IMG/VR virus record: IMGVR_UViG_3300014204_000110
Reading direction: 5' to 3' (one strand)
Length of the DNA: 64,000 nucleotides
Source: a virus
Taxonomy: Duplodnaviria > Caudoviricetes
Position numbers and translations under genes: made by a program. Position 1 is the first letter of the stretch, and every line of letters starts with the position of its first letter. Below the pieces are notes generated by a model, which did not search any database, was not told where the DNA came from, and saw only the letters and a list, made by a program, of their open reading frames with translations. Below are positions 1 to 64,000 of this stretch, in pieces.

Positions 1-2
1 CA

Positions 3-1535
3 CAAGTTCGAACATTTGAAATAAATTATAGTCAGAGTAGATGGGAAAAGGATCTTGCTAAATTAAAAAAAGCAAGAAGTGTTGCTGCTACAATGATGCA
101 AGAAGGAGTTGGTGACGATTTTGGATATAGTTATTCGTGGCTTGATAGATTAAATATTTTATCAGATGTCAGTCCAATGAGTCCTGAATACAAAGAAGCT
201 AAAATGATCGTAGACAGTCAGATCAAATTTGGAATGCTGAATGATAAGGAGCTATTAAAATATAAAAACTCTATTAAAATGAGACAAGCTAGGATACGTA
301 AATACGAGTTATACGAAAAGCGATTTGCTGGAAAATTATTTAATCCTGATACAGAACTTAATATACAATCTATTAATGATGATATAAAAGCAGGAGCAAA
401 TTATAGTTTACCTGAACGAAGTTTAGGATGGTTATACGAGCAATTTACAAATACTAATACTTTCTTAGTTAATAAATTTTGGGCAGTTAAAGATCCATTA
501 GAACATTATAAGATGTCTAGGATATATGGAAAAGAATATAAACCTTGGGATGAACCAATACGTAGTTGGGCTAAACCAATGTTAAATTCATTGTTAGAAA
601 AAACAAATCCAGTTGAAGGAACTATATCAGCAGGTAGTCTAGGATATTTATTTGGTGGAGGTCCTTTAGGAGGACTAATTGGTAGTGCGGTTGGTTTTGG
701 ATATGGAAGTATAAATGGTATTTATAGAACACTTACTAATTCAGCTTTTATTCCTGAAGATGTTAAAACTAGACGAGAAATAAATTCTTATTTTGATGCA
801 GCTAAGTATGAACGAAATAATATGATGGCTAGTTTATCATCTGGACTTACTCAACAGGAATATTTAAAAGAACAGAATGCTACACTTACTGCTTTTAATA
901 ATAACAAAGGAAGTGTTGTTGCTAATCTTTTCAGAGGTGCTTCTGTTTTTGAAAAACCATATATAGAATCATTTTTAAATACTAAAGATAAAAAAGAAAG
1001 AGAGAATATACTTAAATATATTCCAGAAGATCTTGCTATGGCTTTAAAGAAACAATGGAGTCAAAATGATAGTAAAGAAGCAACTGGAGAATATGTTAAA
1101 TTAAGTAGTGCTGAACTTACAAAAGGTGCTCCTAAATATAAGTTTAGTAAGCAAATAATGGATCCAGCAGTTAATCTAGAAGATATTGAATTGAAAACTA
1201 TTAATCAAGAAGGACTTGATAAGTTTGAATTTGGTCTTGGATGGAATGAACAGATGCTTAGAATTCAACAGTCTAATCGATCTATTCAGGCCGAAACTAT
1301 AAGTAGATTAAATCCAGAGACACAATCATTAGGACCAAATATAAGTTCAGCAAATATACGTGGACTTATAAATAACTATTTTAGTAGTAATAATATAAAA
1401 TCTTCTACTAATGTATATATAGATAATACTCAAGAAGAATATAATCAACTTGAAGTTGTTATACGACGAGATAGATCTAGAACAGTTATTAATGCTTTAA
1501 ATAATCGTAAAAAATATGGATTAAGTAATGAATAA
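3..1535 (+). CDS. C-terminal part of a giant virion internal / tape-measure-like protein (5' truncated by window)
   Basis: The frame is open from position 3 to the ORF-track ATG at 93, so the gene starts upstream. It has a Gly-zipper hydrophobic segment (GSLGYLFGGGPLGGLIGSAVGFGYG) and lies just before the baseplate module. Confidence 0.5.
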   Translation, partial: QVRTFEINYSQSRWEKDLAKLKKARSVAATMMQEGVGDDFGYSYSWLDRLNILSDVSPMSPEYKEAKMIVDSQIKFGMLNDKELLKYKNSIKMRQARIRKYELYEKRFAGKLFNPDTELNIQSINDDIKAGANYSLPERSLGWLYEQFTNTNTFLVNKFWAVKDPLEHYKMSRIYGKEYKPWDEPIRSWAKPMLNSLLEKTNPVEGTISAGSLGYLFGGGPLGGLIGSAVGFGYGSINGIYRTLTNSAFIPEDVKTRREINSYFDAAKYERNNMMASLSSGLTQQEYLKEQNATLTAFNNNKGSVVANLFRGASVFEKPYIESFLNTKDKKERENILKYIPEDLAMALKKQWSQNDSKEATGEYVKLSSAELTKGAPKYKFSKQIMDPAVNLEDIELKTINQEGLDKFEFGLGWNEQMLRIQQSNRSIQAETISRLNPETQSLGPNISSANIRGLINNYFSSNNIKSSTNVYIDNTQEEYNQLEVVIRRDRSRTVINALNNRKKYGLSNE

Positions 1536-4500
1536 ATTTGATGAACGTAATGAAAATATAAAAGATCAAAATTGGTTTATAAGAACAACTTTTAAAATTG
1601 GTGTTTTATCTGCTGCAACTTTTGGTATTTATAAAATGCGTGGTCCAGCAAAAAGTCTTGCTGATAAATATTTAAATCAATATAAAGATAAAATTATAGA
1701 ACGAGAATCATGGAAAAAACTTGATTCAAAAACTAGAATGCTTGGAAGTACTGCAAGTATTAATCAACCTAATTTTGGATTAGATCTAGATGATCAAGAA
1801 TTTGATAGAATGTTTCAAAAGAAAGACGATTTTGTTTTTACATTAGAAACTGATCCTCTTAAAGTTTTAGATTTAGAAACTCAAGAAAATTCTCTTATAA
1901 AAACTATTGAACTTGATATTGGTAATGATGCAGTTATAGATAAACATGATGTTTTATTTAAACTAAGAAAAGATGCACTTTATGAACGTATAAATACTTC
2001 ATCTCTTTTAAGAATGGAAGATAGAGCAGCTTTAGAAAGTATTAATAATATTAAAGATTCTGATAAACTTGAAGCACTTCATAATTTCTATATGTCTAAT
2101 GATCTTAATTATTATAGAAAATATAAGCAAAAATTAACTGCAGTTACTCATGATTATAGAACTTCAATGAATAAAATGTATGTTAAATTTGGACATAATC
2201 CAAAGATAACTTCTGACATTGCAAAAGATTTTATTTATGGAACTGCTAAATTTGATGCAAGTCCTGAAACTGCTGTAAAATTAAGATATCAAGCTAAAGA
2301 ACTTAAAAAGGATATGTATCAACCTATTAATGTTTTTGAATTACTTAAACAAAAGAAACCTATTACGTCTGGATCATTTGTTAAAAAAGATTTAACAGAT
2401 CAATTTGAAAAAGATATAGCTAGTTTTGATTATAGTAATTTACTTAAAGATCTTGGTGAAAAAATCGAAGAATTACAAGATAAAGAACTTAGACCAAAAT
2501 CTTATGTTAAAAATGTGTCATATACAATAGCAAGAGAAAATTCTTTTGGATCTGAAGAACGTTGGTTTTTAAATATAGCATTACAGCATGAAACTAGAGG
2601 AACTGCTGAAATTAGAGTTCCAGTATCTCAACATGGTCTTATTCCTGGATCTAAAATGAGTGTAACTGAACAACTTGATGGTTTTTATTTAAAACCAGAA
2701 AAACATTTTGTTCCTAATTTATTACATACAAATCTTTCAACTGATTATCAAAATAAAACTCAAATGATTCTTAAGAAAGTTTTTAATATTCTAGATGGTA
2801 GTCAAATGGAACGAGATTTTGCAGATAATCCACAATCATTTGCAAGAAGTGTTCAAAATATTATAACTAATTTACTTGATGATCCAATTGCTGGACGATC
2901 TGGTAGAGATTTTATAAAAATGAATAGATTAGTTTTTCCTAATCCATCTCCAAAAATAAGTAAATATTATCGAGAAAGATTAGGTGATATAGTTGCAACT
3001 GGACGATCTATGAAATCGTTTTCTCAAAATTTAAAAAATAAATCAAATATGATGATCATTGATCTTGACTTTGAAACGATATCTAGAGATACTCCTGGTC
3101 TTAATTGGATGGCAAAAGATGATTTTACTGAAATTACCGAAGTCGGTTTTGTTGTACAAGATTATGAAAATGGTAAACTTATTAAAACTGATATGGATAA
3201 AATACATAGTAATCATGCAGTACATGCTATTGATGGATGGAGAGAAAAAAAGAATGCTATTAATTGGATACGAAGTCAAACTCATAACTCTGAAAAAATG
3301 ACCGATGTAGAACTTATAGACTCTTGGAAATCTCAAGTTAATAATGATGCTGAATGGTCAAGACTTAGACATGGTAAAACTTTTCATAGTAATCATGATA
3401 TAGCACAACATGCTGCAAATAAATTATTAATTTCTATTAAAAAAGCTGTAAGTGAAAGAAAGAAAGTTTTTATAAATACTAAAAACTCTAGATTTGACTT
3501 AGAATTTCTTAAAGCATACGCTGGACATGAATGGAGTTATTTAAAAAAATATGTTCAGTTTATTGATTCTCAAAGTATTGCTCATCTTTATAACATAAAA
3601 GGTCAACAAGGATCCATGAGTCTTAGTAACATTATGATAAGAATGATGAAAGGATATGGTGCTACAAGAGATGATATACTTCCAGTAGCTAAAGGTAGTC
3701 TAACTCATGCTATTCGATGGTTAAAAAGTAAAGATAGAAAATTATGTAGTATCGATGATGCTATTATAGATGAAATGGAAAAAAGTAAAGTTCTTGGTCT
3801 TGCACATAGTTCTACTGTTGATGCCCTAGCTTCTAACTTTATACTTTTTAAATCTCATGAAGACTTATTTGGTCATCCAGAAATATATAAAGAATTTTCT
3901 GAGATAGAAAAGTTTTTAGCAAGATGTAAAAATTCTTCATCATTAAGCGAATCTATGGAAGAAGCTAAATTAAGAGAAGTATATTCTACTGTTAATGGAA
4001 TGACTATAAGCAGTCATATGTTAGCTCAAGGACAAGCGGCTAAAAGAATGATGTCTAGAATAAGTAATCATCATATAAGTTCGTATACTGATAGTCCATT
4101 ATCTAAACAATGGGATCAATTTCATGCTGGTGTTAGAGTATCACCATCAGATCGTTTTTTAAAGGAAATGAATAATAGCAAAGATAAACAATTATATAAC
4201 AAATATTTTAAAAGTGTATTTCTATCTCGTGGAGAGATAGGAATGTATAAAGGTATTTCTGCAGATGCGATGACTAATAATTTTCAACATCATGTCATTC
4301 TTGATACAATACATGTATTTAATCCTTATATGGGTGAAGGTGGATATAATGCTGTAAGTACTGAAGCCTTTAAAAATTATAAAATACATTTTACTGAACG
4401 AGTTGATTTATCTCAAGTTCAATCTGGAGGAGAAGATCCAATACTTAATAAACGTCTTATAGATATGCAAAATAAAATATATAAAGAGGCACGAGCACTT

Positions 4501-7500
4501 GCAAACGGAGATCATGGTAAAATAAATAAACATCATCTAGAAATGGCTGCAAGAAAAGTAGTTGAAACTATGGATAGTCTAGGTGAAACAATAATTAATC
4601 CAGTTGATAGATCAAATACTTTAAGTCATGGTGATGCTAATATTAAAACGTCTAAAAAAGAATTTGGTGGTAAAATACTTAATGTGGTTACTAATCTAGA
4701 AGCTGGTAAAATCAGTATGCACGCTGATATTGAATATTTAGCTAATGGAGAATCTTTTGAAGATATGCCATTTAGATTAAGAAATGAAAGTACTAAATCT
4801 ATGGGTGTTGTAGATAATTATAATTCATTACTTATTGCTAATGGTGCTAATCATTTATCAGATGCTGGATTTTTAACAAAAGGTTATGTTCATGCTCAAA
4901 AATCTATGCTTACTTTTAAAATTATGAGTAATTTATTTGATACTTATAATGATCCAAATGCTTCTGAAGTTGAAAAACGATATGCTGAAAAAACATTACA
5001 AAGATTAGCTAAAGATGTAAAAGGTCAACCATTTGATATTAATAATCGTCAGATAGTACATGATCCTGATGCTAATCCTGAATTTAGTAATATTCTTGAT
5101 CCAATGGAAATAGAACAAAGTAAAAAATATTATGGTAATGTTGATATGAGTTTTTCTAAACTTGATCAATATATGGTTGATGCTAGAATTGTATGGACTG
5201 AAGAAAAGTTTAATCAATGGCTTGGTTTATGGGGTGGAGAAAAGAATCTTAGAAAGTTTATTAATCAATCAATATCCAGTCATACTCATTATATAGAAAA
5301 ACAACTTAAATCTACTGGTAAAACTTTAGGACATCTAGAACAATCAGCTATACAGGATTATTCAACTTATTTAAATGAATGGTTTTTACCATCTATGGAA
5401 AAAGTTAAATCAGGTAAAGCTGCTATGTATTGGGAACCATTTAAAAAATATAAAGATGGTTCTACTATGACATTTGGATATAGAGGACCTTCTAGATATT
5501 CTCTTTATGGAATTGCTTCTGGAAATAAACCAGTTGCTAAAGAAATTAAAATGAGATCTAGTATATTACATTTTATAACTCAACCATTTAGTCATGTTAC
5601 TCCTTCTACTGTTAAAAGTATTAAAGCAAGTAAAAGAGCTTATGGTGGAAATAAATTTTCATCAGCTTATGCAACACTACGAAGATACAAAGATACTATT
5701 TGTTCAAATGCTATGGCTAAAGGACACGATTTAAATCTTGATGATATTAATAGATTACTTGATAATAAAGGCGACATTGATGTTAAAAAATTAGCAAGAT
5801 GGTCCTTTAGTGATGAAGAAAAATCTAAAATAATAAGTAATGTTATAGACGATCTTCAAGAAGCTACAAAAGATGGTAGTAAACTTCAAGGAGCTATTGA
5901 AACTATTCTTAATGAAATGCAACAAGATAAATTTGAAAAAGCTTTTGAAAAAGGAAGTAATTTAATTACAACTGTTGCTGCTGAAAAGAATTGGGAAAAT
6001 TTAGCTAAAGAAAAAGGTGGAGTTTTTACATATTCAAAACGTCCTGAACTTGGTGGAGGTTTTACTTTTCATATAAATGAACTTCTAGATAGAACTCCTG
6101 GTTTCACTGATGATGAAGTAACTAAAGCAAAAAATCTTAGTTTAGATTTCTTTGAACATATATATAAAAATTCTCCTGATGGATTTGTAAAAGATTTTGA
6201 TAGAGAAAAAGGACAAGTTACTTTAAAATATCTTGCAATACATGCTGATACTTCTAAAGCTAATGTAATGAATTATATAAATAAGAGTGCTCAAGAAAAA
6301 GGATATGGATATCTATCTACTCCTGCTAAATATCAAAGACATTTGTTTAATGCAATGAAAGAATATGAACTTGAAGTAAAAAAGTTATCATCTGGAAGTA
6401 ATCAAATAAAAGTTCAAGAAGAATTTCTTAAAAAACAATATCTTTTATATACATTAAAAGGATTTTTAATGGATTCATCTTCAATCTATGCCCGTTCTGC
6501 TCAAGAATATGTACCAGTAGGACTTCAATCTCATATTATTGGAACATCAGCTGTAATTGAAAAAGCTAGAGAGATTATGTATCAAGGTGGAATAGAAAAA
6601 GCTTATGGAGTTAAAGGAAGTTCTAAACATGATCAATTAATTAAACGATTAGCTGAAGAAAGTGATTTTACTGATGTTATTGTTTCAGAAGATGTATTTA
6701 AAAAAATGCAATATCCTGATGGAACTAATATATATGAAAAATTAAAAAAGACAAAAACAAAAGAAGAAGTTAAAAGGGTGATGTCTGGATTAGAATCACA
6801 TTTTATGTATTCTAATAGTAATCCAAATATACAAGCTGCATCAGATGCAATACAATCACATAGATTAACAATAGTTCCTAAAGATGTAAGAAAATATTTA
6901 GCAGTTAGTAATAGTTTAATTCATGCTAACTCTATGCAAGTTAAATTAGCTGGTCGTGATAATGATGGAGATAGAATGGGTTTTGTTGTACATGCTTATG
7001 AAACTGCAGATGATTTAGTTAATCTACAAAAAGAACATTCTGAATATAAACGTAAAGTACTTGAATCTTATATTGGACGGCCACGAACTGCTGAAGAAGT
7101 AAAAGCTGGAGATGCTAGTAAAATTATTACATTTGGAGAATATGGTAAAAAAGGTTGGGTTAGAGATTTTTCTAATGGAAATGTAAATTATACCTATTAT
7201 GATGATGCTGGTAGAGAAGTTCATACTTCTGTTCCTATAAATAGTTCTAAAGCTGAAGAACTTTTAGGAGATCCATTCTTTTCAAATTATGCTAAAAATG
7301 CTTATACGTTAGAAATGAATACTCCAGCAAGGGCTACTACTCAAGAAGCATATAAACAGTTAGATCGAGTATGTGCAACTGTTGTATCAAAAAATAATAT
7401 AGGTTTAGCAACTAATATAGCTTATAAAATGACTCGACATCTTATGCAAGTTGGACTTACTGGTAAAAATCCTGATGCTGCAAAATTACTTTATGGTAAC

Positions 7501-8373
7501 TTATCTACTGGAGATGCTGGAATTGCTCAATTATTTATTAGTTTAGCTAAACATGAAACAGATATAAAGGGGTTAGAACAAGTATCTAAAGTTTATGCTA
7601 ATCCTTTAACCAGAGATGCTGAGACTCATAATGGAGCTAAACAGTTCTTTGAAAGACTTATGCCTAAAGGAATGGAAGGTCGTGGAGAAGAAATTTATAG
7701 AATATTTACTGATTCTATGAAAGCGTATAATGAATATACTCCAAGAGATTCTATTAGTTCTGAGATTATAAAATCAATTGATGACATTGATGGTCTTAAA
7801 GATGGAACTAATATTATGAACGCAATAATGTCTACTGCTCATGTTGATTTTTTAAATGATTATGGTGATCAAATAAGAGAACAATATAGATCTCCTACTC
7901 AAGAAATGTTTGATGTTCTTGGTAAGAAATTTAAATTTGATCCTAGTAAGATTAATTTTAAAAAAGGTGGTAAAATAGGAGCAGTTGGAGCAGCAGTTTA
8001 TTTAGCATCTAATTTCTTTAGACCTCATCAATTAAGTAATTCATTAAATCCATTTGATGCTTTTACAGATCTAGGATCAGATATTGATAGTTCTCAAAAT
8101 AGAAAACTATTTACGGATTTAGAACTTGAAAGATCAATACCATTGGATATGGTAAATGCTTCCTTTTCTAAAAAAGCATATATTAAACTTAATAAAAGAA
8201 ATAATAATCAGGATAAGTCTATGATTATTAATGACATGCTAAAACAAGGTTATAGTAGTACTAATCCTTTATTGCATGAATGGAGAACTTCACCAAGCTA
8301 TGACTATGCAGACTATACTACCAACGTAGGCTCCTTTGGAACAACTTCATTAGATAGAAAATCTAGATATTAA
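1528..8373 (+). CDS. 2281-aa putative virion-packaged single-chain two-barrel (RNAP-like) polymerase with DEDDh 3'-5' exonuclease domain
   Basis: LAGRDNDGDRMGFVVH (DNDGD at 6958-6972) aligns with beta' NADFDGDQMAVHV. ExoI is DLDFET (3061-3078), ExoII is SRFDLEFL (Asp 3496) and ExoIII is AHSSTVD (His 3805, Asp 3820). Hydrophobic helices lie near both termini. Confidence 0.6.
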   Translation: MNKFDERNENIKDQNWFIRTTFKIGVLSAATFGIYKMRGPAKSLADKYLNQYKDKIIERESWKKLDSKTRMLGSTASINQPNFGLDLDDQEFDRMFQKKDDFVFTLETDPLKVLDLETQENSLIKTIELDIGNDAVIDKHDVLFKLRKDALYERINTSSLLRMEDRAALESINNIKDSDKLEALHNFYMSNDLNYYRKYKQKLTAVTHDYRTSMNKMYVKFGHNPKITSDIAKDFIYGTAKFDASPETAVKLRYQAKELKKDMYQPINVFELLKQKKPITSGSFVKKDLTDQFEKDIASFDYSNLLKDLGEKIEELQDKELRPKSYVKNVSYTIARENSFGSEERWFLNIALQHETRGTAEIRVPVSQHGLIPGSKMSVTEQLDGFYLKPEKHFVPNLLHTNLSTDYQNKTQMILKKVFNILDGSQMERDFADNPQSFARSVQNIITNLLDDPIAGRSGRDFIKMNRLVFPNPSPKISKYYRERLGDIVATGRSMKSFSQNLKNKSNMMIIDLDFETISRDTPGLNWMAKDDFTEITEVGFVVQDYENGKLIKTDMDKIHSNHAVHAIDGWREKKNAINWIRSQTHNSEKMTDVELIDSWKSQVNNDAEWSRLRHGKTFHSNHDIAQHAANKLLISIKKAVSERKKVFINTKNSRFDLEFLKAYAGHEWSYLKKYVQFIDSQSIAHLYNIKGQQGSMSLSNIMIRMMKGYGATRDDILPVAKGSLTHAIRWLKSKDRKLCSIDDAIIDEMEKSKVLGLAHSSTVDALASNFILFKSHEDLFGHPEIYKEFSEIEKFLARCKNSSSLSESMEEAKLREVYSTVNGMTISSHMLAQGQAAKRMMSRISNHHISSYTDSPLSKQWDQFHAGVRVSPSDRFLKEMNNSKDKQLYNKYFKSVFLSRGEIGMYKGISADAMTNNFQHHVILDTIHVFNPYMGEGGYNAVSTEAFKNYKIHFTERVDLSQVQSGGEDPILNKRLIDMQNKIYKEARALANGDHGKINKHHLEMAARKVVETMDSLGETIINPVDRSNTLSHGDANIKTSKKEFGGKILNVVTNLEAGKISMHADIEYLANGESFEDMPFRLRNESTKSMGVVDNYNSLLIANGANHLSDAGFLTKGYVHAQKSMLTFKIMSNLFDTYNDPNASEVEKRYAEKTLQRLAKDVKGQPFDINNRQIVHDPDANPEFSNILDPMEIEQSKKYYGNVDMSFSKLDQYMVDARIVWTEEKFNQWLGLWGGEKNLRKFINQSISSHTHYIEKQLKSTGKTLGHLEQSAIQDYSTYLNEWFLPSMEKVKSGKAAMYWEPFKKYKDGSTMTFGYRGPSRYSLYGIASGNKPVAKEIKMRSSILHFITQPFSHVTPSTVKSIKASKRAYGGNKFSSAYATLRRYKDTICSNAMAKGHDLNLDDINRLLDNKGDIDVKKLARWSFSDEEKSKIISNVIDDLQEATKDGSKLQGAIETILNEMQQDKFEKAFEKGSNLITTVAAEKNWENLAKEKGGVFTYSKRPELGGGFTFHINELLDRTPGFTDDEVTKAKNLSLDFFEHIYKNSPDGFVKDFDREKGQVTLKYLAIHADTSKANVMNYINKSAQEKGYGYLSTPAKYQRHLFNAMKEYELEVKKLSSGSNQIKVQEEFLKKQYLLYTLKGFLMDSSSIYARSAQEYVPVGLQSHIIGTSAVIEKAREIMYQGGIEKAYGVKGSSKHDQLIKRLAEESDFTDVIVSEDVFKKMQYPDGTNIYEKLKKTKTKEEVKRVMSGLESHFMYSNSNPNIQAASDAIQSHRLTIVPKDVRKYLAVSNSLIHANSMQVKLAGRDNDGDRMGFVVHAYETADDLVNLQKEHSEYKRKVLESYIGRPRTAEEVKAGDASKIITFGEYGKKGWVRDFSNGNVNYTYYDDAGREVHTSVPINSSKAEELLGDPFFSNYAKNAYTLEMNTPARATTQEAYKQLDRVCATVVSKNNIGLATNIAYKMTRHLMQVGLTGKNPDAAKLLYGNLSTGDAGIAQLFISLAKHETDIKGLEQVSKVYANPLTRDAETHNGAKQFFERLMPKGMEGRGEEIYRIFTDSMKAYNEYTPRDSISSEIIKSIDDIDGLKDGTNIMNAIMSTAHVDFLNDYGDQIREQYRSPTQEMFDVLGKKFKFDPSKINFKKGGKIGAVGAAVYLASNFFRPHQLSNSLNPFDAFTDLGSDIDSSQNRKLFTDLELERSIPLDMVNASFSKKAYIKLNKRNNNQDKSMIINDMLKQGYSSTNPLLHEWRTSPSYDYADYTTNVGSFGTTSLDRKSRY

Positions 8374-8561
8374 TGGGTATCAAGACAAAATTAGTTATTG
8401 ATCTTCCAGATGATGTTGATTATACTCAACACGTTAATAATATTAAAAATCAAATATCTAGAATTAATGGATTAGAAACTATTGTAAGTTTACAGACGAT
8501 AGATGATCCAATCAGCCTTAGTCCAACCAATATAAGAAAAGTAAGTGAAGCTAATGACTAA
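8373..8561 (+). CDS. small hypothetical protein
   Basis: 62 aa; TAATG overlap with the upstream gene and overlap with the downstream gene. Confidence 0.6.
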   Translation: MGIKTKLVIDLPDDVDYTQHVNNIKNQISRINGLETIVSLQTIDDPISLSPTNIRKVSEAND

Positions 8562-11500
8562 TATTGATCCAAATACAATTGGAAATGCTTTATATTTTAT
8601 TCTTACTAAAAAAGAACCTTATAGTAAATATATATCTATTTATTCTTCAGATCAATCTCTTGGTAAATCTACTGTTCCTAATTTAATTATAGAAGTTTAT
8701 AATAAATATTTTAAGCTTCAAGTTAATCTTAATACTCAATCTAAAAGTAATATATTTATTTTACAAGGTGGAGATGTTATTAAAACTGGTAGTGGTAATA
8801 CTTATTTAATAACTCATTCTGAAGGAACAGTTGGAACTTGGCCAAAATTAACAGATATAGATAATCTAGAAATTAATTCTACTATTAAACAGTATGAAGT
8901 TATAAGACCTAATTTTGATAATATTAAAGAAACATTACTTGAAGATCTTCAAAATATTGGAAAAGAAATATTATCCACCGATAGTGAAACTAACCGATTA
9001 CTTGAGCAAATTCCTGAAACATTAAATAATTCCAAAGATATTAAAAGTGCAGATGGTGTAGACTTTTATTCATTAGGTGAAGGTGCTTTACAAATTGGTG
9101 ATTTAATTTTTGTTGTTGATCCTACACAACTTGCTTTTAATTCTCAAAACGGATATCAATATTTTCCTACTTTAAGAACTCAAGGTAATCCAAAAATACC
9201 AACTACTCAACAAGTTAAAAATTTATCTATTAATTTGATATTTCCAAATGAAGATAGTATAAATTATCAACTTTTAAATTTATATGCAATGTTTAAAAGA
9301 ACTCCATTTGTTAATATAAGAAATAAAGATATTTGTGAATTTTTTAAAGATATTTGTTTTATGGAAGAATGGCTTCCAGTTGCTCTAGAAAGTATTCAAA
9401 TACAATCAGTTCCTGGTTTTCCAAATACATTACAAGCATCAATAACAATACTTCCTTTTGATTATAGAATGATGAGTGATGGATTTCAAGCACTTCTTTC
9501 AATGGAAGATGTAGAACGTCAACAAACTATTTTATATCGAAATGAAGAATATGATAGATTAATTAGAAAAGCAGAGTCTAAACTTGATGAACAATCTGTA
9601 TCAGAAGAACGATTTCTAGATGTACTTATTCATGATATAGATAAATCTCCTGATTTTAGAAACAGTTTGCCATTTAGAGCATTTTATCAATCTTTGATAG
9701 CTGATCGTAAATTTATAATGAATAGTTCTGGTAAAATAGTTTCTACCTCTAAAAAAGGTAGTTATGATATTGCTTGGTTTAGACCAACTAAGACTGAAAA
9801 TTTACTTAATGAATATAAAGCTTCTTCTAATAATAAATCAATTACATTATCCTATAATTATATTTCTAAAGATTTTCAAACATTTTCTAAAATAGTTTCT
9901 AATGAACGCACTGATAAACAAGTACGACTACTTAAACAACTTACAGATTTTTATACTTCTATTAGAACTAAAGATGATCTTATAAAAGAAATGGTTACTT
10001 TTTTTACAAGAAAAGAAGATTTTTATAATATAACTGAAGGAAAATTTCAAGAACTTTCTAATAATATAATTCCTAATTTAGTTACTCGATTTGGTATTAC
10101 AATGGAAGGTCAAAGTGAAGTAATTATTAAAAATTGGTTTGATCTTCTTACCAAAGGTTTTGCTATAAAACAAGGTTGGGTACAAACATTTGAATCAATA
10201 CAAAGTATAAATAATTTCTTTGGTGGTAATTTTTCTGTTGATAATACTGATGTTTTAGGATTTTTAAATGGTGTTACTTATACTGATAAAGATACCTTTG
10301 GAGTTGGAACATTTCAATGGGGTATTAAGAAAATATGGGATTGGATTGATACTGGAACTGATAAACAAAAAGAATTGAAAAAGAAAAACTTTTCAGCATT
10401 TCTAGGAGAATTAAGAGTTGCTATTACTAAAGAAATTACTTCTGAAACTCTTGTTGTAAATCCTACTGCTGATGGTGAAATGTTTAGTATTGCTAGAATA
10501 CCAATTGTATCAGAAGATATTGTTATAGATAATGTTAGTGATATAATTGTTGGTTGGTCAATTGTGTTTTCTAATAAATTTATTCCAATGACATTACAAG
10601 CATATAAATATCCATATTATCAACATATTGGTTCTGAAGATCCAGTAATGTCTTTAAATATAACATCAATATATAATAAAAATAAAGATTTAAAATCACA
10701 ACTTTCTATATTATCTGAACGTCTTCATGAATCAGCAAAAGTTGTTACTCTTAATGCTCCAGAGTTGATAACATATCTAGATCCTAGAATAACTATTAAT
10801 GCTGAAGCAAATAATTTATTTAATTCTTTTGGAATTAAAAAAGTTGTATTTGATTCTTTTAATATTGTTAATATTGATGGGCAACCAAATAGTTGGAATA
10901 TTGCAGTTAATTTTACTCAATCGAATTTTACAATATCTGATTATCATGGTGTATCTCATGTTCCTTCTAATGAAATTGCTATTCTTGAACTTGCTAAAAT
11001 AGTTTCAAGTATAGAAAAAATTAATGATAATTATGTTGTAATGGATTATAAAACTAGAAGTGGTAATTTATTAAATCTCAATGATATTCTTAAAATAAGA
11101 TTTCTAGCTTGGTCAGTAAGTAATATTGATCAAAAATATAATATCATTGAATATATTAAACAAGTTAAAAGTGGAAGACAAAGTAAAAATACTGGAACTA
11201 TTGGAAATGAATTAGCTGATAAATATTTACAAGAATTTTATAAATCTATAGGTAGTCTAGAAAGTTTTTCATTATCACAACCAAATACTACAGAAAATTT
11301 TAATGTACGAGAAGTTAATATAACTAAAACTAAAATTTTACAAGATTTAATATCTAATACGCAATATAAAAATATTTTAGATTTTATAAATATTAAAACT
11401 GAAGAATTATTTAAATTAAAATCTGAACTTATACGATCTTTGATATTTAATGATAAATCTTGGTTTAGAAATTATTTAGATAGATATGATGCTAGGTATA

Positions 11501-14500
11501 GAGCTAATCCTATATTGTTACCTTATGTAATAGCTATATTTGATACAATTGAACTTGAACAAAAAAATAAAGTAACATCAAAATTATCACCAATATTTAA
11601 TTCAATGGAAGAATCTTTTTCTTCAATGGTTTCTATAGATTTTGCAGATAAAATATTAAGAGATCCAGTTGTATATAAAAAAATAATTACTCCAGAAATA
11701 ATTGGTGAAACTCAGTTTAATAATATAGAACGTTATAAAAAGTTATCTAGAGTTAATTGTTATAATGATTTTGATATTCCTAATTTTTCAGATACTGTTG
11801 TTTTAGGACCAGATTTTTATTTATATAATAATATAGTTGATATTTCTGAAAACAGATATTATATATCTGAATCTCTTAAACGATATGCGAAAATTGGTAA
11901 ACTTGGAGCAATGATGTCTTTAGTTGAATCAACTGATGCTCTTATAAAGTATGACCAAATTATATCACAACTTGAATCTATTGAACCTGAAGTTAAAGAA
12001 GCGGTATCAGTATCTCTAGCTGATGATATTCCAGGATATACTTCTGATGGAAATATAAAAGAAATTATAGCTAAATTAAAAAATATACAGACTCAAATAT
12101 CTTTATGTAATAATAGTATTGATGAAATAAATACAATTTCTGATGATAATCAACAATTATTAGATAAATTTAAAAATGATTTTGAAAATAATTTATATCC
12201 TGGAATGAAAAAAGAAGAATTTGATACCGCTTATAAAATAATGGAATCAAAAGTTAGTAAATTAAAATCTGGTATAACTGTTGAAAATATTGATTTTAAA
12301 AAGATAAATCTTATACATTCAGCTAGAACAATGACAATGTTAGAAATTTTTGAAATATATAGTGTTTTAAATAATTATATCATTGATGAAATTTCAAGTA
12401 AAAATAATATATTTCAAATGAAACCAACTAAACTTGATGATCAAGGTTTAACCAAAAGTTCTTCTGAAAAAGAAGTTGCACAAAAATTGTATAATTATGT
12501 TAGATTTGTCCTTATAAATAATAAAAATATAACTACATCTTCATTAGAATCTGGTGGAACTTTTTCAAGTGATAGTTCAACTGAAGATAATTTTAAAAAA
12601 GAACTTAAAAAACAATTTAGTGCTGGTGGTATTTCTGATTCATTTAATAAAACTTTATCATTACCCAATTTGCGTAATATACAAAACTATTTATTTAATA
12701 AAATAGGTTATTATATAAGATTAAATTCTTTTATTGTTGAATATGGAAAAAGCAATTCTATAGGAAAAATTGATTTAACTAATCTTCCAGAACTTAGTTA
12801 CTTAGATTTTTGGAATTTTCGATCAATTGAAGAAAATGATAGAAAAATTAAAATAATAAAAGAGTTTTCAGAAAACCAAGATAATAAAAAAGATACAACA
12901 ATTAAAATGTATCCAACATTTAAATTATTTTTTGTTGAAGAAGATAAAAATTTTATAACACATAATTTTGATGATTATTATACACAGAATGCTATTCAAT
13001 CTATTGAAATTGTAAGTAATAAAAATTCTGCAAGTAAAACCGCAAGAATTATTTTAAGTAATGTTACTAATTCACTTACTGATAAAATGAGTCTTCTTAG
13101 AGAATCTGAAGATTTATTTGGTAATAGTATTGGTACTGATGTTAAAGCTAAAAACTTATTTCTAGGAACTCTAGATGTTAAACCTGGAACTCAAATAATT
13201 ATTAAAATGGGATATGCTCCTTATGATAATCTATTAACTACTGTATTTCATGGAAGAATTATAGAGATGAATCCTGGAAGCATGGTGGAAATGATTTGTC
13301 AGGATTTTGCATCACAACTAAATCATAAAGTAGTATCAGAAAAATTTGGTGTTGCTTCTACTGTTAAAGATTATGGTGATATTGCTTCAGCTACTCTAGA
13401 TATGATTCCTGGACTTGAAAAACTTGGTAAAGAATCTAAATTTAATATTATAAATACAGATAATTTTACTGGAAGAAATTTAAGAAATATTGGAAGTAAT
13501 TTTGCTAATAGATATCTTATGAGTAATCTTTTTGGATCACTTTCAGCACTTAATGCTGCTAAAGATAATCCTAGAGATGAAAACATATATTTAAACTATA
13601 GTGCTGTAAATACTGTATATCATAAACCAACGTTTGACTGGATTATATATGATCAGACAGTCTGGAGTGTATTACAAGAATTATGTTTATATAATAGAGA
13701 CAAAATTGCGACAATTAGGACATATAATGAAGATCCAATGTCTAGTAATAATAATCTACGAGAAACAATAGTAGTTGGTGATAAAGCTGGTTATTATAAA
13801 TGTACAGATTCTTTTGCATTATCTTCTTTAAATATTAAAGAACTTGATGCATTTGCTTCTGAATGGGATACTATTAAAAATTTAATTTTAAATAATAAAT
13901 ATAATTCTGCATATTGGGAAGTTACTAGAGAAGTAGCAAGTCTTAATGAAGGTGAAGTGTTTATATATAGACGTCTTAATAAATCTGGTGTTCAGTTATA
14001 TTCTTTTCTACAGAATAAATTAAATTCTCTTGTACTTATTGCTCATCTTTTAGATACTTATAAATTAAATAGTAGTCAGTATGTATTTGATCAACTTCTT
14101 ACATCTCTTACTGAAAATAAGTTTTTTAAAGATGATTTTAAAGAAATGATATATAATATTTATAATTTTAATAAAAATTATTTTATTAATACTGATCAAT
14201 TAAATTCTACTATATTTGAGAGTTCTACAAAACAAGTTATTAACTTTGAAAAGATTATTACTGATCTTAGAAAATATATTAAAGATGTACAATTTGTAAA
14301 AGAATCATATTATAATGTAAAAGATACATCTTCCAATATTGATCAAAAATATCTTAATGATCCTCAGTATAAAAAGATTCAAAAACATCATCTTATAACA
14401 GATAGTTCAGATATTATATCAAATAACATTTCTCTTAATTCTTCATTTTCTAATGTTGTTAATGTTTATTATACCAATGAACCAAATATAAATACTGCAT

Positions 14501-15546
14501 CGTTAGATAGTATTAGTCCTGATAAAATAAAAACAAGTGTTAATATGTGGAGTGTTAAAGCTTTTGGTGATCAGAAAGATGAGTTCTCTAGAATATTAAA
14601 TAGTTATCAAAAGAATATAGATACAAATTGGTTTGATGTTTCTAATACTCTTGCTAGTTTTTATGGTAAATTTCAAAGAATTAAAGGACAAGAATCTTTA
14701 AAAAAATATAAAAATTTACAAAATTTTGAATTACCAAGATGGGATTTATTTCCATCATTTGTTCTTGTAGGTGTAAGATTACTTCAAAAAGAAGTTGAAA
14801 GGATGTATCAAGGTACAATTGAAATTGTTGGTAATCCTAAAATACAACCTTATGATATTATACATTTACAAGATTACACAAATGATATGCATGGTGTTGT
14901 AGAAGTTGAAGAAGTCATTCATTCTTTTACTCCTGAACGAGGATATAGAACTATAATTACTCCTAATCTTATAACTTATGATAGAGATCCTATACAACTT
15001 CAAGATATTCAAATTATTAATCAAATATATGATTTTTCTAATGTGAGAAGAAATGTTGCTCATGTTGCTAATATTGCTACTGCTGGTATGTTTAGTATTG
15101 TTTCAATGCTAGGACTTGCTGCAGGTGGTATTGGTGGGACAGTCACAGCAATTGGTGCAGGATTACCAGCATTAGGATTTTTATATAATGGAACAGTTGG
15201 AGCAGTTGTTAAACAACAGAAGTTTTTGTATGATCAATTAGGACATATTCTTGGAAGAGATTGTATTAATTTTACTTCTTTATTATATCATGGAATGCCA
15301 TTTATGACTGGATTTGATGGTGTTGATTATACTAATTTAAAAACTTTAATGAATCATAAAGTTGCTGATATTAAAAATCCAATTAATCGATTTTTATCTT
15401 TTGGAGATACTTTTGATGCTAATATTATCACTAACTGGAATCCTGAAGAATATGGAATTCTTCAATCTATATTTGGAAAGTTACCTATTACTAGCGATAT
15501 TGCTAGTTATCAAAATTCAGGTTTAAAGACGGGATTTACTGAGTAA
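8554..15546 (+). CDS. giant baseplate hub protein (gp27/gpD-like) fused to tail-tube-initiator-like domains
   Basis: Hub-type motifs KPGTQIIIKMGY..VFHGRIIEM and MYQGTIEIVGNPKIQPYDIIHL..VEEVIHSFTPERGYRTIITP; it precedes the spike/gp25/J genes. ATG 8554 preferred over GTG 8545. Confidence 0.65.
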   Translation: MTNIDPNTIGNALYFILTKKEPYSKYISIYSSDQSLGKSTVPNLIIEVYNKYFKLQVNLNTQSKSNIFILQGGDVIKTGSGNTYLITHSEGTVGTWPKLTDIDNLEINSTIKQYEVIRPNFDNIKETLLEDLQNIGKEILSTDSETNRLLEQIPETLNNSKDIKSADGVDFYSLGEGALQIGDLIFVVDPTQLAFNSQNGYQYFPTLRTQGNPKIPTTQQVKNLSINLIFPNEDSINYQLLNLYAMFKRTPFVNIRNKDICEFFKDICFMEEWLPVALESIQIQSVPGFPNTLQASITILPFDYRMMSDGFQALLSMEDVERQQTILYRNEEYDRLIRKAESKLDEQSVSEERFLDVLIHDIDKSPDFRNSLPFRAFYQSLIADRKFIMNSSGKIVSTSKKGSYDIAWFRPTKTENLLNEYKASSNNKSITLSYNYISKDFQTFSKIVSNERTDKQVRLLKQLTDFYTSIRTKDDLIKEMVTFFTRKEDFYNITEGKFQELSNNIIPNLVTRFGITMEGQSEVIIKNWFDLLTKGFAIKQGWVQTFESIQSINNFFGGNFSVDNTDVLGFLNGVTYTDKDTFGVGTFQWGIKKIWDWIDTGTDKQKELKKKNFSAFLGELRVAITKEITSETLVVNPTADGEMFSIARIPIVSEDIVIDNVSDIIVGWSIVFSNKFIPMTLQAYKYPYYQHIGSEDPVMSLNITSIYNKNKDLKSQLSILSERLHESAKVVTLNAPELITYLDPRITINAEANNLFNSFGIKKVVFDSFNIVNIDGQPNSWNIAVNFTQSNFTISDYHGVSHVPSNEIAILELAKIVSSIEKINDNYVVMDYKTRSGNLLNLNDILKIRFLAWSVSNIDQKYNIIEYIKQVKSGRQSKNTGTIGNELADKYLQEFYKSIGSLESFSLSQPNTTENFNVREVNITKTKILQDLISNTQYKNILDFINIKTEELFKLKSELIRSLIFNDKSWFRNYLDRYDARYRANPILLPYVIAIFDTIELEQKNKVTSKLSPIFNSMEESFSSMVSIDFADKILRDPVVYKKIITPEIIGETQFNNIERYKKLSRVNCYNDFDIPNFSDTVVLGPDFYLYNNIVDISENRYYISESLKRYAKIGKLGAMMSLVESTDALIKYDQIISQLESIEPEVKEAVSVSLADDIPGYTSDGNIKEIIAKLKNIQTQISLCNNSIDEINTISDDNQQLLDKFKNDFENNLYPGMKKEEFDTAYKIMESKVSKLKSGITVENIDFKKINLIHSARTMTMLEIFEIYSVLNNYIIDEISSKNNIFQMKPTKLDDQGLTKSSSEKEVAQKLYNYVRFVLINNKNITTSSLESGGTFSSDSSTEDNFKKELKKQFSAGGISDSFNKTLSLPNLRNIQNYLFNKIGYYIRLNSFIVEYGKSNSIGKIDLTNLPELSYLDFWNFRSIEENDRKIKIIKEFSENQDNKKDTTIKMYPTFKLFFVEEDKNFITHNFDDYYTQNAIQSIEIVSNKNSASKTARIILSNVTNSLTDKMSLLRESEDLFGNSIGTDVKAKNLFLGTLDVKPGTQIIIKMGYAPYDNLLTTVFHGRIIEMNPGSMVEMICQDFASQLNHKVVSEKFGVASTVKDYGDIASATLDMIPGLEKLGKESKFNIINTDNFTGRNLRNIGSNFANRYLMSNLFGSLSALNAAKDNPRDENIYLNYSAVNTVYHKPTFDWIIYDQTVWSVLQELCLYNRDKIATIRTYNEDPMSSNNNLRETIVVGDKAGYYKCTDSFALSSLNIKELDAFASEWDTIKNLILNNKYNSAYWEVTREVASLNEGEVFIYRRLNKSGVQLYSFLQNKLNSLVLIAHLLDTYKLNSSQYVFDQLLTSLTENKFFKDDFKEMIYNIYNFNKNYFINTDQLNSTIFESSTKQVINFEKIITDLRKYIKDVQFVKESYYNVKDTSSNIDQKYLNDPQYKKIQKHHLITDSSDIISNNISLNSSFSNVVNVYYTNEPNINTASLDSISPDKIKTSVNMWSVKAFGDQKDEFSRILNSYQKNIDTNWFDVSNTLASFYGKFQRIKGQESLKKYKNLQNFELPRWDLFPSFVLVGVRLLQKEVERMYQGTIEIVGNPKIQPYDIIHLQDYTNDMHGVVEVEEVIHSFTPERGYRTIITPNLITYDRDPIQLQDIQIINQIYDFSNVRRNVAHVANIATAGMFSIVSMLGLAAGGIGGTVTAIGAGLPALGFLYNGTVGAVVKQQKFLYDQLGHILGRDCINFTSLLYHGMPFMTGFDGVDYTNLKTLMNHKVADIKNPINRFLSFGDTFDANIITNWNPEEYGILQSIFGKLPITSDIASYQNSGLKTGFTE

Positions 15547-16319
15547 TGTTTGATCTAGAAACAAAATATCAACTTAAAGCATTTGTTGGAACTATTGCTG
15601 GACTTAATTATTTTAATGATACTCATAAGATTATTAGATTAGAATTTAATAATAAATTTTATGATTTTAAATTTATAAGTTCAAATGAAGTTCCTAATCC
15701 TTCTAAACATTTAGCTATCGTTATAACAAGTGAAGAATTTTTATCTGATAATGCGTCTATATCTGAAGAAAGATTAAATTATTTACCAGGAATAGTTGAT
15801 AAATTTGGAAATATTGGTGATCTTCCATTAGGATTTGTTTATATAATTAATAAAAAACAAACTGTATCTGTTACTAATCCTAATAGTGGTGGAGCTGGAT
15901 TTGCTATAAATAATACAAATATGTTTGATTATGATAAGATTGCAGTTTCAATCTCACCCCCTTTAGACAATGACTATACTAATACTGAAAAAGATGATAA
16001 TAAACTTAATAAAAATGTTGGTATTTTTATAAATCATGATGGAACTATACTTGTTAAATCCAAAGGTGGATCAATAACTCTTGGTGAAGAAGGAATATAT
16101 TTAGCTGGTAATATAGCTTGGGAATCTTCTGAACATCAAAGAGAATGGATGATGGATAATGGATTTCATAGATTTATACCATCAACAATGGTTTCTTTTG
16201 CTTTAGCATTACCTGAATTTCCGAATTTAACTACTTTTGCTAATATTGGAAATGCTGCTCAAAAAGTATTAAGTATTGTTAAAAAAGTTAGTAATATATC
16301 AAAAATTGTAGGTAAATAA
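15546..16319 (+). CDS. putative baseplate central spike (gpV/gp45-like)
   Basis: Lies between the hub and the gp25-like gene; short beta-strand repeats GIFINHDGTILVKSKGGSITLGEEGIYL. Confidence 0.4.
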   Translation: MFDLETKYQLKAFVGTIAGLNYFNDTHKIIRLEFNNKFYDFKFISSNEVPNPSKHLAIVITSEEFLSDNASISEERLNYLPGIVDKFGNIGDLPLGFVYIINKKQTVSVTNPNSGGAGFAINNTNMFDYDKIAVSISPPLDNDYTNTEKDDNKLNKNVGIFINHDGTILVKSKGGSITLGEEGIYLAGNIAWESSEHQREWMMDNGFHRFIPSTMVSFALALPEFPNLTTFANIGNAAQKVLSIVKKVSNISKIVGK

Positions 16320-16846
16320 TGGCTGAATTTTTTGAAGGAATGAGAGATATTAGATTAAATTATGATCTAGATATTAACTTTAAAAACGGTGACTTATTAA
16401 CTACTACTGGAATTGATTATATTCAAATTGAGATATATAAATTACTTATTACTGAACCTGGAGATTGGAAAGCTTCTCCTAAACTTGGGTGTACTCCAAA
16501 TATTTTTACTGGAGCACAAAATACTAAAGACACTGGTAAAAAAATAGAAAATTATCTTAAAGAAGGTTTAAAAGATACTGTTTTTCCAAGTCAAGTTAAT
16601 GTAAGAGTTGTACCTACTAATTATACAAATATAATGATATTTATTGATATACTATTACAAAATTTTGAAATTGATTCTATTCCTTTCGAATTTGATTTTA
16701 TTAATGGAATTAAAAAATTTAATAAATTAGATTATGTTGTTAATAAACCAAAATCATCAATCGAATATAAAATAAATAATATATCAAATATTAAACGACC
16801 AAATAAATATTTACAACGATTACGAGAAGATACTTTAAGTTTGTAA
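16319..16846 (+). CDS. baseplate wedge / sheath-initiator protein (gp25/GpW-like)
   Basis: NGDLLTTTGIDYIQIEIYKLLITEPGDWKASPKLG pattern; directly upstream of baseplate J. Confidence 0.75.
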   Translation: MAEFFEGMRDIRLNYDLDINFKNGDLLTTTGIDYIQIEIYKLLITEPGDWKASPKLGCTPNIFTGAQNTKDTGKKIENYLKEGLKDTVFPSQVNVRVVPTNYTNIMIFIDILLQNFEIDSIPFEFDFINGIKKFNKLDYVVNKPKSSIEYKINNISNIKRPNKYLQRLREDTLSL

Positions 16847-16856
16847 TGGAGAAATA

Positions 16857-18110
16857 ATGGCTACACGACGATCATATATAAATATTGTTGAAGATGGAAG
16901 AACTCGATTAGAACAAAATAGTCCTGTTAATAATTTTAATCAACAAGGAATTTCAAAAGCATTTCTAGATATTCTTGGTGTTGAAGTTGAAAAACAATAT
17001 GATAATCTAGAGTATGTTTATAGGGCAATTGATCCAACAAAAGCTACTGGAAGTGATCTAGAAAAAATAGGATATCTTGTTGGAGAATATAGGACTGAAG
17101 CAGTTACACCATCTGATTATTCTACTACAAACTTTTATTTTTATATCGATCCTAAAATTAATATGAGTTTATCTTCAATGATAAAACGAAGTTATACATA
17201 TGAAGAAAGAAATACTCTTGTTTCTAATGGTTTTTTAACTAATGACATATATGGAGAACCACAAAATTTAATTATACCAATTGATACAGTTGTTCAAAAT
17301 TTTGATGGAACAATATCTTATACAACTATTAATTCTGTTATTTTAAATAATACTGATAGTTATGTTGGAATAATTGCTACAAATACTGGACCAAGTTATA
17401 ATGTAGAAACTAATACACTTATTGCTCATACACTTCATCAAATTCCAGAACTTAGAAAAATTTCACAATATATTAAATGTTCAAATAGATTTCCAATTCA
17501 AAATGGAAAATATTCAATAAATGATGATGAATTAAGATATAAAATTTCTACTTCTAGAAGTTCAATTAGATCAAATGAATTATCAATACGTAGATCAGCA
17601 TTAAGTGTTCCTGGTGTTAGAGATATTCTTTTTGAAAAAAATAAATATGGTGCTGGTACTGTTAATATAATTATTGATGGAGTATCACCACTAATTTCTC
17701 AAGGGCTTATAGATGCTGTTAAAGAAAAAGTTCAACAAGAACAATCATATGGTGATACAATATATGTTAATAGACCAGAATATATTGGAATAGAATTAGA
17801 TATTGGTATTGTAATTACTTTAGGTACTATAGATGAATTAAGTGTTAAACAACTTGTTAAAAGTTCAATTATTCAATATATTAATGATCTTCCTATTGGT
17901 GGAGAAATTATTTGGAATAGAATAATAGATGTTGTAATGGATGTTTCTGGAGTTGAAGATATTGTACCAAGAACATTTAAATTAGGTGAGTACGATATTT
18001 TCCATAAACTTATTAAAAATCAAATAATACTACAATTTCAAAATCAAAAAGCCAGTCTAACACAAAAGTTTTTTTGTGATTATGGACTTTGTAATATATG
18101 TATAGTATAA
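16857..18110 (+). CDS. baseplate J-like wedge protein
   Basis: ATGSDLEKIG, GPSYNVETNTL, DDELRYKI, ALSVPGVRD, GAGTVNIII, YINDLPIGGEI..VSGVED; GGAG RBS. Confidence 0.9.
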   Translation: MATRRSYINIVEDGRTRLEQNSPVNNFNQQGISKAFLDILGVEVEKQYDNLEYVYRAIDPTKATGSDLEKIGYLVGEYRTEAVTPSDYSTTNFYFYIDPKINMSLSSMIKRSYTYEERNTLVSNGFLTNDIYGEPQNLIIPIDTVVQNFDGTISYTTINSVILNNTDSYVGIIATNTGPSYNVETNTLIAHTLHQIPELRKISQYIKCSNRFPIQNGKYSINDDELRYKISTSRSSIRSNELSIRRSALSVPGVRDILFEKNKYGAGTVNIIIDGVSPLISQGLIDAVKEKVQQEQSYGDTIYVNRPEYIGIELDIGIVITLGTIDELSVKQLVKSSIIQYINDLPIGGEIIWNRIIDVVMDVSGVEDIVPRTFKLGEYDIFHKLIKNQIILQFQNQKASLTQKFFCDYGLCNICIV

Positions 18111-18111
18111 T

Positions 18112-20385
18112 ATGAATACAAAATTACCATCTCAAGCTAAATCAACTGAACGATTACTTAGATCTGTTTTACCAGAACATTTTAAAATGGTATCTGATAA
18201 AAATTCTAATGGATATAAGTATGTTAATCTTTTATATGGTATTGAATGTGATAATATTTTAGATTCTATACGGGAAGTTTATAATGAATCTTTTATTACT
18301 TCTTTTGATTTAAGTAAAGATTATGAATTATATGAAGCTAATTTATCTGGAGTTCCAACTACTTCTTATTTAAATTCAAGTGGATTATTTCCAATTAAAA
18401 TTACAAATGAATATGAATTTTATAATGGTGATCCAACTAGAATCATTCCTAATGGAACTTTAGAACTTCCAATGTATTATTTATCTTATACTGGAGTTCT
18501 TCAAGCAAGTGGTGAATTTAAAAATGGTTTTGATATAGGATTTAATGAACCATGTTGGTCTCAAATATCTGGAATAATTGGATTAGAATATATAAGAAAA
18601 GATATGAGAGGTTCTGGATATTTAATTATAACTTCAGATATAGATCAAACTTCTGGATTTTTTAATAATATGTATCCAGTGTTTTCAATTGATGTTGGAA
18701 ATAATTTAAAAACAAGTGGAGATTTTGTAAATACTTATGGAATATTTAATGGGGTTAAGGAACAAAACTTTTCTGGAAGTTTAACTAATGAAATATTATA
18801 TCCAATAGATTCAAAAACACTTTTAGAAAGATATCCATTATATAGAGAAGTTCTAGATGATAGTGGAATTTTACGTACTATAGATCATTATGAACCGTAT
18901 CATGGATGGACTAAAAATGCTAATGGTCAAATTATTGCTGTAGTTGATTATTCTGGTGAATATTATTATGATAATTCAGGTGAAAAAATATATTATAAGA
19001 CATCATATAATAATCCATATGGATATAATAATTATACAAAAGCTTATTTAGATTTAAAATATATACCAATAAGTGGAACACTTAAAGTTTATGATATAGA
19101 TATTTTAGATACAAGTGGTAATGCAACTGAAATACCTTATAGTGGCAAAAACTTATATTATTATAAATCTCCTAAAATGTTTTTAGGTAATACTTCTGGT
19201 GAATTAGATGCTCAATTTGATCCAATATACCTTGGTTACGAATCAATTGTTCCAAGTGGAATGGGTTTTAGTTCAAATATGGAAGGTTCTGGATGTTCAT
19301 TATATAAAGTTACTACTTGGAATTATTTACATGAAAGTGGTAAATTAGATGAAGGTTCATTAAGTTATATAGATGGTACTGAAAATATTACAAATAGAAT
19401 TAGTTTATCTGGATATCATAGTAGATATATGGTTGAGTATAAATATAAAATATATGATAATGATAGATATGTATCTTCTTTAAATTCAAATGGTTCTATT
19501 TCTTTTCATACACCAAGTCCAATAATTACTAATTATAAAAATAATGATTATGTTTTAATTGATTATGACTTTACTAAAAATCCTGATTATAAAAATGAAA
19601 ATTCTAAAATAATAACTTTTGATGGATTAAAATATAGACCAGGATGTAGAATTAATAAAATATCTTTTGATATTCCATTTCTTTTTAATGAAAATGAAAT
19701 TACTGAAAATTTATATATTAATACAAATAAAGAATATGCAGGATATTCTAATGAATTTATTCCACAATTTAATGATTTAAGATATTATGTTTTAAATTGT
19801 TTATTTTCATCGGACGTGTCTGGAAATTTAATTGAAACTGATTTAACTAATACTGGAAACGATTTGACTTATAGTGGTAATAATAATATATTTAAGATTA
19901 ATTATAATACATTTTTTGGTAAAAAAATTATAAATACTGGTAATGAGTCTTATTTTTATAAAGACAATTATAGTTTTCTTAATATAAATACTTTTTTTAA
20001 ATTTGATTTTAGATTAAATACAATACAAAATGGAAGATTATTAGAAATCTATGATGTTATTACTTCTACATATATATTTTTAGATATAGATCAATCTGGT
20101 AGATTAATTATATATTCTAATAATAAAATATTTTATTCAACAAGTAATTTAATATCAAATTTTAATTATAAAAGTTTAATATTAAAATATTCTCCAGATG
20201 AGTTTTCATCAAGTATACCAACTTTTAAAATATATTTTAAAGATAGTGAGCAACTTGGTTATTCAATTATAAATTTAAGTGAAAGTTCTGATAGTAATAT
20301 TAATTTAATTGATCATACATCATTAAAAGTTTTTAAAAATATGAGTATTGATATTGGTGGTTTTTCTGTATTTTATGAGGATTAA
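18112..20385 (+). CDS. baseplate wedge/peripheral tail protein, Ser-Gly rich
   Basis: Follows J. The N-terminus LLRSVLPEHF..SNGYKYVNLLYG resembles wedge gpI-like N-termini; the C-terminus is beta-rich and lectin-like. Confidence 0.5.
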   Translation: MNTKLPSQAKSTERLLRSVLPEHFKMVSDKNSNGYKYVNLLYGIECDNILDSIREVYNESFITSFDLSKDYELYEANLSGVPTTSYLNSSGLFPIKITNEYEFYNGDPTRIIPNGTLELPMYYLSYTGVLQASGEFKNGFDIGFNEPCWSQISGIIGLEYIRKDMRGSGYLIITSDIDQTSGFFNNMYPVFSIDVGNNLKTSGDFVNTYGIFNGVKEQNFSGSLTNEILYPIDSKTLLERYPLYREVLDDSGILRTIDHYEPYHGWTKNANGQIIAVVDYSGEYYYDNSGEKIYYKTSYNNPYGYNNYTKAYLDLKYIPISGTLKVYDIDILDTSGNATEIPYSGKNLYYYKSPKMFLGNTSGELDAQFDPIYLGYESIVPSGMGFSSNMEGSGCSLYKVTTWNYLHESGKLDEGSLSYIDGTENITNRISLSGYHSRYMVEYKYKIYDNDRYVSSLNSNGSISFHTPSPIITNYKNNDYVLIDYDFTKNPDYKNENSKIITFDGLKYRPGCRINKISFDIPFLFNENEITENLYINTNKEYAGYSNEFIPQFNDLRYYVLNCLFSSDVSGNLIETDLTNTGNDLTYSGNNNIFKINYNTFFGKKIINTGNESYFYKDNYSFLNINTFFKFDFRLNTIQNGRLLEIYDVITSTYIFLDIDQSGRLIIYSNNKIFYSTSNLISNFNYKSLILKYSPDEFSSSIPTFKIYFKDSEQLGYSIINLSESSDSNINLIDHTSLKVFKNMSIDIGGFSVFYED

Positions 20386-20387
20386 TA

Positions 20388-22472
20388 ATGTTAATTAAAA
20401 ATGTTAAATATGATGGTTCTGGAGATTATACAGATATAACAACTGCTTTCAATGATATGTTAATTAGTGGTGTGGCTGCTACAGGATTAATATCTGATTA
20501 TTTAATGTTAGTTGATGGTGGTACATATAGTGGTACATTAAGTGGTTTTATACCATATAGTGGAAAATTCAATATTATTGGTAGTGGGACATTATTTAAT
20601 TTAACATCATCAATATCTAATATTAGTGGAACTTATCAATCTTATTTTGCATCAAATTTATATATTGAAAATTTTATATTTAATTGTTCTGGAATTAATA
20701 ATTATTCTTTTCAAATTCCATCAGGATTTGGATTAGCATTAAAAAATTCTCAATTTATTAATACTTTTAGTGGAATATATAATTCTGGTGTTGTAGTATT
20801 AGATAACGTATCTAGTTGTGGAATTTCTGGATCAGATATATTTATATATAGTCCTAATGGATTTGAACAAATTATTAATTCAGATATATCTAGATATCAT
20901 ACGGCTATTAATAGTTATAATATTAATATTAAAAATTCGAATATTCATCATAATAATAGTGGAATTTATTGTAATAATTTATTTGATATTTATTTATATA
21001 AAAGTTTATTATATTCAAATATTTGTGATATTAGAATTGGATCTGGTAATTGTTATATAGATAATTCGACTATAAGTGGAAATATATATACTTCTGGAAC
21101 TAGTATTTATGTTAATTCTTCTATTATTAATGGAATAAATAATATTAGTGGAATTGTAACTTCTGGATCTACTTTATACAATTCAAATTTATATAATTCA
21201 AATTTAAATACTTTATTAACAGTTAGTGGAAATAAATATGGTGATCCTAAATTTAATAATATTTCTATTGGAGATTATAGATTAAAATTTAAACAAACTG
21301 AAGGTTCTCAAGCTATAGAAATTAAATCAAATTCTAATTATTCTGATTCAATTAATTTTATAGTTGATCATAGTAAATTACAAATATATGATAGTAATGG
21401 AATATTTACAAATAATGAATTTTTACCATATATATATACTCAAGATTCAAGTATAATATTTAGTGATTATAATAGAGAAATTAAATTTTCTGAATTAAAA
21501 AATTTGTATAAAAAATTATATTATAAATTATATATTAATCTACAATTTGAAGAATATAATATTTTAACAGATTCAACTTTTAATTTAAATCAAAATGAAT
21601 ATGATAAACATCCTTGGGATTGGGATTATAATGAAATTCAAACAACTCAAATAATTGATAATAATATGTATATTATTCCAAGATCTTTTATAGATATTGA
21701 AAATATAATTTTAAATAAAATACCAATATTACCAACTAATATATCATTTTCAAATATAATTAAAGATAATATTAAATGTTATATAGTTCCAGATCTACGT
21801 GGAGTTTCTTATGATTATAGTTTATCTTCTCCTGGAAATACAATTGTTTGGATGATAGATGGATTAAATCAGTCTTTAATTAAAAAAGATGCATATTCTG
21901 ATGAGTATCTAGAAAATTATCCATTACTTTGTTATAATCCTACAAAATCTATAATTAGACCATCTGGATTAATTTATACTGGAGTTGATGGAGATTATTA
22001 TACATTTATTAAATATGATAATCCAAATTTTAAACTTAAAGGTTTAAGTGAACTTGGTGATTTTCAATGGATTGCTACTGATATTAATCAAAATTTTGAT
22101 ATACGAGGAATTAAAGTTTATAAAAATAATTTGTTTATAACTGCTGGAAAGTATCCTATTAATATAACTAATAGATTAATTATTCCAAGTGGTGAGCCAG
22201 TTGGACAATTATTATGGTATAATAATAATGATTTGTTTTTTAATTATATTAAATCTATTGATAATATTAATAATACCACATTAGCTTCTGGAAATTATTA
22301 TCCGACTGATCTTACTTTTTACGAAGATGGTACTTTAATGATAGCTGATTATTATAATCAAAGTGGATTATATAAATATAATCTAGCATATGATTATTGC
22401 ATGATAAATTCTACTTATGATAATGAAACAAAAGTTATTTTAAGAGAATATTATGATAACGTTGAAATATAA
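20388..22472 (+). CDS. tail-associated protein with N-terminal parallel beta-helix (pectin-lyase-like)
   Basis: Starts VKYDGSGDYTDITTA; Asn/Ile ladders; GDPKFNNISIGDYRL helix-cap motif. Confidence 0.55.
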   Translation: MLIKNVKYDGSGDYTDITTAFNDMLISGVAATGLISDYLMLVDGGTYSGTLSGFIPYSGKFNIIGSGTLFNLTSSISNISGTYQSYFASNLYIENFIFNCSGINNYSFQIPSGFGLALKNSQFINTFSGIYNSGVVVLDNVSSCGISGSDIFIYSPNGFEQIINSDISRYHTAINSYNINIKNSNIHHNNSGIYCNNLFDIYLYKSLLYSNICDIRIGSGNCYIDNSTISGNIYTSGTSIYVNSSIINGINNISGIVTSGSTLYNSNLYNSNLNTLLTVSGNKYGDPKFNNISIGDYRLKFKQTEGSQAIEIKSNSNYSDSINFIVDHSKLQIYDSNGIFTNNEFLPYIYTQDSSIIFSDYNREIKFSELKNLYKKLYYKLYINLQFEEYNILTDSTFNLNQNEYDKHPWDWDYNEIQTTQIIDNNMYIIPRSFIDIENIILNKIPILPTNISFSNIIKDNIKCYIVPDLRGVSYDYSLSSPGNTIVWMIDGLNQSLIKKDAYSDEYLENYPLLCYNPTKSIIRPSGLIYTGVDGDYYTFIKYDNPNFKLKGLSELGDFQWIATDINQNFDIRGIKVYKNNLFITAGKYPINITNRLIIPSGEPVGQLLWYNNNDLFFNYIKSIDNINNTTLASGNYYPTDLTFYEDGTLMIADYYNQSGLYKYNLAYDYCMINSTYDNETKVILREYYDNVEI

Positions 22473-22484
22473 AAGGAATTAAAT

Positions 22485-23807
22485 ATGTCTTATCCTTATG
22501 ATTTACCTAGTTTAAGTATGTCTACAACATGGATCAGTGGTAACTTCAAGCCTACTGATGTTACTAAAAAAATAATTAATAATTTTACTCCAGTAAATAA
22601 ATTATCTATGACTAATTCTGTTGGTAATGAAATATCTCTTATACAAAATTATATTAATTCTAAATTTTTAGGAAGAGATGAACTTCCTATACAATCAGGA
22701 TATATAACTCAATTAAAATCTAATAGTGGTTATTATTATATTTATAATAGTGGATCTTATGATGTTGATAATAGTATTACTATTAATCCATCTAGTATAA
22801 TATTATATCATGAAGCTCTAGATCCTTATAATATAACTGAAATAATCAGACCAACTGGAGTTTATATTAAAGCCATTAATGGATTTTATGAAACTAATCG
22901 TAGAATAATAGATTTTAATTTAAACAAATTATATATGCATGGTGTAGATCCATCTACATTACCTGAAGGTTCTATTTCATGGGATACTAATTTTATACCA
23001 TATTCAGGATTAAATATTAATAGAACAGATTTAGATATTGATGCTTGTACAAGAATGTTAGATGTAAGTATTAGTGGTATTAAATGGGGTTATACAAGTT
23101 ATGATGGATTAACATCTAATGTTACAAAACTTGATGTAAATTCTAGTGGTAATATTATAGTATTTCCTAGTGGTCAATTTGTAATTAGTTCAGGTGTTCC
23201 TTATGTTGATTGTGGTTTAACAGTAGGTAATATTAATGGTGGTGGTAATGTTTTTATACAAACTAAAAGTGGTGGTGGAGTTTTTATTGGTGGATTAAAT
23301 AATATTGATTCAATAATATCTTATGCAACTAATAGATTATTATTACAATGTGGTTCTTCAGATATTAAATTATATTCAACTGTTCCTAAAGTAGCAATTA
23401 CTGGAGATACAATTATTGATAATCATACTTTAGTTGTTAGTTCAGGTCAAGCATATACAGATTGTGGAATAACTATTGGTAATGATAATTATAGTGGAAA
23501 TATGTTTATAAGAACAAGTGCTGGTGGTGGTATTCTATTAAAAGGTGATAATGGAATGATTGATAGATTACAAACATTTGGTACAAGTACAGTTATAGAA
23601 AATCAAGGTGGCGTAGTTAATGGATCAATAACAATAGATACTAGTCCTGAAAATAGTGGAATTGTATTTGTTACTGGAGATTCAACTATAACTATTCCAG
23701 GATCAGGAACTATAACATTACCAGTAAATGCAACAGATCCTACATCTAGTTATGCTTTAACAAATGCTATTAAAGATGTTTTAATTAAAATTGGATTTTG
23801 TTCATGA
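22485..23807 (+). CDS. tail fibre-like protein with internal duplication
   Basis: Two copies of xVxSSGxxYxDCGxTxGN..GNxFIxTxxGGG; AAGGA RBS. Confidence 0.5.
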   Translation: MSYPYDLPSLSMSTTWISGNFKPTDVTKKIINNFTPVNKLSMTNSVGNEISLIQNYINSKFLGRDELPIQSGYITQLKSNSGYYYIYNSGSYDVDNSITINPSSIILYHEALDPYNITEIIRPTGVYIKAINGFYETNRRIIDFNLNKLYMHGVDPSTLPEGSISWDTNFIPYSGLNINRTDLDIDACTRMLDVSISGIKWGYTSYDGLTSNVTKLDVNSSGNIIVFPSGQFVISSGVPYVDCGLTVGNINGGGNVFIQTKSGGGVFIGGLNNIDSIISYATNRLLLQCGSSDIKLYSTVPKVAITGDTIIDNHTLVVSSGQAYTDCGITIGNDNYSGNMFIRTSAGGGILLKGDNGMIDRLQTFGTSTVIENQGGVVNGSITIDTSPENSGIVFVTGDSTITIPGSGTITLPVNATDPTSSYALTNAIKDVLIKIGFCS

Positions 23808-23896
23808 AAAAATTATGTAAAAAATGTAATATCGAAAAAGATCTAATCGATTTTTATACTGATAAATATACAAAATCTGATATTCGTTATGAATAA
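23804..23896 (+). pseudogene. truncated homing-endonuclease-like zinc-finger remnant (30 aa)
   Basis: MKKLCKKCNIEKDLIDFYTDKYTKSDIRYE*, in ATGA overlap with the upstream stop. It matches the N-terminal CxxC..K...F half of phage HNH/EndoVII-associated Zn fingers but lacks the second CxxC and any nuclease domain. Confidence 0.45.
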
Positions 23897-23927
23897 TATT
23901 AAACTTAAAATTAAGAAAATTAAATAA

Positions 23928-25478
23928 ATGAAACCTATTAAGAAACAAGTATGGGATAATATGAGCGTTTTTGCTCTTCTAAATGGTATATCTATTTGGA
24001 ATGAAAATTATCAATCTTTAAAATATGTTAGAAAACCGTATGAAACTAATCTTGATGTTCGTGATAATGTTTTAAAATCTCATGACTATAAAACAGATAT
24101 TACACAACAAGGTTTAATTAATTCTATTTATAATGAATTAGATCTTATTCCATATAATGTATTAAAAAAATCAATATTTTATTTATCTTATAATCCAGTC
24201 CCATCAGGAAATATTGAAGTTCAAGATATATCTGGATTTTATAAAACTTCAAGTGGTACTTGGAATTCTATTGGTCCTCAAATTTGGAGTGATAATTATT
24301 TTATAGCAAAACAAAATAAAATAGGATTTATAGTTTGGGAAGATATTAAATTTAATAATATATCAAATATTAAAAATTATACATATTCTAATGTTGTTGA
24401 AGTTTTTCGTGAATTTAATGATAAAACTGAATTAAAATTTGAATATTACATTCAAGTTAAAGATAGTTATGATAATATTAATTTAATAAGATATACTGAC
24501 ATGAATTGTCAAACCGATAGTAATGATATTAGATATACTTATAGATTTCCTACAGTGTCTGGATTAAATCTAGATGGTGATATATTTTGTTATACATTAG
24601 GTGATATTCCATCTCAAATAAAACATTTGTATATGGATGATAATAATTATCCTACTCAATTATATTATGATCTTAAAAACTATTTAGATAATAAATATAA
24701 ACATAGATGGGATAAAATAACTAATAATTCTTGTATATGGGATATTAATAAAAATTATGGTAGTGGTCAAATTAATAGTTTTTATGATGCTTTAGCTCCA
24801 GAGAATCATTTTAGTAGTTCTATTACACATACTGGATATTATGGAGGAATAGAATCTTTATCTTATAGTCTCCATCAATCAGACTTTTTAGAAATTTCTG
24901 GAAATCAAAGTTGGTATCTAAAACTTTATCCAGGTAAATTTTATATAGATGGTATTCCTTTTTATTATTTTGAAAATCCTCAAGTTTCACAATTAGATCT
25001 AATTTTAAGTGGTAATCTATATTATTCATCTATACCTAGTGGATTATCTCGTGGAATGTATACAATAGCTTCAAAAAGTGGATATTATGATACATATTAT
25101 TGTAATAACTCTAGAGATGAATTTTTAAGTGGAGTTTATGAAGATTATTCTTATAGAACTGGTTTTGATGGAAATAAAAGTTGGGGAGATATATATAGAA
25201 AACGTCCAAATATAAATAATAATATAGGGTTTCAAATAGATCTAGATTATGGTCAATATAAAATAGATTTTGATAATAATTTAATATATTTTAATTTACC
25301 TAATATTACTGATTATAATAAGGTTACTTTTGTTTGGGATAATCTTTTAGTTCCTAGTGGATCTATACTATATTATGATTTAAATCCTCTTAATGAACAA
25401 AATTTAAGTTTAGAGAAATTTTTTATGTACTTATCTCTAGTTCCAAATAAATATTATAATAGTTATTTAAGACCATGA
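23928..25478 (+). CDS. baseplate/tail structural protein
   Basis: RKPYETNLDVRDNVL..TQQGLINSIYNEL resembles a wedge gpI-type motif; Ser-Gly rich; tail-module context. Confidence 0.5.
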   Translation: MKPIKKQVWDNMSVFALLNGISIWNENYQSLKYVRKPYETNLDVRDNVLKSHDYKTDITQQGLINSIYNELDLIPYNVLKKSIFYLSYNPVPSGNIEVQDISGFYKTSSGTWNSIGPQIWSDNYFIAKQNKIGFIVWEDIKFNNISNIKNYTYSNVVEVFREFNDKTELKFEYYIQVKDSYDNINLIRYTDMNCQTDSNDIRYTYRFPTVSGLNLDGDIFCYTLGDIPSQIKHLYMDDNNYPTQLYYDLKNYLDNKYKHRWDKITNNSCIWDINKNYGSGQINSFYDALAPENHFSSSITHTGYYGGIESLSYSLHQSDFLEISGNQSWYLKLYPGKFYIDGIPFYYFENPQVSQLDLILSGNLYYSSIPSGLSRGMYTIASKSGYYDTYYCNNSRDEFLSGVYEDYSYRTGFDGNKSWGDIYRKRPNINNNIGFQIDLDYGQYKIDFDNNLIYFNLPNITDYNKVTFVWDNLLVPSGSILYYDLNPLNEQNLSLEKFFMYLSLVPNKYYNSYLRP

Positions 25479-25867
25479 TTTCAAATATAATTAGTAATCA
25501 AAGAAGAACTCCATATAGACTTGAATCTAATGATATTATTAATATTAGATTAAATTTATATAATAATAATAAACAATTTTATAATCAAAATATTCAATTA
25601 GAATTTTATTTAAATTATCCAAGTGGATGGAATAAAGTAGCTGATTCAATAAGTACAAAAAATGGTAGTCAAAATTTAAATTGTTCTTGTTTATATATAA
25701 GTAATATATCAAATTGTCTTGGGTATGTAAAAGCTACCATTAATAATAACTCTTATAATTCTAATATAATAAGATTTAATTTTATTTCAAAATATACATA
25801 TAATAATTATATATATAATTTTGAAAATATATTAACAACATATGAAAATAATATTTTTACTTTTTAG
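25475..25867 (+). CDS. small virion protein, paralogous to the C-terminal domain of 43537..44445
   Basis: Shares LNYPxGW and SNCLGYVxATINNxSYxSNIIRFNFI. Confidence 0.65.
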   Translation: MISNIISNQRRTPYRLESNDIINIRLNLYNNNKQFYNQNIQLEFYLNYPSGWNKVADSISTKNGSQNLNCSCLYISNISNCLGYVKATINNNSYNSNIIRFNFISKYTYNNYIYNFENILTTYENNIFTF

Positions 25868-25875
25868 GAAATATA

Positions 25876-27276
25876 ATGGCAATTACTACTTATAATTGGG
25901 TTAAAGAAAGTGGTCATTTATATGATAACTTTAATACGTGGGTTACTAATCAAGAAGATAATGAAGTTTCTGTTGCAATAGGTCAAAATATCGTATTAAC
26001 TGGTGATCTTACTATTCCATCTGGAATAAATATTATTGAATTTTATAATGGTGCTGGATTTTATGGTCCATATAATTTAACTATTAGTAGAATGACTGCT
26101 AAACCAAGACATCAAATTTTTAATAGTGGATGTACATGTACTTTTCAAATAGGCGCAATAGATTATCTTTTACCAGAATGGTTTGGAAGTGGAAATGGTA
26201 ATTTATATTTTGGATTAACTAATACTATACCTTCGATTAAAATTCCACTATCTAGAATATATATAGATGGTGGACTTGCTATAGGTGATAATATAAATAC
26301 TGGTAATGGTAATTTATATGTTAATGGTAGTGGAACTTTTGGTGGAAATATACATTTAAATGAATTAAGTACCGTTGATGGTGTTGATATTTCTACATTA
26401 CCAACTTATATAAGTAATACTTCTGGACAACTAGATTCTAGGATAACTTCTAATACTAATAATCTTTCAAATACATCAGGACAATTAAGTACACGAATAG
26501 ATGCTACTGGTTTATATAATTATAATCTAATAAATAATCATAGTAATTTAACAATAACCGCTCATGGTGGTTTAGCATCTGGAAATCATAATCATGGTCT
26601 TGGAACTTCAGGAAAACTTTTAAAATTTGTATCATCATCTGGATATTCAGATAGTATGATTAATGATTCAGGAAATCAAATATATATTGGTTCAACTAAT
26701 AACTATGTTAAATTTAATGAAAATGGATATTTATTAAATGTTGGAAGTGGAAAAGCTTGGAGAGATGAAATTGGATCTGCTATGTCATTACAATCAACTG
26801 GTCCAGGAATTTCTTTAAATATTTCTGGTGGAACAATTGATTATATAAATACATCTAATTATAGTGATTTTGCAACAACTAATGTTCAATTAAATCATGA
26901 TATAGATAGTAATTGTTATATTAGTCCTCATTTGCATTATATTCAATCATCGTCTGGATATCCTAACTGGGTATGTCAATATAGATGGCAAACTAATGGA
27001 CAAGTTAATACTGTTAATTGGTCTGGAATACCTGGAACTGGTATATATTTATATACAACTGGAACTTTAAATCAAATATTTGAATTTAGAGATATATATC
27101 CACCTACTCAATCTGGAATGAGTGATATTGTTCAATTTAGATTAATACGTGATGCAAATAATGCAAGTGGATATTATGGTGGAAGTGATAGTTCTCTTGG
27201 AACTGTAAGTTTTACAAGTTTTGATGTCCATGTTTGTATAGATTCTTTTGGAAGTAGACAAGAATGGATAAAATAG
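25876..27276 (+). CDS. tail fibre-like protein
   Basis: PEWFG motif, TVDGVDIS, tandem SNTSGQLxxRI repeats, beta-sandwich C-terminus; AGGA RBS. Confidence 0.55.
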   Translation: MAITTYNWVKESGHLYDNFNTWVTNQEDNEVSVAIGQNIVLTGDLTIPSGINIIEFYNGAGFYGPYNLTISRMTAKPRHQIFNSGCTCTFQIGAIDYLLPEWFGSGNGNLYFGLTNTIPSIKIPLSRIYIDGGLAIGDNINTGNGNLYVNGSGTFGGNIHLNELSTVDGVDISTLPTYISNTSGQLDSRITSNTNNLSNTSGQLSTRIDATGLYNYNLINNHSNLTITAHGGLASGNHNHGLGTSGKLLKFVSSSGYSDSMINDSGNQIYIGSTNNYVKFNENGYLLNVGSGKAWRDEIGSAMSLQSTGPGISLNISGGTIDYINTSNYSDFATTNVQLNHDIDSNCYISPHLHYIQSSSGYPNWVCQYRWQTNGQVNTVNWSGIPGTGIYLYTTGTLNQIFEFRDIYPPTQSGMSDIVQFRLIRDANNASGYYGGSDSSLGTVSFTSFDVHVCIDSFGSRQEWIK

Positions 27277-27286
27277 GAGAAAATAT

Positions 27287-28066
27287 ATGAATCAAATTAC
27301 TTTAAAATCATCATTCTTTTCATTTTTATCTTATGATGAAAAAAATGTACAAGATAAGATACATAAAACTTTTAAAGATCATAAAACTCATTTTATAAAA
27401 AATGAAGATGGAAGTCACTTTTTTGGTCTTATTATTGATAATATTAATAAAATAGCATATCTTGTTAATCGTGGAACTGATGGTGATAATAATCTTGGAA
27501 ATTTACATTCATGGTTATATGATGCTAATCTTTTTACTGGTAGTGATGGAATGCATAATGGTTTTCAAAAATTAGCTAATAAAGTATTTGATCAATTTAA
27601 AGATATACTTGTTAATTATAAAACAATTGTTTGTTGTGGTCATTCTCAAGGATCTGGTGTTGCTCAAATACTTGCTAAATTATGTTGTGAAAATCTTTCT
27701 AAAGATAAGAAAATTAAATTAATAGTATTTGCTGCGCCACCATCTGGAAATTATACTTTTAAAGAAATTGTTCAAAAATTTATAGATAATGGACAACTTG
27801 AAGTAGAACGATATATTATGCCAGGTGATCCAATAGCATCTAAAAAACTTAGAAATAAAAAAAGTATATTACTTAATGGAGAAGATGTTGGCCCAGATAG
27901 TTGGCTTCCAGATATCATACAGACTAAACTTGGTCCATTTGAAGCAATAAATCATTCATGTAAAGTCTATGTTGTTGGACTTATATTAGAACTTCTTAAA
28001 AGTGATATTGAAACTTTAGAAGACTTAAATTTTCTAGGATGTTTGTTTAGAAATTGTGTTAATTAA
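27287..28066 (+). CDS. class 3 lipase / alpha-beta hydrolase
   Basis: RGT lid motif, HNGF, nucleophile elbow GHSQG (27638-27652), FAAP, GDPIA (Asp), NHS (His); AGGAG RBS. Confidence 0.85.
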   Translation: MNQITLKSSFFSFLSYDEKNVQDKIHKTFKDHKTHFIKNEDGSHFFGLIIDNINKIAYLVNRGTDGDNNLGNLHSWLYDANLFTGSDGMHNGFQKLANKVFDQFKDILVNYKTIVCCGHSQGSGVAQILAKLCCENLSKDKKIKLIVFAAPPSGNYTFKEIVQKFIDNGQLEVERYIMPGDPIASKKLRNKKSILLNGEDVGPDSWLPDIIQTKLGPFEAINHSCKVYVVGLILELLKSDIETLEDLNFLGCLFRNCVN

Positions 28067-28093
28067 CTATACTAAAACTGATTGGAGAATTAT

Positions 28094-28378
28094 ATGAACG
28101 TATTAAATAATATTTTATCACATCAAGAAATTATAATTGCAATTATTGGGGTTTTGACACCAATAATATATCGGGCATTACAAAAATTAGTACAATATCT
28201 TCCTTCTGAATATAAAAAAATAGGAAATAAAATTAAACCTACAACTATTACAATAATACTTCGATTTTTATTTGGTAAAACTGCTACTTTTTATAAATGT
28301 TTTGTTAAAAAAGATCCAAAAGCTACTGAAGAATTATTAAAAATAGCTAATCAATATATAAATAATAAACTTAAATAA
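28094..28378 (+). CDS. small membrane protein, holin-like
   Basis: Hydrophobic IIIAIIGVLTPIIY segment and basic C-terminus; ATG 28094 follows GGAG. Confidence 0.4.
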   Translation: MNVLNNILSHQEIIIAIIGVLTPIIYRALQKLVQYLPSEYKKIGNKIKPTTITIILRFLFGKTATFYKCFVKKDPKATEELLKIANQYINNKLK

Positions 28379-28391
28379 TTGGAAAATTTAA

Positions 28392-29303
28392 ATGTCAGAA
28401 TTATCAATTTTAATTCCAGCAAGAAATGAAATGTGGTTACAAAATACTATTGATGATATTCTTAAAAATATAGAATTAGATACAGAAATTATAGTTTGTT
28501 TAGATGGATATTGGCCTTATATTCCAATAAAAGATGATAAACGAGTAAAAATAATACATTATACAGAATCAGTTGGTCAAAGAGCAGCTACAAATGATGC
28601 AGCTAAATTATCTAGATCTAAATATATAATGAAATGTGATGCTCATTGTGCTTTTGATAAAGGATTTGATAAAAAACTATTAAGTACAATAGAAGATAAT
28701 TGGACAGTTATTCCAAGAATGTATAATCTTCATGTGTTTAATTGGTTATGTAAAAAATGTAATAATGAAACTTATCAAGGACCTACTCCAACAAAATGTG
28801 ATAAATGTGAAGGTGCTGAGTTTGAACGTAAATTAATTTGGAAACCAAGATTAAATCGCAAAACTGATTTTACAAGATTCGACAGTGATCTTCATTTTCA
28901 ATATTGGTCTGATTATGAAAAACGTCCTGAAGCTAAAGGTGATATTGTTGATGTGATGTCAAATCTCGGGGCTTGTTGGTTGATGTCTCGTAAACGATAC
29001 TGGTCATTAGATGGTCTTGATGAAGAACATGGTTCCTGGGGTCAGATGGGTACTGAGATAAGTTGTAAGAGTTGGTTATCTGGAGGAAGACAAGTAGTTA
29101 ACAAAACAACATGGTTTTCTCATCTATTTAGAACCCAAGGTGGAGATTTTGGATTTCCTTACCAAATATCAGATAAACAAGTCCAGAATGCCAGAAAAAG
29201 ATCAAGAGAATTGTGGTTAGAAAATAAGTGGCCTAAAGCTATTAAAAAATTAGATTGGCTGATTAATAAATTTTCACCAGTACCAACATGGGAAATAAAA
29301 TGA
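28392..29303 (+). CDS. GT-A glycosyltransferase resembling polypeptide N-acetylgalactosaminyltransferase (GT27/GT2-like) with inserted Zn ribbon
   Basis: SILIPARNE, DAHC (DxH, 28638-28649), GACWLMSRKRYWSLDGLDE, WGQMGTEISCKSWLSGG, SHLFR. Confidence 0.8.
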   Translation: MSELSILIPARNEMWLQNTIDDILKNIELDTEIIVCLDGYWPYIPIKDDKRVKIIHYTESVGQRAATNDAAKLSRSKYIMKCDAHCAFDKGFDKKLLSTIEDNWTVIPRMYNLHVFNWLCKKCNNETYQGPTPTKCDKCEGAEFERKLIWKPRLNRKTDFTRFDSDLHFQYWSDYEKRPEAKGDIVDVMSNLGACWLMSRKRYWSLDGLDEEHGSWGQMGTEISCKSWLSGGRQVVNKTTWFSHLFRTQGGDFGFPYQISDKQVQNARKRSRELWLENKWPKAIKKLDWLINKFSPVPTWEIK

Positions 29304-29467
29304 AAATAAAGTATAAAATAATAGAAGATCGCTATGTAGACAAAGAGTGCAAAGATTTTGATATTATATCCATTCATTATGCAGGTCCAGAAGGTCTTGT
29401 ATGTGTGTGGTATAAAGATTATACTGATGAATTATCTTTATTAAGTAAAATAGATGAAATAACTTGA
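29300..29467 (+). CDS. 55-aa hypothetical protein (absent from ORF track)
   Basis: MKIKYKIIEDRYVDKECKDFDIISIHYAGPEGLVCVWYKDYTDELSLLSKIDEIT*; ATGA overlap with the GT stop; fills the gap between two GT genes. Confidence 0.5.
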   Translation: MKIKYKIIEDRYVDKECKDFDIISIHYAGPEGLVCVWYKDYTDELSLLSKIDEIT

Positions 29468-29495
29468 TAACTAATAAATTTTTACCTGTGCCTAC

Positions 29496-30203
29496 ATGGG
29501 AAACTTAATGAAATATCCAGATAATTTAACCATAATATATCTTACGAACAACTTGATGCCTGAAGGTTGGATGAAATTTCAATTAGATGCTTTTGCTAAA
29601 GCATCTGAAGGATATAAAGTTATTTCTGTGTCTAGAGTTCCAATGAATTTAGGTTATAATATTATTCAAACAGAACCATCTTCTTATTGGAATATTTATT
29701 ACCAATTAATGAAAGCAGCTAAATTAGCAGATACAGATTTTATAGCAACTGCTGAAGATGACACGTTATATACACATCAACATTATCATGAATTTAGACC
29801 AAATGTTGATGAAATAGCTTATGATCGATCAAGATGGTCTTTATTTACATGGGATAAAGACCCAATATATTGTTTAAGAAATAGAGTATGTAATTGTTCA
29901 ATGATTTCACCAAAAAAGTTATTTATCGATGCAATTGAAGAACGCATAGAAAAATATCCTAATGGACTTCCAAACAGTGAAGTGGGAGAAGTAGGTAGAG
30001 AAAGAATAGAGTTACGTCTTAAAGTTAAACGTAATAAATTAGTAGAATTTTATTGTACTAATTCAATTGTACAACTTAATCATACTAATGGTGAAGATAT
30101 AAGACAAAAAGAAAAATGGAAATCACATGGTCAAATTAAAGCATATGATATTCCTACTTGGGGTAAAGCAAAAAATATAGTGGAGATTTATAATGGACGT
30201 TAG
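29496..30203 (+). CDS. GT-A fold glycosyltransferase (GT2-like)
   Basis: TIIYLT N-terminal strand; DTDFIATAEDDTLY acidic motif; cluster context. Start may be 29508. Confidence 0.6.
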   Translation: MGNLMKYPDNLTIIYLTNNLMPEGWMKFQLDAFAKASEGYKVISVSRVPMNLGYNIIQTEPSSYWNIYYQLMKAAKLADTDFIATAEDDTLYTHQHYHEFRPNVDEIAYDRSRWSLFTWDKDPIYCLRNRVCNCSMISPKKLFIDAIEERIEKYPNGLPNSEVGEVGRERIELRLKVKRNKLVEFYCTNSIVQLNHTNGEDIRQKEKWKSHGQIKAYDIPTWGKAKNIVEIYNGR

Positions 30204-30777
30204 AAAAGCAATTTTAGAAAAGTTTAGATTTAGAGGAACTAGAGATAATATGCCAATGTCCTCACCTAAAGGAACAAGAGAAACATTAGCAGAATTACTT
30301 GAGGAACTTGATTTTAATAAAGGAATCGAGGTAGGATCTAGAAAAGGTCACTATGCAATGGTATTATGTCAGAAAAATCCTAAGTTAGAATTAACTTGTA
30401 TTGATCCTTGGAAAGCTTATAGTCATTTAACACAAGAAAAACAAGATGAAATATTTGAAGAATGGAAAAAGAATATGCAACCATTTAATGCTAAATTTAT
30501 AAGAAAATATAGTATGGATGCATTGATTGATTTTGAAGATAGATCTCTTGATTTTGCTTTTATAGATGGTAATCATGAATTTGATTATGCTGCACCTGAT
30601 ATTATTTTTTGGGCAAAAAAAGTAAAAGTTGGTGGAATTTTTGCAGTACATGATTATTATAATTTTTATAGATCTGGTGTTATTAAAGCAGTAGATGCAT
30701 ATACACATTGTAATAGAATTAAAGAATGGTATTGTACTCAAGAAAAAACACCAATAGCATTTTGGATTAATATATGA
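30193..30777 (+). CDS. class I SAM-dependent methyltransferase (Methyltransf_24-like)
   Basis: GIEVGSRKG, CIDPW, LDFAFIDGNHEFD, KVKVGGIFAVHDY. Confidence 0.85.
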   Translation: MDVRKAILEKFRFRGTRDNMPMSSPKGTRETLAELLEELDFNKGIEVGSRKGHYAMVLCQKNPKLELTCIDPWKAYSHLTQEKQDEIFEEWKKNMQPFNAKFIRKYSMDALIDFEDRSLDFAFIDGNHEFDYAAPDIIFWAKKVKVGGIFAVHDYYNFYRSGVIKAVDAYTHCNRIKEWYCTQEKTPIAFWINI

Positions 30778-31283
30778 GAAATGAAGATATAAGATTGCGT
30801 AATAGTTTAAATGTTGGAAGTCATCTTCCAGTTTTAATGAAATTATTTTCTATTACTGATGGACCAATAGTTGAATATGGTGGAGGAATAAATTCTACTA
30901 TATTTTTTCATTGGGCGTGTTTTTCAACAGAAAGAAAATTGCTGACTCTAGAGAGTGATTGGATAAATCATAAACTATTAAGAAAATTTAGAACCGATTG
31001 GCATCAATGTCAATTTGTTAGACATTGGAATGATGCAATTGTTGAAGATAATTATTCACTAGTTTTTATAGATCATAACCCAGCTGCTCAAAGGCATGTG
31101 GATGTTAAAAAACATATAAATGCTGAATATGTTGTACTTCATGATTCTGAACCAGATAAAAATAATATTTATTTTTATGATCGAATTTATCCTTTATTTA
31201 AATATAAACTTGATTATACAAAATCTTGGCCTAATACAACAATATTAAGCAATGTTCATAGATTAAATAAATTGAAAATATGA
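30774..31283 (+). CDS. SAM-dependent methyltransferase-like protein
   Basis: IVEYGGGINST, LTLES, LVFIDH, VVLHDSE. Confidence 0.7.
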   Translation: MRNEDIRLRNSLNVGSHLPVLMKLFSITDGPIVEYGGGINSTIFFHWACFSTERKLLTLESDWINHKLLRKFRTDWHQCQFVRHWNDAIVEDNYSLVFIDHNPAAQRHVDVKKHINAEYVVLHDSEPDKNNIYFYDRIYPLFKYKLDYTKSWPNTTILSNVHRLNKLKI

Positions 31284-31867
31284 TTCCGAAAGTTATCAAT
31301 CAAGTTTGGCTTTATCCACCTATAGATAATAAATATCTTAATTGGTCTAAAACGTTTGATATATCTGGATTTAAACATAAAATTTGGGAATTACAAGATT
31401 GTTTAAATTTATTAAGTCCTGAAACAGTAAGTATTATAGAAGATCCAAATGTGCATTGGATATATAAGGCTACTTTTGCAAGATATGATATTTTAAGACT
31501 ATTTGGAGGTTTTTATGCTGATATGGATATGGAATGTATAAAGTCTTTCGAAGATTTATGCAATCAAGATTTTATATGCGTAAAACAAAATGATAGAGAA
31601 ATATCAGATGCTTTTATAGGATGTTCTAAAAATAATAGTATTATAGATAGAGTTTATCAAAAAGCTTTATATAATTTTAATAATCTTAAAAATAAAAGTT
31701 CCAAACGTTGGATTCTAGAAACTGCAAGCGTATTTATGATAACAAAAGAATTAACAGATCAAATTCCATTAGAACAAGAATATTTTTGTCCTATCTGGAA
31801 AGGTCGAGGAAAAGTTACAGATAAAACATATTGTATTCACCATTATACAAGGTCATGGAAAAGATGA
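31280..31867 (+). CDS. GT32 (OCH1/Gly_transf_sug, DXD) glycosyltransferase
   Basis: MIPKVINQVW, RYDILRLFGGFYADMDMEC, YCIHHYTRSW. Confidence 0.85.
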   Translation: MIPKVINQVWLYPPIDNKYLNWSKTFDISGFKHKIWELQDCLNLLSPETVSIIEDPNVHWIYKATFARYDILRLFGGFYADMDMECIKSFEDLCNQDFICVKQNDREISDAFIGCSKNNSIIDRVYQKALYNFNNLKNKSSKRWILETASVFMITKELTDQIPLEQEYFCPIWKGRGKVTDKTYCIHHYTRSWKR

Positions 31868-32565
31868 TAAAACTATCAATAATTCATCCTGTACTTAATA
31901 GTCACGAAGTTGTAAGACGACAATTGCTTCATTATGAAAAACAAAATTTACCTGATGAAGTAGAGATTATTATAGTAGATGATGATAGCGATCCTCCATT
32001 AATTAATAATGGATTAAAAAACTTATCCATTTATTATACCCATGACCCAAGACCTTGGACTTGGCCTATTGCAAGAAATCTTGGAGCGAAGATGGCTAAA
32101 GGTGAATTACTATTCTTTGCTGACATTGATTATATAATCCCAAGAGAAGCAGTTTTAATGGGATTAGGACTTAAAGAAGATAGAATGAATGTGCGTAGAG
32201 AATTTGGAGTTCTCGATGAAAATGGTAATTTAACACAAGACTTAGATGTATTAAGACAATATGGATTACTCGAAGGCCGCATACAAAGTAAAGGTGTGAA
32301 TGTATCTGCCCATACAAATACATTTATAATGAAAAAAGACGTATTTTTTAAAATGAATGGTTATAGAACAGATCGAATAGGTAAACCTTACCCACAAAGA
32401 GAAGATGGTGATTTTGATCGAGATTGGTTGAAACGATATGAAAAAGGTGAAGTAAACAGAACTCATGATAGGCCAACTGTTTATATGTTTCCAAACGGTA
32501 AGTTCTGTGGAGATTTAGATTATAATCCTTTTGGACTTTTTCATACAACGAGTAGGAAGAATTAA
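31864..32565 (+). CDS. GT2 glycosyltransferase with GT7-C-like C-terminus
   Basis: LSIIHPV, EIIIVDDDS, ARNLGA, LFFADID, FFKMNGY, REDGDF. Start 31864 inferred from ATGA coupling. Confidence 0.8.
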   Translation: MIKLSIIHPVLNSHEVVRRQLLHYEKQNLPDEVEIIIVDDDSDPPLINNGLKNLSIYYTHDPRPWTWPIARNLGAKMAKGELLFFADIDYIIPREAVLMGLGLKEDRMNVRREFGVLDENGNLTQDLDVLRQYGLLEGRIQSKGVNVSAHTNTFIMKKDVFFKMNGYRTDRIGKPYPQREDGDFDRDWLKRYEKGEVNRTHDRPTVYMFPNGKFCGDLDYNPFGLFHTTSRKN

Positions 32566-34497
32566 ATGTTTAAAAATTTAATTAGAATAATTATATTAAT
32601 AACTTTAAGTAGTTTTAATATTAATGCCACCAGATACTATGTGGACAATGCTGCCGCTAATGATGCAGGAACTGGTGCAGTAGGCAGTCCTAAAAAATAT
32701 ATTCCATCTGGCATTGCTTTATTATCGGCTTCTGGTGGAGATACTGTTGTTGTTAAAGATGGGACGTATTCAGGTACAAGTAATCTAATTAATACATTCG
32801 TAAATGGTGTATCTGGAGCGTATAATACTTTAATGGCCGAAAATAGTGGAGGAGTTATATCTACTGCGGGACTTCAATTTGTTAGGTCTACTTCTCCATA
32901 TAGTTTTCAACAGTATATAATAATAAAAGGAATTAAATTTAGTAATTCTGCACCTAAACAAGTACAAGGTCAACGTATAAAATTCTTTGAATGTGCTTTT
33001 CAAGGTGGTGCAGCAACTGACAATACCTCTACTGTAGAAGTTGGCACCGATAACTACAATGATACTAGGTATATTTTGTTTGAAGATTGTTGGGCTTATG
33101 GTAGTGGAGGAAGATATAATTTTGAAATTTTCAATTCGGATACAATAGTAATGCGAAGAGTTGTAATTCGACATGATGGTGGCTGGACTGATTCGAAAGG
33201 TGATCCTGAAGCTGGGATTGCAAACTATAATAGTAGTTGTTGTGAGTATCAAAACTGTATAGTTATAGACTGCGATCAGACATATCACACTTGGGGCAGG
33301 GCAGTATATACTATTTTTAATACATATTCAGAAGGAGCTGGTGGTATTCCACATCCAACTAATAATGTAAATTATAGAGGTTGTATAATTTTGAATGTGG
33401 ATGGTTCTGGATTTGAAAGCGATGGTGATGGAGCATCTCCACATCCAGCTACTGATATTATATCAAATTACTATGATGTAGTATGTTGGAATTCGTTTGC
33501 AGGAGGTTTTTCTGGAGGTTCTACTGGTGGAACTACAATACTTACATTAAATCGATGTACTTTCGGTGGGTCAGATAATTCAGGGGGTTGGACATCAGGT
33601 TTTGATAAGTGGGATAATGGATCTTTTACAATCACTAATACAATCTGTACAGGATATGATGGTATAGACTTCTCTTCTGAATGTGCAGCAAGTTATTGTA
33701 ACACATATAATAACTCTGATAATGGGACATGTTCTAATTGTCAAACATATAGTCCTTTCACTAACGGTTTACTATATCCTATTAGAATTGAAGCAGGTAG
33801 TAATTTATTATCAGCTGGTCAATCTGGAGGACAAATTGGTGCTACTATAGTTAAAAGAATGGGAACATCTGGAACCTTATGGGGAGAGAGTGGATATAAT
33901 ACTTTATCTGATGTAGATTTATGGCCGTGGCCCAATGAAGCAAGAATAAAAGCAGATATGGCTGCGGTAAGTGCAAGAGGGTTTTGTACAGGTAATTCAA
34001 TGAATGGACAAGCACAATCACTGACTAAATACATTTGGGAATATGCTGGAAATGAAGCTCCTTCATTCGGTTCTACTCCTGTAAAAGTAACTTGGGTAGG
34101 GGGTACTTCCACCAATGCTGCTTTAGCTGCTAATTACTCTCCAGCTCAAGCGCCTACCTCCATCGATACCATCTTACTTAATACTGGATCTGTTGATTTT
34201 GTAGTAGGGTCTGTTATTAATGTTGCGTATGTAAGTCAAGTCACCGGCTATACTGGAACTTTTACCGTAAATGATACATTGAAAACTAATTATTTAGGGC
34301 TTGGCACATGTGCGGCAAGTTTTAATGCGCCTTGTGTTATAAAAGATTCTGTTGTTTATGCAACTGCTTCTACCCCCACTGGAAATGCGGGAAGCAAGAT
34401 AATATCTGTTGCTGGTAGTACGTTGAGAGTTAGGTTGAATGGTAATGTAGGAACACCGAGAGTAGTGATGACTTCAGGTAGTAAAATTAAATGGTAG
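32566..34497 (+). CDS. signal-peptide-bearing parallel beta-helix protein (pectin-lyase-like) with conserved C-terminal module
   Basis: MFKNLIRIIILITLSSFNINA|TRYYVD; GDTVVVKDGTY; paralogue of 35192..37087. Confidence 0.7.
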   Translation: MFKNLIRIIILITLSSFNINATRYYVDNAAANDAGTGAVGSPKKYIPSGIALLSASGGDTVVVKDGTYSGTSNLINTFVNGVSGAYNTLMAENSGGVISTAGLQFVRSTSPYSFQQYIIIKGIKFSNSAPKQVQGQRIKFFECAFQGGAATDNTSTVEVGTDNYNDTRYILFEDCWAYGSGGRYNFEIFNSDTIVMRRVVIRHDGGWTDSKGDPEAGIANYNSSCCEYQNCIVIDCDQTYHTWGRAVYTIFNTYSEGAGGIPHPTNNVNYRGCIILNVDGSGFESDGDGASPHPATDIISNYYDVVCWNSFAGGFSGGSTGGTTILTLNRCTFGGSDNSGGWTSGFDKWDNGSFTITNTICTGYDGIDFSSECAASYCNTYNNSDNGTCSNCQTYSPFTNGLLYPIRIEAGSNLLSAGQSGGQIGATIVKRMGTSGTLWGESGYNTLSDVDLWPWPNEARIKADMAAVSARGFCTGNSMNGQAQSLTKYIWEYAGNEAPSFGSTPVKVTWVGGTSTNAALAANYSPAQAPTSIDTILLNTGSVDFVVGSVINVAYVSQVTGYTGTFTVNDTLKTNYLGLGTCAASFNAPCVIKDSVVYATASTPTGNAGSKIISVAGSTLRVRLNGNVGTPRVVMTSGSKIKW

Positions 34498-34512
34498 TTA
34501 AGGAATAATATA
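34051..34512 (+). repeat. direct repeat copy 1 (about 460 bp: C-terminal module, stop and downstream RBS)
   Basis: Gap-free alignment with 36641-37102 at offset 2590; mostly synonymous differences. Confidence 0.95.
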
Positions 34513-35195
34513 TGGCACATGAAATAGCAGTATCAATTGAAACTTTACCTTCAACTATCTCAATCGATAAAAAAGGTAAACGGCATATTACGCACAGAAG
34601 AAGTGGGGACATTGTTGCTCCAATATCAGACTTTAAAAAGGTAGAAAAATGGCTTGAGATAGTTTGTTCTTTCGGAAATCCAAAACACCCAAATCATGAG
34701 TTAATTTTTGATGGTTTAGTTAATAACTGCGATTGGAAGAAGAATAAACATGTAGATGGTGCAAAGGGTATCTGGAGTAAAGAGCTACAAGATAAATGGT
34801 TTGAAGCTGATTGTAAATCTTCTACAGAATATGATCGAATAGCTAACTTGACACGTCTATGGAATAGCGAAATCAAACAGACTATCGGTTGGATAGATCA
34901 TATGGGTAAGGAACCTAACGGTGTTGAAGATTTAGTTAATACTTGGCAATGGAGTAAACACGAAAAGTCAAACTTTTATGTAGTTGTTAATAGTGATGCA
35001 AATGAACAAGAGATGAAGGAATTATCAAATCGAGATATTAGTGACAGTACAGACGTAAGAGAAATTAGAAGGAAAAATATCGATTGGGAATCAGATTTGT
35101 TATTATCGAATAGTAAAAAAAATAATATTAAAAATAGAAATACTGTTGTACACCCCGACTTTTCTAACCCTATGTCTAAGGTTAAAATATCATGA
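34512..35195 (+). CDS. hypothetical protein (possible fibre-associated chaperone)
   Basis: 227-aa ORF with AAGGA RBS between the two beta-helix genes. Confidence 0.55.
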   Translation: MAHEIAVSIETLPSTISIDKKGKRHITHRRSGDIVAPISDFKKVEKWLEIVCSFGNPKHPNHELIFDGLVNNCDWKKNKHVDGAKGIWSKELQDKWFEADCKSSTEYDRIANLTRLWNSEIKQTIGWIDHMGKEPNGVEDLVNTWQWSKHEKSNFYVVVNSDANEQEMKELSNRDISDSTDVREIRRKNIDWESDLLLSNSKKNNIKNRNTVVHPDFSNPMSKVKIS

Positions 35196-37087
35196 AAATT
35201 TTACAAACTTTTTTCCTGTTGCTGTTCTTTCTGGTGTCGATTGCGGATGCTGCGATACGGTACATCTCCCCCACCGGAAGCAACGCTGCTGCCGGAACAA
35301 CTGGTGCTCCATGGAGGACGTTTGAATACGCATTCGGTGAGATTTCTGGTGGAGACACCTTGTATTTAAAGCCCGGCACATACTCAGAGGCTGCGGGGAC
35401 CGGATACATATCGTGGGAAGGTACCGGATCTGGTCAACCACCATCCGGGGTATCGCGCACGCACATGACGCTCGTTGCGGCCACGGTAGAGGATTCAACC
35501 TTTGTTACCGGAGTATTGTTTTTAGGGAGATCCGACAGAAAAGACACCTGTATTTACGTAAGGGGAATAACGTTTAACGGGGGCGTGCATCTTTACAATA
35601 ACCGGCATTGTGTGGTTAAAAATTGCGGTGGTTATAATACATTGGAGAACGGTGGGGTAGTTTTTGAGATATCTCCTGACGGAGATCACCAAATGGGATG
35701 TACCAACAATTTGATCGAAGACTGTTGGGCGTGGGGGCAAAATAGGGGAATTGCATTAGATTACATAGCGGATAGTAATACGTGGCGCAGGGTTGTAATA
35801 CGCGGCGATGGATGCAACAGTGCCGCGTGTGTAGGGTCTGGAAACCCTAACGTTGGTATATCGTGTTACGCATCAAAGAGAGTTACTTTTCAAAATTTAA
35901 TAATTGTCGATAGAGTGCTTGGCGGTGGTGAGCCGTATGCAAATTTTGCAACAGCGGAGCACGCACAGGGTAATCTTGGACCGCTAAAAGTCCAGGGGTG
36001 CATATCTTTAAACGGCCCGGATGAGGGGTACTATTTCGAGGCTGAAAACGCAAACGACAGTACATTTATAATAGAGAATTCCATTGCGTGGGACATGGCC
36101 GACGACGGATTTAGTTTACAAAATCATGCGTTCCCGCATACGATAATCAGGCGATGCACCTCCGGTTATATAGGTGGCGACAACGCTTTTCGAACCGTTG
36201 AGGTTACAAGTGCGCTACTGGATAATTTACTTTCAATAAACGCGACAACGTACTCGTTTAGCTGTAATATCCAACCTCAGTACGTGTGTGCTTATAATGG
36301 CGGGACATACAATCAAACCACTCCGGCGCATCCGATAACGACAGACCCTGGGATGCGATACATTTGCAGGATAGAATCTAATAGCACTTGTCACGGAACC
36401 GGGTCGAATGGATCTGATATCGGGGCAAATATTTTATACCGATACGGTCTGGACGGTACATTTTTTGGGGAACCTGGGTATGACAGCCTAACCACGATAT
36501 CGTTGTGGCCGTACCCAAATGAGGCCAGAATACGAAGGGATTTTCTACGGTACAATAACGAATCTGACGAATCGCGAGGATTCTGTGATGATGCTGTTGC
36601 GGCGTCATTGACGGAGTACGTTTGGGAATACCAATATAGGAATGAGGCTCCTTCTTTTGGTGGATCTCCTGTTAAAATAACCTGGGTAGGTGGATCTTCG
36701 ACCAATGCTGCTTTAGCTGCTAATTACTCTCCAGCTCAAGCGCCTACTTCAATTGATACAATATTACTTAATACTGGATCTGTTGATTTTGTAGTAGGGT
36801 CTGTTCTTAATGTAGCGTATGTAAGTCAAGTCACTGGATATACTGGAATCGTTACCATTAATGATACATTGAAAACTAATTATTTAGGACTTGGAACATG
36901 TGTAGCGAGTTTTAATGCTCCTTGTGTCATTCGAGATTCTGTTGTTTATGCTTCAGAATCTACACCCACTGGAAATGCAGGAAGTAAGATAATTTCTGTT
37001 TCAGGAAGTACGCTAAGAGTAAGGTTGAATGGTAATGTAGGGACACCAAGAGTAGTGATGACTTCAGGTAGTAAAATTAAATGGTAA
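35192..37087 (+). CDS. signal-peptide-bearing parallel beta-helix protein, paralogue of 32566..34497; GC-rich 5' part
   Basis: MKILQTFFLLLFFLVSIADA|AIRYIS; GDTLYLKPGTY, EDCWAWG, LWPYPNEARI; near-identical C-terminal ~148 aa. Confidence 0.7.
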   Translation: MKILQTFFLLLFFLVSIADAAIRYISPTGSNAAAGTTGAPWRTFEYAFGEISGGDTLYLKPGTYSEAAGTGYISWEGTGSGQPPSGVSRTHMTLVAATVEDSTFVTGVLFLGRSDRKDTCIYVRGITFNGGVHLYNNRHCVVKNCGGYNTLENGGVVFEISPDGDHQMGCTNNLIEDCWAWGQNRGIALDYIADSNTWRRVVIRGDGCNSAACVGSGNPNVGISCYASKRVTFQNLIIVDRVLGGGEPYANFATAEHAQGNLGPLKVQGCISLNGPDEGYYFEAENANDSTFIIENSIAWDMADDGFSLQNHAFPHTIIRRCTSGYIGGDNAFRTVEVTSALLDNLLSINATTYSFSCNIQPQYVCAYNGGTYNQTTPAHPITTDPGMRYICRIESNSTCHGTGSNGSDIGANILYRYGLDGTFFGEPGYDSLTTISLWPYPNEARIRRDFLRYNNESDESRGFCDDAVAASLTEYVWEYQYRNEAPSFGGSPVKITWVGGSSTNAALAANYSPAQAPTSIDTILLNTGSVDFVVGSVLNVAYVSQVTGYTGIVTINDTLKTNYLGLGTCVASFNAPCVIRDSVVYASESTPTGNAGSKIISVSGSTLRVRLNGNVGTPRVVMTSGSKIKW

Positions 37088-37102
37088 CTAAGGAATAATA
37101 TA
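36641..37102 (+). repeat. direct repeat copy 2
   Basis: Matches 34051-34512, including ...AGTAAAATTAAATGGTA and TAAGGAATAATATA. Confidence 0.95.
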
Positions 37103-40100
37103 ATGCCAACATATGATATAGGTACTGGACAGACCTACACTACGATATCTGCGTGGGAAACCGCCAGAGATATATCCCGGACAGAAGATGAGGTCGGCGA
37201 ATGCCTTGCCGAACTCTTTAATGAAAACGTCAACTTTACCGGAGGGACGCCAAACGGATACTGGATGAAGCTGCGTGGCAAGGCTGGAGCGAGGCACGAT
37301 GGCCGTGCTTACGAGGTCAGTAGTGTAGCCTGCGCCCGCATTTACCGCTCTGCAAATGCCACAACAGTAAACGTTGACGTCGGTGGCATAGAAATAGCAT
37401 GGCTTGACATTAAAGGTCCGGGAAACTACACCCAGGACACCATCAGCCGTGCGGGTGACTTAACTGCCGATGGCGATTTCAGGCTACATCATTGTATCAT
37501 ACATAACAACTTTGCAAATAATAACGGCTCTCAGGTAGCCATCACGATGTCGGATGATTCGGAAACGACGAATTACCGAATATATCGAAACCTCGTCTAT
37601 GGCTTCGGTGGTGCTGGCATATTACCGTATCAGATTGGTGGTACTACAAAATACGTCTATGCGTACCATAATACTTGTGCTTTATGTGGGCAAGTATTAG
37701 GTGAAACTGATGCTGGTGGTATTCAGAACAGTATGACAGAAAGTACCGCCTATTTTGAAAATAATGTCTCAGTTGGTCAACTAAATGTAGATTATTATGG
37801 AACAAATTACGGTAGCTGGGACAACAATGCTTCTGAGGATACTACAGGAGATTCTACTGGTGGTCCTGCTCATAATGTAGACCTTAGAAGTCTTAATCCA
37901 AGTGGTTTATTTCAGAACTATACAAGCACTTATGCGTCTATTGATCTACGCACAAAAGTAGATTCTGATTTAATTGGAATGGGTGATACAACTTATTCTA
38001 CTACCGATTTTCCTGAAATAGACATACCAATTACTGGTGGTGATGCTATTACAGGAACATGGGATATAGGAGCAGATCAATATGCAGAGGCTGTAAATAC
38101 CGCAAGTAATTCTCCTTCTACTTCACCATCAAGTAGCGCAAGTAATAGCCCTTCTACTTCACCAAGCCCAAGTAATTCACCAAGTAATTCTTTATCTACA
38201 AGTGCTTCAAATAGTCCTTCTAGTTCAGTTTCAAATTCACTAAGTAACTCACCAAGTACATCTATATCAATTAGTCCTTCTACAAGTGAGTCAAGTTCAC
38301 CATCTCCATCAAATAGTCCATCTACTTCTCCCAGTCCTGGAATTAGTGCTTCTAATTCACCAAGCACATCTTTAAGTAATTCTTTATCAGATAGCCCTTC
38401 TTCTTCGTTATCAAGTTCTATTAGTAGTAGTCCGTCTCCTTCTAATAGTGCAAGTGAATCACCTAGTACATCTTTAAGTGAAAGCCCATCAACAAGTTTA
38501 TCAAGTAGTATTAGTAATTCTTTGTCTAGTAGTCCATCTACTTCTCCAAGTAGTAGTCCACCTGAATTTAGCCTAATATCTTATTCTGATGATTATGATA
38601 ATAATGCTATTCTTTATACACAAGAATTGTTCACTGTTCAAGAAAATGATTTATTAGTTGGTGTATGTATGTGGGAAGAGAGTAGTAGGACACCAATCTT
38701 ACAAGAAAATACTTTAGCTTATAATTTTACAATGTTAGATGTTATTACAAATGCTAACAGTACAAATGTAAGATTTGGTTATCATGTTGTAACTTCTGCG
38801 GAGGCTGGAACTGGGATTAGATATAGAGCAGATTATGGTTCTATTACATCATTAGCCACAATTTCTGTTTATTTATTTAGACCAACTTCAGGTATCCCAG
38901 AAATAGAAGTGTTTGGTTCTGGAATTGGAACTGGAACATCTCCACAAACCAATAGTATATCTACAGCAGGGCCTTCTGTAATTGTAGCTGCATTAGATTG
39001 TTATGGCGGAGGAGTTAGTAATCAACAAATTAATTTAACTACTCCTGATACAATTTATACTTTAAGTTCAGATGAATCTACTTTTTATACAACTGAAACT
39101 TCTCTTTTATCCAATATTTATGCATCTGCTACATGCTCTAATGATGCGTGGGCAATGGGAATTATTGCTTTTAAAGTTTCTTCGGGAGGAAGTAGCGCCT
39201 CAAGTTCACCATCTACTAGTGAATCAAGTTCACCGAGTCCTAGTACATCCGTATCAAACAGTGTATCAAGTAGTTTATCAAATAGTGCCAGTGAATCTCC
39301 ATCAAGTTCATTAAGTAATTCATTATCAGATAGCCCGAGTAGTAGCGAATCCTCTTCTATTTCAAATAGTCCATCACCAAGTTTATCACCTTCTAATAGT
39401 GCATCTGATTCTCCAAGTAATAGCGAATCAAGTTCTCCTTCTTCGAGTATAAGTTCAAGTATATCAAGCAGTGTTAGTAATTCACCATCAACATCTCCTA
39501 GTCCTTCAAATTCACCAAGTTCATCTATAAGTAGTTCTATTTCTAACAGTGCTAGTACAAGTCCTAGTTATAGTTTATCTAATAGTCCAAGTACCTCTAT
39601 TTCTAATTCAAGTAGTAATAGTCCATCACCTAGTAATTCATTATCAAGTTCAGTATCATCAAGTCTTTCAACAAGTCCTTCTACTTCATTAAGCAATAGT
39701 ATTTCTAATTCACTTTCTTCGAGTATATCTTCGTCTCCAAGTAATAGTCCTAGTCCAAGCAATAGTCCATCTATTTCAGAATCGAATAGTCCTTCTACGT
39801 CTATTAGTAATAGTGCTTCAAGTTCCCCTTCGAGTTCACCTAGTCCAAGCAATTCTTTAAGCAATAGTCCATCTTTAAGTCCAAGTATTTCGTTGAGTAA
39901 TTCACCATCTACTTCGCCTTCTCCATCAAGTTCTGTTTCTAATTCACCAAGTCCAGGAAATAGTGCTAGTAACAGTCCATCTAGTTCAGAATCTAATTCA
40001 CCAAGTAATTCTTTAAGTACATCTATATCAAATAGTGCTTCAAATTCACCATCGCCAAGTAACAGTCCTTCTACCTCGTTGAGTAGTTCTATTTCTAATA

Positions 40101-42085
40101 GTATGTCTAGTTCACCTTCAAATTCATTAAGTAATAGTCTAAGTAATAGTGCGAGTAGTAGTGCAAGTAATAGTCCTTCACCAAGTAACTCTGTTAGTAA
40201 TTCATTAAGTAGTTCACCTTCTACTTCAATAAGTAATAGTACTTCAAATAGTCCTTCAAGTAGTGCAAGCTCGTCACCAAGTCCTTCATACAGTTTAAGT
40301 AATAGTCCAAGTATAAGTACGTCTAATTCACCTAGTACTTCACCTTCTCCTTCGCATTCACCAAGTACAAGTCCAAGTAGTTCTATTTCTAATTCTATAA
40401 GTACTAGTATCTCAACTAGTGTTTCTAATAGTGTAAGTAGTAGTATTAGTACGTCGCCTTCTACATCACCAAGTGGTGGTACTGAACATATTACTCAAAT
40501 GACATATTATCCTGGTCCTGGTGATGCGGAGTTTGATGTAGATACTACTTATATAATTGATACATATGTTTCAGGTGAATGGAATGGTACGTCTGGAAAT
40601 TTAGTTAATTTTTATAGTAGTGCAAGTGGAGTTCAATCGACATTAGATTTACAAACTATTGGTAACGTTAATGTATCTTATATGACTTTTAGAGATATAG
40701 AAATTATTAATGGTACTATAACTGCAGATTATACGTGTGATGGTAGTTCTTGGAATAATTCAGGAATAATTTTTTCAAATAATTCTCCTTCAACATCTAT
40801 AAGTAGTTCAATTTCTAATAGTTATTCTTCAAGTCCAAGTAATTCACTTTCTAATAGTATTTCTAATTCATTATCAACTAGTAGTTCTAATAGTCCAAGT
40901 ACAAGTATATCTAGTTCTCCAAGTCCTAGTAATTCACCATCACCATCATTGTCTCCTAGTAATAGTGTTAGTTCTAGTTTAAGTAATTCATTGAGTAGTT
41001 CAGAATCAAATAGTCCTTCAACATCACCAAGTCCAAGCAATAGCCCTTCTAGTTCTATTAGTTCAAGTTTAAGTAATAGTTTGAGTAGTAGTCTGTCAAA
41101 TAGTCCAAGTACTTCTGTTTCTAATTCACTTAGTGAATCTGTATCAAATAGTTTATCAAATTCACCTAGTTCTTCACCAAGTCCAAGTAGTAGTGTAAGT
41201 AATAGTCCAAGTGAAGGAAATAGTGCATCTCAATCACCTTCGACTAGTCCTAGTCCTTCAAGTAGTATTAGTAATAGTATTTCTTCAAGTATTAGTAATA
41301 GTGCTAGTAATAGTCCTAGTCCTTCTATTTCACCTAGTAATAGTGAAAGTTCTAGTGTAAGTAATAGTCCATCAATAAGTGTTTCTAGTTCTATTAGTAG
41401 TAGTCCTTCTCCAAGTAATTCAATTAGTAATAGTCTAAGTAGTAGTGCTAGTACAAGTCTATCATCTAGTGTAAGTTCAAGTTTAAGTAATAGTATATCT
41501 ACTAGTTTATCATCAAGTGTTTCTAGTTCACCAAGTCCTAGTAATAGTCCATCTAGTTCAATTTCTAGTAGTCTAAGTAATAGTGCTAGTTCTAGTATTT
41601 CTAGTTCTCCATCATCTAGTCCAAGTATTAGTTCTAGTCCAAGTTCTAGTAGAAGTAGTTCAGTTTCAAATAGTCTTAGTCAAAGTCCTTCAAGTAGTAT
41701 TTCACATAGTCTTAGTAGTTCAGTTAGTCATAGTCCTTCATCAAGTCCAAGCTTAGGAGATCTAGATTATATATTAATTTTTCCAGAAACTGCATTAATT
41801 CCAGTTAGAGCACAACTTTTATTTATTGCAAAAGGCTATACTGAATATGATGTAGAAATACATGGACTTACTTTTGTTTGGTCAACAACACTTGGACAAG
41901 TTATTAATAGTTCAACTGGATTATTTACTGCTGGAAGTTTTGCTGGTGGACCTTATGAAGTAACTGCTACAATTGGATCAATAAGTACTACTGCATATGT
42001 TACAGTATTTGAATTAAATAACACTCATAGGCGAAGAAGATTACTTCCAATTTTTCTTCAGTTTTGTGAACGTAAACGTAGATAA
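37103..42085 (+). CDS. 1660-aa mucin/serine-rich-repeat (SRRP-like) fibre protein: N-terminal beta-helix, three (S-x)n blocks, C-terminal Ig-like domain
   Basis: YTTISAWE N-terminus and WDIGADQY helix end; Ser at every second residue in three blocks; Big_2-like ..VWSTT..INSSTGLFTAG..EVTAT..TAYVTV. Confidence 0.75.
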   Translation: MPTYDIGTGQTYTTISAWETARDISRTEDEVGECLAELFNENVNFTGGTPNGYWMKLRGKAGARHDGRAYEVSSVACARIYRSANATTVNVDVGGIEIAWLDIKGPGNYTQDTISRAGDLTADGDFRLHHCIIHNNFANNNGSQVAITMSDDSETTNYRIYRNLVYGFGGAGILPYQIGGTTKYVYAYHNTCALCGQVLGETDAGGIQNSMTESTAYFENNVSVGQLNVDYYGTNYGSWDNNASEDTTGDSTGGPAHNVDLRSLNPSGLFQNYTSTYASIDLRTKVDSDLIGMGDTTYSTTDFPEIDIPITGGDAITGTWDIGADQYAEAVNTASNSPSTSPSSSASNSPSTSPSPSNSPSNSLSTSASNSPSSSVSNSLSNSPSTSISISPSTSESSSPSPSNSPSTSPSPGISASNSPSTSLSNSLSDSPSSSLSSSISSSPSPSNSASESPSTSLSESPSTSLSSSISNSLSSSPSTSPSSSPPEFSLISYSDDYDNNAILYTQELFTVQENDLLVGVCMWEESSRTPILQENTLAYNFTMLDVITNANSTNVRFGYHVVTSAEAGTGIRYRADYGSITSLATISVYLFRPTSGIPEIEVFGSGIGTGTSPQTNSISTAGPSVIVAALDCYGGGVSNQQINLTTPDTIYTLSSDESTFYTTETSLLSNIYASATCSNDAWAMGIIAFKVSSGGSSASSSPSTSESSSPSPSTSVSNSVSSSLSNSASESPSSSLSNSLSDSPSSSESSSISNSPSPSLSPSNSASDSPSNSESSSPSSSISSSISSSVSNSPSTSPSPSNSPSSSISSSISNSASTSPSYSLSNSPSTSISNSSSNSPSPSNSLSSSVSSSLSTSPSTSLSNSISNSLSSSISSSPSNSPSPSNSPSISESNSPSTSISNSASSSPSSSPSPSNSLSNSPSLSPSISLSNSPSTSPSPSSSVSNSPSPGNSASNSPSSSESNSPSNSLSTSISNSASNSPSPSNSPSTSLSSSISNSMSSSPSNSLSNSLSNSASSSASNSPSPSNSVSNSLSSSPSTSISNSTSNSPSSSASSSPSPSYSLSNSPSISTSNSPSTSPSPSHSPSTSPSSSISNSISTSISTSVSNSVSSSISTSPSTSPSGGTEHITQMTYYPGPGDAEFDVDTTYIIDTYVSGEWNGTSGNLVNFYSSASGVQSTLDLQTIGNVNVSYMTFRDIEIINGTITADYTCDGSSWNNSGIIFSNNSPSTSISSSISNSYSSSPSNSLSNSISNSLSTSSSNSPSTSISSSPSPSNSPSPSLSPSNSVSSSLSNSLSSSESNSPSTSPSPSNSPSSSISSSLSNSLSSSLSNSPSTSVSNSLSESVSNSLSNSPSSSPSPSSSVSNSPSEGNSASQSPSTSPSPSSSISNSISSSISNSASNSPSPSISPSNSESSSVSNSPSISVSSSISSSPSPSNSISNSLSSSASTSLSSSVSSSLSNSISTSLSSSVSSSPSPSNSPSSSISSSLSNSASSSISSSPSSSPSISSSPSSSRSSSVSNSLSQSPSSSISHSLSSSVSHSPSSSPSLGDLDYILIFPETALIPVRAQLLFIAKGYTEYDVEIHGLTFVWSTTLGQVINSSTGLFTAGSFAGGPYEVTATIGSISTTAYVTVFELNNTHRRRRLLPIFLQFCERKRR
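38101..38560 (+). repeat. Ser-alternating low-complexity block 1
   Basis: SNSPSTSPSSSASNSPSTSPSPS... Confidence 0.9.
39190..40473 (+). repeat. Ser-alternating low-complexity block 2
   Basis: About 430 aa of S-x-S-y units. Confidence 0.9.
40775..41752 (+). repeat. Ser-alternating low-complexity block 3
   Basis: About 325 aa of S-x-S-y units. Confidence 0.9.
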
Positions 42086-42102
42086 TTTTTTAGGAGATAA
42101 TA

Positions 42103-43536
42103 ATGGCTGTTTTACAAATAACTAATGGCGCTTGTACTGGTAGAGGTTTTGCTGATACGTCAGTTAGTGGATATATGTCAAAATTTTATGATTGGATTAC
42201 TAAAATACCAGCAAGTGGCGGTCCTGGATGGAATATACTTTTAGATAAGTCTATATATCCTACAACTAAAACTATGACTTCTATGATAAGTGGAGTTATA
42301 ATATCAAGTGGACATGGATTTTATTCAAATGAAATAATTCGATATTATACTTCTGGTACAATTATAAATGGTCTTACTAATAATACTGATTATTATGTTA
42401 CGAAAGTAAATGATAATAGTTTTAAATTAAGTACAAATCATTTTAATGTTGGTATTGGAACATATATTAATATAACAAATTCTGGTGTTGGATCTCAAAC
42501 TTTCACTTTAAGTGGTCCATATATTATAATTTCTGATGAACCATCTCCTCAAATTAATCAAGTTTGTAAATTTATGAAAGTTGGATATGGAATTCCACAA
42601 GGAAGTTATATTCAAGTTCAATATTTTATAGGATGGAATAATACAAGTAAAATACTTGGAAGTATTTATGGTGGTTATATTATAGAAACTGTAGATGATG
42701 GTAATTTTGCATATGATTTTCGTGGTGGTGATGAATGTATGATTTTACAATCACGTATTGGTACTACTTGGGATTCTACTGGAATGGATACTTGGACTGG
42801 AGATAGTACTTTTCTAGAAGGTCTTGATCATTCAGGAACTTTAAGGAGTGTTGGTGTGCCTGGTACTAATTCAGTAGCATACTTAAGATCTGGAGAATCT
42901 AGTAATATAACTAGTGGTGAATATTATTATTTATATGATTATTCTCAACTTCCTTATGTTCGTTTAGAATATTCTAAATGTACTTATGTTGATGCTGGAG
43001 CTGATAGTGTTACTTTTTCTGGATTAGTTCATACATTTCCATCAGGATCTGTTATTGGATCATATCCTCATAGATATATGTGTTTTGGTAATAATATTTA
43101 TGATAATAATTCATTTTGTTATTCGACATATATACCATATACAATACCTTATACATCTCATCCTAATTGGTATTATTGTAGTAATTTAGGATATGGATCT
43201 ATTAGTTCAAGTTGTAGATCATCTTATGAAGATGGTATTTTAAATTCTTCATCTCCTGATGAAAAAGGTAGACATCTTATGGAAAAATGGAATATATTAG
43301 AATGGGCATCAAATCAAAGTAATTATACCACTCATAATTATAATGGTATGAATAGATTTTATGGATCTGCTAATAATTTATATTTAACTAAAATTAATTC
43401 AATGGCACGTAGTCAAGATGGATTAATTTATGGTGGAAAACAGTATCTATATTTTATGTTATCTAGTGAAATTGGTGGATATGGTGGAAGTGCTAGTTAT
43501 GCTATTTTATATCCAGATAGTGTATCAAGTGAATAA
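42103..43536 (+). CDS. virion structural protein (tail/baseplate-associated)
   Basis: Contains the small beta domain GHGFYSNEIIRY..INGLTNNTDYYVTKVNDNSFKLS seen in phage tail proteins; AGGAG RBS. Confidence 0.55.
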   Translation: MAVLQITNGACTGRGFADTSVSGYMSKFYDWITKIPASGGPGWNILLDKSIYPTTKTMTSMISGVIISSGHGFYSNEIIRYYTSGTIINGLTNNTDYYVTKVNDNSFKLSTNHFNVGIGTYINITNSGVGSQTFTLSGPYIIISDEPSPQINQVCKFMKVGYGIPQGSYIQVQYFIGWNNTSKILGSIYGGYIIETVDDGNFAYDFRGGDECMILQSRIGTTWDSTGMDTWTGDSTFLEGLDHSGTLRSVGVPGTNSVAYLRSGESSNITSGEYYYLYDYSQLPYVRLEYSKCTYVDAGADSVTFSGLVHTFPSGSVIGSYPHRYMCFGNNIYDNNSFCYSTYIPYTIPYTSHPNWYYCSNLGYGSISSSCRSSYEDGILNSSSPDEKGRHLMEKWNILEWASNQSNYTTHNYNGMNRFYGSANNLYLTKINSMARSQDGLIYGGKQYLYFMLSSEIGGYGGSASYAILYPDSVSSE

Positions 43537-44445
43537 ATGTCTATTTATAGTGGAATATTAGCATCTGGAAATATTGTATTTGGTGATTCTTATACAGTAG
43601 TTAATTTAAATATTCCAAAATCGTTCATTGAAAGTCAGATTGTTTCTGGTTCAATATGTACTGGTGAATCATATACAGTAATTAATTTAAATATTCCAAA
43701 ATCTTTTGTTGATGCACAAGTTATTAATCGCCATATATATTCTGGAGAATTTTATACAAAAGTTAATAATAATCGAGTATATAATAATGGATCTTTAATT
43801 GTAACAGTTCCTAGATCTGGATTAGCCAATGATACTGGAATGTTACTTATTCTTGGATATTATACTGATTTTTATGCTAATCCTAGACTATCTTATCCAT
43901 ATAATAATATATACTTTTATGATAATACATATGGACCAGATATTTCATCTTATTATTGGAATTTTGGAGATGGTAATTATAGTACTGAACGCGATCCAAT
44001 TCATTTTTATACACATACTGGATTATATGATGTTTCATTAGAAACAACTTCTATAAATGGAGAAACTGCTTATTTAAATAAAACTAATTATATTAACATT
44101 CAAAGCAATAATGTTTCAGTTAATCATTCAGATTATAAAATAGTAATTTTAAATAAACGAATAAGTCCATATAAATCCAATGATCTTTTACAAATTTCAG
44201 TTCAATTGTATGAAAATAATAAAAAGAAACTATTCTATATTAAAGATGTTGTTCTTACATTAAATTTAAACTATCCTAATGGATGGCAGGCATACTCATC
44301 TGGAATAACTAATAAAACTGGGTCTTGTGTCTTATATCAATCTTCTAGTGGTATATTATCCAGTAATTGTTTAGGATATGTTTCTGCAACAATAAATAAC
44401 CAAAGTTATATTTCAAATATAATTAGATTTAACTTCATTAATTAA
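43537..44445 (+). CDS. PKD-domain virion protein with three 27-aa N-terminal repeats
   Basis: YYWNFGDG..STERDPIHFYTHTGLYDVSL (PKD); 81-bp repeats at 43582, 43663 and 43744. Confidence 0.75.
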   Translation: MSIYSGILASGNIVFGDSYTVVNLNIPKSFIESQIVSGSICTGESYTVINLNIPKSFVDAQVINRHIYSGEFYTKVNNNRVYNNGSLIVTVPRSGLANDTGMLLILGYYTDFYANPRLSYPYNNIYFYDNTYGPDISSYYWNFGDGNYSTERDPIHFYTHTGLYDVSLETTSINGETAYLNKTNYINIQSNNVSVNHSDYKIVILNKRISPYKSNDLLQISVQLYENNKKKLFYIKDVVLTLNLNYPNGWQAYSSGITNKTGSCVLYQSSSGILSSNCLGYVSATINNQSYISNIIRFNFIN

Positions 44446-44452
44446 GGTAATT

Positions 44453-44866
44453 ATGAATCCTATTTTATCTACAAGTGGACAATGTTGGATACTTGATGCT
44501 ATTAAAACAAAAATTGATACTATAAGTGGAGTATATGTTGGTTTAATGACAAATTATCTTCCTTCTGAAAGATCATATCAAACTCCATTTTATATTAATG
44601 AACTTAGTTATATTACTAATAGTGGATATTCTAGACAAGTTAGTAATACTTGGAGTGTAATAAGTGGATCAAATCCATATTTACTTGGAAGTACAGTTAC
44701 TTTTACTATATCGTCTGGAAGTTGGTCTAATGTTTATGGATATTTTGTATCTAGTACTAATTTAAATTATAGTGTATTATGGTCTGAATTATTTCCATAT
44801 GATAAAGGTTCTGTAGTTGCTAGTGGAAATAATATATTAATTACTCCAAAATTTTATCAATATTAA
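44453..44866 (+). CDS. small tail/fibre-attachment structural protein
   Basis: YVGLMT..EL...SGYSRQ..W..VTF..W..VYGYFV pattern common in phage tail proteins. Confidence 0.55.
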   Translation: MNPILSTSGQCWILDAIKTKIDTISGVYVGLMTNYLPSERSYQTPFYINELSYITNSGYSRQVSNTWSVISGSNPYLLGSTVTFTISSGSWSNVYGYFVSSTNLNYSVLWSELFPYDKGSVVASGNNILITPKFYQY

Positions 44867-44874
44867 GGTAAACG

Positions 44875-46767
44875 ATGTCTATAGAAATTATAGGTGAAAT
44901 GTCTGGACTTGGTGTTCCAGATTATTATTTAAACTTATCTCGTAGACAAGCATTTAATCCACAACTTATATGTGATGATCAACCATATCTTCCTGGTGAT
45001 TGTCCAATTGTTACAATTGAATATGATGGTTTTAGTCCAAATAAAATTATTAATATAAAATCTTTAGAAAATTCTGTTTATCAAAATACTTTAGATTATC
45101 ATAAAATTGAGACTATAACATATGATGGATATACTTATCCATTAAAATATTATGAATACGTTAATTATAATGATAAATTATCTTATCTTATAACTGATTA
45201 TAATTCTGATCCATCCAATAGTAATCCATTATTTTATCAATATGAACTGTTATTTGATGCTTATGTTGATATATCTGGAGTTTCAATTAAAAATATATAT
45301 AAAAATAATGAAATTAAATTAGATCAAAAAGAATATAAAATTCAATATAGTGTTAATACGTTAGCTTTAGGAAATTTAAGATATAGTAATACATCTTGGC
45401 TTACTAATACAATAAATCAAAATAATTATCGTATACGTATTCTATTACCATTTTATATTTCATCTAAAGATAATTTTTATATAGTTGAATATGAAAAATA
45501 TATTAATAATATTAAATCATATCAAAAAGAACTTATAGAAATTGAACCTATATATACAACAAATGACTATGAAATTACAAATAGTGGCGTTATTTTAAGT
45601 GTTTCTAGTAAAATTCAACAATCTAATCAATTATCTATAGTTAAAAATCCTTTTAAAAGAATAACACCATTAGATATTGTAACTCTTAAAGATAAGAATT
45701 CATATCTTACTGATAAAGATACTCAATGGAAATTACGTATAAATACTGGAGCTTTTGCTATTCCATCAGGTTTGTATACATCTTCTAGTGGTTATTTATA
45801 TAATCTTGAAAATTTTTATACAAGTGGAAATATTCCAGTTACAAATATTAAACCTATAAAAATTAATAAAAATATTGTTCAAATAAAAGAAACTCCAATA
45901 TATTTGAATTCTGACGATTATATTTATCCATATTACGATGTTAAACGTTATGATAATAATTTATATGATTTATATGATGTATCTGGAAAGTTTGATATAT
46001 CTATAAATGGTAAATCTAGAAGTGATATTAAAATAAAATCTATAGATAGATATAAAGGTTTTATTGAATTTAATAAAGAAATTAATAATTTAGATGAAGT
46101 TGAGTTATCTTTTTATCTTACTAATAGTGATACATTAATACTTGAAAATTTAGAGCTTAATCCTAAAGTTTCACAATCTGGAGTTCTTTATCATATTAAT
46201 AATTATCCAAATGGTTTTGGAATAGCTCTTAAAGCATGGAGTGGTATAATACAATATCCATATATATACGATCTAAATACTATTGAATCTGATAGAATAG
46301 TTAGTGGAATTATAGACGTTGGTTCTAGTACTTATATAAGTGGGATGTGGGATGATACTTATTTAAGTTTATGTAAAATAGATTTAAATAATTTATCTTC
46401 AGATATTGTTAAAAGAACTGATACCAGGCGAGTTGGTGGAGGTTTAATAGATAATAAAACTCTTGATGTTTGGTTTAATAATAACTTTAGTGGTGTATAT
46501 ATAAATGAAAAAAGCTGGTATTCAAATGTTGCTAAATATAATGGTGAACCAATTTCTAATAGTAGTATTATTATTATTAATATACCTCAAGAACATCTTG
46601 ATACTTTAAAACTTAAATGGTTTAATTATTATAAAGAATTTATGACTTATGATGAAGCAGAAATAACATCTGAACGAGAATTTAATTACTATCTAGATAG
46701 TGTAATAAGAAAAAATATATCTGCTGGATCTGATTATATAATTATACCTAATATTTTGGATGAATAA
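44875..46767 (+). CDS. baseplate/tail structural protein
   Basis: ELNP and DTRRVGGGL motifs; operon context. Confidence 0.45.
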   Translation: MSIEIIGEMSGLGVPDYYLNLSRRQAFNPQLICDDQPYLPGDCPIVTIEYDGFSPNKIINIKSLENSVYQNTLDYHKIETITYDGYTYPLKYYEYVNYNDKLSYLITDYNSDPSNSNPLFYQYELLFDAYVDISGVSIKNIYKNNEIKLDQKEYKIQYSVNTLALGNLRYSNTSWLTNTINQNNYRIRILLPFYISSKDNFYIVEYEKYINNIKSYQKELIEIEPIYTTNDYEITNSGVILSVSSKIQQSNQLSIVKNPFKRITPLDIVTLKDKNSYLTDKDTQWKLRINTGAFAIPSGLYTSSSGYLYNLENFYTSGNIPVTNIKPIKINKNIVQIKETPIYLNSDDYIYPYYDVKRYDNNLYDLYDVSGKFDISINGKSRSDIKIKSIDRYKGFIEFNKEINNLDEVELSFYLTNSDTLILENLELNPKVSQSGVLYHINNYPNGFGIALKAWSGIIQYPYIYDLNTIESDRIVSGIIDVGSSTYISGMWDDTYLSLCKIDLNNLSSDIVKRTDTRRVGGGLIDNKTLDVWFNNNFSGVYINEKSWYSNVAKYNGEPISNSSIIIINIPQEHLDTLKLKWFNYYKEFMTYDEAEITSEREFNYYLDSVIRKNISAGSDYIIIPNILDE

Positions 46768-49025
46768 TGATTAATTCAACATTTTCTTATAATAGTCAAA
46801 TAAAAGATATTCAGAATTCACTTATTAGTGAAAATATTCGTTCTGTGTCTAATTTTGAATTATTAAATTCAGAAGAAGCTATTAAAAATGTTATTAGTTC
46901 TTATATAGATAAATTTAATTCTCTTGGTGGAATGCTTACAGATATAAGTAAATTTATTGTTAAATCTAAAGATATTATAAATTCTAAACAATTTGATGAT
47001 TTATTTCAAAGTGTATATATTGATATATATGCTTTGTATAATGATTTAAATATTGTTTCAAATGTTCTTAATCTTAATCTTAATAGAAATAAAAATTATT
47101 TTTTAATAATTAAAAAAAGAATAAGAGATTTATGGAATAAATTAAATCTTACACGATCTTTTATTTATGATTCTAATCCATCTGATGAATCATATTACGA
47201 ATCATTTTATAATGATATTAATTCTTTAATTTTAAAAGATGTACTTATAGATAAAAAATCTGGTTATCTATATATTAATCCAATATATACAGAAACTCAT
47301 AACAAATCTTTTCAAATTAAATCTATAAATTCAGTAACATATCCAGAACCTAATGATAATGGTGGTGTATATAAAAATACAAATATTTTAAATACATTTG
47401 AAGATAATTATAAAAATGGTCCAAGAGATATGTTACAAAATGGTTTATGGAAAGAAGAAATTTATACCAATGTTATTCCAGAGTTATCTTTAAATATAGG
47501 TTCGGATTCTAGAATTATTCAGCGAAATTATAAAGGAATAGTGTCTATTATAGATATAGAATATAGTTATTCTATAGAATTTAATAGAATAGATTTTGAT
47601 ATTTTTGGTGATAAATCTTTAACAATAGATGCTATTTTATATAAACAAAATATTGATGATGAATGGAATATTTTAAATTATGAAAATATTGATAATTTAG
47701 ATTCTAATAATTTAACAAATTTATGTCAATATTCAGTTAGAGGATCAGATTTTGATGTTTTATCTTTTTATAATATTGAGAAAATTAATGTTAAATTTTT
47801 AAGAATTGTTGTTAATCAAGAGCATTATATTCAGTTAAATTCAGATTATATTAAAAATATATCAATTGAAGATAAAATGTTTAATGATCTTTCTGAACGA
47901 AGATATGATATTGTTAAATTTAATAAAAATATAAATTCTTTTCTTTCATCTCCAATAATTGATGAAAATAAATCATTATATAATAAAATAATAAATATAA
48001 TTGAATCAACGTCTAGTATTGAAAAAATATTATATAATATTGAAAATTTACTACTTCCAAAAACAGATATTGTTGAAATTAATTTTTCTAATGTGTTAAA
48101 ATATGAAATTGGTTTATGGTCAATTGAACCTAAACTTGAGTTATATTCTTATTTAAATGGTGTTTTTTCTTCTAATAAATATAAATTAAATGATAAAGTT
48201 TTAAATTCTATTTCTTTAAATACTAAACAATCTTTACCTGGATCAACTACGTGTAATTGGTATATAGAAGCTAATAATAAAGAAATACCTATTGTTGAAA
48301 ATACAAGTAAATATAGAAAAGAACCTATTAAAGAATTTGATGTATCTAGTTATTCTAATTTTAGTGGATGGGTTGATCGTGGAGGAATATTTACACTTCT
48401 AGATTTTCCGATTGATTCGGTAAAATATCAAGAAATTGTAATATATAATAATGGTGTTTTACAAGAAAATATAATTAATAATATTGCTTTTTTGAATTCA
48501 AGAATGATATATATTAATGGTATTAAGGATGTTAAAAATAATAATTATGTTATAAGATATCCTTTATCATTTTATAAAACAATTAATGTATATGTTCTTT
48601 CATCTAAGACTAATAATTCTTATAAATATATATCTTTAGGAATTATTTCAACTAAAAAAGAAATATTAGAAGCTTTTATTAATGATATAAGATATAGTGT
48701 TTTAAATTCAGATGGTTCTAGACAATATTTAAAAGACGATTTTATAGTAACTAATGCTGTTACAACTTCTGATGAAAGTAAATATTGGTTTGGTCCTTCA
48801 TATGAAAATTGTTTATTTATAGATCGTTCTATTTATAATCTTATTGATACTTCTTTAAATTATGATAAATATTCAAATGCTATATTAATTGATGATTCAA
48901 AATTATCAAGTAATTTATCTAATTTAAATGATTATTTTAATTTAAGTTCTTATGGTTTTTCAGATTTTAGTATTATTGGAAGTGTTTCCAATATTGCTCC
49001 TATTTCTAATATTAAGGTTTTATAA
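46767..49025 (+). CDS. peripheral baseplate protein (paralogue family)
   Basis: N-terminal helical region with F..vyiDIyaLY; TAATG coupling. Confidence 0.5.
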   Translation: MINSTFSYNSQIKDIQNSLISENIRSVSNFELLNSEEAIKNVISSYIDKFNSLGGMLTDISKFIVKSKDIINSKQFDDLFQSVYIDIYALYNDLNIVSNVLNLNLNRNKNYFLIIKKRIRDLWNKLNLTRSFIYDSNPSDESYYESFYNDINSLILKDVLIDKKSGYLYINPIYTETHNKSFQIKSINSVTYPEPNDNGGVYKNTNILNTFEDNYKNGPRDMLQNGLWKEEIYTNVIPELSLNIGSDSRIIQRNYKGIVSIIDIEYSYSIEFNRIDFDIFGDKSLTIDAILYKQNIDDEWNILNYENIDNLDSNNLTNLCQYSVRGSDFDVLSFYNIEKINVKFLRIVVNQEHYIQLNSDYIKNISIEDKMFNDLSERRYDIVKFNKNINSFLSSPIIDENKSLYNKIINIIESTSSIEKILYNIENLLLPKTDIVEINFSNVLKYEIGLWSIEPKLELYSYLNGVFSSNKYKLNDKVLNSISLNTKQSLPGSTTCNWYIEANNKEIPIVENTSKYRKEPIKEFDVSSYSNFSGWVDRGGIFTLLDFPIDSVKYQEIVIYNNGVLQENIINNIAFLNSRMIYINGIKDVKNNNYVIRYPLSFYKTINVYVLSSKTNNSYKYISLGIISTKKEILEAFINDIRYSVLNSDGSRQYLKDDFIVTNAVTTSDESKYWFGPSYENCLFIDRSIYNLIDTSLNYDKYSNAILIDDSKLSSNLSNLNDYFNLSSYGFSDFSIIGSVSNIAPISNIKVL

Positions 49026-49784
49026 ATGGATTATTATATTCCAGATTCTGTATTATTAAATACGTTATATTTACCTTTTTATATTTCTCCAGTTAAAAAT
49101 ATTTTTGATTGTAAAAATAATTTTATTCTTGAAAGTGATATAACTGGAGTTAAATCAATAATAAATTTAAATAATATAATTCCATATATATCTATTGATA
49201 TTTTAGATTCTGAATCTAAAGATTGGTTGTGGTACGATAAAGATGGTTTTCCTTTTAGAATAGAAAAAAACATAATATTAAATTGTTGGCAATTAAAATC
49301 ATTATATAATATTGGAGATTATAAAGATAAAATTTTGAAAATAGATCCAACTAAACTTTTATATAATAAAAATGGTAAAAATCATGGATTTTATTCACTT
49401 GTAGAAAATTATATTGAAAATGATGTTTTAATAGCATCTCCAACTGATATAAAAATGTATATTTGTCAGCAAATTTTTCTCACAATTGATGGAAATCTTA
49501 TAACAGATAAAACGGATTATATAAATACTTATACAAATATTAATTTAACTATTTTAAATACTGAAAGTAATAAAGAGTTTTATTATAATCATATGATGAA
49601 TAAAATTTATACAAATCAAAATTTAGAATTATATGATCAATCTAGTATTAAAATTTATATGTATACTATTCTTGATAATATTTCAGTAAAATGCAACATG
49701 ATGTGTAATTATGGAGTTGATAATTTTTTAACTCCAGTTGTTGATTATTATATTGTTAAACTACATGGTAAAAATATTAGATAA
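49026..49784 (+). CDS. virion structural protein
   Basis: C-terminal TPVVDYYIVKL strand shared with neighbours. Confidence 0.45.
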   Translation: MDYYIPDSVLLNTLYLPFYISPVKNIFDCKNNFILESDITGVKSIINLNNIIPYISIDILDSESKDWLWYDKDGFPFRIEKNIILNCWQLKSLYNIGDYKDKILKIDPTKLLYNKNGKNHGFYSLVENYIENDVLIASPTDIKMYICQQIFLTIDGNLITDKTDYINTYTNINLTILNTESNKEFYYNHMMNKIYTNQNLELYDQSSIKIYMYTILDNISVKCNMMCNYGVDNFLTPVVDYYIVKLHGKNIR

Positions 49785-49786
49785 CT

Positions 49787-51259
49787 ATGCGTAATTATTT
49801 TTATAAATTAAATAAAACTTATATTGAAAATTTTTCTAAAAAAGTAATAACTTCTTTTAGAAATAATGATATTCATAGTTATGTATCTTTTTTAAAAACA
49901 TTATTTATAGAAATTAATTATCTTTTTAAGTTTATTGGTGGAATGTTATCATCTAAAGATAAACTTCAAAAACGTTTAGGATATCCAGAAACTAATACTT
50001 ATAATGAAGTTCTTAATAATCTTGATGTTGATATAAAAAAATTATATTCCGCTCAAACTATAATTAATTCTGATGTTAATAATTTATTAAGTTTTAATTC
50101 AACTCAACGTATCAAAACTTATGAAAATTTAACTTCTACACAACAACAAGTCTATTCTTTATATATAAAAAATAGAAAAGTTACTGGAAATGAGATTATA
50201 ATTCCAGTTGAAAATCCTTTTACAAGTTCTGATAATATGAGTTCTGATTCAAAAGATGTTTGTATTAATCAAGATAGAGGTTCATTAACTTTAAAATATG
50301 AAAGTTCTATTGAAAAATCGATAGATCTAGATAATGTTTTTATTTATTTTAGTGACTCGGTTCCTAAAGATAATATATATCCAAATAACAAAAGTTTACA
50401 TCTTGGATCTCATTGGAAAACATCTTCTAATGATCAACATTATATCAGTGATAATTTAACTGATATTAAAAATTATAAAACAAGATTAATTGATGATGTT
50501 AATAGTAATTATGGTGTTGGGTGGTGTGAATTTGAAGCAGTTAGAACAGAAATTAATTCATTAAGTTTAGCTATACAAAACTTATCTTTTAAAAAATCAT
50601 CATATATTAATAATATTTTTACATCTATTTCTAAAAATTATAAAAATCCAGATGAAATAACTATTAAAAATTACATCGGTAAAAAATACAATAGAGATGC
50701 AGAATCTATATATTTTGATATTAATAATTCATTACAAGGGACATTTATATCATATAATTTTTCTGTAGATAATTATATTAATCCAAAATATAAATTAGTT
50801 ATTCCATTTTTAAATAATGTTTCAACTACAAATGAAATTAGATTAGATTTTGAACCAGACAAATTAGGATTTTTTCCTAAAATTGTGTGGGATGAATCTA
50901 AAGTGTATTCTAATGATAATGGTATTGAAATTGCATATTCTTTGATAAGTCCTTCAGATTATAATAATGTTACTTATAATGGTGAATATAGACTTATAAT
51001 TAAAGATGGATATATTAAACCATCTAGAGTTGAAGTTATTCTAGAATATGGATCTGATAGTCTTCATTGGGTTCCAATTAATTTTTATATGAGTCATTAT
51101 TCTTATAATTCTTCAAAAAATTATAATTTAACACAACCATCTGGTGATGAAATTAATTTAATATTAAATAAAACTTATGATATTTTTGTTGATTCTGAAA
51201 ATGATGATATTAAAGAAAAAAATCGAGCATTAAATGTTTTATTAGGTAGAAAAAAATAA
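49787..51259 (+). CDS. peripheral baseplate protein (paralogue family)
   Basis: YNEVLNNLDVDIKKLY N-terminal helix. Confidence 0.45.
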   Translation: MRNYFYKLNKTYIENFSKKVITSFRNNDIHSYVSFLKTLFIEINYLFKFIGGMLSSKDKLQKRLGYPETNTYNEVLNNLDVDIKKLYSAQTIINSDVNNLLSFNSTQRIKTYENLTSTQQQVYSLYIKNRKVTGNEIIIPVENPFTSSDNMSSDSKDVCINQDRGSLTLKYESSIEKSIDLDNVFIYFSDSVPKDNIYPNNKSLHLGSHWKTSSNDQHYISDNLTDIKNYKTRLIDDVNSNYGVGWCEFEAVRTEINSLSLAIQNLSFKKSSYINNIFTSISKNYKNPDEITIKNYIGKKYNRDAESIYFDINNSLQGTFISYNFSVDNYINPKYKLVIPFLNNVSTTNEIRLDFEPDKLGFFPKIVWDESKVYSNDNGIEIAYSLISPSDYNNVTYNGEYRLIIKDGYIKPSRVEVILEYGSDSLHWVPINFYMSHYSYNSSKNYNLTQPSGDEINLILNKTYDIFVDSENDDIKEKNRALNVLLGRKK

Positions 51260-52857
51260 TGTATAAATATCCTGATCAACTTGGTTATATATGTAATAAA
51301 AAAGGTGCAGTTTCAAGTACAGTATCTGGTGAAACTGTAATGTATGTTTTATCTACTAAAACATGTGATAATGGTAAACAACTAATTATTAAAACATCCA
51401 AAGGAACTGATAAATTAAAAGAATCAAATACTATTATTCCAATATTACCATATAGATTAATTATAAATGATTATTCTTTTTTAAAAAAAATAGAACAAAA
51501 TTTAATTCAATATGCAGATTCTATTAATTTTTATAATCCTGGTATAACTGTTACTGATAAAATTAATTTACCATCTATTTTAAGTAATAATACATCAAAA
51601 TTTATAGAACTTAATATACCAAGAGATGGATTAAAGTATTTTTCTAATAATTATGTTTATCAAACTTTTTCTTCTACAAATAATATTGCTGTTACAATTA
51701 GGAATATAGATGTTTATGATACTCAAGCTTCTATGGTATTAGAAAATATATCTCCAACAGAAGATATATTATATATTTCTATAGTCACTAGAGTTGATAT
51801 AAGTGGTACAACATCTGATACATATTATGCTAATAAAGTTTTATCATATAGTTATTGTATTCCAATTGTTATTTCTTTAAAAATTAATAGAACTAATCTA
51901 ATTACTGATAAAATTATTAATACTGATATTTTACCTTATTCTTGGAGTTATATAATTGATTATAATCAATTTAATGATAATACCCCAGTTACAATTGGAA
52001 AAATAAATTCTTCAGAAATTGGTTCAATTGATACTAAAATGTGGAATTATAATATTATTCCAGGAAAATATCTATATTCTTCAACTTATAGAAATCGATA
52101 TGATCCAATAGCATTTGGTTGTAATGTTGATATTTGTTTAGATTTATCTAATATTATTACTGCAATATCTTCATATGGAAATTTTTATTTAGATGTTAAT
52201 AAATATAATCAAGCACATATTTTTACAAGATGTTCTTTAGGGTTATCTAGTGGATTTGTTTTATGTAGTTATTATTATTCTAAAAACAGAATGAATACAT
52301 TATCATCTAAAATTAATATATATAAATATAACACTTATTATATTTCAATATTTAATACTTATATTAATTCTAATAAAGAATTACATTTTTATATTTTAGA
52401 CGATTCTTTTAATATATTATCTAGATGTGTTATAACTAATGGTTATGATGGGGATTTATTAATTTCACAAGGATATGTATATTTAACTTATTCATCTAAT
52501 AATAAAAGATATATATTTAAATTATCAACTGATATATCTACTTTAGTTAGTATTATATCATATAAAGTTACTACTGGAGAATCATTTAAAAATTTGTTTT
52601 TATCATCTAATGCAACATTAATAGCTGAACAAACTATAAATATAAAAGAATCAAATTTATTTGATTATAATGTAACTATTGAAAATATTTATAAAATTGA
52701 TAAAACTTCTCAAGATAAGTCAATAGGTAATTTAAATAATACTTTTATTGGTGATTATTATTATTTAAATTCAAATGGATCTAATTATTTAATATTAGAT
52801 AAAGTTTCACTATCATCTTATGGTGTAACTAATGTTCCTCAATTTATTAATATATGA
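51259..52857 (+). CDS. hypothetical virion protein
   Basis: 532-aa beta-rich ORF, translationally coupled. Confidence 0.45.
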   Translation: MYKYPDQLGYICNKKGAVSSTVSGETVMYVLSTKTCDNGKQLIIKTSKGTDKLKESNTIIPILPYRLIINDYSFLKKIEQNLIQYADSINFYNPGITVTDKINLPSILSNNTSKFIELNIPRDGLKYFSNNYVYQTFSSTNNIAVTIRNIDVYDTQASMVLENISPTEDILYISIVTRVDISGTTSDTYYANKVLSYSYCIPIVISLKINRTNLITDKIINTDILPYSWSYIIDYNQFNDNTPVTIGKINSSEIGSIDTKMWNYNIIPGKYLYSSTYRNRYDPIAFGCNVDICLDLSNIITAISSYGNFYLDVNKYNQAHIFTRCSLGLSSGFVLCSYYYSKNRMNTLSSKINIYKYNTYYISIFNTYINSNKELHFYILDDSFNILSRCVITNGYDGDLLISQGYVYLTYSSNNKRYIFKLSTDISTLVSIISYKVTTGESFKNLFLSSNATLIAEQTINIKESNLFDYNVTIENIYKIDKTSQDKSIGNLNNTFIGDYYYLNSNGSNYLILDKVSLSSYGVTNVPQFINI

Positions 52858-54440
52858 CAAATTTAATATTTTCTCAAAATGATAGTGGATTATTTTCAGA
52901 TTCTTATACATATCTTAAGTATTCAATTGATATAATTCCTGCTGATCTTAATTTTAATATTGTAAAACCAGAGGTTTTATCTTTAAGTGGATCGACCTTA
53001 AATATTAATTATTTTAATGATCCAACATTTGGATATAATGAAGATTTTTCTAAACTTCATGTTAATGGTACATCATTGATGTTTATAATAAGTAATTGTT
53101 CTGGAATATATTCATCTAATTCAATATCTTTATCTTCATGGAATCCAATCATTAATGGAATTTCTATAGATACTATTAAAAGATCAGATATGAGTTTTAC
53201 TTATAATGGTGATTATAAAGTTTTTTCTGAGAATGTTGTTACAAAATCAGGATATTGGGCTTATGGTAATAATATTGAAGTTTCTTTAAATTATAATGGA
53301 ATTAATTTATTATATGGATCTTCAAGTCAAATAATTAAACCAATTATATATGATTATGATACTACTGGTGTATTTAAAATGAATTTAATTTTAAATCTTG
53401 ATTTTAATTCAGTATCAAGTCCGTATACTTATACAGATCCTAATTTTAGTTTATCTGGATGTATATTAGATATTAAAATGTATGATAAAAATAATATTAT
53501 AAAAGCAAATAAAAGTTATTCTAATGTTAATATAAATTTTCCAGATATAGATGGTTCTATAATAGTTGATAATAATATTACTAAAACTATTGATGATGTT
53601 GTGTTTTATGTATCTAGAAACGCTAATATTAGAGATACTAATTATACAGAACTCCATAATATTAAAAAACAAACATATAATATCATTAAAAATTCATTTT
53701 ATGAAGAAAATTACCAAAGTTATTTAAATAATAATGTTTATGCTGATAATATTATAATACCTAATTCTTCTTTAAATCGTGGAGATTATTGTTTTATATC
53801 TTATGAACCAAAATTATTTGGTATTAGATCTGGAATTAAAAATAATACAGCTATAACTGATTATGTAACAAATTGTAAAGGTCATAAATATTTTATATCT
53901 GGTGTTGCATTAAATATGAGTATTAGTGGTGTTTATGGAGATGATATATTAGATTTAATATCTGAACAAAATCCTTATATTTTTATAGATTCAGCAAATA
54001 ATAGTGGTCATCTTCAAGTTAATTTTAGTGCAACTCATGAAAATTGGACAACAAATACAAATAGAGATAATCTTCAAGAATCTGGTATTTATCCATTTAT
54101 TTCACAATTATATTTGATTGCTACTCAAAATAATTATATAGAAACTACATTACGAGTTCGACAAAGTACTTTTAATTCGTATGATGATGAACTGACCTAT
54201 CCTAATGTTGATATTACGTATACTACATTACTTTCTATTCTTGGAATGGAAAATCTTTATTACTCTCAATCTAGTTTATCTGGTACTGATATTTCTTTAA
54301 CTTCTCAATCAATAAATGTTAATATATTAAAATCTGGAAGTTATAAAGTATATTTAGCTGTAGTTGATGAATTTGATCAAGTATCATTATGGTGTATTAC
54401 TAATAAATCTAAAAATTTTAATTTTTCTGCAGGTTATTAA
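52854..54440 (+). CDS. hypothetical virion protein, Ser-Gly rich
   Basis: 528-aa ORF; ATGA overlap. Confidence 0.45.
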   Translation: MTNLIFSQNDSGLFSDSYTYLKYSIDIIPADLNFNIVKPEVLSLSGSTLNINYFNDPTFGYNEDFSKLHVNGTSLMFIISNCSGIYSSNSISLSSWNPIINGISIDTIKRSDMSFTYNGDYKVFSENVVTKSGYWAYGNNIEVSLNYNGINLLYGSSSQIIKPIIYDYDTTGVFKMNLILNLDFNSVSSPYTYTDPNFSLSGCILDIKMYDKNNIIKANKSYSNVNINFPDIDGSIIVDNNITKTIDDVVFYVSRNANIRDTNYTELHNIKKQTYNIIKNSFYEENYQSYLNNNVYADNIIIPNSSLNRGDYCFISYEPKLFGIRSGIKNNTAITDYVTNCKGHKYFISGVALNMSISGVYGDDILDLISEQNPYIFIDSANNSGHLQVNFSATHENWTTNTNRDNLQESGIYPFISQLYLIATQNNYIETTLRVRQSTFNSYDDELTYPNVDITYTTLLSILGMENLYYSQSSLSGTDISLTSQSINVNILKSGSYKVYLAVVDEFDQVSLWCITNKSKNFNFSAGY

Positions 54441-55795
54441 TGTCTAATAATTTTTATATTTCTTTAGGATCTTTAAGTGGAATTAATTTATATTTTGATT
54501 CTTTAAATAAAGGAGATTCTAATCTTTATTTTAAAGTTTATTCAAATGAAATTCAGATTCCTCCTCAAACGAAAATAAAGGCTATTATAGTACCAAGTGG
54601 AATTAGTAATCTACCTGATCCAGACACAGCTTTCTCTGTCTCTGAGTTACTTGTACGGCTTCGTAGTGATAAGATATATAGTGATGATGATTATGGATTA
54701 TATTCAGTGTATGGTGGATCAAATAATACATCTTCAAACATTAATCCTTCATTTAATGATGTTAAAATAGGAACAATGTGGGAGAATTCAGTATTTGATA
54801 TTCATTGGATAATTCAAAGAAATAATGTTGAAACTTATGGTAGTTATTCTGGAGTATGGAGTTTACCACATAATATTCAAAATCAAGAAGTTATAATAAG
54901 TGGTCAATTAATTTCTGATGATACTATGCATTATACATTAAATTGGAGTGGAATTAGTAATGAAGGATCACTTTTATATAATTATCCCACATATGGTCCA
55001 TATAGAATGTATGTATCTCATGCTTATGATGTAAATGATACTGTATCAGGATTTACAAATTACGTATATTATCCATCTGGAACTTTTATATCTGGAGTAT
55101 CTTTTAATTTACCATATAATGATCCTAGAACAAATACTCCTGCTATATATTTATTTAATCTTTTAAATGTTAGTGCATATAGTGGTATTAGGTTTAATTC
55201 TTCACCAAAAATTATTACAGTTGATCATGCTCAATTAAATTCTACAAGTTATTTTAAAAATCTTGATAATGAAGTATTTTCTAGTCCAGATGTTAATAAA
55301 TTAAAAAAAGTGGATGAAGTTTTAATAGAGTCTAATGTTATTAATAGGAAAAGATTAAGTATTGGAATTAATGATATTTGTATTAAAAATAATATATATA
55401 TGAAACAAGGAGTATATGTATCTAATTATTATCCAGTAGATTTTAATATATATACTTTTTCATTAAAAGTTGATGAATTTATTCCAGATTATGAAAATAT
55501 TAATAAATATAATATTGTTAAATATTTTATCGAATTTAATTCAAAATACGAACAAATATCTCCAATATCTAGAAGTGATGAATTTTTAGATAATAAACTT
55601 ATTCCAAAATTACTAATATTTGATAAAGGACAAGATATTAATCATATTAAATATCTTAATTATGAGAATGTAAGAAGTTTTAGAATTAAAATTCTATTTG
55701 ATTTATCTTTTTTAACTGATAATAAATTTATTTCACCTGAAATATTTGATTATAAATGTATTTTATACAGTAAAGAACAATTTTTATCTCTATGA
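54440..55795 (+). CDS. virion structural protein
   Basis: Ser-Gly-rich N-terminal half; C-terminal SPEIFDYKCIL strand. Confidence 0.45.
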   Translation: MSNNFYISLGSLSGINLYFDSLNKGDSNLYFKVYSNEIQIPPQTKIKAIIVPSGISNLPDPDTAFSVSELLVRLRSDKIYSDDDYGLYSVYGGSNNTSSNINPSFNDVKIGTMWENSVFDIHWIIQRNNVETYGSYSGVWSLPHNIQNQEVIISGQLISDDTMHYTLNWSGISNEGSLLYNYPTYGPYRMYVSHAYDVNDTVSGFTNYVYYPSGTFISGVSFNLPYNDPRTNTPAIYLFNLLNVSAYSGIRFNSSPKIITVDHAQLNSTSYFKNLDNEVFSSPDVNKLKKVDEVLIESNVINRKRLSIGINDICIKNNIYMKQGVYVSNYYPVDFNIYTFSLKVDEFIPDYENINKYNIVKYFIEFNSKYEQISPISRSDEFLDNKLIPKLLIFDKGQDINHIKYLNYENVRSFRIKILFDLSFLTDNKFISPEIFDYKCILYSKEQFLSL

Positions 55796-58700
55796 ACTAT
55801 AAAATAGATAACTTATATAATAAAGTTTATTCTTCGTTTATTCGTGGTGAGTATCCTGAAGGACCAAAAATACCTACTAAAAATGAGGTATTATCTAAAA
55901 TTGAAGAAATTACAACTTCAGAATATATTCCTATTACCAAAAATGATAGATTAAATGAAATTGATATTGATAAAATTAATGAAAAATTTTCAAATATTAT
56001 TGATGATATAGATATTTTATATTCTTCAATTGAATCTCAATCTAAAGAAGTATTATCTCAACTTACAAATTCTTTAAAAGAACATAATGGTGTTAAAAGT
56101 GAATTAAAACTTATAAATAATTCAGTTCAAGATATTTCTAATGGAAAACTTGGAGAAGAGTTTTTAACATATAATTTTACAGAAACGTTTAATGATTCTA
56201 CAAATATTAATTTAAATAAAAGTGATCCTATTAATTATGATGCTGGATTATTTACTATAAATAAAGATTTTAGTAATTATGTTAATCTTAAACATTATTA
56301 TGGAACAAAGTTAGATTTTATAATTTCTGAAAGTTATTCATTAATAATAGATAATGGTTATATTGGAGATACTGATGCTTCATTAATATTTGATCAAGTT
56401 AATCCAAGACAATTAATATATTATGTTAAAACTAGTAGTCCTACATCTTTAAAATTATCAACAAGTATACAACTTAATGAACAAGTTAGTGTTATAGATA
56501 TTAATTCTGTTATTATAGATATAGATTCTGATGTTTCAAAAGGATTAATTAGGTTATATTATAAAGATAATTATGAATGGAAAGATGTTAAAACTAATAG
56601 TATTCAAGAGATTATTAATGATAAAATTATTTTTAATTTTCCATCAGTTAAAACCTCACATATTAAAATAGAATTTATTAAAAATAGTCCAGATTCGTTT
56701 TTAGATAATTCATATTATTTTGCAATAAATAATATTTCGATATCTAAAAGTGTTTCTAAACGTACTGCTACTATGCAATCTAATGCTATAATTTTAAATA
56801 GTTATAATAACGATGTTCCTTTTATATCAAATATTAGTGTATCTGGAGATTATGACGTTCCTAATAATTGTGATATGAAAATATATGTTTCTCCAGATAT
56901 TAAAATAAGTGGAGCTTTTGTAGATAGTTTTAATAGTGTACTTGATTATAGATCTCCAAATATTTATAAGTTTGATCCAACTTATTCTGGATCTGTTTAT
57001 TTATCTGAGATAATGTATGTTAATAATCTTGTATCTGGTATATTTCCATATAAAAGTATTAATTTTAATTGGCAAGAACTTAAATTAAATGATAAAAAAG
57101 GTGAGTCCATACCAGAACTTATAGATTTTTCTAATACTATTAAAAATATTAAATTAGATAATTCTTTATTTAAACCAAATGATCAAATATTATTTGGAGA
57201 TTCTAATTATATAGAAACTTATAACGTAAGTGGATGGGTAAATGTAGATAATGAAAATTGGTCTATATTAGAATCAATGGTTATTTCTGGAATGTTAGTA
57301 TCTGGAGTTGATATAGCAACTTTAGAAGGTGTTTCTTGGAATGATATTGAAGATATTAATGGTATAATTCATCCAGATATATTAGCGAATCCTTTATATT
57401 CTGGACAGTGGATAGGATATAATAGTGGAGTTGGATATCCTTTTGGATATACATATTCAGATTATGTTTTAAAATTTGGAGATTATTCACAAAGTTATAA
57501 TGGGTGGTGGAGACCATATGTAGAATCTGTCACATTATCTGGAATAGATCCAGATTATACTGGAATTAATGGGTTTTTAAGTAATAATTATGTTAATTAT
57601 CTTCCTGATTTTTATTTTAATAATAATCATTTTTATAAAATATATAAATTTGGATATGGAAATAATGTTATTGATCAATCTATACGATTATATACATATC
57701 AAGAAAGACCTATTAATAACATTTTTGATAGATATCCTTGTACTTTTGTATGGAAATATAAAACTGAATGGATAGATAAAATAGATTATAAAATTAATGA
57801 TTTTGATCCAACTTATCCATCATCTTGGGATAATTATATTATTCCTATTTCTTCTGGATTATTAAATATTAATGAAGAGTATATTATTGATTCAATAACT
57901 GATCTTAAAATACATAATTCTAATTCTATTTTAGATAGATCAGAATATCAAATATTATATAATGATAATACTATAAATGGTTTGTTATTAAAAGGATTAT
58001 CTAATCGTACTGGTCTTATTCCAAGTGGAATTACTTTTGATTATAAATATCAATATAGAGTTAAAAATGAATATCTTTCTACATGGACTGCATTTGTTAT
58101 AGTTTCTCCAGGAAGTAGTGATAATTTTATTACTATATCAAATGTTTTTATAAATGAAAAAAATATTAAATTAATACAAAAAATAGTTGTAGAAAATATT
58201 GATAATGGACAAGTTACTGAGTTTCTAGATGATACTGGAGGATCTTTTTATATAGATTTTATGTCTCAAAATACTCAATCTGAAACACATTATAAAATTA
58301 CTATATTTTGTGCTAGTGATGAAAATACAGGATTTTGTGCTTATAATTGGATTCCTTATCAAAATAATATAAATGGAACAATTAATGTTTCTCCTTATAT
58401 TAAAATTGTATCTAAATTAGAATCACTTAAAATTGTAAGTTTTGATAATTTATTATATAATACTTCTTTTTCTAATGATAATAAAGCTGCTATTTATGAA
58501 GAAAATAATGAAAAATATATAGTTGTTAAAAAACCTTTTAAAGATTATGTTCCTGGATATTATTTTAATTATATTAATAAAAAGTATTATTATGATCCTG
58601 ATAAACAAATAGAAAATAAAAGTCATTGGATTAGATCTGGAGATAATATTAATATATATTATACTACAGGATCATCTGGTAATTTTGTATATAAAAAAGG

Positions 58701-59187
58701 TTTTAGTAATGTTGATATAAATTGGAATGGTGGAGTAACTCTTGTCGATTTTCCAAATTATACTGGATATGAAAGTTATCAACATCATAGTACGTATGGA
58801 TATCCTATAAATATAGATAATATTAATGAACAAAGTATTATTTTATATCCAAATGATATTGATCCTAGAGCACCAATATCTAGTGGAATTGTTGGAAGTT
58901 CTTTATGGTTAAATTGGTTAAATAATACTAATAGAAGTAGTGAAGCTAATATATATCAGAGTTCAAATAAATTAACAGTTTCGGATTATAATAGAGGATT
59001 TTTATTTTATGATACTGCTGAAAATTTACCATCATATTATTCAATATCATATAGATTAATTAAAAGTACTTCTGATATTAATAATAGATTTTTGTATAAA
59101 ATAGAACTTATAAGTGATGATGATGGTAGTCTTGTACCAAAAGTTCGATCAATAAATTTTATTATAAATAAGGACATTTATGCGTAA
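55792..59187 (+). CDS. large peripheral baseplate/fibre protein (paralogue family)
   Basis: INEKFSNIIDDIDILY N-terminal helix, discoidin-like FPSVKTSHIKIEF, C-terminal VPKVRSINF. Confidence 0.5.
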   Translation: MNYKIDNLYNKVYSSFIRGEYPEGPKIPTKNEVLSKIEEITTSEYIPITKNDRLNEIDIDKINEKFSNIIDDIDILYSSIESQSKEVLSQLTNSLKEHNGVKSELKLINNSVQDISNGKLGEEFLTYNFTETFNDSTNINLNKSDPINYDAGLFTINKDFSNYVNLKHYYGTKLDFIISESYSLIIDNGYIGDTDASLIFDQVNPRQLIYYVKTSSPTSLKLSTSIQLNEQVSVIDINSVIIDIDSDVSKGLIRLYYKDNYEWKDVKTNSIQEIINDKIIFNFPSVKTSHIKIEFIKNSPDSFLDNSYYFAINNISISKSVSKRTATMQSNAIILNSYNNDVPFISNISVSGDYDVPNNCDMKIYVSPDIKISGAFVDSFNSVLDYRSPNIYKFDPTYSGSVYLSEIMYVNNLVSGIFPYKSINFNWQELKLNDKKGESIPELIDFSNTIKNIKLDNSLFKPNDQILFGDSNYIETYNVSGWVNVDNENWSILESMVISGMLVSGVDIATLEGVSWNDIEDINGIIHPDILANPLYSGQWIGYNSGVGYPFGYTYSDYVLKFGDYSQSYNGWWRPYVESVTLSGIDPDYTGINGFLSNNYVNYLPDFYFNNNHFYKIYKFGYGNNVIDQSIRLYTYQERPINNIFDRYPCTFVWKYKTEWIDKIDYKINDFDPTYPSSWDNYIIPISSGLLNINEEYIIDSITDLKIHNSNSILDRSEYQILYNDNTINGLLLKGLSNRTGLIPSGITFDYKYQYRVKNEYLSTWTAFVIVSPGSSDNFITISNVFINEKNIKLIQKIVVENIDNGQVTEFLDDTGGSFYIDFMSQNTQSETHYKITIFCASDENTGFCAYNWIPYQNNINGTINVSPYIKIVSKLESLKIVSFDNLLYNTSFSNDNKAAIYEENNEKYIVVKKPFKDYVPGYYFNYINKKYYYDPDKQIENKSHWIRSGDNINIYYTTGSSGNFVYKKGFSNVDINWNGGVTLVDFPNYTGYESYQHHSTYGYPINIDNINEQSIILYPNDIDPRAPISSGIVGSSLWLNWLNNTNRSSEANIYQSSNKLTVSDYNRGFLFYDTAENLPSYYSISYRLIKSTSDINNRFLYKIELISDDDGSLVPKVRSINFIINKDIYA

Positions 59188-59431
59188 TAATTATCCAGTA
59201 TTGTCTCAAGAATTAAATGATAAATTTATGTCTAATTATGAACATCTTGTTTACTTACTTGGACAAAAAATTGATGGATATAATAAATATTCTGGAGTAT
59301 ATGATGTTTTAGAACTTGCTTGTTCTGGATATGTTATTAGTTTTAGTGGAATTCCTTCTGTATATAATGATAAATTTACTGATATTTTAAAATTTGATTA
59401 TATTTATAGAAAACATTTTAAAGAAATATAG
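59180..59431 (+). CDS. small virion protein
   Basis: 83 aa, AAGGA RBS, three SG motifs. Confidence 0.55.
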   Translation: MRNNYPVLSQELNDKFMSNYEHLVYLLGQKIDGYNKYSGVYDVLELACSGYVISFSGIPSVYNDKFTDILKFDYIYRKHFKEI

Positions 59432-59439
59432 GAGTATTT

Positions 59440-60192
59440 ATGATACCTACTGACCAACTTGTGGCTTATCCAATAACTAAAGAACTTGGATATAGAGAAA
59501 ATATTAATTCTAATGAACTTAATGAAACTATTAGATCTCTAGAAGAATCGGTTTTAAGAGCAATAATTAGAAGTACTCAACTCACTGAAAAAATAAATAT
59601 GTTAAATTTAGCAGTAACTTCAGCATATACTGCTCTTGGTAAATCTAGTCAAATGTATACTTCTTATCCGACTACTAGTGATATTATAAGTTCAACATCA
59701 TTTGTTGGAACAGCTTATGCTACTTCATTTGGAGATGTATCAGGAGTAAGACAAGATATTGTTAATGGAATTACTACTTTAGATTGGAATAATAATAAAA
59801 AATTATCTAAAATTCCTGTATATAATGGAATTGTTTCTTCTAATACTAAAATATACGTTGATGGAACTTTACGATCTAATGATGATGTTGTATATAATCT
59901 TGTAGATCTAGATGATTCTACATTTTGGATTGAATCAGCAACTGCTGGAGAACATAATGTTCAAATAGTAATTCCTCCTTCAACATCAAAAACATTTAAT
60001 TATCTAAAAATTATTCCATTTCCAATATTTGGTATAGAAATAACAAGAATTGAATATAGTGATTTACAAAATAAAGCACAAGTTATATATCCAACAAAAG
60101 AAAATTCTTTTTATTCTAAAGCTGGTCCATTAGTATTTCATTTATCACCAAGAGAATATAATAATAGTATTAATATCGTTTTAATGTTCTAG
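59440..60192 (+). CDS. virion structural protein, N-terminal part (probably continuous with 60207..60611 across a -1 shift)
   Basis: AGGAG RBS; NSNELNETIRSLEE helix; STFWIE; the downstream frame is open from 60174. Confidence 0.55.
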   Translation: MIPTDQLVAYPITKELGYRENINSNELNETIRSLEESVLRAIIRSTQLTEKINMLNLAVTSAYTALGKSSQMYTSYPTTSDIISSTSFVGTAYATSFGDVSGVRQDIVNGITTLDWNNNKKLSKIPVYNGIVSSNTKIYVDGTLRSNDDVVYNLVDLDDSTFWIESATAGEHNVQIVIPPSTSKTFNYLKIIPFPIFGIEITRIEYSDLQNKAQVIYPTKENSFYSKAGPLVFHLSPREYNNSINIVLMF

Positions 60193-60206
60193 AAGGTATT
60201 AATGTA

Positions 60207-60611
60207 ATGGGGTTTTCAATTATAGATATATGTTCTATTGATTACTTAAATAATATAAATACTGTATATCTTAAATTTGAAAATATTCCAGATGTTGATG
60301 TATATGGAAATACTGTTAGTGAAATTAATCCAGTATCAATAGATATTGATTTTTACGTCGATGGAGTTTTAAATGAATCTTATGATAATTGTATTGCTGA
60401 ATTTTCTTTAGTTCCATCAGTTAATTCTGGAACAAGTGTTGGACTATCTAGAATACGTGGATTTCAAAATATACCATCAACGAGTATAACTTTAGGTACA
60501 TTTAATGGTAAAAACACATTATATCTTAAATGTGTAATGAATGGTATTAATAATACAACTCCTGTTATAAGAGGAGCTAAATTAAATTATACATATGGAA
60601 CAATAGTGTAA
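60207..60611 (+). CDS. virion structural protein, C-terminal part
   Basis: Ends TTPVIRGAKLNY, like the other peripheral proteins. Confidence 0.5.
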   Translation: MGFSIIDICSIDYLNNINTVYLKFENIPDVDVYGNTVSEINPVSIDIDFYVDGVLNESYDNCIAEFSLVPSVNSGTSVGLSRIRGFQNIPSTSITLGTFNGKNTLYLKCVMNGINNTTPVIRGAKLNYTYGTIV

Positions 60612-60620
60612 GAGGTAAAA

Positions 60621-60977
60621 ATGTTAACAACTGAACAAATTGAAGTAAAATTAAATAATCTTGATCAGAAAATAAAAGGAGTTGTTGTTTTAATAGAACG
60701 ATTAAGTTCTGATATTTCTGCTAAGACTAATATTACAGATTTAAATAGGAATGTTAGTGAATTAAGAGATTTAATTAAAGATAATGCAACATTTATAGGG
60801 TCGCTTGAGGAAAAGTTGGCTAAAATAATATTACCAGAAGAAACAAGATATTATCTTAACGAGGGTGAGGTAAGTTCTTTTCAATCTAATTTTAATACAT
60901 TAAAAGCAATGATGAATAAAATGGATACTTTATATAAAAATATTGTAAATTATCAAAGTAATTTAATGAACGCTTAA
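60621..60977 (+). CDS. coiled-coil hypothetical protein (last + strand gene)
   Basis: Heptad pattern; GAGG RBS. Confidence 0.6.
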   Translation: MLTTEQIEVKLNNLDQKIKGVVVLIERLSSDISAKTNITDLNRNVSELRDLIKDNATFIGSLEEKLAKIILPEETRYYLNEGEVSSFQSNFNTLKAMMNKMDTLYKNIVNYQSNLMNA

Positions 60978-61223
60978 TTTAATATTTATATTTTGTATAA
61001 GTTCTATGAATTTATCTTCTTTAAGAAGTAATGTATTATGAAGTGTATTGAATGGTATATTTTTAATAGCTGAATCAATAATCATTAATTCAACTCTAGA
61101 ATAACTTTTAGTTTTTAAATCTATAAAAAAATCTATAGGAGTCTTATATTTATTTATAGACTCCTTGATTTTATTTTGAAATTTAGTTATTATTTTATTT
61201 TTAGTGGTTTGTAGTGTGGACAT
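60963..61223 (-). CDS. hypothetical protein, possible sigma-region-4/LuxR-like HTH
   Basis: Probable start MSTLQTT at 61223; YSRVELMII..IPFNTLHNTLLLKEDKFIELIQNINIKL has HTH-like spacing. Confidence 0.35.
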   Translation of the reverse strand: MSTLQTTKNKIITKFQNKIKESINKYKTPIDFFIDLKTKSYSRVELMIIDSAIKNIPFNTLHNTLLLKEDKFIELIQNINIKLSVH

Positions 61224-61396
61224 TGTTCTACTGAAATTAATATGTTTAATTTTGATATATTTATAAATGTTGATATTAATGCACAAATTTGAGAAGTTCT
61301 ACATATTGAACATCTTTTAGGTATAACTAATTCGTTTGGTAATATATCAAGATCTGATTCATCTTTTATAAATAAATCATCAAGTATGCTGTTCAA
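61190..61396 (-). CDS. small Cys-rich protein
   Basis: RCSIC..QIC..EQCPHY. Confidence 0.5.
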   Translation of the reverse strand: MNSILDDLFIKDESDLDILPNELVIPKRCSICRTSQICALISTFINISKLNILISVEQCPHYKPLKIK

Positions 61397-61976
61397 TTTT
61401 AGAGTCCTTGATTAAATTGTAATCTAGAATTTCTTTATGATTTAACCACTTTCTCTTTTTTAATAATCGTTTTGCTCTTAAAATAGATAAGTCTAATTGT
61501 TCAGCAGTATATTTTATGTAATTATCATATATTTCTTTTTCTTCAGTTTTATCTGCTTTAAGACGTTCTTCATATGTGCATTCATCACCTATTGTTATAT
61601 GTGAGTGTACAAATACTCTACAACTTGGAAATATTGTTCTTATATCACCAACTATAAATATAAAAAATCCAGCAGAAGCGATCTCACCAAGCGCATATGT
61701 TTCTAGAGTAAGTTTATACTTATGTTTTATATATAAAAGAAAATCAATAATAGCAAAACAATGTGCAAGATATCCACCTTGAGATGTTATATAAATTTTA
61801 ACATCTTTAATTTCATCAAGATCCTCTTGTAATAATGTAGATATAGTATCATTTGATACTTCTTCATTAATTTCTCCAACAATGTATATACTTATTGAAT
61901 CGTCGTCTTTTACTACTGTTGTTAATCCAGGAGAATCTACAATAGTTTCCATGATATCATTTAGTTGCTTTGTCAT
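61380..61976 (-). CDS. clpP: ClpP-like protease subunit
   Basis: IYIVGEI, IYITSQGG, GEIASAG (Ser), VFVH (His), WLNHKEILDYNLI. Confidence 0.8.
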   Translation of the reverse strand: MTKQLNDIMETIVDSPGLTTVVKDDDSISIYIVGEINEEVSNDTISTLLQEDLDEIKDVKIYITSQGGYLAHCFAIIDFLLYIKHKYKLTLETYALGEIASAGFFIFIVGDIRTIFPSCRVFVHSHITIGDECTYEERLKADKTEEKEIYDNYIKYTAEQLDLSILRAKRLLKKRKWLNHKEILDYNLIKDSKIEQHT

Positions 61977-61987
61977 AGATGTCTTTC

Positions 61988-62266
61988 TTATTTAGGATTT
62001 TGATATCTTGATATAGATTTATTTATAAAACATCCCACTCTAGAACAAACTGTTTGATCTATACCTCTTGGCCAATCCTCTTTATCCATAAATTTAACAC
62101 ATACTGTTGATGAAACACTTGTATTAAGCAAAGGACACTTAATCTTACCTTTAAGTTCTATCTTGGCTCTAGAACCCTTAATTTCTGGACCTACAAACAT
62201 CTCGTTATAGTGAATTTCACTTCTTTTTGAATATATACTATCAATTAGTTCTTTGTTGTATTTCAT
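61988..62266 (-). CDS. hypothetical protein with four Cys
   Basis: KCPLL..VCVKF..VCSRVGC. Confidence 0.55.
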   Translation of the reverse strand: MKYNKELIDSIYSKRSEIHYNEMFVGPEIKGSRAKIELKGKIKCPLLNTSVSSTVCVKFMDKEDWPRGIDQTVCSRVGCFINKSISRYQNPK

Positions 62267-62267
62267 A

Positions 62268-63416
62268 TTACCTTCTGTATTTATCTATTACAGTTATAAG
62301 TTTTTGAGTAGATTTATTCCAACTATAGTTATTAGCCATAAAATCTGCTAAAGCCTCGCTCTTATTAGTATATTTTGTTTGATCATTAAAAGTTTCTTCA
62401 AGTTTAGATACATAATTATCTATATTAATATCTAACCAGTCTCCTTGATCACTTTTAAACCAAAAACCATCTTCAGCAGTAACATATCCATTAGATTGAA
62501 CTATAAGGTCTGTCTGTATATCTGGAGATCCTGGCACATATTCATTATGTCCAGTACAAAGAGTTGTAATTGTAGGAAGTCCACAACCCATGTTTTGACT
62601 AAGACATAAATTCCATCCTTCAGAACGACTTATACTTATACCAACATTAGCTGAATGTATTAAAGATGGAACATTACATACTGGTATTGTAGGAGTAGTA
62701 AAATAAATATCACAAGATTTATATGTGAAAAGATGAGCTTTACCATTAAATCCTTTATATTCAAATCCATGCATTGTAGGATTAACACCAGTCCAACAAT
62801 TTAAATTCTTAAAAGGATGATCTTGAACATTATTTATAAAAGGATTAAAAGTATGACATATAAGTGCTACTTCTCGTTCTTTCATGAGATTAATAAATGT
62901 TCTGATAGTAACGTCAGTATTCTTACGTTCTTCTCTTTTACCAGATGTTATATATGTGAACTTCTTTGTATCGATGTATTTATCTACTGGTATTGTATTA
63001 AATAGTGTATCATCAATACCTTCATTTATGACTTCGATAGGTTTAGAAAAATTATATTGTTCAAGAAGTTTTTTATGCTCTTCTGTTGTTGTAAGAATAA
63101 TATCTGTTGGACCATTCTCAAGCATATGTCTAGAAACTTCTTTAAGTTTAGTTGTTTCAAAGATTGAGAAGGTAAGAAGAGGTGAACCACAAGCTTGGTT
63201 CGATAGGTTATCATGGAAGCAAAATATACTTGGAGATTTATAATCAAATTTTGTTGAAGTTGCATGTTTGAAATACATCTCATAGAAAGGATCAAGTTCA
63301 ACTTGTCCAATTGGAGTAAGATTAACTTCTTGTCCATTTTCTATAAGAGCTTTTAAAATGTTTAGATTATGTAAAGAATATCCAAGATTTCCGACACTGC
63401 CATAAAGGTTGATCAT
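62268..63416 (-). CDS. GT4 (GT-B) glycosyltransferase
   Basis: LGYS, FETTKL, EGIDDTLF, GKREERKN, SRSEGWNLCLSQNMGCGLPTITT, YSWNKS. Confidence 0.85.
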   Translation of the reverse strand: MINLYGSVGNLGYSLHNLNILKALIENGQEVNLTPIGQVELDPFYEMYFKHATSTKFDYKSPSIFCFHDNLSNQACGSPLLTFSIFETTKLKEVSRHMLENGPTDIILTTTEEHKKLLEQYNFSKPIEVINEGIDDTLFNTIPVDKYIDTKKFTYITSGKREERKNTDVTIRTFINLMKEREVALICHTFNPFINNVQDHPFKNLNCWTGVNPTMHGFEYKGFNGKAHLFTYKSCDIYFTTPTIPVCNVPSLIHSANVGISISRSEGWNLCLSQNMGCGLPTITTLCTGHNEYVPGSPDIQTDLIVQSNGYVTAEDGFWFKSDQGDWLDINIDNYVSKLEETFNDQTKYTNKSEALADFMANNYSWNKSTQKLITVIDKYRR

Positions 63417-63424
63417 ATAATTAC

Positions 63425-63628
63425 TTACGTTAAGGTGAGATTATTTCTTAAATATTGTATAAAACATTCTAGATCGCAAAACATATTATTATATTCTATA
63501 TAATGCATATTATTAGGAGTATATATAAATGTTCCTTTAAGATCATCATTTTGAATTGATAATCCTTTATTTTCTTCTATTATTTTATTACAGTGAGTAC
63601 AATTCATATTAGTTTTTATATATTCCAA
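63425..63628 (-). CDS. small Zn-finger protein (TRASH/MYM-like)
   Basis: CTHC...FCDLEC. Confidence 0.55.
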   Translation of the reverse strand: MEYIKTNMNCTHCNKIIEENKGLSIQNDDLKGTFIYTPNNMHYIEYNNMFCDLECFIQYLRNNLTLT

Positions 63629-63869
63629 TAATGTGGCATTCTCTAATAGTGTAGTATAATATATTATCTACTTCAAGAGGTGTCGCGTCACACTTATAAA
63701 ACAAAACTACTTTTCCTACTTCAGTGATTTTAACATTAGGACCGATTGCTTCTATACGTCCATATTGCCAAGGATTACTGTCATGACCTGTTAGTATAAT
63801 TCCACCACTAGCTTTTTTTTCAATAAGTGTAACTATAATTCTATCATTTGCTGCTATTAAGTTTATCAT
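63609..63869 (-). CDS. groES: co-chaperonin GroES (Cpn10)
   Basis: DRIIV, mobile loop SGGIIL, GRIEAIGP, VGKVVLF, IRECHIIG. Confidence 0.85.
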   Translation of the reverse strand: MINLIAANDRIIVTLIEKKASGGIILTGHDSNPWQYGRIEAIGPNVKITEVGKVVLFYKCDATPLEVDNILYYTIRECHIIGIYKN

Positions 63870-63999
63870 CTTTTAATTCCTTTTTAAGTATTTCAACAAT
63901 TTTAATTGAACTGTCTCCAGATCCAAATGGACATATATAATCATCTAATTTTTTATTTAACATTCTTCTAAATGATACTGGTAAAAATTCTGGTGTCTT
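63844..63999 (-). CDS. C-terminal fragment of probable UDP-N-acetylglucosamine 2-epimerase (WecB/NeuC family); 5' truncated by window
   Basis: Open frame reads ..CPFGSGDSSIKIVEILKKELK, matching the family C-terminal NPYGDGxASxRIxxIL motif; not in the ORF track. Confidence 0.6.
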   Translation of the reverse strand, partial: KTPEFLPVSFRRMLNKKLDDYICPFGSGDSSIKIVEILKKELKDDKLNSSK

Positions 64000-64000
64000 A

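Follow-up and report, generated by a model that had tools for sequence, protein, structure and literature searches.

What does a 3′–5′ exonuclease do inside a polymerase that is encoded amongst the tail genes of a phage? The question is raised by a single long gene in IMG/VR virus record IMGVR_UViG_3300014204_000110 (Duplodnaviria; Caudoviricetes), of which a stretch of 64,000 nucleotides, hereafter the window, was analysed. An earlier note, made from the letters of the window, had recognised the five catalytic residues of a DEDDh (DnaQ-like) exonuclease within a polymerase-like protein and had considered three roles for it: in a proofreading transcriptase, in a two-barrel DNA polymerase analogous to PolD, or as an ejected nuclease acting on genome ends or on defence nucleic acids. 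The reading that we favour, for which we consider the chances evenly poised, is an injected single-chain two-barrel RNA polymerase (RNAP) whose built-in, predicted exonuclease trims 3′ ends as the genome enters the cell.

The gene and the tail module

The window is AT-rich phage DNA, with a GC content of 0.20–0.30 over most of its length, and nearly all of its long open reading frames are on the + strand. The exonuclease–polymerase gene extends from position 1528 to 8373 (+ strand) and specifies a product of 2281 amino acids (aa). Its ATG start codon overlaps the stop codon of a giant gene located 5′ of it, of which the window holds the 3′ end only (positions 3–1535, + strand); this upstream gene is in the tape-measure position and its product measures about 2035–2050 aa in relatives. 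At the other end, the stop codon of the polymerase gene overlaps the start codon of a 62-codon gene (8373–8561, + strand; TAATG), the stop codon of which in turn overlaps what is probably the genuine ATG (8554) of the giant gene that follows (8554–15546, + strand; ~2330 aa), which includes a lysin-like segment. Baseplate genes follow, amongst which is a baseplate wedge/J gene at 16857–18110.

In two relatives, a small gene of 57–60 aa occurs at the same place as the 62-codon gene. The complete order (a ~2040-aa giant, the exonuclease–polymerase, the ~60-aa gene, a ~2400-aa lysin-like giant, and Baseplate_J) is kept in a relative of 30% identity, located on a contig of 230 kb, as well as in the most distant relative. 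Pfam searches with the neighbouring giant proteins and the 62-aa protein yielded nothing usable. The exonuclease–polymerase gene is thus part of a conserved tail module, flanked by the tape-measure-position gene on one side and the baseplate genes on the other. Its source is an uncultured jumbo phage with a contractile tail.

The exonuclease domain: motifs, conservation and fold

The earlier note had placed the exonuclease at positions 3049–3850. The domain is indeed there, but it ends slightly later: we delimit it to residues ~508–790, nt 3049–3897 (+ strand). A script located the five catalytic residues at the positions claimed, i.e., D514 (nt 3067), E516 (3073), D657 (3496), H760 (3805) and D765 (3820), in the sequence contexts IIDLDFETIS, KNSRFDLEFL and LAHSSTVDALA. 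When the E. coli dnaQ sequence (the epsilon subunit) was read against the family alignment, six blocks were colinear. The ExoI motif, D514-F-E516 (3067–3075, + strand), is on strand β1 and corresponds to LDTETTG in epsilon and LDFETIS in the family. After β3, S561-D-H563-G (3208–3219, + strand) is colinear with V-H-G-I (epsilon, VHGI; family, SDHG). ExoII, N653-x-x-F656-D657 (3484–3498, + strand), pairs HNAAFDIGFM with TKNxxFDLxLL, where N/F and F/Y are conservative. The segment from D680 on β5 (I-D-x-Q) to the S696-L motif (3565–3615, + strand) is colinear with T-D-S-L ... N-S-L-D of epsilon and covers two blocks (TDSL versus IDxQ and NSLDAL versus GSLAL). Finally, ExoIII, H760-x4-D765 (3805–3822, + strand), is of the “h” subtype and aligns HGALLDA with AHxSPVAD. 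Compared to E. coli epsilon, the domain is enlarged by two helical insertions, one of ~57 aa ahead of ExoII and one of ~46 aa ahead of ExoIII; these insertions, and a divergence too great for Pfam and PDB profiles, set the family apart from DnaQ-like DEDDh enzymes (the PF00929 clan).

The relatives that allowed us to assess conservation were collected in several ways. A word-index search with the C-terminal third of the protein found ten full-length relatives (2238–2400 aa); the word-index protein search with the exonuclease domain returned only the query protein itself. An exhaustive phmmer search with residues 480–1679 against 1.8 billion cluster representatives yielded 18 proteins, 2234–2392 residues long save three incomplete ones (350, 865 and 1874 residues). 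Every full-length match begins at the exonuclease domain, and no free-standing, DnaQ-like close relative of the domain was amongst the matches. Scans with alignments of the C-terminal tail brought in a further four IMG/VR contigs and one contig from a metagenome-assembled genome (MAG), each with a frame of 2258–2441 codons that matched the domain profile (E-values from 1e-19 to 1e-93). Alignments were required here: the IMG/VR scan with a single sequence detected no members. Of two scans of genome contigs, one gave no member and the second gave the MAG contig; the MAG is labelled Bathyarchaeia, which we rejected as evidence of the host, the contig being taken for mis-binned phage DNA.

Conservation was scored in a full-length alignment of 23 sequences that are 19–48% identical to the window protein, to which five further loci were added. 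The 23-sequence alignment has 24 invariant columns in all, 11 of which fall within residues 508–775, a section that makes up 12% of the length (hypergeometric p = 3e-5). The invariant columns include the five DEDDh residues and the three Asp of the polymerase motif DxDxD; the others within the domain are G524, S561, H563, K652, D680 and S696. D-E-D-H-D and D680 are likewise present in the five added loci. In total, the pentad D514/E516/D657/H760/D765 is invariant in 27 out of 27 members, at identities down to 19%, as is D680. All members are proteins of 2230–2440 residues that carry DxDxD as well, and in none of the 27 was either active site lost or the exonuclease split off. The two checks of conservation proposed in the earlier note, on the acidic residues and on the fusion, therefore turned out in favour of its claim: the exonuclease domain is under strong selection and is permanently fused, in one chain, to a two-barrel RNAP-type core.

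Sequence searches, amongst them the profile search that the earlier note had called for, were negative throughout. Neither the 2281-aa protein nor the domain alone matched Pfam or PHROGs, and none of 11 domain homologues, each scanned, matched Pfam, including RNase_T (PF00929), even at E ≤ 10. Searches of PDB sequences with phmmer and with profiles returned only noise; hhalign of a 22-sequence domain profile with the single E. coli DnaQ sequence aligned an irrelevant stretch (probability 0.7); and tblastn with the domain and with the polymerase core found no relative in 50,697 phage records. These failed matches reflect divergence at the sequence level and contradict neither the fold nor the active site. 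Since the sequence-level tests are negative, the DEDDh assignment rests on fold, motifs and conservation.

With regard to the fold, the AlphaFold2 model of residues 495–795 (11 sequences; pLDDT 80.5, pTM 0.82) has the order of strands and helices of the DnaQ/RNase H-like α/β fold (β1-β2-β3-helix-β4-helix-β5-helix), the absence of which, according to the earlier note, would have spoken against its claim. In the model, DxE is on the first strand, D657 is at the start of the helix following the fourth strand, H760 is in the loop preceding the last long helix, and D765 starts that helix. The best Foldseek matches are all DEDDh enzymes (RNase T, Orn, TREX1/2, Pol III epsilon), with E-values of only ~1e-3 at a probability of 1.0 and a TM-score by target of ~0.55. 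All 50 matches listed are DEDD-type exonuclease domains or exonuclease-like folds, the exonuclease domains of PolC and ASFV PolB amongst them; with Z differences < 2, they give no indication whether the domain is closer to DNA-specific or to RNA-specific DEDDh enzymes. Both the shape neighbours in the ESM Atlas and the language-model neighbours of the domain are PF00929 clusters. Fold, motifs and conservation thus agree on an intact DEDDh exonuclease, as predicted in the earlier note.

The polymerase core

The catalytic motif of the core is DNDGD at residues 1811–1815, preceded by an Arg: R1810 and D1811-N-D1813-G-D1815 (6955–6972, + strand) are in the β′-like barrel, and the three Asp are invariant. 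A model of residues 1090–2281 (22 sequences; pLDDT 72, pTM 0.67), in which the last 175 residues are disordered, gave 413 Foldseek matches at E ≤ 1e-3, with Rpb1, A190 and β′ at the top. The best 50 of these matches are all RNA polymerases and none is PolD DP2. Together, DxDxD and a modelled fold that matches the largest subunits of RNAPs argue that the exonuclease is located inside a two-barrel polymerase-like protein, as the earlier note had it.

At the β′-type R-x-P position (6817–6825, + strand), the window protein has S1764-N-P1766. P1766 is invariant, and the Arg of R-x-P is present in 19 of the 23 sequences. The four without it, which include the window protein, are exactly the four that have an Arg just before the first Asp (R1810), and a FastTree phylogeny requires four independent changes for this swap in position. 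By position, and by comparison with the β′ motif, we take the swapping Arg to be the equivalent of R962 in Neurospora QDE-1. In QDE-1, R962 is in the loop preceding the catalytic motif and makes contact with 2′-OH groups, both that of the NTP and that at the RNA 3′ end (PMC9508822). If the swapping Arg is indeed equal to R962, its retention would favour the use of ribonucleotides.

A candidate basic motif of the β-like barrel is E-K1118-G-Y-V-x-x-x-K1125 (4879–4902, + strand), where K1118 is invariant and K1125 is at least 90% conserved. It resembles the G-N-K-G-V-I motif of β, to which it may correspond. The second, β-like barrel is expected to supply two basic residues (PMC7824862), and we would place K1118 and K1125 there. 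The structural alignments with QDE-1 are of the core model as a whole and cover its residues 1–1020. Past the DxDxD barrel there is a conserved helical segment, VSKNNIGLATN ... QLFISLAKH (7390–7554, + strand), with K1955, I1958, N1963, Q2001, K2008 and H2009 conserved and long helices in the model. Its spacing from DxDGD is comparable to that in gp66 of the crAss-like phage phi14:2, and it may occupy the positions of the bridge helix and the trigger loop.

No segment of the family is more conserved than the C-terminal tail (residues 2106–2281; 7843–8370, + strand), which is disordered in the model and includes a Gly/Ala-rich hydrophobic stretch at residues 2148–2164. A hydropathy scan with a strict threshold revealed no clear transmembrane helix in the protein. 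Moderately hydrophobic stretches are found at residues 18–34 and, again, 2148–2164. Between the exonuclease and the first barrel, there are a further ~300 residues.

Possible roles of the fused exonuclease

Two virion RNAPs are precedents for delivery with the genome. In Thermus phage P23-45, gp96 is a virion two-barrel RNAP fused to, and itself being, the siphovirus tape measure, with metallopeptidase and membrane domains; it is delivered with the DNA and has a non-virion paralogue, gp64 (gp62 in P74) (Chaban et al. 2024, PMC10770324). The second is gp66 of phi14:2, also delivered with the DNA (Drobysheva et al., bioRxiv 10.1101/2020.03.07.982082), which, along with QDE-1, is amongst the closest known systems. 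In contrast to gp96, with which it shares no detectable sequence similarity, the polymerase described here is specified by a separate gene beside the tape-measure-position gene, in a contractile-tailed jumbo phage. Neither gp66 nor gp96 was matched by tblastn in the 50,697 phage records, and neither structure is amongst the best 50 core matches listed. The conserved synteny of the tail module, the overlapping stop and start codons, and the precedents of gp96 and gp66 lead us to propose that the protein is probably carried in the virion and delivered with the DNA.

We envisage that the protein would enter the cell with the genome and transcribe the first phage genes. Given the modelled DEDDh fold and the invariant D-E-D-H-D, the exonuclease is expected to coordinate two Mg2+/Mn2+ ions and to take nucleotides off a free 3′-OH. 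It always shares its chain with an intact DxDxD polymerase site, and would act in cis on 3′ ends at the transcribing complex, which is the least certain step of the proposal. The 3′ end that is trimmed could be that of an RNA, following misincorporation or backtracking, or that of the entering DNA. In doing so, the exonuclease would replace cleavage factors of the Gre/TFIIS type, on which an injected enzyme cannot rely. Two general considerations count against a role in proofreading: the active site of two-barrel RNAPs is itself capable of RNA cleavage, and there is little obvious need of proofreading in a polymerase for early genes only.

To see whether the two parts of the protein could touch, the complex of the exonuclease domain with core residues 1391–2089 was predicted. 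The prediction scored 0.40 as compared to 0.00 for the best of three controls, and no interface was returned; the runs agreed in 100% of contacts, with a partner pLDDT of at least 76. In the benchmark, 58 of 80 solved complexes and two of 110 mismatched pairs came up to the mark; at scores of 0.60 or below, only seven of the 80 solved complexes reached it, along with both of the passing mismatches. These counts hold only roughly for our prediction, for which we used our own alignments. The docking weakly tilts the odds toward cooperation in cis.

The alternative closest to the favoured reading is that the exonuclease is injected as a weapon or tool in its own right and just happens to be in the same chain as the polymerase, being directed at host or defence nucleic acids (mRNA, the 3′ ends of tRNAs, defence RNAs or DNAs) or at the ends of the entering genome. 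The ~300 residues that part the exonuclease from the first barrel imply that it may act alone, and the gene is flanked by giant tail-module genes whose products resemble ejected multi-domain proteins. The structural matches fit this alternative too, since free-standing degradative DEDDh enzymes (TREX1, ExoI, Orn and the CBASS nuclease Cap18) match the domain equally with the proofreaders. Moreover, free DNA ends would enter the cell in the case of the complete relative G001, an IMG/VR record of 230,193 bp (estimated completeness 100%) that encodes a 36%-identical family member and has direct terminal repeats. Against this stand the 27 members, all of which retain the exonuclease in the chain as well as both active sites, the failure of the exhaustive search to find a stand-alone close relative, and a docking to the core that is above all controls, albeit weakly. 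Because the two sites are kept, and kept together, in every lineage and the docking exceeds its controls, we favour action in cis at the transcribing complex. We nevertheless regard an independently acting, ejected nuclease, a real if lesser possibility, as nearly as likely as action at the transcribing complex.

A DNA polymerase with the DEDDh domain as its proofreader, i.e., a single-chain analogue of PolD for repair or fill-in of the genome at entry, appears improbable to us, and the analogy with PolD raised in the earlier note is disfavoured. It does have attractions: fusion of a DEDD domain to a polymerase is otherwise a hallmark of proofreading DNA polymerases (the PolC and ASFV PolB exonuclease domains are amongst the structural matches), and where the β′ motif is N-A-D-F-D-G-D, its Asn is a Gly here. 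Like archaeal PolD, the protein combines a two-barrel polymerase core with a 3′–5′ exonuclease, and the core of PolD polymerises dNTPs (PMC7281927, PMC4996933). However, PolD is a replicase and its exonuclease, DP1, is a separate subunit with a different, Mre11-like fold (PMC4996933), whereas the exonuclease described here is DEDDh, in the same chain, and part of a tail-module protein with conserved synteny. The best 50 structural matches of the core, all of them RNAPs, and the Arg that we equate with R962 of QDE-1, kept through four independent swaps of position, also argue against a DNA polymerase. Genome-wide checks on G001 showed that this relative encodes a family-B DNA polymerase with its own PolB-type exonuclease domain in one 820-codon frame; for the same reason, we rejected the idea that the DEDDh domain is a substitute proofreader for the phage DNA polymerase. 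No Pfam-level RNase_T, PolA, Rpb1 or Rpb2 was detected in G001, nor was there a match to the T7-type RNAP (PF00940), a family that the control found in no genome, so that this last search is uninformative.

Both kinds of enzyme are known singly. DEDDh exonucleases (epsilon, RNase T, exonuclease I, the DnaQ domain of S. thermophilus Cas2-DEDDh, the N-terminal domain of S. aureus DinG, TREX1/2 and Orn) occur free or fused to a DNA polymerase, a helicase or Cas2, whereas here the domain is embedded (residues 508–790) in a 2281-residue polymerase protein. A single chain that unites a DEDDh exonuclease with a two-barrel RNAP, the latter probably tail-delivered, appears to be new. The earlier note knew of no characterised two-barrel RNAP with a fused DnaQ domain, and we likewise found no description of one in the full-text literature searched, the coverage of which is incomplete. 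The words “exonuclease”, “DEDD” and “DnaQ” occur nowhere in the gp96 paper (PMC10770324), nor does “nuclease” in the gp66 preprint (bioRxiv 10.1101/2020.03.07.982082); a survey of jumbo phages describes double-barrel RNAPs and mentions exonucleases only with DNA polymerases (PMC7824862). With the family described here, which is invisible to Pfam and PHROGs annotation, tail-delivered RNAPs, so far described in a single Thermus siphovirus and in the crAss podoviruses, would extend to uncultured, contractile-tailed jumbo phages.

To our knowledge, the characterised two-barrel RNAPs all remove RNA 3′ ends with their own polymerase site, aided by factors of the Gre/TFIIS type. An additional DEDDh site within one and the same chain would solve the problem of transcript editing or arrest in another way, and we tentatively raise the rather speculative possibility that this is the first DNA-dependent two-barrel RNAP with a dedicated second site for 3′–5′ editing or rescue of its transcript. 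If so, it would parallel the proofreading DNA polymerases and the nsp14 exonuclease of coronaviruses, having arisen in an enzyme that has to work alone in a hostile cell right after injection. Alternatively, the fusion would show that phages bolt a nuclease onto a polymerase that they inject.

That the motifs are a chance pattern, or mark an inactive relic retained as a structural spacer only, is hardly credible. In a protein of this length, a set of D-x-E, D and H-x4-D could occur by chance; no sequence profile recognises the domain, and it has ~100 residues of insertions relative to epsilon. Chance is ruled out by the invariant pentad, by the placement of its residues in the modelled DnaQ fold, and by top structural matches that are DEDDh enzymes only.

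Reciprocal arginine positions in the polymerase site

The arginine of the beta'-type R-x-P motif (residues 1764-1766; window 6817-6825) is present in 19 of the 23 sequences in the full-length family alignment (A3). The four members that lack it are the same four that carry an arginine directly before the first aspartate of the catalytic DxDGD motif, at the position equivalent to residue 1810 (window 6955-6957), and four independent swaps are required on the family tree. These repeated swaps point to a single essential arginine, which could be supplied from either of the two positions.

The conserved C-terminal tail and the adjoining genes

Conservation within the family is highest over the C-terminal 175 residues of the polymerase protein (residues 2106-2281; window 7843-8370), which are disordered in the predicted model despite this conservation. 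This tail may be a signal for virion incorporation or membrane insertion. Within it, a hydrophobic stretch rich in Gly and Ala lies ahead of two motifs, NFFRPNQLSNSxNPLDAFTDLG and PLDMVNASFSKQAF.

The polymerase gene is followed by a 62-codon gene (window 8373-8561), unlisted because it falls under the ORF-listing minimum of 80-100 aa. Its start overlaps the polymerase-gene stop (TAATG), and it also overlaps the likely true ATG, at 8554, of the next giant gene; the GTG at 8545, listed as the start of that giant gene, is probably incorrect. A gene of 57-60 aa occupies the equivalent place in the loci of two relatives (L001 and L002).

The downstream giant gene (window 8554-15546) encodes a probable tail lysin or ejection protein of ~2330 aa. 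Its residues 1939-2146 match PHROG 20474 ("endolysin"; E 9e-43), and hydrophobic segments rich in Gly lie at its end. Further along the window, GC content rises to 0.35-0.43 between 32000 and 40000, against a background of 0.20-0.29.

Genomes of two relatives

In the complete 230-kb relative G001 (IMGVR_UViG_3300040801_001810), multisubunit RNAP families gave no Pfam-level match; the tail-module enzyme may therefore be the sole phage-encoded RNA polymerase of G001, unless others are too divergent for detection. A search of G001 for the T7-type RNAP family was uninformative, as the control matched that family nowhere. Another family member (locus L007) lies on the contig CAYVGZ010000001.1 (196,613 bp). 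The MAG that includes this contig carries the label Candidatus Bathyarchaeia; the contig itself most likely belongs to a jumbo phage and was mis-binned.

Follow-up and report, generated by a model that had tools for sequence, protein, structure and literature searches.

A phage and CPR/DPANN glycosyltransferase family that is a sister of the GT27 polypeptide GalNAc-transferases

The gene P0001, located in the 64,000-nucleotide stretch of viral DNA analyzed here (the window), encodes a glycosyltransferase (GT) whose family is the closest known relative, in sequence and structure, of the retaining polypeptide HexNAc-transferases: of GT27 and, by motif, of GT60. The family is a sister of GT27 and not a strict member, being set apart by its sequence identity, by Met218, by a zinc-ribbon insert, and by the lack of a membrane anchor and lectin domain. 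On balance, we consider P0001 likely to belong to a cytoplasmic, metal-dependent O-glycosylation system for Ser-repeat virion or surface proteins, and to be its probable initiator.

The P0001 gene and its motifs

The gene and its principal motifs are located as follows:

28392..29303, + strand: P0001, a class 1 GT27-like GT-A glycosyltransferase of 303 aa (ORF; Pfam; PDB sequence, profile and structure matches; AF2)
28638..28646, + strand: DxH motif D83-A-H85, predicted metal ligands (invariant in 33 homologs; aligned with LDAHC of GalNAc-T1)
28749..28808, + strand: CxxC-12-CxxC zinc-ribbon insert, C120, C123, C136 and C139 (aa 120-139; from sequence positions)
29037..29087, + strand: partial Gal/GalNAc-T motif WGQMGTEISCKSWLSGG (E222, W228 and G231 invariant; Met218 in place of the first Glu)
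29118..29132, + strand: SHLFR with the invariant C-terminal His, H244 (33-homolog alignment; aligns to GHVFR)

The ORF, which begins with ATG, is a real gene, and its product is a soluble, single-domain protein. The AF2 model has a pLDDT of 95.1, with β1 beginning at residue 4. As the first-pass annotation had claimed, P0001 has neither a transmembrane (TM) anchor nor a ricin lectin domain: no TM segment was found (the highest 19-residue Kyte-Doolittle mean is 0.75), Pfam returned no Ricin_B_lectin match, and the protein stops at residue 303, just past the catalytic domain, with all 303 aa aligning to residues 115-427 of mGalNAc-T1. The type II membrane topology of GT27, with its N-terminal anchor and stem, is absent from P0001. 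Because the protein has no TM segment or signal, it is expected to be cytoplasmic.

The same annotation had read a series of motifs colinear with the GALNT catalytic domain, and the six motifs, SILIPARNEMW (aa 5-15), KCDAHC (aa 81-86), RFDSDLHFQYW (aa 162-172), GACWLMSRKRYWSLDGLDE (aa 193-211), WGQMGTEISCKSWLSGG (aa 216-232) and SHLFR (aa 243-247), were indeed aligned with that domain by HMMER, profile and structure. Their GalNAc-T counterparts in the HMMER alignment, TSIIIPFHNEGW, LDAHCE, GGLFAVDRKWFWELGGYD, WGGEQYEISFKVWMCGG and GHIYR/GHVFR, occur in the same order, a colinearity that, judged from the sequences, exceeds chance. The canonical DxD motif of GT2 enzymes is not present; P0001 carries D-A-H with an invariant His, in agreement with the earlier reading of DxH in place of DxD. 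The DxH motif is specific to GT27 and GT60, the sole GT-A families that have it, and in GT27 the C-terminal His (C-His) also coordinates the metal (PMC7185993). D83, H85, E222 and H244 are invariant in the alignment of the 33 homologs, and D38 and D210 are nearly so. The proposed equivalence of SHLFR and GHVFR held, and the loop that follows it, FRTQGGDFGFPY, aligns with the FRK..PY.FP segment of GalNAc-Ts, which we take to be their flexible lid.

The likeness to the WGGEN-type motif that the annotation had proposed proved only partial. The segment aligns, and the second Glu of WGGENxE is retained in the WGQMGTE of P0001 as the invariant E222, but the first Glu is Met218, a substitution that had been overlooked. 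The complete WGGE-N-x-E motif with both Glu residues, which characterizes GT27, is therefore lacking in P0001. The first of these residues is required in GalNAc-T1. Also overlooked was the zinc-ribbon insert, which is present in some rows of the family alignment and missing from others; two family members matched the rubredoxin-like PF21349. The insert is absent both from GT27 and from class 2, a second GT27-like paralog that is held by most homologous loci and that keeps QExxE, with both Glu residues.

Relationship to GT27, GT60 and other GT-A enzymes

Pfam assigned P0001 to PF00535 (Glycos_transf_2) with a score of 51.4 bits (gathering cut-off 23.3), over residues 5-112 of the N-terminal half only. 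The same family is present in 96-100% of the members of the eukaryotic GALNT clusters examined, so this match does not discriminate. In a single-sequence search of the PDB, 14 of 15 matches, including all of the top seven, were GT27 enzymes (best E 1.7e-4). The profile of 33 family sequences matched GalNAc-T1 with an E value of 4.7e-19 over profile positions 4-272, the whole catalytic domain; other GT2 structures matched it over the N-terminal half only, at E 2e-9 or worse.

Structural comparison gave the same ranking. The top 50 Foldseek matches of the P0001 model were all GT27. Superposition on GALNT structures, which the first-pass annotation had suggested, yielded VIA Z scores of 27.2 for GalNAc-T1 (rmsd 2.5 over 262 aa) and 25.4 for TgGalNAc-T3, and the next GT-A fold after GT27 reached 18.3. 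The grouping with ordinary GT2 enzymes that had been considered as the opposing outcome was not seen: a gap of about 8 Z units separates GT27 from all other GT-A folds, which score lower. Sequence identity between P0001 and GT27 is 17-21%. Bacillota GT2/Glyco_transf_7C proteins gave TM scores of 0.75-0.77 against 0.79 for eukaryotic GALNTs and are structurally about as close to P0001.

GT27, the closest known family, includes GALNT1/2/4/7/10/12, Drosophila PGANT9 and Toxoplasma GalNAc-T3. Common to GT27 and P0001 are the GT-A domain, NE(x)W after β1, DxH, a GG/GA donor pocket, W-G-x-x-x-x-E-I-S-x-K/R-x-W-x-x-GG, and a C-His followed by an FR..PY loop. Both are also tied to Ser-rich repetitive acceptor proteins, which for P0001 are candidate acceptors connected by a genomic link (discussed below). 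Unlike GT27, P0001 has the zinc-ribbon insert and Met for the first Glu, is without anchor, stem and ricin lectin domain, is of prokaryotic or viral origin, and would be cytoplasmic.

GT60, the polypeptide α-GlcNAc-transferases, shares with P0001 the DxH motif and a catalytic domain that stands alone, with no lectin domain (PMC8724618, PMC7185993), and has been reported in prokaryotes and protists. This likeness is one of motif and description: no GT60 structures were among the matches of the PDB searches made here, and the GT60 family PF11397 was matched neither by P0001 (E up to 1) nor by the 33 family members (E up to 0.1). Phage clusters that carry PF11397 are near neighbors in language-model feature space. 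Gnt1, the Skp1 HyPro GlcNAc-transferase of Dictyostelium and a GT60 member, is soluble and cytoplasmic. Assignment of the class-2 paralog to GT60 was ruled out by Pfam, PF11397 being unmatched in 10 such paralogs (E up to 0.01).

The gene cassette and its coupling to SxSx-repeat proteins

Downstream of P0001, the window carries the other genes of its cassette (28392-32565) and, further on, a gene for a Ser-repeat protein:

29496..30203, + strand: p235, a divergent GT-A / NDP-sugar-transferase fold with conserved E87-D88-D89 (loci counts, alignment, AF2, VIA)
30193..30777, + strand: Methyltransf_24 SAM-dependent methyltransferase of the sugar O-methyltransferase type (Pfam E 1.9e-16)
30774..31283, + strand: p169, a probable second SAM methyltransferase with an ELGTG motif (alignment; weak profile match)
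31280..31867, + strand: GT32-like glycosyltransferase (Gly_transf_sug, DXD; Pfam E 1.6e-8), rarely kept in other loci
31831..32565, + strand: ordinary GT2 glycosyltransferase (Pfam E 3.4e-11), in 8/83 and 17/80 loci
37103..42085, + strand: 1660-aa Ser-repeat protein, 35% Ser (composition and tract map)

In the two sets of homologous loci, p235 was found in 63/83 and 57/80, the Methyltransf_24 gene in 60/83 and 64/80, and p169 in 20/83 and 32/80. No window genes other than those of the cassette have homologs in P0001-family loci, suggesting a self-contained module. In most homologous loci p235 forms the C-terminal part of a fusion with the GT27-like domain; the methyltransferase is sometimes fused to that domain as well, and among the homologs are single polypeptides that join GT domains and a CmcI/Methyltransf_24 methyltransferase (P0122, P0127). 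The possibility that P0001 and p235 are a recently split fusion was rejected: they share a frame, yet many stop codons lie between them. The p235 model (AF2 pLDDT 91.5) superimposed on GT-A enzymes and nucleotidyltransferases with VIA Z scores of 10-13; as its profile matched nothing meaningful among PDB sequences, the assignment is at the level of fold only. The p169 profile weakly matched the SAM O-methyltransferase 3r3h (E 0.058).

P0001-family loci are coupled to SxSx-repeat proteins in both directions. In 64/80 viral and 47/80 genomic loci, an ORF on the same strand reached at least 35% Ser in a 100-aa stretch, whereas none of 114 random viral loci had such an ORF (Fisher p 1.7e-36). In 49 of the 52 fully flanked loci an SxSx-repeat protein was encoded near the GT, the median separation being 1.5 kb. 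The reverse test was seeded with an N-terminal domain taken from a single family of SxSx proteins; an SxSx tail was found in 76 of 78 loci, and the GT in all 44 whose sequence continued for at least 2 kb downstream. In many loci, e.g., L001, L045, L046 and L089, the P0001-class gene is directly followed by an SxSx gene. In locus L296, the major head protein gene is directly followed by an SxSx protein gene, an arrangement that points to a link between SxSx proteins and the virion.

In the window, the protein encoded at 37103-42085 consists of globular domains separated by long S-x-S-x tracts, and it is the sole product of an ORF of at least 150 aa to reach 30% Ser per 100 aa (its maximum is 65%). 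Its four globular segments matched no Pfam families. The genes that follow match baseplate and tail-fiber PHROGs, and the protein is probably a virion fiber; it is also a candidate acceptor substrate of P0001. Its gene lies 7.8 kb downstream of P0001 and is not adjacent to it. Gene neighborhood indicates a functional link and says nothing about the acceptor atom. The two-way genomic link, a very strong one, lends independent support to the earlier proposal that P0001 would be a soluble cytoplasmic protein O-glycosyltransferase.

Proposed role, comparable systems and distribution

In the pathway that we envisage, the DxH residues D83 and H85 would cooperate with H244 in binding Mn2+ and a UDP-sugar, probably UDP-HexNAc, and the donor would be covered by the loop that follows H244, much as the flexible lid covers it in GalNAc-Ts. 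The substrates of P0001 in the host cytoplasm would be proteins whose genes neighbor the cassette, here the 1660-aa protein; within their extended S-x-S-x tracts it would attach the first sugar to Ser, presumably as a retaining enzyme. Further sugars would next be added to the glycan by p235 and the GT32-like and GT2 enzymes, and caps by the two methyltransferases, the end product being a heavily O-glycosylated, mucin-like virion fiber. A hint at the donor sugar of the family comes from a Woesebacteria chromosomal copy that adjoins FnlA/B/C-like UDP-HexNAc-modifying genes. Several points weigh against this reading, namely the modest identity of P0001 to GT27 (see above), Met218, the class-2 paralog with QExxE, which is possibly the true initiator elsewhere, the comparable structural closeness of the Bacillota proteins, and the 7.8 kb that separate P0001 from the SxSx gene in the window.

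Some of these points bear on a different assignment of steps, in which P0001 would elongate a glycan already present on the SxSx protein. Initiation would then be left, in other phages, to the second GT27-like paralog and, here, to p235, the GT2 enzyme or a host enzyme. The class-2 paralog is closer than class 1 to some SxSx genes and often directly adjoins them, the usual fusion of P0001-type domains to p235 resembles bifunctional elongating enzymes, and the loss of the first motif Glu would also fit. We nevertheless regard this assignment as unlikely: the 64-kb window has no second GT27-like paralog, leaving P0001 as the sole GT27-type enzyme here, in many loci an SxSx gene comes immediately after the P0001-class gene itself, and the closest solved relatives of P0001 are all peptide-acceptor enzymes.

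It is more doubtful still that P0001 serves a polysaccharide, teichoic acid or lipid-linked glycan of a host surface or capsule-like polymer, its proximity to SxSx genes reflecting a shared neighborhood of surface genes. Such a role would agree with the generic GT2 match that is all Pfam gives, with the database name of cell-wall biosynthesis glycosyltransferase, with a CPR locus that lies among polysaccharide-type sugar genes, and with weak N-terminal NCBIfam matches to PgaC, TuaG and NodC; the NCBIfam scores, however, are far under the cut-offs. P0001 has no TM segment, the window cluster genes scanned with Pfam or PHROGs include neither a flippase nor a polymerase, and polymerizing GT2 folds score far below GT27 in structure comparison. 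Nor is two-way coupling to SxSx proteins across otherwise unrelated phages and cells readily attributed to neighborhood alone. Glycosylation of phage DNA bases or of a small molecule, for which the well-known DNA-modifying phage glycosyltransferases are a precedent and which the filing of phage GTs by PHROGs under moron, auxiliary metabolic gene and host takeover might suggest, is very improbable, since the cassette is also found in CPR chromosomes between housekeeping genes, no base-hydroxymethylase was detected among the window cluster genes scanned (Pfam, PHROGs), known DNA glucosyltransferases have a different fold, and the SxSx coupling would be left unexplained.

The proposed initiation by P0001 invites comparison with known systems. 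In the glycosylation of serine-rich repeat proteins (SRRPs), the initiators are GT-B (GT4) enzymes, and the substrates are exported by accessory Sec and LPXTG-anchored. The system proposed here differs in having a GT27-like GT-A enzyme as candidate initiator, in including methyltransferases, and in being hosted by phages and CPR/DPANN. Of those window ORFs that were compared with Pfam or PHROGs, none matched GtfA/GtfB or accessory Sec components. In Gram-positives, O-glycosylation is described for SRRPs (GtfA/GtfB and elongating GTs) and for staphylococcal SDR proteins (SdgA/SdgB) (PMC5207161, PMC7948813, PMC3794999). Those systems share with that of P0001 long Ser-x dipeptide repeats, a dedicated GT cluster beside the substrate gene, several elongating GTs and, as proposed for P0001, a cytoplasmic location; a Ser-x repeat substrate beside dedicated GTs was found both in the window (37103-42085) and in the fully flanked loci (49/52).

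Among viruses, A064R of chlorovirus PBCV-1, a eukaryotic virus, is a multidomain GT-GT-methyltransferase. By description, it resembles the fused homologs in uniting GT and methyltransferase in one polypeptide, and the P0001 system in a viral glycosylation that, as proposed here, is independent of host ER/Golgi. Mycobacteriophage GTs glycosylate capsid and tail tube, and their genes lie near structural genes; a phage-encoded GT near structural genes, acting on virion proteins, is likewise what we propose for P0001. The mycobacteriophage system differs in its GT families and is not known to have SxSx-repeat substrates. Related mentions occur in the literature (PMC11256854, PMC12363180).

We tentatively extend the proposal to the family as a whole, which could be an unrecognized prokaryotic and viral sister of GT27/GT60 that initiates cytoplasmic mucin-type Ser-O-HexNAc glycosylation, with densely glycosylated, methyl-capped SxSx 'mucin' fibers in many environmental phages and CPR/DPANN cells. 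No description of GT27-like phage or CPR enzymes, or of phage SxSx glycoproteins, was found in the full-text literature searched, which covers few subscription journals, and an earlier description is possible. Mucin-type O-glycosylation is usually viewed as a eukaryotic Golgi invention. A sister initiator, if confirmed, would add a third way in which prokaryotes O-glycosylate proteins and would serve as a living model of how the eukaryotic process arose, if its origin was cytoplasmic and prokaryote-like, as has been proposed; mucin-like coats, if real, would bear on phage adsorption, immune or defense evasion, virion stability and episymbiont attachment. P0001 offers a compact, soluble, easily expressed relative, abundant in phages and CPR/DPANN and genetically tied to Ser-repeat proteins, with which the origin of polypeptide HexNAc-transferases and the presence of mucin-like glycoprotein coats on uncultured phages and ultra-small cells become open to testing. 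A peptide O-glycosyltransferase of 303 aa is also a possible tool for glyco-engineering in bacteria.

A tblastn search of 50,697 INPHARED phage records returned no P0001 homologs, the gene being absent from all sequenced isolates in that set, and the analysis gave no sign that the gene was acquired from a eukaryote. The family is represented on at least 571 IMG/VR contigs and in 156 genomes, mostly CPR/DPANN, and, being present on CPR chromosomes, is not phage-specific. This wide spread in prokaryotes and phages, which the first-pass annotation had not noticed, is not that of a one-off eukaryote-like gene.

Relationship of P0001 to polypeptide GalNAc-transferases

The window, which appears to come from a large tailed phage, carries nearly all of its long ORFs on the + strand, and a search of it for tRNA genes found none. 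It is AT-rich (20-29% GC), the exception being a stretch at 32-42 kb (32001-42000; 33-43% GC) that holds a Ser-repeat gene and ORFs of 643, 227 and 631 aa that have no Pfam match; Ser codons of the repeats may contribute part of this rise. The gene for P0001, the glycosyltransferase (GT) studied here, is an intact ORF with an ATG start.

Features of the window
1528-8373 and 8545-15546: two very large ORFs (2281 and 2333 aa), both preceding the baseplate genes
16857-18110: Baseplate_J / baseplate-wedge protein (Pfam and PHROG matches)
27287-28378: class 3 lipase (Pfam Lipase_3, E 3e-13; PHROG esterase/lipase) followed by a 98-aa ORF, placed where tail-fibre genes end and directly upstream of the P0001 gene
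28392-29303 (+): P0001, GT27-like glycosyltransferase, 303 aa
37103-42085 (+): Ser-x-Ser-x (SxSx) repeat protein, 1660 aa
42103-43536: tail-fibre-like genes (PHROG matches)
62268-63416 (-): further glycosyltransferase (phrog_2170, E 1e-24), near the window end and outside the P0001 cassette

All six motifs that the first-pass annotation had picked out are present in P0001 where it placed them, and HMMER aligns them in matching order with GalNAc-transferases, bearing out the proposed colinearity. When P0001 was searched as a single sequence against the PDB, 14 of the 15 matches, including the top seven, were GT27 enzymes (best E 1.7e-4, GalNAc-T10); the other was GalT1 (5hea), matching the N-terminal half of P0001. 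A profile built from an alignment of 33 homologs (A1) matched mouse GalNAc-T1 at E 4.7e-19; this match spans the entire catalytic domain (profile positions 4-272), and 14 more GT27 entries come after it. The best structures outside GT27, GalT1 and the chondroitin polymerase K4CP, scored E 2e-9 or worse and aligned only with the N-terminal nucleotide-binding half. Pfam assigns P0001 (residues 5-112) only to Glycos_transf_2; this label is no argument against a GT27 relationship, because, in the eukaryotic GALNT clusters that the ESM Atlas lists, 96-100% of members carry the same model.

The predicted structure gave the same grouping. In a Foldseek search of the PDB with an AlphaFold2 model made with A1 (pLDDT 95.1, pTM 0.92), the top 50 matches were all GT27 (E about 1e-16 to 1e-14). 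Exhaustive structural alignment against 48,161 representative chains placed mouse GalNAc-T1 (Z 27.2; rmsd 2.5 Å over 262 residues, 21% identity) and Toxoplasma GalNAc-T3 (Z 25.4) ahead of the next GT-A folds, WrtF (Z 18.3), K4CP (18.2) and SpsA (17.6). Grouping with ordinary GT2 enzymes, which the first-pass annotation had named as the outcome contrary to its reading, was thus not seen, with GT27 standing clear of the other GT-A folds by about 8 Z units.

Invariant residues in A1 are D83 and H85 (a DxH motif), E222, W228, G231 and H244, while D38, D210 and E211 are kept in at least 90% of the sequences. In the alignments, D83, H85 and H244 match the GalNAc-T1 Mn2+ triad, and D210 and E222 match acidic residues of the Gal/GalNAc-T motif that are important in GalNAc-T1, as judged by mutation. 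According to Taujale et al. (PMC7185993), DxH takes the place of DxD only in GT27 and GT60, and GT27 coordinates its metal through a C-terminal His. GT27 is the family nearest to P0001, and P0001 is predicted to work like it. P0001 departs from GT27 membership in several features. Identity is only about 20%, and the Gal/GalNAc-T motif is incomplete, Met218 standing in place of the first Glu of WGGENxE. Further, P0001 carries an inserted CxxC-12-CxxC zinc ribbon (aa 120-139), found in only part of its family, and has neither a membrane anchor (highest hydropathy mean 0.75) nor a lectin domain. With GT60 it shares the DxH motif and a lectin-less architecture (PMC8724618), but the Pfam model of GT60 does not detect it.

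Coupling to Ser-x-Ser-x repeat proteins

Ser makes up 35% of the 1660-aa protein downstream of P0001, in which globular domains are separated by S-x-S-x tracts hundreds of residues long. The x positions of such tracts are most often Pro (34%), Ala (18%) or Val (13%), and the in-frame globular domains indicate that these are real coding frames. We surveyed loci for Ser-rich ORFs, defined as those 150 aa or longer in which at least one 100-aa segment has a Ser content of 35% or more. Such ORFs occurred in 64 of 80 viral loci with the GT (103 of 1416 ORFs of at least 150 aa) and in 47 of 80 genomic loci with it (59/1295), and in none of 114 random IMG/VR loci (0/703), which were picked by an arbitrary 14-mer and comprise 972 kb of similar GC (Fisher p = 1.7e-36, by locus). 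All Ser-rich ORFs of GT loci share the strand of the GT. Where full 10-kb flanks were available, 49 of 52 loci had one, at a median of 1.5 kb from the GT domain and mostly downstream.

The coupling also holds in reverse. When IMG/VR was searched with a 110-aa N-terminal domain that is conserved in one family of SxSx proteins (alignment A4), the SxSx tail was found in 76 of 78 loci, the remaining two being cut by contig ends, and a GT27-like gene was present in every one of the 44 loci whose sequence extends at least 2 kb downstream.

On one of these contigs, L296 (about 41 kb), the genes run in the order terminase large subunit, portal-sized gene, major head protein (phrog_267, E 8e-15), SxSx protein and GT cassette, the last including a UDP-glucose-dehydrogenase-like gene. 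In the 4068-11306 region of L296, a member of a family of ~300-aa proteins, built of the 110-aa domain and an SxSx tail and with 132 relatives in IMG/VR, immediately follows the gene for the major head protein. This position is the usual place of head-decoration genes, and the SxSx protein of L296 looks like a candidate glycosylated head-decoration protein.

A conserved cassette and its proposed function

All window proteins were compared with the ORFs of 83 loci carrying a P0001 homolog.

Loci with a homolog of each window cassette gene
28392-29303: P0001, 83/83
29496-30203: p235 (235 aa), 63/83
30193-30777: Methyltransf_24, 60/83
30774-31283: p169 (169 aa), 20/83
31280-31867: GT32-like, 1/83
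31831-32565: GT2, 8/83

Window genes outside the cassette, including the structural genes, had no homolog in these loci, nor in 80 genomic loci; the cassette is therefore a conserved module that is mobile across otherwise unrelated genomes. It usually opens with an SxSx gene, followed by a second GT27-like paralog (260-310 aa; no zinc ribbon, DxH and C-terminal His kept, QExxE present), Methyltransf_24, p235 copies and p169, and closes with a GT27-like::p235 fusion (530-600 aa) and one or more SxSx genes. In other fusions, the partner of the GT27-like domain is a Methyltransf_24/CmcI domain. The window version is reduced: one unfused class 1 GT27-like gene, p235, two methyltransferases, and the GT32-like and GT2 genes. 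The predicted fold of p235 (pLDDT 91.5) is of GT-A/NDP-sugar-transferase type (Z 10-13, with no single closest family), and its E-D-D motif is conserved; p169 shows a weak match to a methyltransferase and has an ELGTG motif that resembles a SAM-binding one.

The best-supported reading, which we consider somewhat probable, is a cytoplasmic, metal-dependent system that O-glycosylates SxSx-repeat virion or surface proteins, with P0001 most probably the first-sugar enzyme. P0001, as a GT27/GT60-like enzyme, would attach the first sugar to Ser of the SxSx proteins, other cassette GTs would extend the glycan, and the cassette methyltransferases would cap it. The analysis demonstrates the homology, the fold, the conservation of catalytic residues and of the cassette, and the genomic coupling in both directions; in the scheme built on these we infer the donor, the stereochemistry, the peptide as acceptor, the order of steps and where on the virion the product lies. 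As the main rival, elongation by P0001 of a glycan that another enzyme began is possible but rather unlikely. Synthesis of a polysaccharide unrelated to the SxSx proteins is improbable and fits the data poorly, as does glycosylation of DNA or small molecules, which we regard as very improbable. The O-glycosylation system we favor resembles, in its logic, both SRRP and SDR glycosylation in Gram-positive bacteria and mycobacteriophage virion glycosylation, but the initiating fold differs from both. Our literature search, of incomplete coverage, found no description of the P0001 family or of its SxSx coupling.

Distribution, cellular copies and domain fusions

At E 1e-3 or better, 2,281 clusters (90% identity) match P0001, many at 60% identity or more; among 50%-identity representatives, 1,092 match at E ≤1e-3 and 283 at E ≤1e-30. 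Relatives are encoded on at least 571 IMG/VR viral contigs and at 156 loci of species-representative genomes, and by none of 50,697 deposited phage genomes. The genomic loci belong mostly to Patescibacteria/CPR (Woesebacteria, Paceibacterota, Saccharibacteria, Levybacteria, WWE3 and others) and to DPANN or other archaea; among the matches listed, every record is a MAG or uncultured-organism assembly, and two relatives are encoded on complete chromosomes about 0.9 Mb in size.

One complete Woesebacteria chromosome (L115; CP066693.1) carries the cassette with three SxSx ORFs, so the system also exists outside phages. The genes flanking this cassette (1885-6656 and 16904-19176) match the Polysacc_synt_2, UDP-GlcNAc 2-epimerase and Polysacc_synt_C/epimerase families (FnlA/B/C-like, UDP-HexNAc-modifying), a trio that appears typical of UDP-2-acetamido-6-deoxy-hexose synthesis, and also include a carbamoyltransferase, TatC and a ComM-like gene. 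This neighborhood hints at an N-acetyl-hexosamine-type donor. At another locus (L149), TatC follows a 2372-aa SxSx ORF.

ESM Atlas neighbors of P0001 are overwhelmingly viral clusters (Uroviricota) labeled only GT2. Among the nearest by language-model features are 27 clusters with Pfam PF11397 (GT60-type 'GlcNAc'), and the representative one listed is 100% viral (Uroviricota); phages thus encode GT60-type enzymes proper as well.

Of the homologs P0128 and P0134, one (699 aa) has intein domains (Hint and LAGLIDADG) located downstream of its GT domain and the other (774 aa) has GIY-YIG and NUMOD3 homing-endonuclease domains, showing that selfish elements associate with the GT gene in some genomes. 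A further homolog, P0201, has a C-terminal extension that matches PMT_2 (E 6.7e-8; dolichyl-phosphate-mannose protein mannosyltransferase-type GT-C) and would be a fusion with another class of protein-O-glycosylation enzyme.
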